Source: Verrucomicrobiota bacterium (GTDB taxonomy: Bacteria > Verrucomicrobiota > Verrucomicrobiia > Limisphaerales > J093). Taken from it: a stretch of DNA of 64,000 nt. The notes beneath the pieces were generated by a model. That model had not been told where the DNA came from and ran no database searches. It was given only the letters and a program-made list of their open reading frames with translations. A program made the translations under genes and the position numbers. Positions 1 to 64,000 of this stretch are shown here, one piece after another (position 1 is the stretch's first letter; each line of letters begins with the position of its first letter). The stretch covers positions 1 to 64,000 of the forward strand of contig JAKQDD010000211.1 of assembly GCA_029556615.1 (NCBI GenBank), given 5' to 3'.

Positions 1-197
1 CGACTTCACCGATGAGTCCACTATCGTTGAGGATGCTCCGCGTTTTGCGGGCGATGCCCTCAAGCTGGTCAGGTAGAAGCCATTCCTATTTTGATGCAAC
101 CGGGGGATTTTTGATGCAAGCAGCGTTTTTGATGCAAAGCCGCGTTGTAGGGGCTTCATGCCTCCATACTACGCGCGGGCACGATATTTCGAGCTGA

Positions 198-865
198 CTA
201 CAGGTCGATCTTCCCGCTTCGTAGACCCCGCTCCAGTGCCCACGCGGCTTGCTCGATGCTGACACGAGGGTTGGACCCGTACAGTCGCAGCGTGTAGAGC
301 AACGGGTTGTCGTCCGTGTCCATCGCATCATTGACCGCCTCGTCGATCTTGGCGTCGGTGTTCTTCTCTTCCTCCTCGACGCCCCGCGCGTAAGCCTCAC
401 GCTCCGTCTTCGCGAGGAGGTCGTCGAGACCCTTGACGCGCGGGAGGTTGCGGGCATGGTCGTCAGCCCACTCAAGGAGGCACCCCTCTGAGCAGAACAG
501 GGGATAGCTCGCAGGCAAGCGCGAGCCCTCCGCCCCCGCACCACATGCCAGGCAGGGGTCAAGGACCTCCATCATGAGGTTCTCTTCCTGTCGGAAGACG
601 CGGTGAACGCCCTGTTCAGCGAGGTCGAGCATCCACCCGATGACCTCCAGGACAACCTGGAGGACCTCGTCCCGCGCCTTGGCGGAAAGCTGGGAGGCGC
701 ACGACACCACGCTAGGTAGGAGGTCGAGGTCGACCTCGTACAGGGCCTCGATGAGAGGGTTACGCAGGGGTCGACGACGTCGACCCCCTGGAGCTTGTGG
801 GGTGAGCCCCAAGACGTGCGACCGGTCGTAGGGGAGGGGGGAGCTGCACGCGGTAGTTCGCATGC
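198..865 (-). CDS. hypothetical protein with C-terminal CxxC...CxxxC zinc-ribbon-like motif
   Basis: ORF track frame 198..980. Start placed at ATG 865 because the intergenic motif (886-894) sits about 21 nt upstream. The N-terminal extension to 980 looks like a GC-rich junk frame. Confidence 0.45.
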
Positions 866-900
866 CTCTATATCGACGATTGCCGTCGATATAGAGCTGA

Positions 901-1128
901 CTAGAAGCCGTAGAAGCGGATGTCCCGAAGCATCCGGCGGGGGAGCTGGTCAAGCGCATCGCAGGCCGCCAGCGGGTCACGCCGCGCGCGGTTGAGCTCG
1001 TGACGCTCGTGAGCTCGCCACTTGACCCAGGCGGCCTGCTTCATGCCGTGCTTGGTCTCGTTCTCCCAGGGGCAACGCAGCGAAGCGCGCACGGGGGGTG
1101 GGTTCTTCCGTCGATAGTTCTTGTGCAT
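901..1128 (-). CDS. hypothetical small basic protein
   Basis: 75-aa ORF with AAGGAGG 6 nt upstream of the ATG on the minus strand. Confidence 0.55.
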   Translation of the reverse strand: MHKNYRRKNPPPVRASLRCPWENETKHGMKQAAWVKWRAHERHELNRARRDPLAACDALDQLPRRMLRDIRFYGF

Positions 1129-1186
1129 GGGGTCCTCCTTGGCGGAGGGACCCCGGTGCTCGCGCGACAGCGGGCCATGAGGGATA

Positions 1187-2581
1187 CTAACCTGTCTGGC
1201 TCACGTGCCGGCGCAGCACGAACCGGATGATGCTGTTCACGTTGATGCGGTTCTTGCCCGCGTCGAGGGCCACGAGCTGACGGATGGTGATCTTGTCCTT
1301 GAACGGGTCCACCCCAGGCAGGTGCTGGGAGATCCACGCCATGGTCCCCTCCCGGCAGTTACCGACGGTGCGCGAGTCCTGGAAGGAGACCTCCCGGTCG
1401 AGGTCGGCCTCAAGGAGGTGCATGCCCGTCTGCCGGCTCGCCTCGGCGGCCGTGAGGGTGCGCGCCTGCTCTGCGAGCTCCGTGAGCCGCTGACGCGCCT
1501 CCTGTTCGGTCTCGCGCTCGCGGGCGCGCTTCGCCTGGGCGGCCTCGCGCTCCCGCTGGGTGCTGAGCGCGTCGAGCCGCTCCCGTCCCTTCTCCGTGAT
1601 GGCGAACCTGGCGAAGCTGCTGTGCTCGTCGTGAGGCTGCGGGACCACCAGGCCGTCCTTGGCCATCAGGCCAAGATCCTCGATGGTGTCCGGCTCTGAC
1701 CCCCGGTAGCCCCGGTGCGTGCCGAACGCCTCACCCCGAGCGGCGCGAGCGAGCGCGTCGTGCGTGCGGTACGCGATGCGCCGGACGACCAGCCCCTCGC
1801 GCTCCCCGTCCGCCCCCACGCGCACCTCCTCACCGACACCAAGCGCGGCGATCTCGACGATGCGCCCCCGGTACGCGTCGACGAGAGCCTTCCCCGCGTA
1901 CTCGCGCAGCGGGGGGTCGGATGTGGGGTTTTCGACCTCGTAAGTTCGACCCATCACCGCGATGCGCGCCTTCTCCCGCGCCACCAGCGTCGCGACGGGG
2001 ACCTTGATCCGGTGCTTGGACTCCGAACCGACATGGCGCGTCTGGCGACACGTCCGGCACTCGATGCTGTCCGAGTCGAAATGCCCGTCCTTCCGGTAGA
2101 GGAAGTTCACGTGGAGACCGTCCTTCGAGTAGCTCGACACCTCGCAGTGGCCTCCCAAGTTGCCCTCGCTCACCGCCTCGGGCAGGCGCACGCGTGCCCC
2201 CAGGTGGAGGATCTCGCCCTCCACCACCACCCGCTTGCGGTTGAGGACGCGCTCGAGCGCCGTGAGGACCGTGGCGTTCTTGCTGGAGGCCGCCAGCGTG
2301 TACCAGCGCTCCAACGTGCCCTCTCCAAGCCAGCAGGAGATCGAGAGGCCAGACTTCTCCTCGTCCGTGCGCGCGTATCGCTGATAGGACTTCATGGCCC
2401 GCGTGAGGTCGTCTGACTCCATGCGGATGTGCCCCACGATGACCGCCTGCATCGCGTGGTCGATCGCGTAGCCGCAGCGACGATTAGACGTGCGCGTCTG
2501 GTCGAGCGCATGCCGCAGGAAGGTGAGGGCCGGCGACAGACTGTAAGGTTTGTCAGGGGTCGAGGAGGAACGTGAGGCCAT
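1187..2581 (-). CDS. hypothetical protein (464 aa)
   Basis: Long ORF with protein-like composition. No P-loop or other motif recognised. Confidence 0.5.
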   Translation of the reverse strand: MASRSSSTPDKPYSLSPALTFLRHALDQTRTSNRRCGYAIDHAMQAVIVGHIRMESDDLTRAMKSYQRYARTDEEKSGLSISCWLGEGTLERWYTLAASSKNATVLTALERVLNRKRVVVEGEILHLGARVRLPEAVSEGNLGGHCEVSSYSKDGLHVNFLYRKDGHFDSDSIECRTCRQTRHVGSESKHRIKVPVATLVAREKARIAVMGRTYEVENPTSDPPLREYAGKALVDAYRGRIVEIAALGVGEEVRVGADGEREGLVVRRIAYRTHDALARAARGEAFGTHRGYRGSEPDTIEDLGLMAKDGLVVPQPHDEHSSFARFAITEKGRERLDALSTQREREAAQAKRARERETEQEARQRLTELAEQARTLTAAEASRQTGMHLLEADLDREVSFQDSRTVGNCREGTMAWISQHLPGVDPFKDKITIRQLVALDAGKNRINVNSIIRFVLRRHVSQTG

Positions 2582-2621
2582 GAAGCTAGGTCAACACACC
2601 GTCCTTCGACGGAGCTGAAGG

Positions 2622-3257
2622 CTAGTGGCCCGTGTTGGGGCTCGTCTGCGAGACGGCGTTCCCGCTCCACAACTGGCCTACTCCATGGTCGAAGCGCACG
2701 CGGTACCCAGTGCCGCTCATCTGGGGGACCTTCTTGACGGCGGGTCCTGCGAAGTGGTTGATGTCCGGCTTGACCTTGTCGTAGCCCTCATGGGACTCGA
2801 CGAGCTTCTGCTTGAGCGGGCGCACCTTGATCACCTTGTCGCCCACCTCGACCACCTGGAAGAAATCGGCGTTCGTCTGGTCGTACCCCCAGACGGTGTA
2901 GAGGACGTCTCCCACCTTGGCGGAGTGCTTCCACTCGCGCCGGGTCTGGAGCTCCTGCTGCTTGCGCTGGAGGTCCTCACGGCGAGACTTGATGGTGTCC
3001 TGCACGCGCCGCTCCCGCTGCTCCTCCGAGTTGAAGTAGTACCAGTAAAGGGGCTTGGCCGCGCGTCCCTGGTACACGAGGGCGGAGGGCTTGCCGCGCC
3101 GGTTGATGAACCGGTACACGACGAGGTCCGTCCCCTCAGGGGTCTCGGGGGTTACCTCCCGAGCCTCAGCGGGGAGATTGTGAGGGAGCACCTGCGCGCG
3201 CCGGCTTGCTAAGAGCCGGCTCACGACCTTTCTGTCCTGTGCGGAGAGCATCACCAA
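2622..3257 (-). CDS. hypothetical protein (211 aa)
   Basis: ORF in the co-directional block with an intergenic motif upstream (2603-2612). Confidence 0.5.
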   Translation of the reverse strand: MVMLSAQDRKVVSRLLASRRAQVLPHNLPAEAREVTPETPEGTDLVVYRFINRRGKPSALVYQGRAAKPLYWYYFNSEEQRERRVQDTIKSRREDLQRKQQELQTRREWKHSAKVGDVLYTVWGYDQTNADFFQVVEVGDKVIKVRPLKQKLVESHEGYDKVKPDINHFAGPAVKKVPQMSGTGYRVRFDHGVGQLWSGNAVSQTSPNTGH

Positions 3258-3260
3258 CGC

Positions 3261-3821
3261 CTAGGCCATGACCGGTTTAGCGCGATGAGTGGGGAAGAAG
3301 TTCTCCCACTTGGGGTCCTCGACGGGTGCGCCGAGGATCTCGTAGCTGCGACCTCGTCGCTGGAAGTACACGTAGACGGCCGTTTCTCCTTCGAGGAGGT
3401 ATCGCGTGTCCTCGTCCTGCGGCGCACGTGCCTGCACCGTCTGCTTGTCCTGGGAGGTGAAGATCACCTGACCGGTCGAGCTATTGATGAACCGCTCCAG
3501 GCAGACGAGGACCGCCTTGGCCGGCTTGGCGCGTACCGCGCACCAGCAGTCACCGCCGCACTTCTCACGGTACAGGTCGAACTTCTGACCCGTCTTCTGG
3601 TCGGTCACCTGGTCGAAGAACTCAGGTCCTCGCTCAGCCTCCCGCATGCGACGGTCTGATCGCTCGTACTCGGCCTCGGTCAGAAAGATGTCGCGCTCTT
3701 GGTAGCCCTTGGCACCAAGGTAGACGTGCAGCGAGTGCAGTGGGGTGGGATCGCCAGGGGCCGGAGAGGTTGCTTGGGTCGGGGAGGTCGCTTGGGTCGG
3801 GGAGGTCGCTTGGGTCGTCAT
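3261..3821 (-). CDS. hypothetical protein with N-terminal QATSPT x3 repeat
   Basis: ORF. An 18-bp tandem repeat (gcttgggtcggggaggtc, about 2.5 copies at 3766-3815) encodes the N-terminal repeat. Confidence 0.5.
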   Translation of the reverse strand: MTTQATSPTQATSPTQATSPAPGDPTPLHSLHVYLGAKGYQERDIFLTEAEYERSDRRMREAERGPEFFDQVTDQKTGQKFDLYREKCGGDCWCAVRAKPAKAVLVCLERFINSSTGQVIFTSQDKQTVQARAPQDEDTRYLLEGETAVYVYFQRRGRSYEILGAPVEDPKWENFFPTHRAKPVMA

Positions 3822-3862
3822 GACACGAGGTCGAGAAGACCCGAGCGATCGGAGCTGAGTAA

Positions 3863-5818
3863 CTACGCGGACTTGCTGGGCAGGGCGGGGGCGTCCTTCT
3901 TGCCCACGAGGTCCTTGGCGACCTCGGCCACCTGCTGGACCGCCTGAGCCGCGGTGGCGCGGACAGTCTCGGAGGCCCCCGCGAGGCCCCCCTCGACCAT
4001 CTGGCTGAGCCCCATACCGCGCATGAAGTGGCCGGTCATCTTCGCCACGTCCTCGGGCGTGCCGTAGACGTTGGCGTTCACCTTGCCGAGGAGGTTGACG
4101 GTGGCCTTCGCGGTCTCGATCTGCACGCGGGCCGTAGCTTCGATCCGCAGCTTGGTGAGCTCGAACTCCTGCTGGGCCGCGCCGTGCTCGGTACGAGCCT
4201 CCATCTCCTGCTTGAGCACCGTGACGCGCTGACGCTCGACCTCCATCTGCTGCTGGGCCACCTGGACGGGGACGAGAGCCTCGGCGCGGGAGCCCTCGGC
4301 ACGGAGGGTCTGGGCCCTGGAGTCGGCCTCGGCACGCATCATCTGAGCCTTGGCCTCGGCGTCAGCCTTCTTGAGGAGCGCCTCAGCGGCAGCGGCAGCG
4401 GAAGACTGCTGCGCCGCTGCTTCCTTCTCGATCACGTACGCCTTGGCGTCGGCACCACGCTTGGCCTCGATGAGCTTCTGCTCGGCCAACGCGTCGGCCT
4501 CAATGACCTTCTGCTTGCGCAACCGGTCCGCCTGGGCCTCGACCTCGACCGTCTGGATCTGCTGGATCGCGCGAGCTCGCTCGGCTTCCGCCTCTGCACG
4601 CTTGGCCTCTGCTACCGCCTTGTTCTTCTCGGCGTCCGCGACCTGCGTGGCGCGCTGCCGGTCGGCGATGTCGACCGCCTGGTTCTGCTGCACGTCGGCC
4701 AGCCGGACGGTCCGCTGCTGCTCAACCTCAGCGAGCTTGACGGCCTGAGCCTGACCCACCTGGGCCAGCCTGACCGCCTGCTCCTGCCGGACCTGGGCCT
4801 CGGCGAGCGCCTGGGCCTGGTCGACCTGAGCAAGCTGGACCGCCTGCTCCTGTCGAACCTGGGCGAGCTTGAGGGTCTGGGCCTGATCGACCCTGGCGAG
4901 CTCGATGGCCTGGTTCGCCAGGAGAGCCTGCTCCTGGGCACGCTGGTTCTGCTTGGCCGTCACGGCCGCGATGTCCGTCTTCTGCGCGAGCTCCGCCTCG
5001 GTGCGCTGCTGCTCAAGGATCAGGACCTTCTGTCGGGTCGCCACGTCCTGCTCGGTGCGCGCCTGCTCGCCCTGTCGCTCGATGGCGTTACGCTCGGTGA
5101 GCTGTCGCTGGGTGATCTCGGCGATGGCCCGCTTGCCCTGGGCATCGAAGATGTTGTCATCCCGCAGCGCCTTGGGGTTGGTCTGGTCGAGCCGCGAGAT
5201 CGTCGCGGTCTCCAGCGTCAGGCCGTTGGCCTCCAGGTCCCCGGTGAGCACGCTGCGTACCTCCTGCATGAACTCGTCGCGCTTGGTGTTGAGCTCCTCC
5301 AGCGTCTTGGTGGCGGCGACCTGGCGGAGCGCCGAGACGAGCTTGTCCTCGACGACCCGCTTGATGGATTCGGTATCCATCTTGTCCCCGAAGCTGCGGG
5401 ATGCGTTGACGATCGACCTGTCGTCCGGCTGGACGCGAACGAAGAACTCCGCGTGGATGTCGGCCCGCAGCTTGTCGTGGGTGATGAGGGCGTCGGAATC
5501 CTTGCGCTCCACCGCGAGTCGCACCGTCTGGAGGGTCACGCGGGTCGCGTTGTGGATCACGGGAATGAACAAGGTGCCCCCGTCCTTGACGACCCGCATA
5601 CCTCCCATGCCGGTCCGTACGAGCGCCGAGGAGGAGCTCGTGCGCACGTACAGCTTGGAGATGACCCCGATGACGGTGCTCACGACGAGCAGCACCAGTC
5701 CGAGCAGCATGAGGATGATGGTCGCCGCGCTGGCTAGATGAATCCCCGCGATCGCAGGGACGACGACCGGCCCCAGCAGGAGGAGTGCCCCAAGAAGGGC
5801 GAGAAGTACGAGCAACAT
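3863..5818 (-). CDS. flotillin / SPFH (band 7) family protein, YqiK-like
   Basis: N-terminal TM helix, SPFH-like core, a long Ala/Gln/Glu-rich coiled-coil region (repeated AQV, LAQV, EAQ), and a C-terminal tail. This architecture is typical of bacterial flotillins. Confidence 0.8.
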   Translation of the reverse strand: MLLVLLALLGALLLLGPVVVPAIAGIHLASAATIILMLLGLVLLVVSTVIGVISKLYVRTSSSSALVRTGMGGMRVVKDGGTLFIPVIHNATRVTLQTVRLAVERKDSDALITHDKLRADIHAEFFVRVQPDDRSIVNASRSFGDKMDTESIKRVVEDKLVSALRQVAATKTLEELNTKRDEFMQEVRSVLTGDLEANGLTLETATISRLDQTNPKALRDDNIFDAQGKRAIAEITQRQLTERNAIERQGEQARTEQDVATRQKVLILEQQRTEAELAQKTDIAAVTAKQNQRAQEQALLANQAIELARVDQAQTLKLAQVRQEQAVQLAQVDQAQALAEAQVRQEQAVRLAQVGQAQAVKLAEVEQQRTVRLADVQQNQAVDIADRQRATQVADAEKNKAVAEAKRAEAEAERARAIQQIQTVEVEAQADRLRKQKVIEADALAEQKLIEAKRGADAKAYVIEKEAAAQQSSAAAAAEALLKKADAEAKAQMMRAEADSRAQTLRAEGSRAEALVPVQVAQQQMEVERQRVTVLKQEMEARTEHGAAQQEFELTKLRIEATARVQIETAKATVNLLGKVNANVYGTPEDVAKMTGHFMRGMGLSQMVEGGLAGASETVRATAAQAVQQVAEVAKDLVGKKDAPALPSKSA

Positions 5819-5854
5819 AGGTTCTCCTTGTGACGGGCCAAGGCCCGGATGTGA

Positions 5855-6490
5855 CTACTGAGGCTCCCGAATGACGCTGTGGACTCCCGTGTCCGCGTCG
5901 TACCCGGCGACCATGACGCGCTCCCCCTTGGGGATCGGCCCCTCCAGTGCTCGGGCCTTGAGCACGTGGTAGCTGCCCACGTCGTCGTACACCCCGACGT
6001 ACCCCGAGTCAGCCCCGACGTCACTCGTCGCCTCCCCGGTTGATCCCACCAGGGACTCGGCCGTCACGCTGTGGTGCTCGTGCGTCGGAAAGAACCGACC
6101 AACCAGCAGGCATAGTCGTCGCCCGAGCAGGAAGATCGAAGCGACGGCCATGACGAGGGACAAGAACCCAACCCAACCGGACGACAGGTAGGCCGACAAG
6201 AGGCGGGTGACGATCAACCCCGTGGTCCCGAAGATCAGGGTGGTTATCGCGACCGCCAGGCCCGTGGGAACGCTGCCCGACCCGAGCGCGTAGAGCACCC
6301 AGGACATCGGCCCAGCCCCCTCAACACCCTCGGCGTCACCCTCTGGCTCAGCGTCCGCTTCGACGTCGACGTCGGCGTCGGCGTCAGCTTCGGCGTCCGC
6401 ACCCATCGACAGAATGGAGCCAAGGCACACCACGATGCCCACTACGATGGTCGCTACATACAGGAGCACGTACCAGGATTGGAGGTTCAT
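5855..6490 (-). CDS. NfeD-like (YqiJ-like) membrane protein, partner of the SPFH protein
   Basis: Multiple TM helices with an acidic DAEADAD linker and a C-terminal beta-rich OB-like segment. It sits immediately upstream (same strand) of the flotillin gene, the usual nfeD-SPFH operon arrangement. Confidence 0.6.
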   Translation of the reverse strand: MNLQSWYVLLYVATIVVGIVVCLGSILSMGADAEADADADVDVEADAEPEGDAEGVEGAGPMSWVLYALGSGSVPTGLAVAITTLIFGTTGLIVTRLLSAYLSSGWVGFLSLVMAVASIFLLGRRLCLLVGRFFPTHEHHSVTAESLVGSTGEATSDVGADSGYVGVYDDVGSYHVLKARALEGPIPKGERVMVAGYDADTGVHSVIREPQ

Positions 6491-6526
6491 ACCCCATCCT
6501 ACCGGCCTGGTTTTGGGGCGGAGCTG

Positions 6527-6817
6527 TCAGGCGAGCAACAAGCGCAAACGATGCTCCTCTACGGCTGCGTTCGCGACGATGAGGGCCTGGTCGGCGATCT
6601 TCCGCGTGCGGAACGTGTAGTAGCCGTCCACGCTGCGCCCAGTCGAGAGTCTCGACCGCCCGATCGCGAAGCGCGCCGCGCGAGTCAGGCGTGGGTCGGC
6701 CCCGTAGCGGTCCCAGCGGAGGTAGAAGACCCGGTCGATCCGGTCGACGACCAGCTTGTGGTCCTCGGAGGAGACAGGCAAGGCTCGAATGTGTGCAGGC
6801 ACCATGAAGGGGTCCAC
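6527..6817 (-). CDS. hypothetical protein (GTG start)
   Basis: 96-aa ORF in the block. Start codon is GTG. Confidence 0.4.
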   Translation of the reverse strand: MDPFMVPAHIRALPVSSEDHKLVVDRIDRVFYLRWDRYGADPRLTRAARFAIGRSRLSTGRSVDGYYTFRTRKIADQALIVANAAVEEHRLRLLLA

Positions 6818-6835
6818 AAAGCGTGTCGAAGGGAA

Positions 6836-8245
6836 CTACTGAGCCGCCAGCCGGCACGTCAGGCCGTAGAGGGCGTCTGACAGCACGATGCGCCAAGCGG
6901 GGGTATGGGACTCCGGGCCGAGCTCGCGCATGGAGGCCGGTAGCGCGTCCACCTGCTCGCGCACGTACTGGCGCACGTCCTCAGGACGGGAGGTGGGCCC
7001 GACGGGGCGCGTTCCGCGCCACAGCGGCTGGAGCAAAGGGGTGAGACCGCTGGGGGCGGGTTCGTACTCAAGCTGAAGCAGGTCGTAGCCGTCCCCGCGG
7101 TAGCACTGGATCGGTCCCGGCAGGGTCGTCTTGCCCGACCCCGACGAGGTCTTCATGACGGGCACGCCGAAGCTGTTCGACACGACCTTCCCGACCGCGC
7201 CGATCCCCGTGGCCGCGTCGGGCGAGCAGGTGATGTTCTCGCCGACCCCGAAGGCGTCGGCACCGGCCGCGGCGAGCTTCAGCACGCGGTGCTCGTCCAG
7301 CCCGTCCGACACGGTGATCCGGGTCTGCGAGGACCCGAGTTCGTCGAGGAGCGCGCGAGCTCGACGCACGGTCTCCTCGGTGACGTTGGAGTCGATGCGT
7401 ATCCCCTTCAGGGGGCGGCTAGTGTCGCGCGCCGCCTGGACCGCGCGGCGGATCCCCCGCTCAGTGTCGTAGGTGTCGACGAGGAGCACGGAGGCGCTTG
7501 CCTGCTCCAGCATGCGGCGGAACGCGACCCCCTCGGAGTGGTCCCGCGACCCGCCGTCCTCGCACGCCATCACGGCGAAGTGGTCCATCGTGCCCGCCAC
7601 CGGGACCCCGAACACGGAGGCCGCGGCGAGGTTGCTCGTCCCCGCACAGCCCGCGATGTAGGCCGCGTAGGAGGCTCGGACGGCCGCGTCGGGGTCCGTC
7701 CGGCGCTGCCCGAACTCGTAGACGGGCCGGTCCACGCCGTCGAAGCGGGCGGCCATCGCCACCCGTACCGCCTTGGAGGCGACCATCGACATGTGGTTCA
7801 GCCGCGACAGCCAGGGCGTCTCGACCAGCTTGCACTGGAGGAGGGAGGTCCGCACCTGGAGCAGCGGGGTCGCCGCGCAGAGGGGGGACCCTCCCACCAG
7901 GGCAACGTCTCCGCTCGTGCGCCGCGCGATGCCGGCGTGCGCGAGCGTCCCCTCGGGGAGGGCGTCGATGTCGCCCGTGAACCCGGAGATGTTCTCCAGG
8001 TCCCAGATGAGCCGCTCGTCTCGGCCGGGAACGACCTCGCGCAGGAACTGGAGGTCGCGAGGGCGGAAGGTGAGCCGCTCCGCGTGGTCCAGGATCTCCT
8101 GGTACCCGCACGCCACCACGAACCGCCGGTTCCGCGGGAGCCGTCGGAAGAAGAAGCTCATCCACAGGGGCGCGTCCGGCACGTAGTCGCGCAGCGCGAG
8201 GTAGGAGGTGAGCTGGTAGAGGTCAACGCCAAGGGAGGGGTTCAT
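6836..8245 (-). CDS. nicotinate phosphoribosyltransferase-like enzyme (NAPRTase / PncB family)
   Basis: N-terminal DLYQLTSYLA motif typical of NAPRTases. Length 469 aa. Gly-rich phosphoribosyl-binding segments in the C-terminal half. Confidence 0.7.
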   Translation of the reverse strand: MNPSLGVDLYQLTSYLALRDYVPDAPLWMSFFFRRLPRNRRFVVACGYQEILDHAERLTFRPRDLQFLREVVPGRDERLIWDLENISGFTGDIDALPEGTLAHAGIARRTSGDVALVGGSPLCAATPLLQVRTSLLQCKLVETPWLSRLNHMSMVASKAVRVAMAARFDGVDRPVYEFGQRRTDPDAAVRASYAAYIAGCAGTSNLAAASVFGVPVAGTMDHFAVMACEDGGSRDHSEGVAFRRMLEQASASVLLVDTYDTERGIRRAVQAARDTSRPLKGIRIDSNVTEETVRRARALLDELGSSQTRITVSDGLDEHRVLKLAAAGADAFGVGENITCSPDAATGIGAVGKVVSNSFGVPVMKTSSGSGKTTLPGPIQCYRGDGYDLLQLEYEPAPSGLTPLLQPLWRGTRPVGPTSRPEDVRQYVREQVDALPASMRELGPESHTPAWRIVLSDALYGLTCRLAAQ

Positions 8246-8281
8246 GCGCCAGGGTCGGCTCGACCCCCAGTAACGGAGCTG

Positions 8282-8563
8282 TCAGAGGTCCCGGATGATG
8301 GGGTCAAGGTCCGAGGGGATCGGGTCCTCGGGGGGGACCTGGGCGCGAATCGCGGGAGCGAGCGGGACCGAGATGTCCAGGTACCGGATGGGGGGACCTC
8401 CCTCCTCGACCAGGCCCACGACCTCCCCCGGCGCGTACCAGCCGCGCCGTCCCCCGAAGTCGACCTCGAAGGGGAAGGCGCGCGTCGGCTCGACGCGCAC
8501 GATCGTCCCCACCCCATGGGTCGCACCTGGAGGGACTCCGGGTGGTCTGGCCGAACCTCGCAC
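8282..8563 (-). CDS. hypothetical small protein (paralog of 8589..8927; shared WYAPxEVV motif)
   Basis: ORF with an intergenic motif upstream and a shared motif with its neighbour. Confidence 0.45.
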   Translation of the reverse strand: MRGSARPPGVPPGATHGVGTIVRVEPTRAFPFEVDFGGRRGWYAPGEVVGLVEEGGPPIRYLDISVPLAPAIRAQVPPEDPIPSDLDPIIRDL

Positions 8564-8588
8564 TGCACCTGGACGCGCAGCCCCACCA

Positions 8589-8927
8589 TCACAGCTTGGA
8601 CACCTCCGCGTCGAGGTCCGTCGGGAACGGCTCCGGCCTGCGGAGGTCGGGGAGGCATAGCTCGTCGATCATGTCGACGATCTCCTCCGGCGCGTACCAG
8701 GCGTGCGTGGGCTTGCCGTCCGCGCGGAGGTGTCGAACCTCGAAGCACAGGCCGTGCGAGTTGCTGTAGTCGACCACCTCCCCCAGGCCGTCACGCCTCC
8801 ACTCGGGGTGCATGAACTCCCGGTCGAACGCGGGGTTGACGCGGACCGTCACCCGCGTGCCGATCGGGTTCAGGCGACCCGGATACTCCGACGCGAACTT
8901 CTCCTTGGATCCTACGAACGTGGGCAT
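8589..8927 (-). CDS. hypothetical small protein (paralog of 8282..8563)
   Basis: ORF carrying the WYAPEEIV motif. Confidence 0.45.
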   Translation of the reverse strand: MPTFVGSKEKFASEYPGRLNPIGTRVTVRVNPAFDREFMHPEWRRDGLGEVVDYSNSHGLCFEVRHLRADGKPTHAWYAPEEIVDMIDELCLPDLRRPEPFPTDLDAEVSKL

Positions 8928-8975
8928 CCATCCTCCGAGGGGGGATGGATTGCTCCACGTGGAACATGGAGCTGT

Positions 8976-9323
8976 CTAGTCGAACTTGTCGAACACCCGC
9001 GGGTCCTCGTACGCCCGCCCGTGGTGGGCCGCGACGCGCGCCTGCTCGGCCGCCACCTGCTCGGCGGTCCAGGCGATCGGCCCCTCGTAGGTGACGTCCT
9101 CGACGCGCGCCAGGCACCCGCAGACGCCCGTGCCCGAGACGAACTCGGCCTGCTCGCGCCCGCACCGCACGTACTGGAACTCGCGCGGCGTGACCTCCAG
9201 GAGCTCGAACATCGCCCGGTCGTCCGCGCTGTACTCGACCCGCTCGCGCCGGTAGAAGCACGTCGCGCGGTAGCCTGACCCGCGGTACTGGAAGCAGTCG
9301 GTGATGTTGAAGGGGGCGCTCAT
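8976..9323 (-). CDS. hypothetical protein
   Basis: ORF with motif GGATCGGAGCTGAC at 9347-9361 about 25 nt upstream of its start. Confidence 0.45.
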   Translation of the reverse strand: MSAPFNITDCFQYRGSGYRATCFYRRERVEYSADDRAMFELLEVTPREFQYVRCGREQAEFVSGTGVCGCLARVEDVTYEGPIAWTAEQVAAEQARVAAHHGRAYEDPRVFDKFD

Positions 9324-9360
9324 GCTGAGTAGTAGACGCGCCCAGGGGGATCGGAGCTGA

Positions 9361-9684
9361 CTAGAGCTCCACGTCGATCGGGTCGACCTGGCGCACCAGG
9401 CCGCACCACGCGCGGCAGAGCCGCCGGCCGGCGATCCGCTCGACCGTGCCCGGCTGAAGGTCGCCGCGCGAGCACATCCCGCCCGCGACCTTCGGGTTGC
9501 CCTTCTTCTTGCGCCGGCACCGGCAGCCGAGCGACTTCCGCTTGCGGAAGTACCACTCGGCGCGCTCGCACTCGCAGTCGAGCGTCCCGTCCGGGTGGAC
9601 GACGCGCAGGTGCTCCTTACGGGCTCGCGCCGCGTACCGATAGGTGCGGTCGATCCGGTCCTCTCGCTTCTCGTACTGTGACAT
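9361..9684 (-). CDS. hypothetical Cys-rich basic protein
   Basis: ORF. TAG stop fused to the intergenic motif. Confidence 0.45.
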   Translation of the reverse strand: MSQYEKREDRIDRTYRYAARARKEHLRVVHPDGTLDCECERAEWYFRKRKSLGCRCRRKKKGNPKVAGGMCSRGDLQPGTVERIAGRRLCRAWCGLVRQVDPIDVEL

Positions 9685-9753
9685 CGTGACCTCCTTGGGC
9701 CGCCCCGCCGTGGGGCTGGCGCATGGAGGTCATGGGTGCGTGCGTCATGTGGG

Positions 9754-27554: not shown

Positions 27555-27838
27555 AGATCGATAGGACCCGTCTGCGCGCCGACATCCACGCCCTCGTTGC
27601 GGACATCCGCGCCCTCAAGGCCATCTTCCACGAGAGTGGCCAGCCGCGCCTCACCTGGCGAGTCCGGGCCGACCTCCAGGCCGCCAAGGATCGTGCCACG
27701 CGCCTCTGCATGCTCTCCGCGCACGCGCGGGGCCGGCTCCACCTGGCGGGCAAGGTCGACCAGGAGGCTCAGCTCGCGCGCGTGCAGGACCTGCTACCCC
27801 AGTACGCGCTGCCCGAGCCGGAGGTGAAGGCGGCGTAG
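27548..27838 (+). CDS. hypothetical protein
   Basis: ATGCTGA overlap with the upstream frame. Confidence 0.45.
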   Translation: MLKIDRTRLRADIHALVADIRALKAIFHESGQPRLTWRVRADLQAAKDRATRLCMLSAHARGRLHLAGKVDQEAQLARVQDLLPQYALPEPEVKAA

Positions 27839-27839
27839 T

Positions 27840-27914
27840 GCGCTCGTAGCTCAGTCGGTAGAGCGTTCGGAGTAATGACCCGAAAGGCCGCGAGTTCGAT
27901 CCTTGCCGGGCGCG
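27840..27914 (+). tRNA. tRNA gene (anticodon unresolved; hand fold gives a 9-nt anticodon loop)
   Basis: Hand-folded cloverleaf. Acceptor GCGCTCG / CGGGCGC. D-arm GCTC-AGTCGGTA-GAGC. Anticodon stem TTCGG / CCGAA with loop AGTAATGAC. T-arm GCGAG-TTCGATC-CTTGC. No CCA encoded. Confidence 0.6.
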
Positions 27915-27969
27915 CTTATCCTTCGCTGACGATCGTTCCGAGGACGGGCCTGGCCCGTCCTCGGGTACG

Positions 27970-28500
27970 TTGCTTACGATGTCACGAAAGTCGAAGAAGC
28001 ACGCCACGGCGGGGGAGCGCGACGCGGCGGTTCGCAGGGTCCTTGGCGGGGAAGAGTCGACGAAGGTGGCTCGATCCCTTGGCGTCCACGCGACGACCCT
28101 GGACAGGTGGGTTCGCGCGCGCAGGGCGGCCATCCAGGCCGAGGACGCGCCCCTGTTCCCGTGCTCCGGGGCGCGCGTTACCCTACCGGAGACCCCACGC
28201 CTATTCCTTCAGGCCATCCACGACGCAGGACCCACAGGGGCGCTCTCCCAGGAGCTTGGGGAGCGGTACTTCGGCGGACACAAGGGCCACCACTCGCTCG
28301 CGCTGGAGAAAATCGTCCGCCTCGCGTGGAACTACGGCCTGCGGAGCCAGGACCTCTACACGATGACCCAAGAGGGGCGAGAGGTTCGCTTCCACGCGGG
28401 CCCTCACCTGGGGGCCCTGCTCCGCGCGATCAACATGTCGCAGGAGCAGGCCGAGCGGGCGCTCCTCGCTCACCTGCGGGCGAAGTACCCGGACGCTTAG
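27970..28500 (+). CDS. HTH-domain protein
   Basis: N-terminal ERDAAVRRVLGGEESTKVARSLGVHATTLDRWV is HTH-like. TAG stop fused to motif 28500-28508. Confidence 0.45.
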   Translation: MLTMSRKSKKHATAGERDAAVRRVLGGEESTKVARSLGVHATTLDRWVRARRAAIQAEDAPLFPCSGARVTLPETPRLFLQAIHDAGPTGALSQELGERYFGGHKGHHSLALEKIVRLAWNYGLRSQDLYTMTQEGREVRFHAGPHLGALLRAINMSQEQAERALLAHLRAKYPDA

Positions 28501-28537
28501 TCAGCTCCGTACGCATAGAACTTATCGACTAGGCGGT

Positions 28538-29026
28538 ATGGCACTCACCATCCATCTACAGCACTCCTACCGAACCTGGCACGTCTACGTCCACCCGTTC
28601 GGCAGCCACCCGACCTGCGTCACGGGGATGTACCGCCCCGCCTACCAGGGCCTGTCCTCCAAGGAGGAGCGCGGAGTCTCCTGGCCGAGCATCGGTCGCG
28701 TCGAGACAAAGGACGCGCGCCTCTTCATGGAGGCGATCGACACGGCGAGTCGCATCATCGACCAGATGTCCGTGATGATCGGGAACGCGTCTGTAGACGT
28801 GAAGTACGAACGGGTTGACGGGTGCGTCGAGGTAGTCGTCAAGGCGGGTTCCTGCTCGGTACGGCTCCGCGTCACGCCCGACAAGGTCGTCCAGGTAGAG
28901 GCCGGCGGGGACGGGGAGGTTGCCGACGTGTTCCGCGCGTGGGTCATCCAGCGAGTCGAGGAGAACGCGAACTACCTGCGCGGCTTGTCCGACGAGGATC
29001 TACCTACGCTCCTCGCGGAGTGGTAG
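28538..29026 (+). CDS. hypothetical protein
   Basis: ORF 26 nt downstream of the motif. Confidence 0.45.
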   Translation: MALTIHLQHSYRTWHVYVHPFGSHPTCVTGMYRPAYQGLSSKEERGVSWPSIGRVETKDARLFMEAIDTASRIIDQMSVMIGNASVDVKYERVDGCVEVVVKAGSCSVRLRVTPDKVVQVEAGGDGEVADVFRAWVIQRVEENANYLRGLSDEDLPTLLAEW

Positions 29027-29076
29027 GCCGCGTTGGCCTCGGTCTCCTATGAGACCCCTCCCATCAGGAGGGACTC

Positions 29077-29319
29077 ATGGCAGCCAAGGAACTCAGCATC
29101 TCGGTGAACCTCGGTAAGACGACGATCAACTGGGACAAGAAGCCCATCGACCGCGTGATAGCGCTCACGCTGGGCGCAGCCCCCACGGTGACGTTCGACC
29201 CCGCTCCCCCAGGTCCAGCCGCGGACGCCCAGTGGCGTATCGCGCAGGACATGCGGATCAACGGGTTCGTCGTCAACTTCCGCCCCCGTACCCTGCGAGA
29301 CACCCCGACGGGTAGCTAG
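29077..29319 (+). CDS. hypothetical small protein
   Basis: ORF only. Confidence 0.4.
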   Translation: MAAKELSISVNLGKTTINWDKKPIDRVIALTLGAAPTVTFDPAPPGPAADAQWRIAQDMRINGFVVNFRPRTLRDTPTGS

Positions 29320-29357
29320 CGCAGCTCCACACGGGAGGGTCCCGTTGACCTCACCTC

Positions 29358-29669
29358 ATGGGAACGAGATTGACAGACCCCTGGGTGTCCAGGCGTGGAC
29401 TGGAGTACACCATCCTGCGCCTGACGCTGGACGACCGCCCCGCGTGGGTGCGGACGCTCGGCATGCGGGAGGTTGAGGTGAACGGAGCGGTCGTAGGGTC
29501 CCGCGTACCCCCGCGCCTGCGCTACAGCCGCAAGCTCGGGTCCTTCGCGGTGCTCCCCTACGACCCAGAGGCGGTTCGCGCGAGGGACGAGGCGCTGGCT
29601 AACGACCGGCTTGCCGCGCTCCGGGTCCTGCACGACGAGCTCCAGGCTACTCCGTCTGGATCGGAGTAG
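29358..29669 (+). CDS. hypothetical small protein
   Basis: ORF only. Confidence 0.4.
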   Translation: MGTRLTDPWVSRRGLEYTILRLTLDDRPAWVRTLGMREVEVNGAVVGSRVPPRLRYSRKLGSFAVLPYDPEAVRARDEALANDRLAALRVLHDELQATPSGSE

Positions 29670-30516
29670 CCGCAGAGTCCGCAGCCTGAGCTTCCGCCTG
29701 GGGTGGGCTCGACTGCTCCGAGTCCGGGCCGCCGATCGTCACCAGGGCCATCTGGACGTGGTGACGATCGGGCTCGGTCGAGGGGTCGAAGACCTCCATG
29801 TCCGCGTCGAGCACGATCGTGATCTCCGGCTTGATCGGGTCGATCTCGGTGATGTTGAGGATGGGCAGCTTGCGCCCATCCTTGACGAACGTGAGGTGCA
29901 TACCACCATCGGGCATGTTCTTGGCTATCCCGTCGAGCTTGTACGCCTTGGGGGCCAAGAGGTCGAGGAAGGCGTTGATCCCCACGGGACCAAACGGGTC
30001 CTGCACGAGGTGCAGGCCGTAGGTTCGCGGCTCAGGGGCTGCGGCCGGAGCCTCGGCTGCCGGAGCCTCGGCTGCCGGAGCCTCGGTAGCCGGAGCCTCG
30101 GGGGAGGGTGCGGGTGAGCCCTCGGGACCGTCCTGGAAGCACACGACCTCCACACGCACGACGCAGGACTCCTTGTCGCTGCCCTTGGGGCGGATGTGGA
30201 TCTGGTCCTTGTAGCCGACCTTGAGGGTCTCGCCCGGCTCGTACTTCTCGCGGGTGTTGAGGGGCATGAGGGTGCGCTCGTTGCCGCACCCGCAGCGCGA
30301 GTCGGTGTTCTCGCGCACCTTGTTCCAGGTGGGGTCCGTGTTGGAGGTCATCCCACCGGGGAGGAGGACGAAGACGCGGCTCTTGAGCTCGTCGCGGTGG
30401 TCGATGAGGTACTCAAGGGCCTCTCGGTAGGCCGTCTCGTTTGATCCGCGCGAGTCCTTCGCGATGCTGAGGGCTGAGGCAAAATCCATGACGTGATCTC
30501 CTTGTGAGACCATCAT
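29647..30516 (-). CDS. two-domain protein with EAPAA-repeat linker
   Basis: N-terminal about 130-aa domain (VFVLLPGGMTS ... CGCG), a 15-bp tandem repeat (ggagcctcggctgcc, about 3.5 copies at 30045-30100) encoding EAPAAEAPAA, and a C-terminal domain. Confidence 0.5.
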   Translation of the reverse strand: MMVSQGDHVMDFASALSIAKDSRGSNETAYREALEYLIDHRDELKSRVFVLLPGGMTSNTDPTWNKVRENTDSRCGCGNERTLMPLNTREKYEPGETLKVGYKDQIHIRPKGSDKESCVVRVEVVCFQDGPEGSPAPSPEAPATEAPAAEAPAAEAPAAAPEPRTYGLHLVQDPFGPVGINAFLDLLAPKAYKLDGIAKNMPDGGMHLTFVKDGRKLPILNITEIDPIKPEITIVLDADMEVFDPSTEPDRHHVQMALVTIGGPDSEQSSPPQAEAQAADSAATPIQTE

Positions 30517-30527
30517 GTACGCGCGTC

Positions 30528-31118
30528 TTAGGTCGGAGCTGACGACTTGGAAACCGGATCCGACGACTTGGAAGGTGGGACGCGGACCACATGGACCTTC
30601 TGGATGAGCAGCGGCTTGTCCCCGATGGGCAGGCTCACCACGTAGATCCAGCCGGCCGGGATGTCCTTGTTGACCATCACCTGCGCCCCATACACCTTGA
30701 CCAAAGCGCCCGCGTGAACCATCGCGGTGCGGGTCTCGAAGTCGAGAACCTCGCGGCCGAACTTGCGCAGGTCCGCGTAGTCACGCGCGTTCATGTAGAG
30801 GGCGTTGACGAAGCGGTTCTGCTCCTCGACCGTCCGCATGACGGCTTCGATGTCGTCTGGGCTGACGTAGTTGCAGTGGATCTCGTGAGCCGCCGGCACG
30901 GCCTGCTCGATCACCACAGGGAGCAGGGAGATGAGCTCGATGGCCTCGGTCTCGGGGGCCGAGATGTTGAGGTCGACGCTGGCGGTGACGTGGTTGGCGA
31001 GCAGCCGCAGGCGCTCGGACATCTCGTCCCGCAGGTCCGCCTGTAGCAGCATGAGGTCGCGGACGGTCTTGATGTTTCGTAGGCGGTTTGTGAACTCTTG
31101 GTCGTTGATCAGGCCCAT
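30528..31118 (-). CDS. hypothetical protein (196 aa)
   Basis: ORF with motif at 30535-30543. Confidence 0.5.
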   Translation of the reverse strand: MGLINDQEFTNRLRNIKTVRDLMLLQADLRDEMSERLRLLANHVTASVDLNISAPETEAIELISLLPVVIEQAVPAAHEIHCNYVSPDDIEAVMRTVEEQNRFVNALYMNARDYADLRKFGREVLDFETRTAMVHAGALVKVYGAQVMVNKDIPAGWIYVVSLPIGDKPLLIQKVHVVRVPPSKSSDPVSKSSAPT

Positions 31119-31148
31119 GGGTCCTCCACGAGGAGGATACCCAGGGCA

Positions 31149-31928
31149 CTAGGCGAGGGCCGCGCGCAGCTTGTCCCACAGGGCGGGATGACCGGCCCCA
31201 GCTAGCGCGCTGGCGAACTTCACCTGCTCGTCGCGGTACATGGTGAGGCGCGGGTCCCCGGTGCGCACGCACTCGCGCACGTTGGCCACCCGGTCGGCGA
31301 GCTTGAGACTGGTAGGGTCGAGGTCGGGCCTGGCGTCCCGCAGCGCGAGGATCTTCGTGAAGGCGTCAGCGCTCCGCTCGCGCCGGTTCTTCCCCTGACC
31401 GGTCACGGCCCACACCAGGGCCTCAACGTCGGGGCCGAACTCGGTTCGTACCTCCTCGCGGGTCGTCGGTGTGTCCTCCACCACGTCGTGGAGGTATCCT
31501 GCGGACAGGTGCGGCTCGAATAGCCCGTGCTCCGCAAGGAGCAGGACAACCTCATGGAGGTGCGCCCAGTAGGGGCGATCTCCATACCGCTTGCCCGCGT
31601 CCGCGTGACGCTTCCGGGCGAACTCAGAGGCGCGCACCCGCATGAGGGAGCGACCAAGTAGGCCATCCATATGGGTCGACAGGTCGTCGTGCTGCTTGCG
31701 GAAGTCTGCGAGGGACCGCAGGTACCAGAGCCCGACCGGGTCGGGTCGGACTGCACTGACCTCTAGGCGCGTTCCTACGAACTCCCCCCCACGCTGCGAC
31801 AGCGCCCCCAGGACGAGCAGGGTGTACGCCTCTCGTTTCTCCTCTACGACCGCCTGTAGCACCTCGACGAGGAGGTACATTCGTGCCTCAGAGAAGATCA
31901 CCTTGTCACCACGCTGGAACTGGTACAT
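31149..31928 (-). CDS. HD-domain protein, SpoT/RelA-type (p)ppGpp-hydrolase-like
   Basis: HLHEVVLLLAEHG ... AGYLHDVVEDT matches the His-Asp signature of the RelA/SpoT hydrolase domain. The N-terminal about 115 aa is unassigned. Confidence 0.65.
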   Translation of the reverse strand: MYQFQRGDKVIFSEARMYLLVEVLQAVVEEKREAYTLLVLGALSQRGGEFVGTRLEVSAVRPDPVGLWYLRSLADFRKQHDDLSTHMDGLLGRSLMRVRASEFARKRHADAGKRYGDRPYWAHLHEVVLLLAEHGLFEPHLSAGYLHDVVEDTPTTREEVRTEFGPDVEALVWAVTGQGKNRRERSADAFTKILALRDARPDLDPTSLKLADRVANVRECVRTGDPRLTMYRDEQVKFASALAGAGHPALWDKLRAALA

Positions 31929-31965
31929 AGCGGGTGGGCGCTGAGGGTTCCCGACGGGGAGCTGA

Positions 31966-32490
31966 CTATTTTGGGGTTCGGAGGGTGGTCCCTCCGCAAG
32001 CTCCGTCGATGCAACCTACGACGCGCGACTGGTCCATGCCTGCCCAGGTGTAGCCGATCGCCGCCATGGGGGACGTGAGGGTCGAGCCCGTGTCCTGCGC
32101 CCAGCAGCCGCAACCGAACCCCATTCCGAGGGCGTTCGCCTGGATGACCTGTACGCGCACCAGGCCCGTCGGGGGTGGGGTCGCGGTGGACCCGATCGAC
32201 TCGTACTCCGCCCACACCTGCCAGCAGGTCGGGGACCACATGTGGGAGATCGTTCCGTGGCGTCGGCCCGTCCCGTCCACGACGGGGGCCTCCACGAGCT
32301 TCTTCTTGTCCCGCCCGCACCCGTTGCTCGGGTAGGAGGGGGCGGTCGACGTGCACCCGCCACACCCGGCCGTCAACGTGGACGCATGCAGCGTCGAGGT
32401 GACGGGTTCGTCGGGTTGCGAGTCGTCAACCTGTGGAGCGCAGCCTACGAGCAGACCAGCCAAACTAACGAGCGAAGCCATGAGACGCAT
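31966..32490 (-). CDS. secreted lipoprotein, Cys/Gly-rich
   Basis: MRLMASLVSLAGLLVGC signal plus lipobox. Confidence 0.5.
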   Translation of the reverse strand: MRLMASLVSLAGLLVGCAPQVDDSQPDEPVTSTLHASTLTAGCGGCTSTAPSYPSNGCGRDKKKLVEAPVVDGTGRRHGTISHMWSPTCWQVWAEYESIGSTATPPPTGLVRVQVIQANALGMGFGCGCWAQDTGSTLTSPMAAIGYTWAGMDQSRVVGCIDGACGGTTLRTPK

Positions 32491-32623
32491 GAGGTTTCTC
32501 CTGCCACGGTGGCACTTAGTAGTCGAGACAATGTTCTCCGAGAGAGCTGAGACGATACCTAATGGCTACTTAGTTGGTAAGGCCAGAAAACACGAGCAGG
32601 TCGACGGGCGGGTAGAGTGAGGC

Positions 32624-33172
32624 GTGAGCGCGCTAGGCCCCGTAAACCCCACGAGTCCTGAGGAATCCACCGAACTTCTCGCCCGTGAAGCGGAGAGCGC
32701 CGGAGAACCGGAGCGCGCGCACGCCATACGCCATGCCCGCGAGTGGGAGGAGCTCGTCAGCAAGCTCCCAGACTGGGCACGACGAATCATCGCGTACCAG
32801 ACCCACCTCTCCCAGGAGATGGCCGTACGGCTCGTGCAGCTCGACGGGGAACGCGCGATCCTGCTGGAGGGGTACTCGGTCACCGAAACCCCCCTGGGGT
32901 ACGAGGGGACGCCGGACGACGTCGCCGACAAGCTCTCGTGCCCGTTCGGTGCGGCCAGCTTCTACCCAGGGGACTCTGGATGGCCCGCGGCCCGCCTGCT
33001 CGTCCCGTCGGACCGGGACGTCCCTACACGGATCGACCTCCTGCGCGCACCGCTGCACCGGCTCCAGGACCCATCAGACCCCCCATGGCACCTCGGGTGG
33101 ACGACCCGTCGCGGGTCGATCGCCTGGACGCTCCTGCCGCACAGTGAGGTCAAGGCGGCGTTCTCCAGCTAG
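32624..33172 (+). CDS. hypothetical protein
   Basis: ORF only. Confidence 0.45.
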   Translation: MSALGPVNPTSPEESTELLAREAESAGEPERAHAIRHAREWEELVSKLPDWARRIIAYQTHLSQEMAVRLVQLDGERAILLEGYSVTETPLGYEGTPDDVADKLSCPFGAASFYPGDSGWPAARLLVPSDRDVPTRIDLLRAPLHRLQDPSDPPWHLGWTTRRGSIAWTLLPHSEVKAAFSS

Positions 33173-33201
33173 ATGGCCGCGGGGTTGGGTACTGTGCCCC
33201 C

Positions 33202-33861
33202 ATGAGCGACACCCCCGCAGCGCAGAACGTCCGTCTAACGCTCCAGGAGCCCGGAGGAACCCCCTACGACATGCAGGGGGACTTCGGCGTCCTCCTGGTA
33301 CGCCAGGACCCCACTGGACCCTTCACTCTCGTTGCCGGAAGTGCCCACAAGCTGTCCGACGAAGATTTCGGGGAAGTCCTGGGACAGGCCCTCCTCGTGT
33401 TCGTCAAGGCCGCCGCCGCGCATCCCGGCGTGCCAGAGAAGGTCCGTCAGGTCGCCAAGCTCATCTCCGTGGACCTCGAGGTCGTCGAGCAGACTCGCAG
33501 CCCCCTCGCTCCGGCCTCCACTCCAGACTCAACCGAGACCCCAACGCCAGCCCCTCAGGTGTCCTGCCAGGTGCGCTGCGACGGGTTGCTCGGACCTCCC
33601 CCTCCCATCGAGGGGGACTTCGTGGTCGCGTGCGCGCGACAGGGGACACACGGCCCGCGGTTCAGCGTCATCAGGGCCCCCGCCTCTAACCTGAACGACG
33701 AAGAGTGCGGGCGGGCGTTCGCCGGGGCCTGGGTCGCCCTCACCCATGCGCTGGTCGACGACGCCACCGTGGCTCCCCACGTGCGGAAGTGGGCCGGGTC
33801 CATCCTCGAGGAGTTCGCCCGCTCCGCCAGGCAGCTAGAGCGCGCCAGCCACCTGAACTGA
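33202..33861 (+). CDS. hypothetical protein
   Basis: ORF only. Confidence 0.45.
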   Translation: MSDTPAAQNVRLTLQEPGGTPYDMQGDFGVLLVRQDPTGPFTLVAGSAHKLSDEDFGEVLGQALLVFVKAAAAHPGVPEKVRQVAKLISVDLEVVEQTRSPLAPASTPDSTETPTPAPQVSCQVRCDGLLGPPPPIEGDFVVACARQGTHGPRFSVIRAPASNLNDEECGRAFAGAWVALTHALVDDATVAPHVRKWAGSILEEFARSARQLERASHLN

Positions 33862-33863
33862 GG

Positions 33864-34871
33864 TCACTGGGCGGGCTGCGCGTTCTTCCTCTTCACGAAG
33901 TCAGTCCACTTGGTGAGCGTCTCGGGCTTGAGCTGCCCGAAGTAGACCTCAGCGACGAGCGGATTGTCGACGATCTCCTTCTTGTAACCGTGGTCAACCT
34001 GACGTCGTGACACGACGCGAAGCGTCTTGGCCGCCTGCCGGATGAAGATCCCCACCTTGGGGGTATGGCCGCGCGGGCCCCAGTAGGACAACTTCGTCCC
34101 GCCCGCGACCACCGTGAGGCCCTCTCGGCGAAGCTGCTCGTCGATCTGCTGGGGCGTCATCCCGGCGTTCGGGTCCTTCTTGACGGGAGCCTTGACGAGC
34201 TCGAAGCTCACCGACTGGTAGGACCGTCCGTCGTTCGCCTCCCAGGTAACCCACGCCTCGCGGTCCTTGATGACCAGGTCGAACAGCTTTCCTCGAACGA
34301 GGTTCTTGATCTGGTCGGTGAGCTTGTCTGGGGTCGTGTCGGGTGGGATGCGCTGCGTGCGCGTCTTGGCCCCGAAGGGGCGGTAGTAGGACCAGGCTCC
34401 ACCGCGCGGGATGCCCGCGTCCACGGGCACCCAGGGGACCTGGGCGCGCAGCATCACCTGGAGGAGACCCTTGTTCAGCACGGCCTCCGCCAGCCGGCGC
34501 AGGTCGGAGTCCCCGTAGTGACCACTCGGCTTGGGGCCGTACTGGGTGCGGAAGTGCTGCCAGTAGGTGTCGTCGTAGGACTCGGAGGCGGGCTGGTACT
34601 TGCGCCCCACGTCCTCACCGGCCTCGATGACCGCGCGGGCCGCGTTGATGAGCTTGATCTTCTGGAGGGCCTCGGGCGAGTCCCCCACGCGGTCCGGGTG
34701 GTACTCCCTCGCGAGCCGCCGGTACGCGCTCTTCACCTCGGCCTCATCTGCGCCTGGTGCGAGCCCAAGCACCCTGTAGGCTTCTTCGAGGGAGAGGCCG
34801 AAGCTGGAGGCGTGGCGCCGGAGGTGCGTGCGCGCGATCTGACGCGCGATGTGCAGGTCTGGGGTTCTCAC
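33864..34871 (-). CDS. J-domain (DnaJ-like) protein
   Basis: AYRVLGLAPGADEAEVKSAYRRLAREYHPDR is a canonical J-domain with an HPD motif. The rest is unassigned. Confidence 0.65.
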   Translation of the reverse strand: MRTPDLHIARQIARTHLRRHASSFGLSLEEAYRVLGLAPGADEAEVKSAYRRLAREYHPDRVGDSPEALQKIKLINAARAVIEAGEDVGRKYQPASESYDDTYWQHFRTQYGPKPSGHYGDSDLRRLAEAVLNKGLLQVMLRAQVPWVPVDAGIPRGGAWSYYRPFGAKTRTQRIPPDTTPDKLTDQIKNLVRGKLFDLVIKDREAWVTWEANDGRSYQSVSFELVKAPVKKDPNAGMTPQQIDEQLRREGLTVVAGGTKLSYWGPRGHTPKVGIFIRQAAKTLRVVSRRQVDHGYKKEIVDNPLVAEVYFGQLKPETLTKWTDFVKRKNAQPAQ

Positions 34872-34896
34872 ACATCAGGCTCGGCCATAGACGGAT

Positions 34897-35538
34897 CTAC
34901 ACCGTCAAGTTCGGAGCCCGACGGACGGGCGTTTTCACAGCTTGTTCCATACTCCAGCCCCGGTTTAACCTCATTAAGATAGTTGACTTACTTATGTTTA
35001 CCTTCTCAGACCAGGCGGATACCGTCATACTCAAACCATCGACAGTCAAAATTCGATTAGTAGACTTATTTCTGCCTTGTTGCAACCAGGTAGCCCACCT
35101 GCAATTATCGGGCGTGTAGTCCCCTCTTGAGTCGATCCGGTCGATGCTGTATTGAGAGGAAGGTCTACGCCCCATGTCTTGAAGGAAGGCCAAGAAACTA
35201 GCCCGCCACCGCTCACACACACTCACCCCTTTGCCCCCGTAGTTCTTATATCCGGGAGATTTTGGATTAGTGCAGCGTTGTATCATACCTATATATATCT
35301 TATACTCATATTTTGTTCCTGGAGGATGCCTTATCGCATAAGTGCAACCACATGACGTAGTTAGCCCCCTGCGTAGATTAGCTCCTACCACGATCTTCTC
35401 GGTGCCGCAGTCGCAGCGCACCGACCAGAGAGGTATGGACCCGCCACGGTTCCGTCGACGAAACCCGTCCCGCCCCAAGACCGTCAACCGGCCAAAGCGC
35501 TGACCCGTCAAGTCGATGTAGCTGTTGTTACGACCCAT
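34897..35538 (-). CDS. homing-endonuclease-like protein (phage AP2/HNH-associated family)
   Basis: LTGQRFGRLTV ... WxxxCDCGTEKIV ... TSCGC zinc-finger module and a C-terminal IDRIDSRGDYTPDNCRWAT motif. The 3' half is visibly lower GC. Confidence 0.6.
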   Translation of the reverse strand: MGRNNSYIDLTGQRFGRLTVLGRDGFRRRNRGGSIPLWSVRCDCGTEKIVVGANLRRGLTTSCGCTYAIRHPPGTKYEYKIYIGMIQRCTNPKSPGYKNYGGKGVSVCERWRASFLAFLQDMGRRPSSQYSIDRIDSRGDYTPDNCRWATWLQQGRNKSTNRILTVDGLSMTVSAWSEKVNISKSTILMRLNRGWSMEQAVKTPVRRAPNLTV

Positions 35539-35571
35539 GAGGTAGCACTACCTCATGGGTCGTAACAACTC
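35526..35571. repeat. perfect 22-bp inverted repeat with 2-nt spacer
   Basis: gttgttacgacccatgaggtag ca ctacctcatgggtcgtaacaac. It contains the ATG of the downstream gene. Confidence 0.85.
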
Positions 35572-35881
35572 AAGGCCATTCTCTGCACCTGGGGCGATGC
35601 GCACAGCGTCGGCTGTTACAGGCTTTACAAGCGGGAACGATGTTACCCCTGACGTAACGCCCCCCTGCATGGCCGCAAACGGGAAACCTATCGACTTCCC
35701 ACAGAAGTCCCGCAGCCCGCATGCGCTTCCCGCAGTGGAAGCAGCAGATCCACACCTTCTCGCCTGGCTTCTGCCCCTTGCGGGGCGCGGCGCGCGGCAG
35801 CCCGAACTGCTCCACGAGCCATGCGCGGCGCGCGCGGCGGTTGTAGCTGCTACCCCTGAGGTTGCGGGATGCGCCAGGCAC
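35570..35881 (-). CDS. HNH endonuclease
   Basis: CFHCGKRM ... WEVDRFPVCGHAGGRY ... ACKACNSRR carries the HNH Cys/His/Asn signature. Confidence 0.7.
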   Translation of the reverse strand: MPGASRNLRGSSYNRRARRAWLVEQFGLPRAAPRKGQKPGEKVWICCFHCGKRMRAAGLLWEVDRFPVCGHAGGRYVRGNIVPACKACNSRRCAHRPRCREWP

Positions 35882-35897
35882 GCCACGAGATACCCAG

Positions 35898-36284
35898 CTA
35901 CTCGCCGATGCGAAAGTAGCTATGGGCTACTTCGTGCGCACCAAGCAGGTCGATGAGCGCGCGCATCCAGGCCACATAGCTCAGCCCCGCACGGTTTTGG
36001 CCGTCGTCGGCGTCGAGGTCGATGGGGTCGTCGAGGTCATCAAGGTTGAAGGTCATGAAACCTCCAACGGAGTACCCCAAAGTCTCCAGTACCTGCGGCA
36101 AAGGCATCTCGTTCGCGAGGGCGGGCGTCTCTTCGAGTAGCGCCTCGATGAGGTAGTTGACGTCGTAGATGGGCGTCGCGAGGAATCGCTCCCGCATACC
36201 TATCGTTACCTGACACTGGTCGCAGAAGTCGTCAGATGGATGGTCTTCACCGCAGACAGTTTGGGGGTTCTCTAGCGCGTCCAT
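35898..36284 (-). CDS. acidic protein with HExxH motif
   Basis: Very acidic. GAHEVAHSYF near the C-terminus. Confidence 0.45.
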   Translation of the reverse strand: MDALENPQTVCGEDHPSDDFCDQCQVTIGMRERFLATPIYDVNYLIEALLEETPALANEMPLPQVLETLGYSVGGFMTFNLDDLDDPIDLDADDGQNRAGLSYVAWMRALIDLLGAHEVAHSYFRIGE

Positions 36285-36302
36285 GCCTCACAGTCGAGAG
36301 GC

Positions 36303-36326
36303 TTTATCGAAGCGGAGCTGAGTCGT
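36303..36326. promoter_or_regulatory. palindromic double copy of the intergenic motif
   Basis: ggagctga gtcg tcagctcc between the divergent genes 35898..36284 (-) and 36363.. (+). Confidence 0.5.
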
Positions 36327-36362
36327 CAGCTCCATCGACGCACCACGACCCAACAACCCGGC

Positions 36363-36884
36363 ATGCAAGTCACCCACCTCAAGGCCGCTCCCGGCGTGCT
36401 GCTGGAGGCCCCCGTGTTCGAGGGCAGCAAGCGGGGACTCAACTGGGTCGCCATCATCGGGATCGACGCCACCAAGCCGGGCGGATTGTCCCGTCGCTTC
36501 CTGCCTCGCGGCCGGGGAATCTGCCTGTACCAGACCGAGCAGCTTGCGGTCGGCGACCCGGTAGAGTTTGGGGCCGACTACATCTCCACGTCGGGCAATC
36601 GGTACCGGGAGCGCTGGTACGGGGTCGTCAAGAAGGTGCAGGAGGAGGAGGTCGTCCTTGAGCATCTCGACACCTCGGCCGCCGCCATCTCACGTGCGGC
36701 CGAGATCCGCAGGCGTCGGGAAGTCGCCAACAGCTCCCCTCCGGTTAAGCCCGAAGACAAACCCGTATGCCCGACACCCGACCCGAAGCCGATCAAGACG
36801 AAGCCCCCTACGACTTCCGCGACGAGAAGCAGGTCTTCGAGTGGTCGAAGATCGTCGACCGCAAACCGCTCCAGCCGACGGTAG
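36363..36884 (+). CDS. hypothetical protein (3' end uncertain)
   Basis: The ORF tail after about 36790 is a low-complexity R/S-rich frame. It overlaps the next ORF by 118 nt. Confidence 0.35.
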   Translation: MQVTHLKAAPGVLLEAPVFEGSKRGLNWVAIIGIDATKPGGLSRRFLPRGRGICLYQTEQLAVGDPVEFGADYISTSGNRYRERWYGVVKKVQEEEVVLEHLDTSAAAISRAAEIRRRREVANSSPPVKPEDKPVCPTPDPKPIKTKPPTTSATRSRSSSGRRSSTANRSSRR

Positions 36885-37102
36885 CGTTCGTCGGCCCAAC
36901 CGCCGAGCACGACATGCCGTGCCCGGTCTACCCGGAGTCGTTCGCCGTCTTCCAGTGCCACCGGGGCGTCTTCCACCCCTCCTGGCACGCCCAGCGGCAG
37001 GGGTGGCGCCTGGTGCGCGCGCGCACCTGGTTCCAGCGGCTCCTGCTCCACCTATTCTTCACGAGGGACCCCGTCCGTGACGACCACATTGTTCGCCCCT
37101 AA
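36767..37102 (+). CDS. hypothetical protein (5' end uncertain)
   Basis: ORF whose start lies inside the tail of the upstream ORF. Confidence 0.35.
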   Translation: MPDTRPEADQDEAPYDFRDEKQVFEWSKIVDRKPLQPTVAFVGPTAEHDMPCPVYPESFAVFQCHRGVFHPSWHAQRQGWRLVRARTWFQRLLLHLFFTRDPVRDDHIVRP

Positions 37103-37772
37103 GACTCCACGACGCCTCCACGTGGTGATCCACGCCAAGGACGACGAGCGGGGCATCTTCGACGCGGGGGTCGCGATCGGGGCCGGCGCGCGAGCGATCG
37201 CCCTCATCGACCAGTACTGCACGATCGAGGAGGTCCAGTGGATCGCAGCGTCCGTACGTCGTCGGATACCTCACAAGAGCAGCGTGCAGGTCACGGTGAA
37301 CCACCTCATGGGGACCCCACCCCTGTGGTTAGAGGAACTCAACTGCGACTCGTGGGTCGACTGTATCTCCGTTCAGACGAGCGCTGTCCGGCCCACGGGC
37401 GCGTACATCACGTACGGGGGGTTGGCGTTCAAGGGACAGCACGACCCCCCGGAGATCGTGGAGCGACACCTCCACGACTACGCCGCCGACCCGCACCCTG
37501 GGTTCGTGGTGACAACCTCGGGACCCAGGACAGGCGAACCTCCTACGACCCAGAAGATCGAGTGGTTCCGCTCCCTCATGCCCAAGGACGCACCGCTGGC
37601 GATCGCCAGCGGCATGACGATGGGGAACCTCCCCGTCTTCCTCCCGCTGGCCACAGACTTCTTCGTCGGTACCGCCCTGGAAGACCACAACCTCCGGGTA
37701 GTCCCCGAAAAGGTCAGGGAGATGATCTCCCTCATCGACACGTTCAACACCGACATCGGGAGGCGCAAGTGA
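37077..37772 (+). CDS. putative TIM-barrel enzyme
   Basis: Alternating beta/alpha pattern and a C-terminal LAIASGMTMGNLPVF phosphate-binding-like loop. Family not assigned. Confidence 0.4.
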   Translation: MTTTLFAPKTPRRLHVVIHAKDDERGIFDAGVAIGAGARAIALIDQYCTIEEVQWIAASVRRRIPHKSSVQVTVNHLMGTPPLWLEELNCDSWVDCISVQTSAVRPTGAYITYGGLAFKGQHDPPEIVERHLHDYAADPHPGFVVTTSGPRTGEPPTTQKIEWFRSLMPKDAPLAIASGMTMGNLPVFLPLATDFFVGTALEDHNLRVVPEKVREMISLIDTFNTDIGRRK

Positions 37773-38482
37773 GCGAGAAGAAGCCGCTTCGAGGAGAAAC
37801 CAAGGTAGTGGGAATGCTGGATGACGCGGGGCCCTGGCCACCCCTGCGAGTCCACCTGTTCGCCTCCGACGCCTCCGCTGAGGAGCTCCGCTTCCCCGAG
37901 AACTCCTACTCGGTGCGCGACCCCGAGGAGGCCGCCCTTGCGGTCCACAGCCTGCTCGCGAACAAGCGGGCCGGCGCGCAAGCGATCCTCGTGGAGACTG
38001 ACCACGGGAACACGCTCGACCCCCAAGCGGTCACGCCGTTCGTCCCCCCGCAAGACCCCGGCCTAGCCGCCCTTACCGATTGCCTCGTGCTCACCGAGCA
38101 CAACGACCACGAGGGGGAGACCTGGCGGTTCTTCGTTCCCCTCAACGGGAACGAGGACGCCTTGGACCTCGTCGAGAAGTACGTGCGGCAGGTTCACAAC
38201 AGGGACGATTATCCCTACGAGGTGACCCACATGCGGGTCCACCTCGGGACCATCAAGGTCCTCGCGAACGATGATGGGTACCTACCGTCACACACGATCC
38301 TTCAGCGCCTGGACTTCGTGAAGGTTCAGGCCAAGATCGCGCACCTGCTTCGGGACCCCACGGAAGAGGACGAGGACGAGGACGACGAGGTAGAGGGGCC
38401 AGACTACGAGACGGAAGACCCCCTCTACAAGGGGGGCCTGCGCAAGATGTGCGCAGATCCTCCGTCCGAGCAGGACGCCTAG
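37769..38482 (+). CDS. hypothetical protein with acidic C-terminus
   Basis: GTG start overlapping the upstream stop (aaGTGAgc). The longer 37238 frame is an out-of-frame shadow. Confidence 0.45.
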   Translation: MSEKKPLRGETKVVGMLDDAGPWPPLRVHLFASDASAEELRFPENSYSVRDPEEAALAVHSLLANKRAGAQAILVETDHGNTLDPQAVTPFVPPQDPGLAALTDCLVLTEHNDHEGETWRFFVPLNGNEDALDLVEKYVRQVHNRDDYPYEVTHMRVHLGTIKVLANDDGYLPSHTILQRLDFVKVQAKIAHLLRDPTEEDEDEDDEVEGPDYETEDPLYKGGLRKMCADPPSEQDA

Positions 38483-38802
38483 CGCGCCGCCGCGTAGACG
38501 GCCGCGCTCAGGTTCTTGCGTAGCTCGTGGCCGAAGGCGTCGTCGGCGACATAGCGGTTGAAGATCGCCTGCTGCGCGTCGATGACTTCCCGCATCAGGC
38601 GGGGAAGCTCGGTGCTCAGGGTCTGGGCGAACGCCGCCCGGCTCTCGCCCATGGCGGCCTCCTGCATCTTCTCGTCCTTCATCGTGTGAACGATGACCGC
38701 CTCGAAGAACAGCGCGTCCACGTCGGTGTAGCTCGTACCAAGCTGCGCGTTGAGGAGCTTCACGAGCTCGCGAGTCGCCTGCTGAAGATTAGGGGTCGTC
38801 AT
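38479..38802 (-). CDS. hypothetical protein
   Basis: ORF with motif at 38832-38840. Confidence 0.45.
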   Translation of the reverse strand: MTTPNLQQATRELVKLLNAQLGTSYTDVDALFFEAVIVHTMKDEKMQEAAMGESRAAFAQTLSTELPRLMREVIDAQQAIFNRYVADDAFGHELRKNLSAAVYAAAR

Positions 38803-38864
38803 ACCATGTAGTCGATGAGTACCGCAGTACCGGAGCTGACTATCAGCTCTCGTCCGGCCTGTGG

Positions 38865-39593
38865 GTGCTCCTTCCTGCCATGCGCAAGCGCAAGCCGACA
38901 GAGGCCGAAGCTCCCCAGACCAGCAAGACCCCCACCATCACGACCCTCATCGAGTGGACCCTAGAGCGAAGGCTCATCAACGAGGGGCTGCTCTGCGTCC
39001 GCTACGCGGCGGGACAAGGCCCCCTGTGCCTGGTGCTCGGGGACAACGCCACGGGAAAGAGCTTCGTGCGCCGGATCATCTCCGTGGCGGCCAAGGAGCA
39101 CAAGGTCGAGGCGATCCCGCTCAGCATGGAGGCGCGGGCAGGCTCGGACGGGATGTGGGGGATGAAGGGGTTCGTCTACGGGGACGAGTCCTGGAAGTCG
39201 ACGGGCCACAACTCCGCGAACACCATCGCGTCGATGATGAGCACCTCGCAGAAGCGCGAGAAGCCCCACACGGTGTACCTCGACGAGCCCGACACGGGCC
39301 TATCAGACCGCTGGGCGCGGTCGATGGGGCGCGAGCTTGCCAAGTTCCTGACGATCCCGCCGCCTCACCTCACGGGACTGTTCATCACCACGCATCGGAC
39401 GGCCCTGGTCCGCGAGCTCCTCTCCCTGCACCCCCACGTGATGCTCGTCGGGGAGGGATGGCCTGCGACGCTAGACGAGTGGCTCGCCGGAGACTCACGC
39501 GAGGTCGAACCGTTAGACGCGCTCGGGGAGCGCGGGATCACGCTGTTCCGACGGATAAACGACGTGACGAGCAAGTGGAAGGACGACAAGTAG
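38865..39593 (+). CDS. short ABC-type ATPase (AAA_21-like)
   Basis: Walker A GDNATGKS, Walker B VYLDEPDTGL, H-loop FITTHRT. Length 242 aa. Confidence 0.6.
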   Translation: MLLPAMRKRKPTEAEAPQTSKTPTITTLIEWTLERRLINEGLLCVRYAAGQGPLCLVLGDNATGKSFVRRIISVAAKEHKVEAIPLSMEARAGSDGMWGMKGFVYGDESWKSTGHNSANTIASMMSTSQKREKPHTVYLDEPDTGLSDRWARSMGRELAKFLTIPPPHLTGLFITTHRTALVRELLSLHPHVMLVGEGWPATLDEWLAGDSREVEPLDALGERGITLFRRINDVTSKWKDDK

Positions 39594-39630
39594 TCAGCTC
39601 CGATCGAGCCCGAAACATCGACTACTTGGC

Positions 39631-40272
39631 ATGCCGACCAAGACCCGCACCCGCCGCCCCAAGATGGACCCCGCCCACAGCACCGCGATGCTCCTCGCCA
39701 GCACGCTGCGCGAGATGGCCTGCGAGGGGGGTGTGACGCATCAGATGCACCATGAGCAGGACCCCCTCTACATGCGACTCCTCACGCGCGCCGGCTGGGC
39801 CAACGTCCACGTCGAGCCGCAGGGGAAGTACGCGAGCGTGTGGATATACGTGCGGTTCGACGTCCCGTGCCTCGCGCGCTACCTGGGGCTCGACTCGAAC
39901 GAGAACACGGGCAAGTGGAACCACCACGGGATCTCCATGGACCCCGAGCTCGCGGTCGCGCAGGCCCGAAGGCTGTTTGAGCGCCTCATCCCGCGCGGGG
40001 AGCACGCGGTCGCGGAGGCCGAGTTCTTCGGGGCCGTCGCGGACATGCTCCAGCGAGACTGGAACGCAGCGCTGGACCGCTGGTACTCGATGTCCGACGA
40101 GGAGCGCGAGCGCGTGAATCGCCGCCGCCGCGTCCCTGTCATACGGTCCTGCGGGCAGGTCTCGACGGACCGCAACCTACACGTCTGGTGCGCGGCCTGC
40201 GGGACCGACTACTCGGGTCAGGACGCGCATCGGTTCTGGACCATGGCGGGCAGGTTCCTCGCGGGAGGGTAG
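39631..40272 (+). CDS. hypothetical protein
   Basis: ORF 25 nt downstream of motif 39593-39601. Confidence 0.45.
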   Translation: MPTKTRTRRPKMDPAHSTAMLLASTLREMACEGGVTHQMHHEQDPLYMRLLTRAGWANVHVEPQGKYASVWIYVRFDVPCLARYLGLDSNENTGKWNHHGISMDPELAVAQARRLFERLIPRGEHAVAEAEFFGAVADMLQRDWNAALDRWYSMSDEERERVNRRRRVPVIRSCGQVSTDRNLHVWCAACGTDYSGQDAHRFWTMAGRFLAGG

Positions 40273-41150
40273 TGCTTGTTGTGAGCCGCACTCCGCGCAT
40301 CCACCTGCGCCTGGGGGACGCGAGGGACCTCTCATGGGTCCCAGACGCCTCGGTCCACCTAGTCCTCACCTCCCCACCCTACTGGAACCTCAAGGCGTAC
40401 CGGGACTCGCCCGGCCAGATGGGGCACATCGACGACTACGCGAGGTTCCTCGCGGAGCTCGCCCTCGTGTGGCGGCACGCCTTCCGGGTGCTCGTACCGG
40501 GCGGGAGGCTGGTCTGTGTGGTGGGGGACGTGTGCCTGGCGCGCAAGGAGCACGGCCGCCACCTGGTGGTCCCGCTCCACGCGGACATCGTGGTGCGGTG
40601 CCGCGAGGTGGGTTTCGACAACCTGAACCCCATCCTCTGGTACAAGGTCGCCAACATCGACTACGAGAATGAGGGGGCCGGCATCCTTGGCAAACCCTAC
40701 GAGCCGAACGCGATCATCAAGAGCGACGTCGAGTACATCCTCCTCCAGCGCAAGCCTGGCGGGTACCGCTCCCCCACGGAGGAGCAGCGGGCGCGCAGCC
40801 GGATCTCGAAGGCCCACTTCACCGAGTGGTTCCAGCAGGTGTGGCGCATCCCAGGCGCGACCGATCCCGACCACCCCGCCCCGTTTCCCCTCACGCTCGC
40901 CGACCGCCTGGTGCGCATGTTCTCCTTCTGGGGCGACACGGTGCTCGACCCGTTCGTAGGCACGGGAACGACCCTGCTCGCCGCGGCACGCGCCGAGCGC
41001 GACGCCATCGGGGTGGAGGTGGACCCCGAGTACCTGTCGCTCGCGGAGAAGACCGCACGGTCGGCCGGGGACCTGCTCCTCCAGCCGACCGTGGAGGTCA
41101 GCTCCAGCGCACCGCTGCGCGCGCCACAGGGCGTATGGCCGATGAACTAG
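40188..41150 (+). CDS. N4/N6 DNA methyltransferase (SPPY motif first, FxGxG late)
   Basis: VLTSPPYWN catalytic motif and DPFVGTGTT SAM-binding motif. The start may be GTG 40281. Confidence 0.75.
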   Translation: MRGLRDRLLGSGRASVLDHGGQVPRGRVVLVVSRTPRIHLRLGDARDLSWVPDASVHLVLTSPPYWNLKAYRDSPGQMGHIDDYARFLAELALVWRHAFRVLVPGGRLVCVVGDVCLARKEHGRHLVVPLHADIVVRCREVGFDNLNPILWYKVANIDYENEGAGILGKPYEPNAIIKSDVEYILLQRKPGGYRSPTEEQRARSRISKAHFTEWFQQVWRIPGATDPDHPAPFPLTLADRLVRMFSFWGDTVLDPFVGTGTTLLAAARAERDAIGVEVDPEYLSLAEKTARSAGDLLLQPTVEVSSSAPLRAPQGVWPMN

Positions 41151-41352
41151 AATGGCGCCGGGCCGTGTGGGCGGCGGCGTACGCCGAACGTCCTCCCCCC
41201 ATCTTTCCGGGCCTGCCCGATCCTCCTCACATAGCGGAGTATGACCTGCGGCTACCGCCCGACAACCTCGTACATCGGTAGTGGGTGACTTTGAGGTCCG
41301 ACCAGAAGCTTCGCGGGTTGCTTAGCTCGGGGTGCCGTGCAAGGTTCGCTTC

Positions 41353-41529
41353 ATGACGAAGATGAGCAAACCCAAGACAGAACGCCCGGAGCACCTCGAC
41401 GAGGTCCAACTGGCCCACCGCATGGTCAATGCCTTCGTTGAGAAGCATGAAGTCCCAGCGCCCCAGGGCCATGACGTGGACACCCCTCAAGAGCAGCCCC
41501 CTACAGCTGCTCCAAAGAAGGGCCGCTAA
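41353..41529 (+). CDS. hypothetical small protein
   Basis: ORF only. Confidence 0.35.
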   Translation: MTKMSKPKTERPEHLDEVQLAHRMVNAFVEKHEVPAPQGHDVDTPQEQPPTAAPKKGR

Positions 41530-41939
41530 CCAAGCCCCTCCCCCACCCCAAACGCAAGCCATGCCGCAGGCACCCCTAGCGCCTTGGCCAAGCGTTCCGC
41601 CCGCCCGATATCGGGGACATTGCCCTGCCTCTCCAGGGCGCTCACAGATGCGCCCGTCATCTCCGCCATGTCTCCAAGTTGTCGCTGGCTCAGCCCTCGC
41701 GCTTGTCGCGCCAGGATCAGCCGCTCTCCAAACGAGAGTGCCTCCGATTGCGCCATGGCTTCTCTTGGCTCGACGCCGTAGGCCAGCCAGGCAGGGTTGA
41801 TTTTCAACGCATCTGCGAGGCGGCATACCGTCTCCACCCGCGGCACGCGCCCCGCGGCCTCAAGTGCGCGCACCGTGTCCACGCCCAACCCCGCAGCGGT
41901 TGATAGGTGGGCGCGGACGAGGTCGCGCTCTCGGCGTAC
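41526..41939 (-). CDS. XRE-family regulator with two HTH domains
   Basis: Two Cro/C1-type HTH segments. Possible GTG start at 41939. ORF-track frame extends to 42059. Confidence 0.55.
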   Translation of the reverse strand, partial: VRRERDLVRAHLSTAAGLGVDTVRALEAAGRVPRVETVCRLADALKINPAWLAYGVEPREAMAQSEALSFGERLILARQARGLSQRQLGDMAEMTGASVSALERQGNVPDIGRAERLAKALGVPAAWLAFGVGEGLG

Positions 41940-42206
41940 ACGCTGGAGACGCCCCGGGAAGCCATGATGCAGTGGGTTCGGTCGACCGCTGGTCACGGTG
42001 ACCGCCGTAGCACAGGCTCGCCAGACCCAGCCAGAGCACGAGATTTTCTCTCGGCCCATACTTTTTGTTTTGACGCCGAACCAAGCTCAACTACTCTGCG
42101 CAAGCCCGCGGGAGAATAGAGGAACGGGCACCGACAGGGCTGCAACCCCGTCGGTGCCCTAGCGCGACCCGGCGAAATGACCGCCGAGGCGCACTGGAGG
42201 TAATTT

Positions 42207-42614
42207 ATGCGCTGCTCCACCCCTTGGCCCACTCTTTCTTCTCGACGAAAAACTCGCCCCCGATCAAGGAAGCCGCCCCGAATCCTGGCCCACTTCAACC
42301 TTGATGACTCCGCCGAACGTGATGCGGTTCGTTGGATCGCTCTTTTTCATAGCAAGGACGGCATCTACCGCCTGCTCGCTCTTCGACGGGGTCAGACAGT
42401 TGAGGGCAGAGCGATCTGGATGCTGACCAGAAGCTGTGTCGCGCGTCCACGCGCAAAACCTCAATGGCTGCTGATCTCGTACTGGCTGGATGAGATTCGC
42501 GTCATGTTGCCGTCGTATCCGACCTTGCGGGTTGCACGAGCCGCTTTCGAGGCCGCTGAGGCGAACTCTCCCCCGTCTTCCGTCCGCCCTCCTGTGCCCC
42601 AATCCAGCACCTAA
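42207..42614 (+). CDS. hypothetical protein
   Basis: ORF. Overlaps the 3' end of the convergent XRE gene. Confidence 0.3.
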   Translation: MRCSTPWPTLSSRRKTRPRSRKPPRILAHFNLDDSAERDAVRWIALFHSKDGIYRLLALRRGQTVEGRAIWMLTRSCVARPRAKPQWLLISYWLDEIRVMLPSYPTLRVARAAFEAAEANSPPSSVRPPVPQSST

Positions 42615-42933
42615 CGAGTTCCAAGAGCGCCTGCTGTCCGCGGGTGCCCAACTGCCGCCAGCCCTCGACAAGCTCCGATTCAGCTGCCGAGAGCCCCGTC
42701 GGGCCTCCGCCGACCAACTGCTCGAGCGGGAGGCCCAGCACACGCGAGGCTCGGCTCAGCAGGTCTAGCGATACCGCCAGCTTCCCACACTCATACCGCG
42801 AGACGCTTTCGGTCGAGACGCCGAGCGCTTCCGCGAGCTGCTCCTGCGACATCTTCTTGGCCAGGCGCCCGTGTCGGAGGCGGCGAGCCACCCGCTGTCG
42901 CAGCTGCAGGTTTGTGGCCTGGGTCTTGGGCAT
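42502..42933 (-). CDS. XRE-family HTH regulator
   Basis: LRQRVARRLRHGRLAKKMSQEQLAEALGVSTESVSRYECG is a Cro/C1-type HTH. Start at ATG 42933. Confidence 0.55.
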   Translation of the reverse strand: MPKTQATNLQLRQRVARRLRHGRLAKKMSQEQLAEALGVSTESVSRYECGKLAVSLDLLSRASRVLGLPLEQLVGGGPTGLSAAESELVEGWRQLGTRGQQALLELVRCWIGAQEGGRKTGESSPQRPRKRLVQPARSDTTAT

Positions 42934-43053
42934 CGGCTCGGTGTAATTGCCCAGGATTCCGCGTCGCTGGCCATGGCTCAAGAATCCTGATGTTGCGATA
43001 TACGCAATAATGAGTGACGTTCCTCGTCGCCAGAACCAACCAGGAGGTAGGCA

Positions 43054-44061
43054 ATGAGGAACTCCGAGCTAGAGAGCAGAACGCTGTTCGCGGAGACATG
43101 CGAAAAGCATCAACGTAGCGTCGTGAAACTTGTACTCCTCTGCGTAACCTTGGGGTGCCATGGAGGTGCCGATGCACCCCAGGTAGTGACCGCTGTTGAG
43201 CCAAAAGCATCCGCACTGCCGCTTGCAGTTCTCCCATCTCCGCTGCCGGCCCGACCCAAACCACCGTCGGTTATGGGTCGCCCACCCAACATGCCCTGCT
43301 GGATCATCAAGAAGGACGCCCTCCCGAGCGGCGAGTTTGATGGACGAGCGACCATCTATGAACTGTCGTATGGGCAGGAGGGTCGGCTCGAAGCAGCCAC
43401 CCAGTGGCCCATGAAGCCGTATTGCGTGGGCGAGGGAGAGGACAACTGCGTGGAACTTCACGGGGACCCTGAGCCGAGCCTCCAGTACCACTATGACGAT
43501 GCGGGGCACCTCATTGAGGTGTCGGCAGCTCGCGCTGAGGGACACACCGCTCGGATGAGCGTGAACTACGATGCTGCTGGTCGTGTGGCCAGCTATGCCT
43601 GGACAGAGCAAACCCCCAAGGAGCCAGTGAGCCGACGGGAGACCACGATTGCGTTCAATGCGGCTGGAGATCCCATCGGAGAGATCACGAAGGGACAATC
43701 GTTCAAGAAGAAATGGAGGCAGTCCTTGGCGTTCGCACGACTTGAAGGGAACAAGGGTGCGAAGACAGCCATCGTCTGGCCCGATTCCCCAGCGACCTTG
43801 TACTTGGGTTGGACGTACAAGGCAGACATTGCGAAGGTCGAGGGCTTCGGCGTTGCCGAGGGGGATGAGATCGTGAGGATCGATGATGCGGGACGTATAC
43901 GAAACAGGACGGTTTCCTTCCGCGGGAAGCTTCAGAGCGTGAGGGTCTTTTCGTACGAGTGCCCGAGGGAGGGAGAGTTCAAACGGATCCCGTGGAAGAC
44001 CTGGGTACCCAGCGACGCATCAGACCTGCTGGGGGCAGGCCGCAATGGCCTGAGCCGCTGA
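43054..44061 (+). CDS. secreted lipoprotein
   Basis: VVKLVLLCVTLGC lipobox. Lower-GC segment. Confidence 0.5.
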   Translation: MRNSELESRTLFAETCEKHQRSVVKLVLLCVTLGCHGGADAPQVVTAVEPKASALPLAVLPSPLPARPKPPSVMGRPPNMPCWIIKKDALPSGEFDGRATIYELSYGQEGRLEAATQWPMKPYCVGEGEDNCVELHGDPEPSLQYHYDDAGHLIEVSAARAEGHTARMSVNYDAAGRVASYAWTEQTPKEPVSRRETTIAFNAAGDPIGEITKGQSFKKKWRQSLAFARLEGNKGAKTAIVWPDSPATLYLGWTYKADIAKVEGFGVAEGDEIVRIDDAGRIRNRTVSFRGKLQSVRVFSYECPREGEFKRIPWKTWVPSDASDLLGAGRNGLSR

Positions 44062-44310
44062 CCTTCTGTCCCAGCGTGCGCCGCTCCCCGTGAACCCGCG
44101 CTGGGCCATTTTTGCCCTCGCGGACTCGCGGATGATGGATCTTTTGCCACCTCTTGACGCGGTTCCTAGTCTGGCCCTTCTCCTGAATTGGGAGCACCAA
44201 AGATCCGCAAAGTATCCAGAAGGGTCCTCCGACGATCTCGCGTGAAATTAGTTGCTTGAAGATCCGGCCTACGCTAAGTCTCCGGGATCCCTGGACCTTC
44301 GGATTGGAGC

Positions 44311-44795
44311 AGATGAGAATGGCCTACGAACTACTGCCTGATGGTCGTGTGATCGCTACCACTCTCGCAGACGCTATCGCTTGGCAGGATGCCAAATCCG
44401 CCGTCGGGACCGCGCTCAGGGGGGAGCCCCAATCCCAGGGCCAACCTCAAGCGGCTGCAACGCAAAAGGTTGTTCCTACCGGAACCGATGAGAGGTCTCT
44501 CTGGTTATCTGGTGCGGCCAGGCTTGACGAACGAGATCGTTCACTGATTCAGAAGGTTGTCGACGCGGAATCCATTCGCCGAGTGGCACTCAAGAAGGTT
44601 CTCACGGAACACGGTACCTCACTGCTGCGGTTCCTGGAGCGGATCGAAGCGACCGCCACCGAATCCGGCTTCCAGCGCGAGGATATCTTGGAGCGCACCG
44701 AGAGTGGCGCAGGCCCCAAGAAGGTTGTGACATTTCGTCCGGGGCGGTTACTCCGTGCCTACGGTCTCGGACTCTCTGACTCAAGTACCAAATAA
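44311..44795 (+). CDS. hypothetical protein
   Basis: ATG 44311 (MRMAYELL) within ORF-track frame 44256. Confidence 0.4.
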
Positions 44796-45240
44796 GAGGA
44801 GGCTCCCCAAAAAGCAAAACCCAGAAAAGAACCTGCTACCAACAGGTTTCCTCTCTGGGCCTTACCCCCGCAGCGCGGGTGACATTCAGGTTTATAGGCA
44901 GGGCCGTCCAAGGATCCACAACCAACGGTGCCTGCCTTCACGGGGCTGAATGCCTTGATTGGCAGAGGTACATCCTCTGCTTATGTACGTCAAGAGCAGA
45001 CGGCCCCTCCGACGAGGAGGTGGGCTTACCACCATGAGGCCGTCAAACTTCAAGTGTGTTTCTGTGCTTGATCTCCGTCTCCGACGATGGAGGGTGCGGA
45101 AGCGAATTCTACGGACCTAACCCGTGCGCCCACTCGTCCATGGACGAGTGGGCCTTTCCCTCCCTTTAGGTGGGCTCTACGGCATCCCGAGCTAAAAATC
45201 TAACAACCTCGCTCGGGTCCATGTCAGAGGCGAACCGTAA

Positions 45241-46125
45241 ATGATCGACATGAACAAGTTGTCGAGGGAAAAGAGGGTCGCGATCCTCTCCACTCTCGTC
45301 GAGGGTTGCTCGATGGCCTCCACCGAGCGCATTAACAACGTGAGCAAGCGCGCCGTAGCCAAGCTGCTCGCCGACATCGGCGCGGTCTGCGACGCATACC
45401 AGGATCGGGTCTTTCGGAACCTCAACTGCAAGCGATTGGAATGCGACGAGCTGCACAGCTTCGTCCAGATCCGGGAAGTACACGTCCCCGAGGAAAAGAA
45501 GGGCCAGCTTGGCTACGGGGAAGTCTGGACGTTCACGGCAATCGACGCGGAGACCAAACTCATCCCGTGCTGGCTCGTTGGAAAGCGCGATGAGGACACC
45601 GCAAGGGCCTTCATTGGGGACTTGGCGGGTCGCCTCGCTAGCCGGGTGCAGCTCACGACGGACGGACTGAAGGCATACGTTGAGGCCGTCGGGGATAGCT
45701 TCGAGGAGGTGGACTTCGCGCAGCTCGTGAAGGAATACAAAGGCGGCTCTCTGAAGCAGCAAAAAAGTGGAAAGGGTCGGTACAGCGGCGCACAGAAGAC
45801 ACTGGTCGCGGGCAGTCCCGATGAGAAGCTGGTCAGCACGTCCTACGTGGAGCGGCACAACCTGACCATGCGCATGGGTATGAGGAGGTTCACCCGGAAG
45901 ACGAACGCCTTCAGCAAGAAACTGGAGCGCCATATGGACGCGCTGGCGCTGTTTTTCTTCCACTACAACTTCTGCCGCATCCACATGACGCTGCGCGTGA
46001 CGCCGGCCATGGCGGCGGGGATCACGGACCACGTCTGGTCCCTCGACGATGTCGTGGCGCTGCTGCCCGACGAGCAGGCACCTCGAAACCTGCTCACACC
46101 CATCAAACCCAGGCGGGCAGCATAG
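45241..46125 (+). mobile_element. IS1-family-like transposase ORF (element ends not resolved)
   Basis: N-terminal HTH. TDGLKAY ... [28 protein letters not shown] ... FHYNFCRIH resembles the InsB-type DDE region. Embedded in a lower-GC block. Confidence 0.55.
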
Positions 46126-46211
46126 ACATGTTGCCGTCTTCGCTGGCGCCCAAAGTCGGCGTCGGTGGTGGCCCTGCCAGGCCGCCGATCACCCAATCAA
46201 AAGGAAGAAAC

Positions 46212-46487
46212 ATGAGCGATCAGATCAAACCACCGGCGCCGACTTTCGGCGTCAGTGAGGAACAGTTTTTGACGAGGCTTTACAACGAAGCCCGCCAGTG
46301 CGGCATTCCTGTTGGCTGGAACGCCTTCACCCAGCTGTTGAACCTACCGTGCCCCGACTGCGGCAGTAGGCAGATCGAGGCCAATTGGTTCGTCGAGACG
46401 GAACTCAAGACGCGCTGCATGGGTTGTCGGCGGCTTCGTTCTTGGCCGATCGACAAAGGCAGCAGCCCTCCGAATCGCAATACTTAG
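46212..46487 (+). CDS. zinc-ribbon small protein
   Basis: AAGGAAG RBS plus ATG 46212. CPDCG ... CMGC. Confidence 0.45.
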   Translation: MSDQIKPPAPTFGVSEEQFLTRLYNEARQCGIPVGWNAFTQLLNLPCPDCGSRQIEANWFVETELKTRCMGCRRLRSWPIDKGSSPPNRNT

Positions 46488-46863
46488 CCTGCCAATCACG
46501 GATGTGGTCGACACAGCCACGCCACAGGATGGCAAGCCAGCTGTCCTCGTCGTACTTTAGTTCCACCGCTTCCTCAGGCAGAAAGCGCACCACTTCACCG
46601 TTGGGAAGCCTCTCCTCGATAGGATTTGGGTCGATGTGGGTTGGATCGCACTTGTCACGTATCCCGAAGTGGAACCCATGTCCGCATTGGAGCTTGGCAC
46701 TGATGCGGACCCCCCTCCAAGCCACGGTTCCGTAGGTCCCGCGGATTCGTTCGACCTGAACACCCCAACCCGGAGGGATCGGGCAGAGGACGCGCTTGTT
46801 CTCCGTGCTGGGCTGATCGGTCGTAGTTGGCTGATCGTCTTCGGCGAAAGCTTCTGGCAGCAT
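46405..46863 (-). CDS. hypothetical protein
   Basis: ORF overlapping 46212..46487 by about 80 nt. Confidence 0.35.
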   Translation of the reverse strand: MLPEAFAEDDQPTTTDQPSTENKRVLCPIPPGWGVQVERIRGTYGTVAWRGVRISAKLQCGHGFHFGIRDKCDPTHIDPNPIEERLPNGEVVRFLPEEAVELKYDEDSWLAILWRGCVDHIRDWQAKYCDSEGCCLCRSAKNEAADNPCSAS

Positions 46864-47012
46864 GCCTCTACGCTACCCAGCTGGACCAACAATTCGGTCC
46901 TGTCAACGACGAGGACCTTTCTTCGGCAATGCCGGGATACGAAGCGTCTGGTCGGACCTCAAAGGCACCCACTACCAGATAGTAAACGGACATTACTGGA
47001 AAGGAACTGACG

Positions 47013-47489
47013 ATGGATTTGGCCACGAAGTTGAACCTAGCGCTGCTGTGTCATCTTGTGGGGGATTACATCTTACAAAGTGATTATATGGCGCTCAACA
47101 AGACGAAGCGTACCTGGGTCGCGGCGGTGCACGCGACCCTCTACACGGTGCCCTTCCTGATCGTCACGCGGCACCCGGCTGCGCTGGCGATCATCCTGCT
47201 GTCGCACCTCGTCATCGACCGCTTCCGGCTGGCACGCTACGTCGCGTGGGCCAAGAACTGGCTTGCCCCCTGGCAGCGCAAGCACGAGGCCAGTCGCGCT
47301 ACGATCGACGGCATGCCGCACGCGCGCATCAAGACCACCTGGGTCCCCCCGAATCGTCCCTGGCAGCAGTGCCAGGGGACCGGCTACGATCCCGACCGCG
47401 AGAAGTACCTCACCGTCTGGCTGCTCATCATCACGGACAACACGATGCACGTCTGCCTCAACGCGCTCGCCCTGTACCTGTTCCGCTAG
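47013..47489 (+). CDS. membrane protein, DUF3307-like
   Basis: HLVGDYILQSDYMA signature plus TM helices. TAG fused to motif 47489-47497. Confidence 0.5.
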   Translation: MDLATKLNLALLCHLVGDYILQSDYMALNKTKRTWVAAVHATLYTVPFLIVTRHPAALAIILLSHLVIDRFRLARYVAWAKNWLAPWQRKHEASRATIDGMPHARIKTTWVPPNRPWQQCQGTGYDPDREKYLTVWLLIITDNTMHVCLNALALYLFR

Positions 47490-47526
47490 TCAGCTCCAGC
47501 CCGTTCGGCGGGGACGACGCGCTCAC

Positions 47527-47814
47527 ATGACTCACCAGTACCTGGCGGGGCTCGTGGCCCGCCTCTTGATGTTCGCGGTCACCGTCTTCTCGATGGGCTT
47601 CTTCTGGAGCCGCGCGCGCCCCTACCTCGGACCAATCCTGTCCATCACGCTTGGCCTCATCTCGACCTTCAGCCTCACGCTAGACGCCCTCATCGTCTAC
47701 GCGACGTACCGTCCCTGTACGCCGAGAGTGTGGGCCGTGGCGTTCGCGCTGTGTGCTAGTTTCGTCGCCGTCGTCGCATACGCCGTCCACCAACGGTACA
47801 AGGAACGCTCATGA
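47527..47814 (+). CDS. small membrane protein
   Basis: ATG 25 nt downstream of the motif. Three predicted TM segments. Confidence 0.45.
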   Translation: MTHQYLAGLVARLLMFAVTVFSMGFFWSRARPYLGPILSITLGLISTFSLTLDALIVYATYRPCTPRVWAVAFALCASFVAVVAYAVHQRYKERS

Positions 47815-48434
47815 CTGCCCTGTGGATCGTCATCACCCTGGTGCTCTCGACCCTCAACGCGCTCGGTGCCGGTTACGCCTGGCCCGAGTCCAAGGAGCGA
47901 GGTGGACTCGCGCACCTGGTGACGTGGTCGGTCACCATCATGGCTTCGATCGGCTTCACGATGGTGCTCACGCTGTTTAACCTCTTCGTCGCGCTCTCCA
48001 TGCACTGGATCACCCCGGAGCTCGCGGCACGCGGTGAGGCGCTGTGCTTCTCCCTCATCGCGATCCCCATCCTCGGGACGGGCCTAGTGATCACGGTTGA
48101 CGCCTGGGCCGCCTACAGGCGATCACGGAGCCTCGCAGACCTCGCGGTCGCCGGCTACGACACCTGGGCGCAGGTCCACAACACCTACGTGGTCGTGCAG
48201 CACCTGGGCGGTGCGATGCGCAGCGCGGGCGGTCTGTTCCGCGGGGGTGGGTCGAGCGGTGGGTCGAGCGGTGGGGACACCGACTCAGACGGAGCAGGCG
48301 CGCTAATCGTGATCCTCCTCGTAGCCGCAGCCTTCATCGGGGGTGTGCTCATCACCTGGGGCCTCGTCAAGGTGGCGCGCGACGAGTCTACGGCCCGCAT
48401 GCGAATGGCCGTCGCCCCACACAGGAAGTGGTAA
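47811..48434 (+). CDS. membrane protein
   Basis: ATGA overlap. Multiple TM helices and a Gly/Ser linker. Confidence 0.5.
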   Translation: MTALWIVITLVLSTLNALGAGYAWPESKERGGLAHLVTWSVTIMASIGFTMVLTLFNLFVALSMHWITPELAARGEALCFSLIAIPILGTGLVITVDAWAAYRRSRSLADLAVAGYDTWAQVHNTYVVVQHLGGAMRSAGGLFRGGGSSGGSSGGDTDSDGAGALIVILLVAAAFIGGVLITWGLVKVARDESTARMRMAVAPHRKW

Positions 48435-48815
48435 ATGGACACGAAGACGCCTTCCGTGATTCCCGACGGGATCATCCCGTCGAACCTGGAGCTCGTACAA
48501 CCCCCGGACGTAGACGGGATCTCGTGGCGCTTCATGTACCGCCTGCGCGGCGACCGCGTGCGGCCTGGCGACCCCCTCTACGACGAGAAGGACGCCATCC
48601 AGGTGCGGATCAGGCCCGACAAGCTGGTAACCGCCTACTCGGTCTGGTTCCCTGGGGCGTTCTGCTTCCCCTCCCACCAGAACCGCTACGGGGACCTGGA
48701 GGGTCTCGTGGTGGAGATGCTCACGCGGCACAACCTGGTCAACTACGCCAAGTGGCTCAGCACGCGCTACGCGACTCAACTGGAGAGCCTGATACGAAGG
48801 GACAGCGGCCTATGA
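48435..48815 (+). CDS. hypothetical protein
   Basis: ORF only. Confidence 0.45.
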   Translation: MDTKTPSVIPDGIIPSNLELVQPPDVDGISWRFMYRLRGDRVRPGDPLYDEKDAIQVRIRPDKLVTAYSVWFPGAFCFPSHQNRYGDLEGLVVEMLTRHNLVNYAKWLSTRYATQLESLIRRDSGL

Positions 48816-49237
48816 GTCCCGTTCGCCCAGCGGACAACCTCCTACTGCACACCATGATCGCGGTCCTCGTGGGCCTCTGCATCATGGTCGACTGGAGCAT
48901 CCTCTACCTCGACGGACTGGGTCGCTACGGGATCCGAATCGACCTCACGATGAAGGCGATGCTCATCGGCTCCGCCGTCACGCTCGCATACACGGTGTCT
49001 GCGGGCCTGCCTCGCATGCGCTACGTCACCATGACGGCCTTCGTGGTCTACCTGATGGCCACCTGGTCCATCGTCAAGCAGGTCAACCTGCATGACATGC
49101 AGCTTGTGGTCTTCGGGCTCACCAAGATGGGAGAGGCGTGGTTCGTAGCCTCCGTGGCCGCGATGAGCATGCAGATACTGCACGAGAGGGCTGAGCCCAC
49201 ACCCGTCAGCTCCCGCGAGCCCTTAGGACCCGAGTAA
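48812..49237 (+). CDS. membrane protein
   Basis: ATGA overlap at 48812. TM helices. Confidence 0.45.
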   Translation: MSPVRPADNLLLHTMIAVLVGLCIMVDWSILYLDGLGRYGIRIDLTMKAMLIGSAVTLAYTVSAGLPRMRYVTMTAFVVYLMATWSIVKQVNLHDMQLVVFGLTKMGEAWFVASVAAMSMQILHERAEPTPVSSREPLGPE

Positions 49238-49242
49238 GGGAC

Positions 49243-49638
49243 ATGACTTGCCCTGACACGCTACCAGCACAACTTCCCGAGGGAGTTTACCTCGTGGACA
49301 AGGCTCCGACAGACGAGCGAACTCGCTGGGTGTGGAGGATCAGGTTGGCTGGGTCGTACACCCGGCAGGGTCTACCCCTCTACAACCAGGCAGACGACAT
49401 CATCGTCTACATGCGGAAGGAAGGGCATCGGCCAGACCATAAGCACTTCGTCATGCGCGTCCCCGGTCGCGGGCCTGAGATCGAGGCAGGAGACGACCTC
49501 CAAGTCCTCATCGACCGCTGCCTCACGAAGGGCGACCTCCTGAGGCACGTGGACCACATCATCGACAACTACCTCGTCCGCTTGCGGTCCAAGATCTTGC
49601 AAGAAGCGGATCTTCAAACCTACGCCCTATCTCGCTGA
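49243..49638 (+). CDS. hypothetical protein
   Basis: ORF only. Confidence 0.45.
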   Translation: MTCPDTLPAQLPEGVYLVDKAPTDERTRWVWRIRLAGSYTRQGLPLYNQADDIIVYMRKEGHRPDHKHFVMRVPGRGPEIEAGDDLQVLIDRCLTKGDLLRHVDHIIDNYLVRLRSKILQEADLQTYALSR

Positions 49639-49646
49639 GAGGCCCC

Positions 49647-50417
49647 ATGTCCTACCTGTTCCGTGCCGTAGCCAACCTCGTCATCCCGTCCCTCATGGGA
49701 GACCTCCTGTTGTATGTGGGGCAGTACCCCAGCGGTCAGAGCGCGATCGCGGTGCAGAGCTCACGAGGCGAGCCGCTGTTCACCCTGACCCACAACATGA
49801 CCCCCGAGCAGATGGAGCACGCGGAGGTCCAGGATGGGTTCTGGGTGAAGGTCAACGAGCCCTCCGACATACGCACGGCCGCGCTCGCTGCACTCCTCCA
49901 GAGCGGACTCTTTGCGCCCTCAGACCCCCCGGAGTACGTGGGCGCGGGCATGGTCGAACGCTACGCCCAGCTATGGCGGTTCCGTAGCTGCAACGACCCG
50001 ACCCACCACGACGTAGGACGCCCCGCAGCCCTCTGCTCGGCCTGCCTCCTGGCCGTCCGGACGGGACGTTTCCAGCCTGAGCAGGTGCAGGCGGAGTTCC
50101 ACGCCGCAGGGGTCGTGATCGACCCCTCCGTCAACTACGCGAGCCTTCTCATCGAGGACTCGATCAGTCCGCTCGTGCCGTTCGGCAGCGGGCTCGTCTG
50201 CCCGCCCGAGGAACCAGCGCCACCCGAAGGATACGAGCCTCCGCAGCCGTCATGCCTTGTGGAGCAAGACGCCCCCACGGAGCCGGTCGATTGGACTCCT
50301 GCTCCTGGCGGCAACCCCGACCCAGAGCCCGTGTGCGCTTCTCCGCCCAGCGAACCCGACTCGGCCTCCTCCTCGGAGGACAACACGGGAGGAAGCTGCT
50401 CAGACGGTGGGGACTAG
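49647..50417 (+). CDS. hypothetical protein
   Basis: ORF only. Confidence 0.45.
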   Translation: MSYLFRAVANLVIPSLMGDLLLYVGQYPSGQSAIAVQSSRGEPLFTLTHNMTPEQMEHAEVQDGFWVKVNEPSDIRTAALAALLQSGLFAPSDPPEYVGAGMVERYAQLWRFRSCNDPTHHDVGRPAALCSACLLAVRTGRFQPEQVQAEFHAAGVVIDPSVNYASLLIEDSISPLVPFGSGLVCPPEEPAPPEGYEPPQPSCLVEQDAPTEPVDWTPAPGGNPDPEPVCASPPSEPDSASSSEDNTGGSCSDGGD

Positions 50418-50783
50418 ATGATCTCCGTTCCTCTGTCGAGATCAACTCGTCGCCACATCCAGGGAATCGTCTCCGGCTTCGCGGGGTACGGGACAGCCTG
50501 GGCGCTCGGCCACACCATCGACTGGAGGTTCTGCGTATTGGGGATGATGATGACCCTCATCACCTACGTGGGGGAGATCAAGATCGAGCGGATCGGAGTG
50601 CCCAACCAGTTCGGAGCACGACTCAGCGCGATGGCCGCCGCGTGGATGTTGTGGCTCCTCATGGGAGGGGCCCGCGCGCAGGTGAGCCCCCTCGTGGTGG
50701 TCCTGGTCGGGTACTTCGCGGGCCGGCTGAGTCTCCGGTTCTACGTCGAGGGGTCGTACCCTCAGCTCCCGTCTGGATCGTAA
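50418..50783 (+). CDS. membrane protein
   Basis: ORF with TM helices. Confidence 0.45.
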   Translation: MISVPLSRSTRRHIQGIVSGFAGYGTAWALGHTIDWRFCVLGMMMTLITYVGEIKIERIGVPNQFGARLSAMAAAWMLWLLMGGARAQVSPLVVVLVGYFAGRLSLRFYVEGSYPQLPSGS

Positions 50784-50798
50784 CACCGACTACAACGC

Positions 50799-50999
50799 AT
50801 GTTCTACTGCGCTCGGTGCAAGAAGTTCCTGCTGGTACCGGGGATATGCCCAACATGCGGGAGCGTGGGCCTGGTGCCCGCCGCCGTTCACGAACCGAAA
50901 CCTCGACCCTTCCTGTCGGCGGTCGACCCGCCTCCCGAAGGGCTAATGCTGAGCCCACCTCGACCCCCGCAACTACGCCTCATCAGGAGTTCCTCGTGA
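50799..50999 (+). CDS. zinc-ribbon small protein
   Basis: CARCKK ... CPTCG. Confidence 0.4.
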   Translation: MFYCARCKKFLLVPGICPTCGSVGLVPAAVHEPKPRPFLSAVDPPPEGLMLSPPRPPQLRLIRSSS

Positions 51000-52279
51000 G
51001 TACACAATCCCTACACATGAGGTCGATGGCGGGCATCGACCCGCTACGCGTCCCCCTGCCTCCAGGTACGGAGGTCGTCACGCGGGTCGATCGCGTCGTG
51101 GGGGAGCGCACCGTCAAGGCGGGCGCGCTCGGACGCGTCAAGCACATCGACGGGGATCGCGTGGCGGTCCAGGTCGTCGGGGTCGGCCAGGTTTGGTACT
51201 CGCGCAGCGAAGTGGTCCCCTGCCGCGCCGGCCAGGCGCGCTACGCGGCCCGACGCGACCGCGACTGGACGGCCCTTCACCCCTGCGTGGTGCTGGAGGC
51301 CATCGTGGGTTCACGGGCCTGGGGACTCGCGAACGAGAACTCCGACACGGACCGACGTGGTGTGTTCGTCCCGCCATTCCTATGGACGACGGGCCTGGTC
51401 CCCGCACCGGAGGAGATCGGGTCGATCGACGCGACCTGCACCTACTGGTCGACCCACAAGTTCATCCAGCAGGCGCTGCGTGCCGACCCCAACACGCTGG
51501 AGACACTGTTCGTAGGTGAGGTCCAAACGATCGACGTCATGGGACAGTGGATCCTCGACGCCCGCCAGGCGTTCGTGTCCGCGAACATCTACGGGAGCTT
51601 CGGCCGCTACGCGCTCTCACAACTCAAGAAGATGCAGAAGGCGATCGCACTCATCGATCGCCGACGAGTAGTCCTCGATTGGCTTCGCACGGAACCCTCG
51701 CTCCTGCTGGAGGACGTAGCTCAACGCATCGTCACCGAGTTCCCGGAGGATCATCCAGCGGGTTCAAGCGGGCTGTACGTCCAAGGCAAGCAGTACGTGA
51801 AGGACCTCTACCGGTCGCTCTACGACCAGGGAATCATCGCGGAGAACAGCTTCACGGGGCTCGTGAATTTCGCGGAGCACGCGACGGAGAAGGACCTCGA
51901 CCTTCCACGAGAGCTTCGCCCGAAGAACGCCTACAACCTGCTGCGACTCATCGCGACGGCCACCGAGTGGCTACGGACGGGAGAGGTGAACTTCCAGGTC
52001 TCCGGTAGCCTTCGAGACCGGCTGCTGTCCATCAAGCGCGGCGAGGTCGACCTCGCCGACGTGGTACAAGACGCGGAGGAGACCGCTCCGATGCTCGACG
52101 AGGCCCGCCGCCACACCAAGCTCCCCGAGCACCCGAACCTGCGCGCCGCCGACGCCCTACTGCACCGCATCAGTCAGGAGGCCGCGCGTCGCTGGGTGAG
52201 CGGAGAGGTCTCGGCGTTTGGCCTACACGCCCCGCCACCCCCGATGCTCGAGTGGGACGATGCCAAGGAGGACGCATGA
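50996..52279 (+). CDS. pol-beta-superfamily nucleotidyltransferase (paralog A)
   Basis: IVGSRAWGLANENSDTDRRGV is a GS-x9-DxD NTase motif. Downstream KNAYNLLRLIATATEWLRTGEV helical segment is shared with paralog B. GTG 50996 after CAGGAG. The ORF-track frame from 50252 is a junk extension. Confidence 0.6.
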   Translation: MSTQSLHMRSMAGIDPLRVPLPPGTEVVTRVDRVVGERTVKAGALGRVKHIDGDRVAVQVVGVGQVWYSRSEVVPCRAGQARYAARRDRDWTALHPCVVLEAIVGSRAWGLANENSDTDRRGVFVPPFLWTTGLVPAPEEIGSIDATCTYWSTHKFIQQALRADPNTLETLFVGEVQTIDVMGQWILDARQAFVSANIYGSFGRYALSQLKKMQKAIALIDRRRVVLDWLRTEPSLLLEDVAQRIVTEFPEDHPAGSSGLYVQGKQYVKDLYRSLYDQGIIAENSFTGLVNFAEHATEKDLDLPRELRPKNAYNLLRLIATATEWLRTGEVNFQVSGSLRDRLLSIKRGEVDLADVVQDAEETAPMLDEARRHTKLPEHPNLRAADALLHRISQEAARRWVSGEVSAFGLHAPPPPMLEWDDAKEDA

Positions 52280-53058
52280 CGCGCGGCAACGCCTACGAGC
52301 TACTTACTCCCCACCAGGCTAGGGTCGTGGAAGCCCTGGTCCGAGAGGAGGTGGCGCGCCACCTCCCGGTGGTCGTCGCGCTGTCCGGGTCGCACGCTTA
52401 TGGGTTCCCTTCCCCCGACTCGGACGTTGACGTGAAGGCAGTCCACTTGGACCCAACCGCCCTGTTCCTCGGGCTTACTCCGAAACCAACCTCCGACAAC
52501 GTCGTCTCGACGCGAGAGGGCATCAAGATCGACTACACCTCCAACGAGCTCGGCGGGGTGCTCCAGGGCGTGCTTCAGGGGAACGGAAACTACATCGAGC
52601 GCCTGCTCGGGGGGCTGTACTTCAGCCCCTCCAGACTGCTCGACGAGATGCAGGGCATCCTGCGGCGAGCGTTGTCCCGCCGGGTCGCCCACCACTACCG
52701 GGGGTTCGCCCGCACCCAGGCCGAACAGGCCGGGCGCACCTCGGTCAAGAGCCTGCTCTACGCATTCCGCACCCTACTCACCGGGGCACACTTGCTACGA
52801 ACGGGGGAGATCATCCTGGACCTCCCCACGCTGCTGCGCCGCTACGGGTTCGACGAGGTTCAGTCCCTCGTCGAGAAGAAGCGCGCCGGTGTTGATCTGA
52901 TCGAGGCGTCCGAGGGGGACTACTGGCGGATCTGTACGCTGCCTCGCGCGTTCATGGCCTTGGAAGACGCGCGTGAGGGCTCCCCGCTCCCGGTCGAACC
53001 TCCCAACGAGGTCGAGGTGAACGACTGGCTCGTGAGAACGAGACTCCTAACTGCCTAG
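52276..53058 (+). CDS. pol-beta-superfamily nucleotidyltransferase (paralog B)
   Basis: ALSGSHAYGFPSPDSDVDVKAV motif. KSLLYAFRTLLTGAHLLRTGEI segment. AAGGAGG RBS. ATGA overlap with paralog A. Confidence 0.6.
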   Translation: MTRGNAYELLTPHQARVVEALVREEVARHLPVVVALSGSHAYGFPSPDSDVDVKAVHLDPTALFLGLTPKPTSDNVVSTREGIKIDYTSNELGGVLQGVLQGNGNYIERLLGGLYFSPSRLLDEMQGILRRALSRRVAHHYRGFARTQAEQAGRTSVKSLLYAFRTLLTGAHLLRTGEIILDLPTLLRRYGFDEVQSLVEKKRAGVDLIEASEGDYWRICTLPRAFMALEDAREGSPLPVEPPNEVEVNDWLVRTRLLTA

Positions 53059-53083
53059 AGCCGCCTGGGTATCGTAGGCCACG

Positions 53084-54586
53084 ATGCCCGTGATAAAGCG
53101 CACACGCAGGTACGTCTACAACACCCCAAAAATCGCCCGCTGGAGCGACGTGTCCTTGCTCACCCGCGCCGTCCAGCGCGTGGGGGGGATCCACGACGCG
53201 ATCAGCTACTTCACCAACGGTAGCACCCTCTCCCTTCCCCTGCCCCTCCAGGCGCTGCTGGTGTGTCAGCGATTTACCGGACCTGCCCGCGCGGGCCTCC
53301 TCCGGTACCTGACGGACAAGTGCCGGAAGATCCCCCTCCTGTCGGGCGGCGGGAGGTTTCGATCACAGAACACCTACAGCGACAAGCTCAAGCGCGACGT
53401 CACCTTCGGGTCTCTCGACGTGTCGGAGGAGCCCGCCCTCTACATCGTCAACTCGATCCCCGTGCTGGTCCGCCAGGAGGGCTACGGGATCGACGAGGCG
53501 AAGGGGATACAGATCTACTTCCCGCGGGGCTTCTTCTCGACGGAATACTTCCCCCAGCAGGCGATCGACCACGCACCGCGACACTCGTCAGAGATCAACC
53601 GGTTCGCGGTCATCCACGTGGGGGCGGAAGACAACGACGACAACAGCGACGACCCCATACGGGCGGCACGTCCACGGAAGCAGTACGCCAAGACGATGGA
53701 TGGGGATGGGATGATGACGCTGGAGGGAGAGCGCATCCTGTACGAGCATGGGGTGTCTCCCGACGACATGCGGGACCCTGAGCCCTGCGAGGGAGTCGAC
53801 GACCTCGCCCTCACCCCAAGCGCCAAGATCGCCGTTCAGTTCGCGCGCGCCTGGTTCCAGGCGCGGGACGACTACGCGCGCCGCCGCATCATCTGGCGCT
53901 GCGGGATGTTGTTTGAGGGGCCTCCGGGGACCGGAAAGACCGCCCTCGCGCGCGCCCTCGCCTACGAGATGGGAGTGCCCATCCACGTCTTCCACCTGAC
54001 GAGCCTGAACTCGCGGTCCTTCGAGTCTGGCTGGCAGGACATGGTCGAGAGGACCCCCGCGATCGCGCTGCTCGACGACTTCGACCGCGTGTTCGAGAAC
54101 GGCCGGCGGGTCACGGACGAGGGCCCGTCCTACAACCTGGTCCTCCAGGCGCTATCCGGCGTGCAGGAGGTCTCGGGCCTCATGGCGATCCTCGCGGTCA
54201 ACGACATCCACAAGGTGGACCCGACGATCTTCGACACGAAGTCGAAGTCCCGGTTCGGCCGGCGCGTCACCGTGCGCGCCACCTTCGCCCTCCCCACAGA
54301 GGATCAGCGACGGAGCATCGCGCGACGTCTCCTCGACGACTTCCCCACCGAAGTGGTCGAGCGGGTCGTGCGTGAGGGGTGTGAGGACTCTGGGAAGCAG
54401 TTCGTCGACCGGTGCGCGGCGGAGGTCATCGACCGCCTCCAGCACGGAGCCGGCGTACAGGAGATCGATCTCTCCGCGGAGAGTCCGGTACCCCGTCGGG
54501 GACGACCGAGGAAGGACGCCCCGCGGGCTCGTCAGGCTTCCCCCAAGGAGAAGAAGGAGAAGATGTCCGAGCCCGCGGAACGATAA
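53084..54586 (+). CDS. classical AAA+ ATPase with unknown 280-aa N-terminal domain
   Basis: Walker A GPPGTGKT, Walker B IALLDDFD, second region of homology AVNDIHKVDPTIFDTKSKSRFGRRV. Basic C-terminal tail. Confidence 0.7.
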   Translation: MPVIKRTRRYVYNTPKIARWSDVSLLTRAVQRVGGIHDAISYFTNGSTLSLPLPLQALLVCQRFTGPARAGLLRYLTDKCRKIPLLSGGGRFRSQNTYSDKLKRDVTFGSLDVSEEPALYIVNSIPVLVRQEGYGIDEAKGIQIYFPRGFFSTEYFPQQAIDHAPRHSSEINRFAVIHVGAEDNDDNSDDPIRAARPRKQYAKTMDGDGMMTLEGERILYEHGVSPDDMRDPEPCEGVDDLALTPSAKIAVQFARAWFQARDDYARRRIIWRCGMLFEGPPGTGKTALARALAYEMGVPIHVFHLTSLNSRSFESGWQDMVERTPAIALLDDFDRVFENGRRVTDEGPSYNLVLQALSGVQEVSGLMAILAVNDIHKVDPTIFDTKSKSRFGRRVTVRATFALPTEDQRRSIARRLLDDFPTEVVERVVREGCEDSGKQFVDRCAAEVIDRLQHGAGVQEIDLSAESPVPRRGRPRKDAPRARQASPKEKKEKMSEPAER

Positions 54587-54587
54587 G

Positions 54588-55277
54588 TCAGGAGGTGAGG
54601 ATGGGCGTGAGGCCCGTGACGCACGTGTTCCCGATGCGCGCCGCCAGCAGGTAGCCCCCAACGGCCTGGAAGTTGCCGAAGGAGGAGAACCCAGCGTTGG
54701 CGGCCTCGACGAGCACTCCGTTGAGCCACACGAGCAGGGCGGCCTGGTTGGCGATCGGGGGGTTCGGGCTGGACGCGAAGATCCCGCTCGGAGTCGTCAC
54801 CGTCACCCGTACGGTCCCGCCAGCGATCGGGTAGCTCCGACCCCCAAGGAACGCGTCGAACAGGACCGGTGCGCAGCAGGCCCCCGAACGAAAGTTCGAC
54901 CAGCCACCTGGGCACGGGTCGTAGCAAGGCACGTAGCACCGCGCGCAGCGGCACCCAGGTAGACAGCCCATGTTGCGCTCCCTCTCCACGTAGGTAGGCC
55001 CACAACCACACGGCGTGCGCCCACAGCGGCACCCGTAGTTGTAGGGGCCGGGATGACCGGGATGACCGGGATGACCGGGATACCCGTGGCCCCCCGCGCC
55101 GTAGCCTCCGCAGACGCAAGGATGTCGGTTACACCGACAACTCCACTGGGGCGGCTCGCAGTAGACGGGTGGGCAGTAGACGGGCGGGTATGCGGGGTAG
55201 CACGGCGCACACTCGTCTCGCCTCCGACGTGGAGGTTCGCAAGGCACGCAGCCACGATTTGAGTTGTTACGTCCCAT
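54588..55277 (-). CDS. Cys/Gly/Pro-rich protein with GHPGHPGHPG repeat
   Basis: 229 aa with about 30 Cys. A 9-bp tandem repeat lies at about 55050-55085. The first 18 nt are near-identical to the start of 34897..35538 (MGRNNS). Confidence 0.5.
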   Translation of the reverse strand: MGRNNSNRGCVPCEPPRRRRDECAPCYPAYPPVYCPPVYCEPPQWSCRCNRHPCVCGGYGAGGHGYPGHPGHPGHPGPYNYGCRCGRTPCGCGPTYVERERNMGCLPGCRCARCYVPCYDPCPGGWSNFRSGACCAPVLFDAFLGGRSYPIAGGTVRVTVTTPSGIFASSPNPPIANQAALLVWLNGVLVEAANAGFSSFGNFQAVGGYLLAARIGNTCVTGLTPILTS

Positions 55278-55361
55278 ACCTCAATCCTCTCTCGCCCGCT
55301 CCAAGATGGGGAGCTTCCGAACGGAGACGAGATCGGGCGCGACCCGCTCCGGGATCTCGAA

Positions 55362-55676
55362 CTACTTGACCCGGTAGACGACGGGCGAACAGCCCCCGCA
55401 GCACGCGCTGTTGGCGGCCGGAGCCGGAGCGAGGGCGACCGGCGCCCCGAGGTTCATGGCCGCCTGGAAGAGCGCCCAGGAGGACGCGATGGAGGGCGCG
55501 ACCAGGTAGGGCGCGACGTTCACCACGGGAACTGCGGGAACGTAGGCCGGAGCCACGTAGGCCGGAGCCACGTAGGCCGGGACGTAAGCTGGACCCACGT
55601 AGGCAGGGGCCATCGCGGGGACCAGCGGGGCGAGAACAGTTGGGGACGAGCAGGTTGAGCACGACATGGGCACCAT
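55362..55676 (-). CDS. small repetitive protein (PAYV repeats, C-terminal CCGGC)
   Basis: 15-bp tandem repeats at about 55535-55600. Confidence 0.4.
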   Translation of the reverse strand: MVPMSCSTCSSPTVLAPLVPAMAPAYVGPAYVPAYVAPAYVAPAYVPAVPVVNVAPYLVAPSIASSWALFQAAMNLGAPVALAPAPAANSACCGGCSPVVYRVK

Positions 55677-55730
55677 CCTGCTCGCAGACCCTAGGGGTAT
55701 GGTCTTTCCGACTCAGGTTCAGATCGGTCG

Positions 55731-64000: not shown

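What the first reader, a model, noticed from the sequence alone, without database searches (positions are those of the whole stretch)
6836..8245. Phage-borne nicotinate phosphoribosyltransferase-like gene (NAD salvage, candidate counter-defence)
The DLYQLTSYLA N-terminus marks the NAPRTase family. NAD+ salvage or reconstitution enzymes on phages are established counter-measures to NAD-depleting immunity (TIR, SIR2, Thoeris, DSR-type effectors). I found no NMN/NaMN adenylyltransferase or NAD synthetase partner in this window, so the pathway may be completed elsewhere or by the host.
Basis: partly seen in the sequence, partly recalled or inferred. Interest (0 to 1): 0.6.

Follow-up and report, generated by a model that had tools for sequence, protein, structure and literature searches.

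The report
Lone nicotinate phosphoribosyltransferase on huge phage-like element
The gene is a real, intact nicotinate phosphoribosyltransferase (first step of NAD salvage from nicotinic acid) carried, without its pathway partners, on a very large and probably viral element from wastewater sludge; such genes are already known in jumbo phages, so this is a new example and not a new kind of thing.

Summary
The ORF at 6836..8245 (minus strand, 469 aa) is real and belongs to the PncB/NAPRTase family, not Nampt. Pfam NAPRTase_N and NAPRTase pass their thresholds. A confident AlphaFold model (pLDDT 93) matches NAPRTase structures best (TM 0.84), with NAMPT clearly second. All five catalytically essential residues are kept (Y10, R181, H222, R283, K353).

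It belongs to a divergent subfamily that scores below NCBI's equivalog cutoffs. Chromosomal members in Myxococcota sit in pncA–pncB–nadE arrangements, so the subfamily is very probably a genuine nicotinate enzyme.

The host element is at least about 350 kb and rich in ORFans. It recurs with zero nucleotide differences in several sludge metagenomes. It carries jumbo-phage-like genes, including connector-like and capsid-like fragments. No terminase or portal was seen in the roughly 80 kb examined, and it is absent from the viral-contig catalogue, so a phage origin is probable but not proven.

No PncA, NadD, NadE or Nmnat lies in the window or within 10 kb of either end.

Most likely the gene boosts the rate-limiting step of host Preiss-Handler NAD synthesis during infection. 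A counter-defence role is plausible but untested, and a lone NAPRTase cannot rebuild NAD by itself. Phage-borne pncB is already documented (Bacillus phage G, "NAD-jumbo phages"). Interest is modest.

The parts
6836..8245 (-). NAPRTase (PncB-type nicotinate phosphoribosyltransferase) gene, 469 aa. N-terminal domain is about aa 7-149, the catalytic barrel about aa 156-374, and the C-terminal domain about aa 399-460.
   Evidence: ORF and GC3. Pfam PF17767 and PF04095 above cutoff. NCBIfam NAPRTase models at E=6e-86 but below equivalog cutoffs. PDB 2f7f at 3e-42. AF2 model pLDDT 93. Best folds are NAPRTases, TM 0.84. Active-site residues Y10, R181, H222, R283 and K353 retained.
8589..8927 (-). Upstream small ORFan (112 aa) in the same-strand array. 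It stays next to the NAPRTase in a diverged relative. Function unknown.
   Evidence: 76% identical homologue directly upstream of the 73%-identical NAPRTase on L029. No Pfam or PHROG hit.
8282..8563 (-). Small ORFan (93 aa) immediately upstream of the NAPRTase. It is a distant paralogue of 8589..8927.
   Evidence: 30% identity to the same L029 region as 8589..8927. No family hit.
6527..6817 (-). Small ORFan (96 aa) immediately downstream of the NAPRTase, with conserved synteny.
   Evidence: 65% identical homologue downstream of the NAPRTase on L029. No family hit.
5855..6490 (-). NfeD/YqiJ-like membrane protein. It is context only and is not part of NAD metabolism.
   Evidence: Pfam YqiJ_N 1.3e-4 and NfeD 1.7e-3, both below cutoff. 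52% identical fragment at the end of L029.
3863..5818 (-). SPFH/Band-7 (flotillin-like) protein, the partner of the NfeD-like gene. Context only.
   Evidence: Pfam Band_7 2.6e-17.
25381..26322 (+). Evidence for a phage origin: a protein with an intein-like N-part and a C-part homologous to a jumbo-phage head-tail connector protein.
   Evidence: tblastn gives LR745208.1 (485 kb uncultured phage) at 41% identity, 7e-64; Tunturiibacter phage Tunturi_5 gp319 'head-tail connector protein' at 2e-11, located in a tail/connector module; and phage G gp165. Intein structures match residues 30-132.
30528..31118 (-). Evidence for a phage origin: a short (196 aa) protein resembling part of an HK97-type major capsid protein.
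   Evidence: phrog_2522 'major head protein' at 2.7e-7. PDB 6wkk 'Gp27 major capsid protein' at 6e-6. Both are weak, partial matches.
27840..27915 (+). tRNA-Ile (anticodon AAT), the only RNA gene in the window.
   Evidence: ARAGORN. Rfam tRNA 52.4 bits.

Best explanation
The gene encodes a catalytically competent, ATP-coupled nicotinate phosphoribosyltransferase (PncB type: nicotinate + PRPP -> nicotinate mononucleotide + PPi). It belongs to a divergent subfamily whose cellular members are the Preiss-Handler enzyme of Myxococcota. The gene sits, without other NAD genes nearby, in an array of small unknown genes on a very large (at least ~350 kb), probably viral (huge-phage) element from activated sludge or digesters.

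During infection the extra enzyme raises flux through the first, rate-limiting step of the host's nicotinate salvage route. Host PncA supplies nicotinate from nicotinamide, and host NadD and NadE finish the conversion to NAD+. This sustains NAD for a long, resource-hungry infection and could soften NAD depletion.

Shown: family, fold, retained catalytic residues, conservation in a lineage of related elements, absence of partners within about 80 kb, and the pncA/nadE context of cellular homologues. Inferred: the actual substrate and activity, the phage nature of the element, the host, and the benefit to the element.
For: Family and type. Pfam NAPRTase_N and NAPRTase are above cutoff. All top NCBIfam hits are NAPRTase. 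The PDB sequence search returns only NAPRTases and no NAMPT. The AF2 model (pLDDT 93, pTM 0.92) matches NAPRTases best (2f7f/4mzy TM 0.84-0.85, E~1e-37). NAMPTs come second (TM~0.68-0.70, E~1e-19, 17-18% identity).

Catalytic residues. Y10, R181, H222, R283 and K353 align to E. faecalis Y17, R163, H205, R262 and K333, equivalent to human Y21, R171, H213, R318 and K396 as defined in PMC4442680.

Subfamily function. 5 of 5 Myxococcota genome loci have glutamine-dependent NadE directly downstream. Two or three also have an isochorismatase-family (PncA-type) gene directly upstream, overlapping by 4 nt in L011. The deviations from canonical NAPRTase are invariant in 125 clade members. Operon-embedded members score equally far below the NCBIfam cutoffs. 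The low score is therefore a trait of the subfamily and not decay.

Maintenance. The gene has 0 nucleotide differences on 5 other contigs from independent samples. Homologues at 73% and 63% identity keep the same neighbouring genes. dN/dS is 0.34-0.55.

Element. The same sequence lies on contigs of 138, 158 and 331 kb. About 85% of genes are ORFans. The element carries a connector-like gene, an MCP-like fragment, phage-only PHROG families, a UvsX-like protein, RNase H, HNH, a tRNA and Cpn60.

Precedent. Bacillus phage G has a NUDIX-PncA-NAPRTase-KptA-NadD-NadE cluster. pncB-nadD-nadE clusters occur in jumbo phages (PMC11662467). Iyer et al. note 'abbreviated versions ... or just the former enzyme' (PMC7824862).
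Against: No enzymology exists for any member of this subfamily.

Five positions around the PRPP/phosphohistidine pocket differ from all characterised NAPRTases: S206->F223 (next to the catalytic His), T317->E336 in the GVGT loop, D267->V288, H203->M220, and ND->DG at 314-315. Donor or acceptor specificity could therefore differ.

The protein fails every NCBIfam equivalog cutoff.

A lone NAPRTase gives no NAD unless the host supplies nicotinate, NadD and NadE, and the host is unknown.

No terminase, portal or full-length capsid gene was found in the ~80 kb inspected. The element is absent from the viral contig collection and from INPHARED.

The dN/dS values are only moderately low and are unreliable at GC3 = 0.93.
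Confidence: 0.68

Rival explanations
1. Dedicated counter-defence. The gene was selected specifically to rebuild NAD+ after NADase effectors (TIR, SIR2, DSR, Thoeris) deplete it. It would recycle the released nicotinamide through host PncA, phage NAPRTase, host NadD and host NadE.
For: Phage NAD-restoring pathways do defeat NAD-depleting defences (NARP1/2: bioRxiv 10.1101/2024.02.11.579819; NARP3: PMC13464706). NAPRTase is the rate-limiting step of Preiss-Handler salvage (PMC4442680). Related NAPRTases co-occur with ADP-ribose-processing genes on other large elements: NUDIX and NADAR on L015 and NUDIX and KptA in phage G. This fits the NAD/ADPR conflict theme of PMC7824862.
Against: No experiment links NAPRTase or the deamidated route to anti-defence; neither NAPRT nor the Preiss-Handler route appears in the NARP papers. 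The route needs three host enzymes, plus ATP and glutamine. By contrast, 94% of phages with NARP2 Nampt also carry Nmnat, which indicates that self-sufficient pathways are what selection favours. No anti-defence or NAD/ADPR-processing gene lies within ~80 kb. The immediate neighbours are ORFans and an SPFH/NfeD pair.
Confidence: 0.25
2. The element is not a phage. The window would be part of a megaplasmid, an integrative element or a chromosomal island of an uncultured high-GC bacterium, and the NAPRTase would be an ordinary horizontally moved cellular gene.
For: No terminase, portal or full capsid gene was found in ~80 kb. The element is absent from the viral contig collection. IS elements, HTH repressors, DNA methylases and AbiEii-like ATPases are present. 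The element exceeds 350 kb.
Against: The connector-like gene is shared with a 485 kb uncultured phage (41% identity, 7e-64), with jumbo phage Tunturi_5 (where it sits in a tail/connector module) and with phage G. There is an MCP-like fragment and strong matches to phage-only PHROG families (phrog_6676 at 4e-39, phrog_37671 at 7e-27, phrog_37844 at 2e-21). About 85% of genes are ORFans. No core cellular, replication-initiator or conjugation genes were seen. There is no plasmid match. The cellular homologues keep pncA/nadE neighbours that are missing here.
Confidence: 0.15
3. Altered chemistry. The subfamily's remodelled pocket means it does not perform the classical reaction. For example, it might use ADPR-PP like phage Namat, or a different pyridine or aromatic carboxylate.
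For: Osterman et al. showed that PF04095 annotations can hide a different donor substrate. Five pocket positions are invariantly different from characterised NAPRTases. The subfamily fails the equivalog cutoffs.
Against: Namat is a Nampt-branch enzyme (~36% identical to Nampt) that is co-encoded with Adps. The query is 17-18% identical to NAMPT structures and has an NAPRTase_N domain. No Prs/Adps-like gene lies in the window or flanks. The residues contacting nicotinate, PRPP and ATP that were validated by mutagenesis are all kept. The cellular context is the textbook pncA-pncB-nadE arrangement.
Confidence: 0.05
4. An inactive passenger: a recently captured host gene that is decaying and has no function for the element.
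For: The protein scores below the curated NAPRTase cutoffs. dN/dS is up to 0.55 against the 63% homologue. A related gene in huge phage LR745208.1 appears broken after ~225 residues.
Against: The ORF is full length with all catalytic residues and all 84 clade-invariant positions intact. The fold is confidently predicted. The gene is kept in the same gene neighbourhood across relatives diverged to 73% and 63% identity. The low scores are shared by the operon-embedded cellular enzymes.
Confidence: 0.03

Closest known systems
Bacillus phage G gp277, an NAPRTase within a complete Preiss-Handler cluster (NUDIX gp273, PncA-like gp275, NAPRTase gp277, KptA-like gp280, NadD gp281, NadE gp283)
   Same: A PncB-type NAPRTase carried by a huge (497 kb) phage. 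It has the same fold family and domain order and is 31% identical over 397 aa.
   Different: Phage G carries the whole pathway next to the gene, whereas this element has none within ~80 kb. gp277 is a canonical NAPRTase that passes the NCBIfam cutoffs (653 vs 469 bits). The window protein belongs to a divergent subfamily that does not pass.
'NAD-jumbo phages' with pncB-nadD-nadE gene clusters (e.g. Kuafu_71; PMC11662467), and the 'abbreviated' single-enzyme NAD systems of jumbo phages noted by Iyer et al. 2021 (PMC7824862)
   Same: Large phages carrying NAD salvage genes, including the Preiss-Handler route. A lone phosphoribosyltransferase with no partner is an already noted arrangement.
   Different: Those surveys cover gut and cultured jumbo phages. 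The lone enzymes discussed by Iyer et al. are mostly Nampt-type. This one is a nicotinate-type enzyme of a Myxococcota-like subfamily in a high-GC sludge element.
Myxococcota/Polyangia chromosomal pncA-pncB-nadE loci (e.g. MCS6913497.1, MBL8632320.1, both annotated 'hypothetical protein')
   Same: The same subfamily, at 50-57% identity over the full length. The invariant signature residues are identical: M220, F223, V288, D314 and E336.
   Different: The cellular genes are flanked by NadE and often by PncA. The window gene is flanked by ORFans and an SPFH/NfeD pair. It forms its own lineage with two metagenomic relatives.
Enterococcus faecalis NAPRTase (PDB 2F7F/4MZY) and human NAPRT (4YUB)
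   Same: Best structural matches (TM 0.84 and 0.75). The active-site Tyr, the two Arg, the phospho-His and the Lys are conserved (PMC4442680).
   Different: Only 24-28% identity. There is a ~20-residue insertion around residues 100-125 and a shorter C-terminal domain. Ser206/214 is replaced by Phe, and Thr317 of the GVGT loop is replaced by Glu.
NARP1 (Adps+Namat), NARP2 (Nampt+Nmnat) and NARP3 (PnuC+NadR) phage NAD+ reconstitution pathways
   Same: Phage-encoded enzymes that feed NAD+ synthesis. Namat and Nampt share the type II phosphoribosyltransferase fold and the Pfam PF04095 domain.
   Different: This is a different branch (nicotinate type, not nicotinamide type) with a different product (NaMN), which needs two further steps including amidation. 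There is no partner gene and no experimental anti-defence evidence.

Membership tests
NAPRTase / PncB (type II phosphoribosyltransferase, EC 6.3.4.21) | NAPRTase_N (PF17767) plus NAPRTase catalytic domain (PF04095) above Pfam gathering scores | tested here: met
   43.4 bits vs 32.6 and 37.7 bits vs 20.8.
NAPRTase / PncB (type II phosphoribosyltransferase, EC 6.3.4.21) | Score above an NCBIfam NAPRTase equivalog cutoff | tested here: not met
   Best scores are 288.9 vs 330 (NF009131) and 258.8 vs 297.4 (TIGR01513). The same shortfall occurs in the Myxococcota members that sit in pncA-pncB-nadE loci: 281-284 vs 330 and 259-276 vs 297.4. This reflects model coverage of a divergent subfamily and not a defect of this copy.
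NAPRTase / PncB (type II phosphoribosyltransferase, EC 6.3.4.21) | Catalytic and substrate-binding residues validated in human and E. faecalis enzymes: Tyr (Y17/Y21), Arg (R163/R171), phospho-His (H205/H213), Arg (R262/R318), Lys (K333/K396) | tested here: met
   Y10, R181, H222, R283 and K353 are present, and each is invariant in 125 clade members. The residue list comes from PMC4442680.
NAPRTase / PncB (type II phosphoribosyltransferase, EC 6.3.4.21) | Ser following the catalytic His (S206/S214, proposed PRPP/ATP phosphate contact), and Thr of the GVGT loop | tested here: not met
   F223 and E336 occupy these positions, invariantly across the subfamily. The consequence for activity is unknown.
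NAPRTase / PncB (type II phosphoribosyltransferase, EC 6.3.4.21) | Three-dimensional fold closest to solved NAPRTases | tested here: met
   The AF2 model has pLDDT 93. Foldseek ranks 2f7f, 4mzy, 4yub, 1ytd and 2i14 first (TM 0.70-0.85) and NAMPT next.
NAPRTase / PncB (type II phosphoribosyltransferase, EC 6.3.4.21) | Functional coupling to the Preiss-Handler pathway (gene neighbourhood with pncA, nadD or nadE) | tested here: inconclusive
   Met for the cellular subfamily members: NadE is adjacent in 5 of 5 loci and PncA in 2-3. Not met for the window copy, which has no such gene within ~80 kb.
NAPRTase / PncB (type II phosphoribosyltransferase, EC 6.3.4.21) | Formation of NaMN from nicotinate and PRPP, stimulated by ATP | not testable with these tools
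   Requires enzymology.
Nampt / NadV (nicotinamide phosphoribosyltransferase) | Nampt-type N-terminal domain, and closest sequence and structure similarity to NAMPT | tested here: not met
   There is no NAMPT_N hit and no NAMPT among the PDB sequence hits. The only link is a weak partial PHROG 'nicotinamide phosphoribosyl transferase' match at 8e-7. NAMPT structures are second tier at 17-18% identity.
NARP1 Namat (nicotinamide ADP-ribose transferase) | Nampt-like core (~36% identity to Nampt) co-encoded with a Prs-like Adps gene | tested here: not met
   Identity to NAMPT is 17-18%. No Prs/Adps-like domain occurs in the window or flanks.
NARP2 (Nampt + Nmnat) | Nampt together with an NMN adenylyltransferase in the same genome or operon | tested here: not met
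   The enzyme is not Nampt-type, and no adenylyltransferase was found in the ~80 kb examined. The rest of the element is unseen.
Complete phage-encoded Preiss-Handler cluster (phage G / Kuafu type) | pncB clustered with nadD and nadE (with or without pncA) | tested here: not met
   None occurs in the window or within 10 kb of either end, by Pfam and by tblastn. More than 270 kb of the element could not be examined.
Tailed (huge/jumbo) phage genome | Virion and packaging hallmark genes (terminase, portal, major capsid, tail) | tested here: inconclusive
   A connector-like C-domain is shared with jumbo phages, and there is a short MCP-like fragment. No terminase, portal or full capsid gene was found in ~80 kb. 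The element is not in the viral contig collection or INPHARED.

The most novel reading that the evidence does not exclude
The subfamily carries an invariant, coordinated remodelling of the phosphoribosyl-donor pocket: Ser->Phe next to the phospho-His, Thr->Glu in the GVGT phosphate loop, Asp->Val, His->Met, and ND->DG. It also sits directly upstream of NadE, with no NadD in the operon. The evidence does not exclude that these enzymes use a bulkier donor such as ADPR-PP with nicotinate. That reaction would make deamido-NAD (NaAD) in one step for NadE to amidate. It would be a 'deamidated NARP1-like' shortcut that bypasses NadD. On a phage, it would recycle both NADase products with help from only PncA and NadE.
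Probability: 0.03. Interest if true: 0.8.

Novelty: new member of a known kind. Interest (0 to 1): 0.3.

Why it matters
If the reading is right, this adds a high-GC environmental example, possibly infecting Myxococcota, to the known set of huge phages that carry NAD-salvage genes. It also shows a minimal configuration in which only the rate-limiting nicotinate step is carried and everything else is left to the host.

It exposes an annotation gap. A well-populated, operon-supported NAPRTase subfamily is labelled 'hypothetical protein' by NCBI because it falls below the equivalog cutoffs.

It gives a concrete test of whether the deamidated (Preiss-Handler) route can serve as anti-NADase counter-defence, which has not been shown for any phage. 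The finding does not change current understanding, because phage-encoded pncB and lone phosphoribosyltransferases in jumbo phages are already in the literature.

Tried and rejected
- **Known phage or plasmid match.** Megablast of 20-25 kb against INPHARED and PLSDB found no match.
- **Viral contig collection.** Scans with the NAPRTase, an AAA protein and the connector-like protein found nothing. No catalogue-based viral label is available.
- **PADLOC.** A scan of the NAPRTase, its neighbours and suspicious ATPases gave only generic ATPase or helicase similarities, and nothing for the NAPRTase or the SPFH/NfeD genes.
- **Regulatory signals.** The promoter/terminator scan around the gene found nothing above shuffled expectation. 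Rfam found only the tRNA, with no NAD-related riboswitch.
- **Six-frame partner search.** tblastn for PncA, NadD, NadE, NUDIX, KptA and NADAR in the window and flanks was negative.
- **Walking the element.** I could look only ~10 kb beyond each window end, because look-ups are limited to window proteins. The remaining 270+ kb could not be examined.
- **dN/dS.** Values are 0.34-0.55 but are of limited value, because GC3 of 0.93 compresses synonymous divergence.
- **Namat-type function.** Considered and rejected on branch membership and the missing Adps.
- **Pseudogene or decay.** Rejected on intact invariant positions and conserved synteny.
- **L015.** PHROG annotation of the 149 kb contig with NAPRTase+NUDIX+NADAR did not settle whether it is viral.
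Full report
**Observation**

It runs from 6836 to 8245 on the minus strand and encodes 469 aa beginning MNPSLGVDLYQLTSYLALRDY. In this ~66% GC window its third-position GC is 0.93, which marks a genuine coding frame. The start agrees with the N-termini of homologues.

The gene lies in a tight same-strand array, with intergenic gaps of 18-48 nt, that runs from about 14.6 kb down to the left end of the window. No promoter, terminator or riboswitch signal stands out around it.

**Family: PncB versus Nampt**

- Pfam gives NAPRTase_N (residues 7-149) and the NAPRTase catalytic domain, both above gathering thresholds.
- Every strong NCBIfam hit is 'nicotinate phosphoribosyltransferase' (best E=6e-86). 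None reaches its equivalog cutoff: 288.9 vs 330 and 258.8 vs 297.4.
- A sequence search of the PDB returns only NAPRTases, led by E. faecalis 2F7F at 3e-42 and followed by human 4YUB, P. furiosus 2I14 and T. acidophilum 1YTD. It returns no NAMPT.
- An AlphaFold2 model built on a 41-sequence alignment is confident (pLDDT 93.0, pTM 0.92).
- Foldseek against the PDB ranks NAPRTases first: 2f7f/4mzy with TM 0.84-0.85 and E~1e-37, then 4yub, 1ytd and 2i14. NAMPT structures form a clear second tier (TM 0.67-0.71, E~1e-19 to 1e-20, 17-18% identity).

The enzyme is therefore of the nicotinate (PncB) type.

**Catalytic residues**

The human NAPRTase structure paper lists the active-site residues as E. 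faecalis Y17, T162, R163, H205, S206, R262 and K333. These are equivalent to human Y21, L170, R171, H213, S214, R318 and K396. Mutagenesis supports Y21, H213 and R318 (PMC4442680).

In a 128-sequence alignment the query has Y10, Q180, R181, H222, F223, R283 and K353. The Tyr, both Arg, the phospho-His and the Lys are all kept. The T/L position is naturally variable.

Differences from canonical enzymes are:

| Canonical (E. faecalis) | Query |
|---|---|
| S206 | F223 |
| H203 | M220 |
| D267 | V288 |
| N293-D294 | D314-G315 |
| T317 | E336 |

Each of these is invariant or nearly so across all 125 relatives examined. They are signatures of a subfamily and not lesions in this copy.

**What the subfamily is**

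The large protein database holds the identical protein on 7-13 contigs. The next relatives are at 73% and 63% identity. After those comes a large group at 50-57% identity, mostly from Myxococcota and Polyangia MAGs. NCBI calls these 'hypothetical protein', and JGI calls them nicotinate phosphoribosyltransferase.

Gene context resolves the ambiguity:

- In L011/L012 the gene is preceded by an isochorismatase-family (PncA-type nicotinamidase) gene that overlaps it by 4 nt. It is followed by a glutamine-dependent NAD synthetase (CN_hydrolase + NAD_synthase).
- L013/L014 have the NadE gene 19 nt downstream.
- By tblastn, all five species-representative Myxococcota loci (L006-L010) have NadE immediately downstream. 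L007 and L008 also have PncA upstream.

This is the textbook Preiss-Handler salvage arrangement. The operon-embedded proteins score just as far below the NCBIfam cutoffs as the query: 281-284 vs 330 and 259-276 vs 297.4. Phage G gp277 passes easily at 653 vs 469. The sub-threshold score thus reflects incomplete model coverage of a divergent but functional subfamily.

**The window copy within that subfamily**

A neighbour-joining tree puts the query with the 73% and 63% relatives in a small lineage of their own beside the Myxococcota group. The evidence for maintenance is as follows.

- The short contig carrying the 73% relative (L029) has the same neighbours: homologues of window genes 8589..8927 (76% identity), 6527..6817 (65%) and the NfeD-like gene (52%).
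- The 63% relative (L030) is followed by a homologue of 3261..3821 (46%).
- The gene has therefore been passed down within a diverging lineage of related elements and was not captured recently.
- It is identical at all 1407 compared nucleotides on five other contigs from independent samples.
- NG86 dN/dS is 0.37, 0.55 and 0.34 against L029, L030 and a Myxococcota gene. This is compatible with purifying selection, but extreme GC3 compresses dS, so I give it little weight.

**Is the element a phage?**

The evidence favours a phage but does not prove it.

Size and recurrence:
- The same sequence lies on contigs of 138,450, 158,589 and 331,503 bp, and a 273,402 bp contig is on record.
- Aligning contig coordinates implies an element of at least ~350 kb.

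Gene content:
- About 90 genes fit in the 64 kb, and roughly 85% have no Pfam or PHROG match.
- Those with matches are an AlkB-like dioxygenase, PTH2, a DEAD helicase, HD_4, DnaJ, an HNH endonuclease, two N6/N4 methylases, RlaP paralogues and AAA ATPases.
- The flanks add a UvsX-like small RecA, RNase H, an RNA ligase, a VWA protein and a Cpn60 chaperonin.
- There is one tRNA.

Virion-related evidence:
- The protein at 25381..26322 matches the 485 kb uncultured phage LR745208.1 (41% identity, 7e-64). It also matches jumbo Tunturiibacter phage Tunturi_5 gp319, annotated 'head-tail connector protein' and lying next to minor tail and tail terminator genes, and phage G gp165.
- The upstream TnsA-like nuclease gene is conserved in the same order in LR745208.1.
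- The 196-aa protein at 30528..31118 weakly matches a PHROG major head family (2.7e-7) and a solved major capsid protein, 6wkk (6e-6).
- Several proteins hit phage-only PHROG families strongly: phrog_6676 at 4e-39, phrog_37671 at 7e-27, and phrog_37844 at 2e-21, whose tblastn relatives are ~190 kb Vibrio jumbo phages.

Evidence against:
- No terminase, portal or full-length capsid gene lies in the ~80 kb I could see.
- Megablast finds nothing in INPHARED.
- Three scans of the viral contig collection find nothing.
- IS elements and HTH repressors are present.
- There is no plasmid match either.

I put the probability of a huge phage at about 0.8-0.85.

**Pathway partners**

No isochorismatase/PncA, NadD/Nmnat, NadE, NadR, PnuC, NUDIX, Macro, NADAR, SIR2 or Prs/Adps-like protein was detected. 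This holds for Pfam scans of my gene calls and for independent precomputed gene calls and Pfam hits. Those independent calls cover about -9 to +18 kb, 23.8-58 kb and 49.8-70 kb in window coordinates. It also holds for six-frame tblastn with phage G and Myxococcota pathway proteins.

More than 270 kb of the element remains unexamined.

**Mechanism**

The best-supported reading is an auxiliary metabolic gene. A competent NAPRTase raises flux through the first, rate-limiting, ATP-driven step of the deamidated salvage route. It depends on the host for nicotinate supply (PncA) and for the NadD and NadE steps.

The closest cellular relatives belong to Myxococcota, which keep this very pathway as an operon. 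A host of that kind would supply the missing steps. The host assignment is an inference from sequence affinity and GC content only.

Counter-defence against NADase effectors is a reasonable extension but rests on analogy. The demonstrated phage routes are NARP1 (Adps+Namat), NARP2 (Nampt+Nmnat, with 94% co-occurrence of the two genes) and NARP3 (PnuC+NadR). Each is self-sufficient for its chemistry, and none uses NAPRTase.

Osterman et al. also warn that PF04095 annotations can conceal a different donor substrate. I therefore checked the Namat alternative. Namat is a Nampt-branch enzyme, ~36% identical to Nampt, and is co-encoded with Adps. The query satisfies neither criterion.

**Comparison with the known, and novelty**

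- Bacillus phage G carries an annotated NUDIX-PncA-NAPRTase-KptA-NadD-NadE cluster.
- A survey of 668 gut jumbo phages reports complete salvage or Preiss-Handler sets in 174 of them, including pncB-nadD-nadE clusters (PMC11662467).
- Iyer et al. note that some jumbo phages keep 'abbreviated versions ... or just the former enzyme' (PMC7824862).

A phage-borne NAPRTase-family gene, even a lone one, is thus a known kind of feature. Three things are new here:
- the particular subfamily, which is Myxococcota-type and currently unannotated by NCBI;
- the environmental, high-GC, at least 350 kb element that carries it;
- the complete absence of partners nearby.

I rate this as a new member of a known kind, with interest about 0.3.

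The most novel reading not excluded is that the invariant remodelling of the donor pocket signals altered chemistry, for example nicotinate + ADPR-PP giving NaAD that feeds NadE. I give that about 3%.

Noticed in passing
window 24573-26322 (+); LR745208.1 locus L031 11114-12933: The connector-like protein (25381..26322) starts inside an intein-like region (it matches the KlbA and RadA intein structures). A TnsA-like nuclease gene (24573..25415) lies directly upstream and overlaps it. The same two-gene order is conserved in the 485 kb huge phage LR745208.1 (38% and 41% identity). The N-terminal half of the connector (~140 aa in Tunturi_5 gp319) was not found in the window. This may be a 'fractured gene' or split-intein arrangement with an intervening homing endonuclease.
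   Followed up: partly
Myxococcota loci L006-L014 (e.g. L011 6237-10594; L013 7001-10411): There is an annotation gap. A large NAPRTase subfamily sits in pncA-pncB-nadE arrangements in Myxococcota and Polyangia MAGs, yet NCBI labels its members 'hypothetical protein' (e.g. MCS6913497.1, MBL8632320.1). The cause is that all members score below the NCBIfam equivalog cutoffs.
   Followed up: yes
L015 (ENA ERZ25038328 NODE_15, 149,497 bp), 318-8422: A 52%-identical subfamily member sits on another large ORFan-rich contig. It is divergently adjacent to a NUDIX hydrolase and ~5 kb from a NADAR-domain protein and a DUF5131 (phage Gp37/Gp68) protein. This may be a second mobile element combining NAPRTase with ADP-ribose-processing enzymes. 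PHROG annotation did not settle whether it is viral.
   Followed up: partly
L028 (LR745208.1 60906-73574, reverse complement), ORF 5986-6930: The NAPRTase-like gene of huge phage LR745208.1 aligns only over residues 1-247. Its reading frame diverges just after the GTCAHS catalytic-His motif. The gene may be truncated, frameshifted or interrupted.
   Followed up: partly
window 27840-27915 (+): The only tRNA is tRNA-Ile with anticodon AAT, an unusual anticodon for bacteria and phages. It lies between the connector-like gene and a block of small plus-strand genes.
   Followed up: no
window 20034-21300 (-), and contig ends near window ~20.8-20.9 kb: The C-terminus of the 752-aa helicase carries a tandem duplicated ~60-aa module (…KAIIAYAKDHEGRGPNVKSGDATTYFG…). 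A related module occurs in the adjacent 88-aa protein (20034..20300). Two independent assemblies (ENA k141_840356 and JGI Ga0209096_1000092) both end at about this position. The cause may be a repeat-induced break or a genuine structural boundary or terminus.
   Followed up: partly
window 13728-14661 (-) and 17353-17613 (-): There is a paralogous family of small proteins or repeats sharing a '(V/L)YAIR…G.Y..R…W(T/S)..L..A(R/Q)(L/M)(F/Y)' motif. It has five copies in four genes, with no Pfam or PHROG match. A second paralogue pair lies at 17629..17934 and 17937..18431.
   Followed up: no
window 3863-6490 (-): An SPFH/Band-7 (flotillin-like, 651 aa with a long coiled-coil) and NfeD/YqiJ-like membrane-protein pair lies immediately downstream of the NAPRTase. 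Such a pair is unusual cargo for a phage-like element. The NfeD-like gene keeps its position in the 73% relative (L029).
   Followed up: no
window 30528-31118 (-): A 196-aa protein matches only the C-terminal ~95 residues of HK97-type major capsid proteins (phrog_2522 and PDB 6wkk). It is too short to be the capsid protein of a huge phage. It may be a fragment, a decoy or an unrelated small-shell protein.
   Followed up: partly
window ~41900-47000; left flank in L017-L019: A lower-GC stretch (59-61% vs ~66%) holds an IS1-type transposase (45241..46125) and an HTH repressor-like gene (42502..42981). Beyond the left end of the window, contigs from different samples differ by an inversion and by IS (DDE_Tnp_1) insertions around two HTH genes. 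This points to active rearrangement within the population.
   Followed up: no
window ~50996-54586 (+); L033 13186-16776: Two adjacent RlaP (RNA-repair-pathway nucleotidyltransferase) paralogues are followed by an AAA ATPase. My GC3-based gene calling missed the first, 427-aa RlaP gene. With PTH2 (14715..15113), the HD_4 protein and the RNA ligase and RNase H in the left flank, the element carries a notable set of RNA- and translation-repair genes.
   Followed up: no

What the first reader, a model, noticed from the sequence alone, without database searches (positions are those of the whole stretch)
50996..55277. Candidate novel module: two overlapping paralogous nucleotidyltransferases, an AAA+ ATPase with an unknown N-domain, and a convergent Cys/Gly/Pro-rich protein
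NTase-A (50996-52279) and NTase-B (52276-53058) are paralogs with GS-x(9-10)-DxD active-site motifs and a shared K-x-L-x-x-x-R-L...L-x-TGE helical segment. Their stop and start codons overlap (ATGA), with a strong RBS for B. A classical-clade AAA+ ATPase follows (53084-54586: GPPGTGKT, DDFD, arginine-finger region) with a 280-aa N-terminal domain of no recognisable family. The convergent 54588-55277 gene is extraordinarily Cys-rich with GHPG repeats. Paired pol-beta NTases plus an AAA+ remodeller are the ingredients of nucleotide-signalling or nucleotidylation systems: CBASS type III uses CD-NTase plus a Pch2/TRIP13 AAA+, and MenT/AbiEii toxins nucleotidylate tRNA. This module matches neither. 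There is no HORMA, the NTases are about 430 and 260 aa, and the AAA+ is 500 aa. Sited on a phage-like element, it could make or sequester immune nucleotide signals, modify host tRNA or RNA, or act as toxin-antitoxin-like cargo.
Basis: partly seen in the sequence, partly recalled or inferred. Interest (0 to 1): 0.85.

Follow-up and report, generated by a model that had tools for sequence, protein, structure and literature searches.

The report
Paired RlaP nucleotidyltransferases with unrelated neighbours
The two enzymes belong to the known RlaP family, which adds nucleotides to RNA 3' ends; they are a two-gene unit shared with myxobacterial chromosomes and carried here on a large mobile element, while the ATPase and the cysteine-rich gene next to them look like neighbours only, so this is not a new immune-signalling module.

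Summary
All four ORFs exist as described, including the ATGA overlap and the motifs. The cysteine-rich gene is real. Both NTases are RlaP family members (PF10127: A 64 bits, B 92 bits, cut-off 23). A 2025 preprint showed that RlaP enzymes add 1-2 NMPs to RNA 3'-OH ends. A and B form a conserved two-gene operon in Myxococcota chromosomes: B follows A in about 58 of 80 species loci, usually with a start/stop overlap. No relative of the AAA+ occurs in any of those loci. The trio occurs only in close syntenic relatives of this element. More distant AAA+ relatives (49-55% identity) sit beside other genes. The AAA+ is Bcs1/YjoB-like, and its 'unknown' N-domain aligns with the Bcs1-specific domain (Foldseek E 5.5e-17, 444 columns). 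The cysteine-rich protein is a lineage-restricted ORFan. An RNA ligase (PF09414) lies on the same element about 8 kb outside the window. Most likely reading: a myxobacterial-type RlaP pair serving RNA/tRNA end repair, followed by an independent chaperone-type ATPase. What remains open is why two RlaP paralogs are translationally coupled, and why A carries a Tudor/KOW/SH3-like N-domain.

The parts
50799..50999 (+). 66-aa zinc-ribbon-like small ORF (CxxC...CxxC). Its TGA stop overlaps the GTG start of RlaP-A. Specific to this lineage of elements and not part of the bacterial A-B unit.
   Evidence: The ORF and its protein sequence are conserved in L011, where stop and start overlap as ATGA. It is absent upstream of A in L009 and was not called by the metagenome annotators.
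50996..52279 (+). RlaP-A: a 427-aa RlaP-family Pol-beta nucleotidyltransferase. It has an N-terminal Tudor/KOW/SH3-like barrel (about residues 24-76, nt 51065-51223), an NTase core (G105 S106, D117xD119, D145) and a long helical domain (about residues 198-402).
52276..53058 (+). RlaP-B: a 260-aa minimal RlaP-family nucleotidyltransferase (G38 S39, D50xD52, D86), translationally coupled to A through an ATGA overlap with an AAGGAGG ribosome-binding site.
   Evidence: PF10127 5.7e-26 over the full profile length. About 1800 homologs, 47-53% identical in Myxococcota. A B ortholog lies directly downstream of A in about 58 of 80 species loci. Catalytic residues are invariant in 54 orthologs. Overlap sequence.
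53084..54586 (+). Bcs1/YjoB-like classical AAA ATPase. It has a Bcs1-specific-like N-domain (about residues 53-180), Walker A 279-286 and a Walker B LLDDFD at 329-334. It is a co-directional neighbour and shows no conserved link to the RlaP pair.
   Evidence: PF00004 6e-14. In a PDB profile search, Bcs1 gave the best single-stretch score, 99 bits. AF2 model pLDDT 69. Top Foldseek hits are Bcs1 (E 5.5e-17, 444 columns) and YjoB (478 columns), against 250-287 columns for p97. Family context.
54588..55277 (-). Cys/Gly/Pro-rich 229-aa ORFan with in-frame tandem repeats (GHP x3.8, PPVYC x2) and a conserved C-terminal domain of about 100 aa. Convergent neighbour, not part of the NTase unit.
   Evidence: The full ORF is conserved in L001, L003, L009 and L011, with in-frame indels and third-position-biased substitutions. 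Only 5 hits among 1.84 billion representative proteins. No Pfam, PHROG or PADLOC hit. Repeats.

Best explanation
The core of the finding is a two-gene operon of RlaP-family (PF10127) Pol-beta nucleotidyltransferases. RlaP-A is the long form and carries a Tudor/KOW/SH3-like N-terminal barrel. RlaP-B is a minimal RlaP. The same translationally coupled A-B pair is a conserved chromosomal unit across Myxococcota, so the large high-GC mobile element in this window most likely acquired it from a myxobacterial host lineage (inferred). By family membership, the enzymes most likely add one or two untemplated nucleotides to RNA 3'-OH ends. That would restore nucleotides trimmed from tRNA or other RNA by nucleases before religation, and an RNA ligase is encoded elsewhere on the element (inferred). 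The conserved start/stop overlap suggests the two proteins are made in fixed proportion and act together or in sequence (inferred). The downstream AAA+ is a soluble Bcs1/YjoB-type chambered chaperone or translocase-like ATPase with its own evolutionary history. The convergent Cys-rich gene is a lineage-specific ORFan. Neither is a component of the NTase unit. Shown here: family membership, intact catalytic residues, conservation of the pair, absence of the AAA+ from the pair's conserved context, and the Bcs1-like fold. Inferred: RNA as substrate, a repair or counter-defence role, and A-B cooperation.
For: Pfam RlaP hits lie well above the cut-off for both proteins. RlaP enzymes add 1-2 NMPs to RNA 3'-OH ends, prefer damaged-tRNA mimics, and partly restore aminoacylation after repair (PMC12776372). 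RlaP is the commonest repair NTase of jumbo phages, and its distribution tracks RNA ligases (PMC7824862). Catalytic GS/DxD/D residues are conserved in both orthologous groups. The genome scan matched A-type relatives in 363 stretches of species genomes, and the 80 loci kept were all Myxococcota-type records; B lies directly downstream in about 58 of them, and only A and B are conserved there. The A stop reads ATGA, GTGA or TTGA in 41 of 52 adjacent bacterial pairs. No AAA+ relative occurs in the 80 loci. AAA+ relatives in L005, L007 and L013 lack RlaP neighbours and are instead flanked by a DSPc phosphatase and a 1143-aa ORFan. An RNA ligase PF09414 (46.7 bits, cut-off 27) lies on the same element about 8.4 kb beyond the window start. 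The window also carries translation-maintenance cargo: PTH2, a tRNA-Ile gene and an HD_4 domain protein. The AAA+ matches Bcs1 and YjoB over both domains. Its Walker B has Asp in place of the catalytic Glu, as described for Bcs1 and YjoB.
Confidence: 0.6

Rival explanations
1. The reader's module: the two NTases, the AAA+ ATPase and possibly the Cys-rich protein work together as one new nucleotide-signalling, signal-sequestering or nucleotidylation system, with the AAA+ remodelling or regulating the NTases.
For: The genes are contiguous and co-directional, with an ATGA overlap and a 25-nt gap and no predicted terminator. The arrangement is retained in the syntenic relatives L009 and L011. The AAA+ shows weak similarity to the defence ATPase IetA (33 bits).
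Against: The trio occurs only where the whole neighbourhood is syntenic. The A-B pair occurs in about 58 of 80 Myxococcota loci with no AAA+ relative. AAA+ relatives at 49-55% identity have other neighbours. The AAA+ is Bcs1/YjoB-like and scores only 20 bits against TRIP13. The NTases have no SMODS/CD-NTase, MenT/AbiEii or PADLOC match. The Cys-rich gene is convergent and is an ORFan.
Confidence: 0.07
2. The A-B pair synthesises a nucleic-acid or nucleotide product rather than repairing RNA. Examples would be protein-primed or free oligo(deoxy)nucleotides as made by Hailong HalB, acting as a signal or a decoy.
Against: Sequence-family evidence puts both proteins in RlaP, not in a HalB family. 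No HalA-like membrane effector lies next to them. The structural similarity is at the generic level of an NTase domain plus a helical domain (14% identity), and it ranks first only because no RlaP structure is in the library. PADLOC gives no hit.
Confidence: 0.1
3. The enzymes nucleotidylate a small molecule (for example an antibiotic, as ANT(4')/KNTase or LinB do) or a protein (AMPylation), and so provide resistance or regulation in myxobacteria and for the element.
For: ANT(4'), LinB, ANT(6) and DrrA appear among the structural neighbours. Myxobacteria produce many antibiotics (general knowledge).
Confidence: 0.06

Closest known systems
[quoted passage not shown]
   Same: Both window NTases match the family model well above its cut-off. 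They have the GS / DxD / third-Asp catalytic set and an NTase domain followed by a helical domain. They are carried on a large mobile element that also encodes an RNA ligase, as described for jumbo phages.
   Different: Here two divergent paralogs are translationally coupled. A has an extra Tudor/KOW/SH3-like N-domain and a longer helical domain (427 aa against a profile of about 250 aa). Neither gene lies in an RtcB or RNA-ligase operon, in the element or in Myxococcota. Activity has not been tested.
Bcs1 (mitochondrial folded-protein translocase) and Bacillus subtilis YjoB (soluble chambered chaperone)
   Same: These are the best sequence and structure matches for the AAA+ over both the N-domain and the AAA core. 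The Walker B motif has Asp where classical AAA proteins have the catalytic Glu.
   Different: There is no Pfam BCS1_N match by sequence and no obvious transmembrane helix. The N-domain model has only moderate confidence. The family is tiny (about 15 clusters, all metagenomic) and its substrate is unknown.
Hailong HalB (defence NTase that makes oligodeoxyadenylate)
   Different: 14% identity, no shared sequence family, no HalA-type channel partner, and no evidence of protein-primed DNA synthesis.
CBASS type III (CD-NTase + HORMA + Pch2/TRIP13)
   Same: An NTase gene lies near an AAA+ gene.
   Different: The NTases are not CD-NTases, there is no HORMA protein and no effector, and the AAA+ is Bcs1-like rather than TRIP13-like. 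The genes are not linked outside this lineage.
Split CC-adding and A-adding tRNA nucleotidyltransferases (own knowledge, analogy only)
   Same: Two paralogous Pol-beta NTases that cooperate to rebuild an RNA 3' end. This is a possible model for why two RlaPs are coupled.
   Different: They belong to a different NTase family (class II CCA enzymes). No evidence here points to CCA specificity.

Membership tests
RlaP / PF10127 | Match to the family profile above the curated cut-off | tested here: met
   A scores 64.2 bits and B 92.2 bits (full profile length), against a cut-off of 23. All listed homologs also carry PF10127.
RlaP / PF10127 | Pol-beta catalytic set: G[GS] loop, DxD and a third carboxylate | tested here: met
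   A has G105 S106, D117, D119 and D145. B has G38 S39, D50, D52 and D86. All but S39 of B are invariant or nearly invariant in 48 and 54 orthologs respectively.
RlaP / PF10127 | N-terminal NTase domain followed by a C-terminal helical domain that forms a cleft | tested here: inconclusive
   The AF2 model of A (pLDDT 89) shows an NTase sheet followed by long helices. The PfRlaP crystal structure is not in the PDB copy, so no direct superposition was possible.
RlaP / PF10127 | Genomic association with RNA ligase or RNA repair genes (the basis of the family name) | tested here: not met
   No ligase, RtcB or Pnkp gene was detected in the 64-kb window or beside the pair in nine Myxococcota loci. 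A PF09414 RNA ligase is on the same element but about 60 kb away. An MJ1316 RNA-end domain gene lies nearby only in two Myxococcus loci.
RlaP / PF10127 | Addition of 1-2 NMPs to RNA 3'-OH ends, dependent on Mn2+ | not testable with these tools
   This needs biochemistry.
Bcs1/YjoB-type AAA | Classical AAA core whose Walker B has Asp at the catalytic Glu position | tested here: met
   PF00004 match. LLDDFD in the window's family and ED in the distant members P0013 and P0015. The ED feature is described in PMC9565160.
Bcs1/YjoB-type AAA | Bcs1-specific N-terminal domain preceding the AAA core | tested here: inconclusive
   Foldseek aligns 385-478 columns with Bcs1 and YjoB, against about 250-287 for p97. 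However, N-domain pLDDT is only 60-85, rmsd is high, and Pfam BCS1_N does not match by sequence.
Bcs1/YjoB-type AAA | Hexameric or heptameric ring with an internal chamber; membrane anchor in Bcs1 | not testable with these tools
   Oligomeric state was not predicted. No transmembrane-like segment is evident in the N-terminus of the window protein (sequence inspection).
CBASS (CD-NTase with Cap6/TRIP13 and HORMA) | CD-NTase (SMODS) fold, HORMA partner and TRIP13-type AAA+ | tested here: not met
   The NTases give no SMODS or PADLOC hit. The TRIP13 model scores only 20 bits on the P-loop region. No HORMA protein is present.
MenT / AbiEii toxin NTases | Match to the AbiEii/DUF1814 NTase family, with an adjacent antitoxin | tested here: not met
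   A and B give no such Pfam, NCBIfam or PADLOC match.

The most novel reading that the evidence does not exclude
The translationally coupled RlaP-A/RlaP-B pair is a stand-alone two-enzyme system that has not been described. It is conserved across Myxococcota without any RNA ligase partner, and A carries a Tudor/KOW/SH3-like RNA-binding-type barrel. The two paralogs may form a heteromer or act in sequence, adding defined, different nucleotides to a specific RNA 3' end. That would be a ligase-independent repair or tailing pathway, or possibly a product-forming activity like that of HalB. The mobile element would have captured it to counter a host RNA-targeting defence.
Probability: 0.2. Interest if true: 0.55.

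Novelty: new member of a known kind. Interest (0 to 1): 0.3.

Why it matters
The finding moves from 'candidate new immune-signalling module' to members of a known family that has only recently been characterised. It shows that gene adjacency on a compact mobile element was misleading here. What is left of interest is modest but concrete. First, a widespread, unstudied Myxococcota operon of two coupled RlaP paralogs, now also seen on a mobile element, offers a tractable test of whether RlaP enzymes can work as pairs and without a dedicated ligase. Second, a very small metagenome-only family of Bcs1/YjoB-like ATPases on large phage-like elements has no known substrate.

Tried and rejected
1. Known phage relatives. 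blastn and tblastn against 50,697 phage records found only distant AAA and NTase hits for the AAA+ and A, and nothing for B.

2. IMG/VR scans with the AAA+ and with the A alignment found no relatives.

3. Single-sequence PDB searches for A and B found nothing useful.

4. I tested whether the 416/428-aa proteins upstream of distant AAA+ relatives are divergent RlaP-A. They are not: BLASTP E > 1.

5. I looked for a homolog of the 1143-aa partner of distant AAA+ relatives in the window. There is none.

6. Defence-system models (PADLOC) gave no hit for the NTases and only weak IetA and TRIP13 P-loop similarity for the AAA+.

7. Rfam and promoter/terminator scans of the region found nothing above background.

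8. I searched for conserved partners of the bacterial A-B pair. There are none beyond genus-level synteny. The MJ1316 domain gene occurs in only two Myxococcus loci.

9. Pfam and PHROG sweeps of the whole window for phage hallmark genes found no clear capsid, terminase, portal or tail gene. The phage identity of the element is therefore unproven.

10. Burroughs & Aravind 2016 (the original RlaP paper) could not be read in the held library.

Full report
OBSERVATION. Independent gene calls on metagenome contigs that carry the identical AAA+ protein give the same coordinates for A (427 aa), B (260 aa) and the AAA+ (500 aa). A starts at a GTG at 50996 with AGGAG six bases upstream. B starts at 52276 inside the sequence AAGGAGGacgcATGA, so the A stop and the B start overlap. 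The AAA+ gene starts 25 nt after the B stop. A and B are distant paralogs: 28% identity over 101 aa, E 5e-7, plus a second aligned segment in the helical domain. The window is about 65% G+C throughout.

WHAT THE NTASES ARE. Both match Pfam PF10127 (RlaP, 'RNA repair pathway DNA polymerase beta family'). A scores 64 bits over residues 98-215. B scores 92 bits over the whole profile. The cut-off is 23 bits. A also matches the phage family phrog_388 'nucleotidyltransferase' at 6e-38. Neither protein matches NCBIfam or PADLOC models.

RlaP is no longer an uncharacterised family. A December 2025 preprint (PMC12776372) reports the following for two Pseudomonas RlaPs:
- They add one or two NMPs, or dNMPs, to RNA 3'-OH ends.
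- They do not act on DNA or protein.
- They prefer Mn2+.
- They favour the 3' end of a cleaved-tRNA mimic.
- They partly restore aminoacylation of a tRNA that had lost one nucleotide before ligation.

T4 NrdC.11 is a member of the family. A survey of jumbo phages called RlaP their most prevalent repair NTase and found that its distribution tracks RNA ligases (PMC7824862).

The catalytic residues are intact and conserved in both proteins. In A they are G105 S106, D117xD119 and D145. In B they are G38 S39, D50xD52 and D86.

THE PAIR IS A MYXOBACTERIAL OPERON. A has about 2000 homologs. The best 120 are full-length proteins of about 417 aa, 53-57% identical, and those that carry names come from Myxococcota such as Labilithrix, Pendulispora and Polyangiaceae. 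B shows the same pattern at 47-53% identity.

A scan of one genome per species matched 363 stretches encoding A-type relatives. The 80 loci kept include Sorangium, Myxococcus, Enhygromyxa, Chondromyces, Minicystis and many Myxococcota MAGs. In these loci a B ortholog lies directly downstream of A in about 58 of 80 (tblastn, clustering). The four bases ending the A gene read ATGA, GTGA or TTGA in 41 of 52 adjacent pairs. The translational coupling is therefore ancestral and not a peculiarity of this element.

Clustering of all flanking genes shows that only A and B are conserved. Pfam annotation of the neighbours in nine loci gives unrelated housekeeping genes and no RNA ligase. An MJ1316 'RNA cyclic end recognition' gene two genes away occurs only in two Myxococcus loci. 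No relative of the AAA+ occurs in any of the 80 loci.

B-type proteins have no relative in 50,697 phage records. A-type proteins were not found in IMG/VR. The simplest reading is that this element captured a host-type A-B operon.

THE AAA+. Its family is very small. About 15 clusters among 5.8 billion proteins cover the N-domain, and all are metagenomic.

Members at about 71% identity (P0002, P0005) lie in contigs that are syntenic with the window over the whole neighbourhood: RlaP-A, RlaP-B, the AAA+, the convergent Cys-rich gene, a DNA methyltransferase and so on. Members at 49-55% identity (P0008, P0010, P0007) lie in other large contigs, two of them near GroES/GroEL genes. They have no RlaP nearby. 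Instead they sit between a DSPc phosphatase or small ORFs and a 1142-1143-aa ORFan. The upstream 416/428-aa proteins there are not RlaP. A 26%-identical member sits among ordinary bacterial genes. The window has no homolog of the 1143-aa protein. The AAA+ and the RlaP pair therefore have separate histories.

A profile of the family gives its best single-domain PDB score to Bcs1 (99 bits, against about 55 per domain for Cdc48/p97). The AlphaFold model has pLDDT 69 overall, 60-85 for the N-domain and about 90 for the AAA core. Foldseek ranks Bcs1 first (E 5.5e-17, 444 aligned columns) and then B. subtilis YjoB (478 columns). p97-type hits align only 250-287 columns. The Walker B motif reads LLDDFD, and ED in distant family members. 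This matches the unusual Asp-for-Glu feature noted for Bcs1 and YjoB.

The 'unknown' N-domain is thus most likely a Bcs1-specific-type domain. The protein looks like a soluble Bcs1/YjoB-like chambered ATPase with an unknown substrate. Similarity to the defence ATPases IetA/IteA and to TRIP13 is weak and confined to the AAA core.

THE CYS-RICH GENE. Annotators call only 127 aa, but the full ORF from the first ATG is real. The ATG and a purine-rich stretch upstream are conserved in relatives. ORFs of 220-232 aa are open in L001, L003, L009 and L011. All indels are in frame. Differences from L009 fall 23/23/60 by codon position in the N-terminal part.

The gene contains perfect in-frame tandem repeats (9 nt x 3.8 encoding GHP; 15 nt x 2.1). 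Their copy number differs between the window and L001/L003. Only five weak relatives exist among 1.84 billion representative proteins, all matching the C-terminal part. It is a lineage-restricted ORFan. It is convergent with the AAA+ gene and absent from the bacterial A-B loci and from the distant AAA+ loci, so I see no evidence that it belongs with either.

CONTEXT. The identical genes occur on metagenome contigs of 132-331 kb. The window is mostly ORFans. Its recognisable genes are a NAPRTase, an SF2 helicase, an AlkB-like dioxygenase, a DnaJ-domain protein, PTH2, an HD_4 phosphohydrolase, two DNA methyltransferases, a TnsA-like nuclease, an IS-type transposase and a tRNA-Ile. No clear virion gene was found, so 'phage-like' remains an assumption.

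About 8.4 kb beyond the window start, a near-identical contig encodes an RNA ligase (PF09414, 46.7 bits on a partial ORF) next to an RNase H-domain protein. The element therefore has the ligase that the RlaP repair model needs, although it is not adjacent.

MECHANISM AND RIVALS. The best-supported reading is that A and B are RlaP enzymes that extend RNA 3' ends by one or two nucleotides. On this element they would help restore tRNAs or other RNAs trimmed by host nucleases, before ligation. The conserved start/stop overlap suggests the two act together or in sequence. The barrel on A may bind RNA. All of these steps are inferred.

The main weaknesses are as follows:
- No RNA-repair genes lie next to the pair in any genome examined.
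- The pair is distant from the RlaPs that have been assayed.
- B is dispensable in some lineages. It is missing next to A in about a quarter of the loci, and it is frameshifted in L011 and L012.

The rivals are a genuine NTase-AAA+ module, HalB-like product synthesis, and small-molecule or protein nucleotidylation. None is excluded by biochemistry, but each has little support from distribution or family evidence.

VERDICT. The interpretation as a novel multi-gene signalling module is not supported, and its own refutation test is essentially met. The NTases are new members of the RlaP family in a paired sub-architecture that has not been studied. The AAA+ is a divergent Bcs1/YjoB-like ATPase. 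The Cys-rich protein is an unrelated ORFan. Interest is low to moderate.

Noticed in passing
window 50799-50999 (+): An uncalled 66-aa zinc-ribbon-like ORF (MFYCARCKKF...CPTCG). Its stop overlaps the GTG start of RlaP-A. It is conserved at the protein level in L011 (ATGA overlap there) but absent upstream of A in L009 and in the bacteria.
   Followed up: partly
L011:7151-7979 and L012:951-1776: The RlaP-B ortholog is split by a frameshift just after the catalytic DxD region ('KAVHIDP'), in two assemblies from one project. This is either recent pseudogenisation or an assembly error shared by both.
   Followed up: partly
window 55048-55081 (compare L001 and L003): The perfect 9-nt in-frame repeat encoding GHP in the Cys-rich gene has one more unit in L001 and L003 than in the window. 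This is repeat-number polymorphism between otherwise near-identical elements.
   Followed up: yes
window 55362-55676 (-): A second odd small gene lies upstream of the Cys-rich gene on the same strand. It is about 101-104 aa, begins MSCSTCSS (conserved), has 15-nt in-frame repeats encoding PAYVA (55540-55612) and ends with a CCGGC motif. Indels relative to L009 and L011 fall mostly in this repeat region. No family match.
   Followed up: partly
L095:20976-21395 (-), about 8.4-8.8 kb beyond the window start: An RNA ligase (PF09414, 46.7 bits on a partial ORF) on a near-identical contig of the same element. Nearby are a 291-aa RNase H/RVT_3-domain protein and a DDE transposase.
   Followed up: partly
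window 27840-27915 (+): A tRNA-Ile gene with anticodon AAT. As far as I know, bacteria normally decode Ile with GAT and modified CAT anticodons, so this is unusual.
   Followed up: no
window 14715-15113 (+), 31149-31928 (-), 6836-8245 (-): Cargo related to translation and metabolism: a PTH2-type peptidyl-tRNA hydrolase, an HD_4 (RelA/SpoT-type hydrolase) domain protein and a NAPRTase.
   Followed up: no
[not shown]
   Followed up: no
L005:7356-7823 and 9441-12872; L007:7379-7846 and 9397-12828; L013:2125-5553: In more distant elements the Bcs1-like AAA+ gene is consistently followed by a 1142-1143-aa ORFan. In two of the three it is also preceded by a 155-aa DSPc-family phosphatase. This is a better candidate for a conserved partnership than the RlaP genes.
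   Followed up: partly
L084:9180-9482 (-) and L090: In two Myxococcus genomes a 100-aa MJ1316 'RNA cyclic group end recognition' domain protein lies two genes downstream of the A-B pair. It is not conserved in the other 78 loci.
   Followed up: yes
window 42000-48000: A stretch of lower G+C (0.59-0.61 against about 0.66) containing an HTH protein and an IS1/IS240-like DDE transposase (45241-46125). This suggests an insertion within the element.
   Followed up: no
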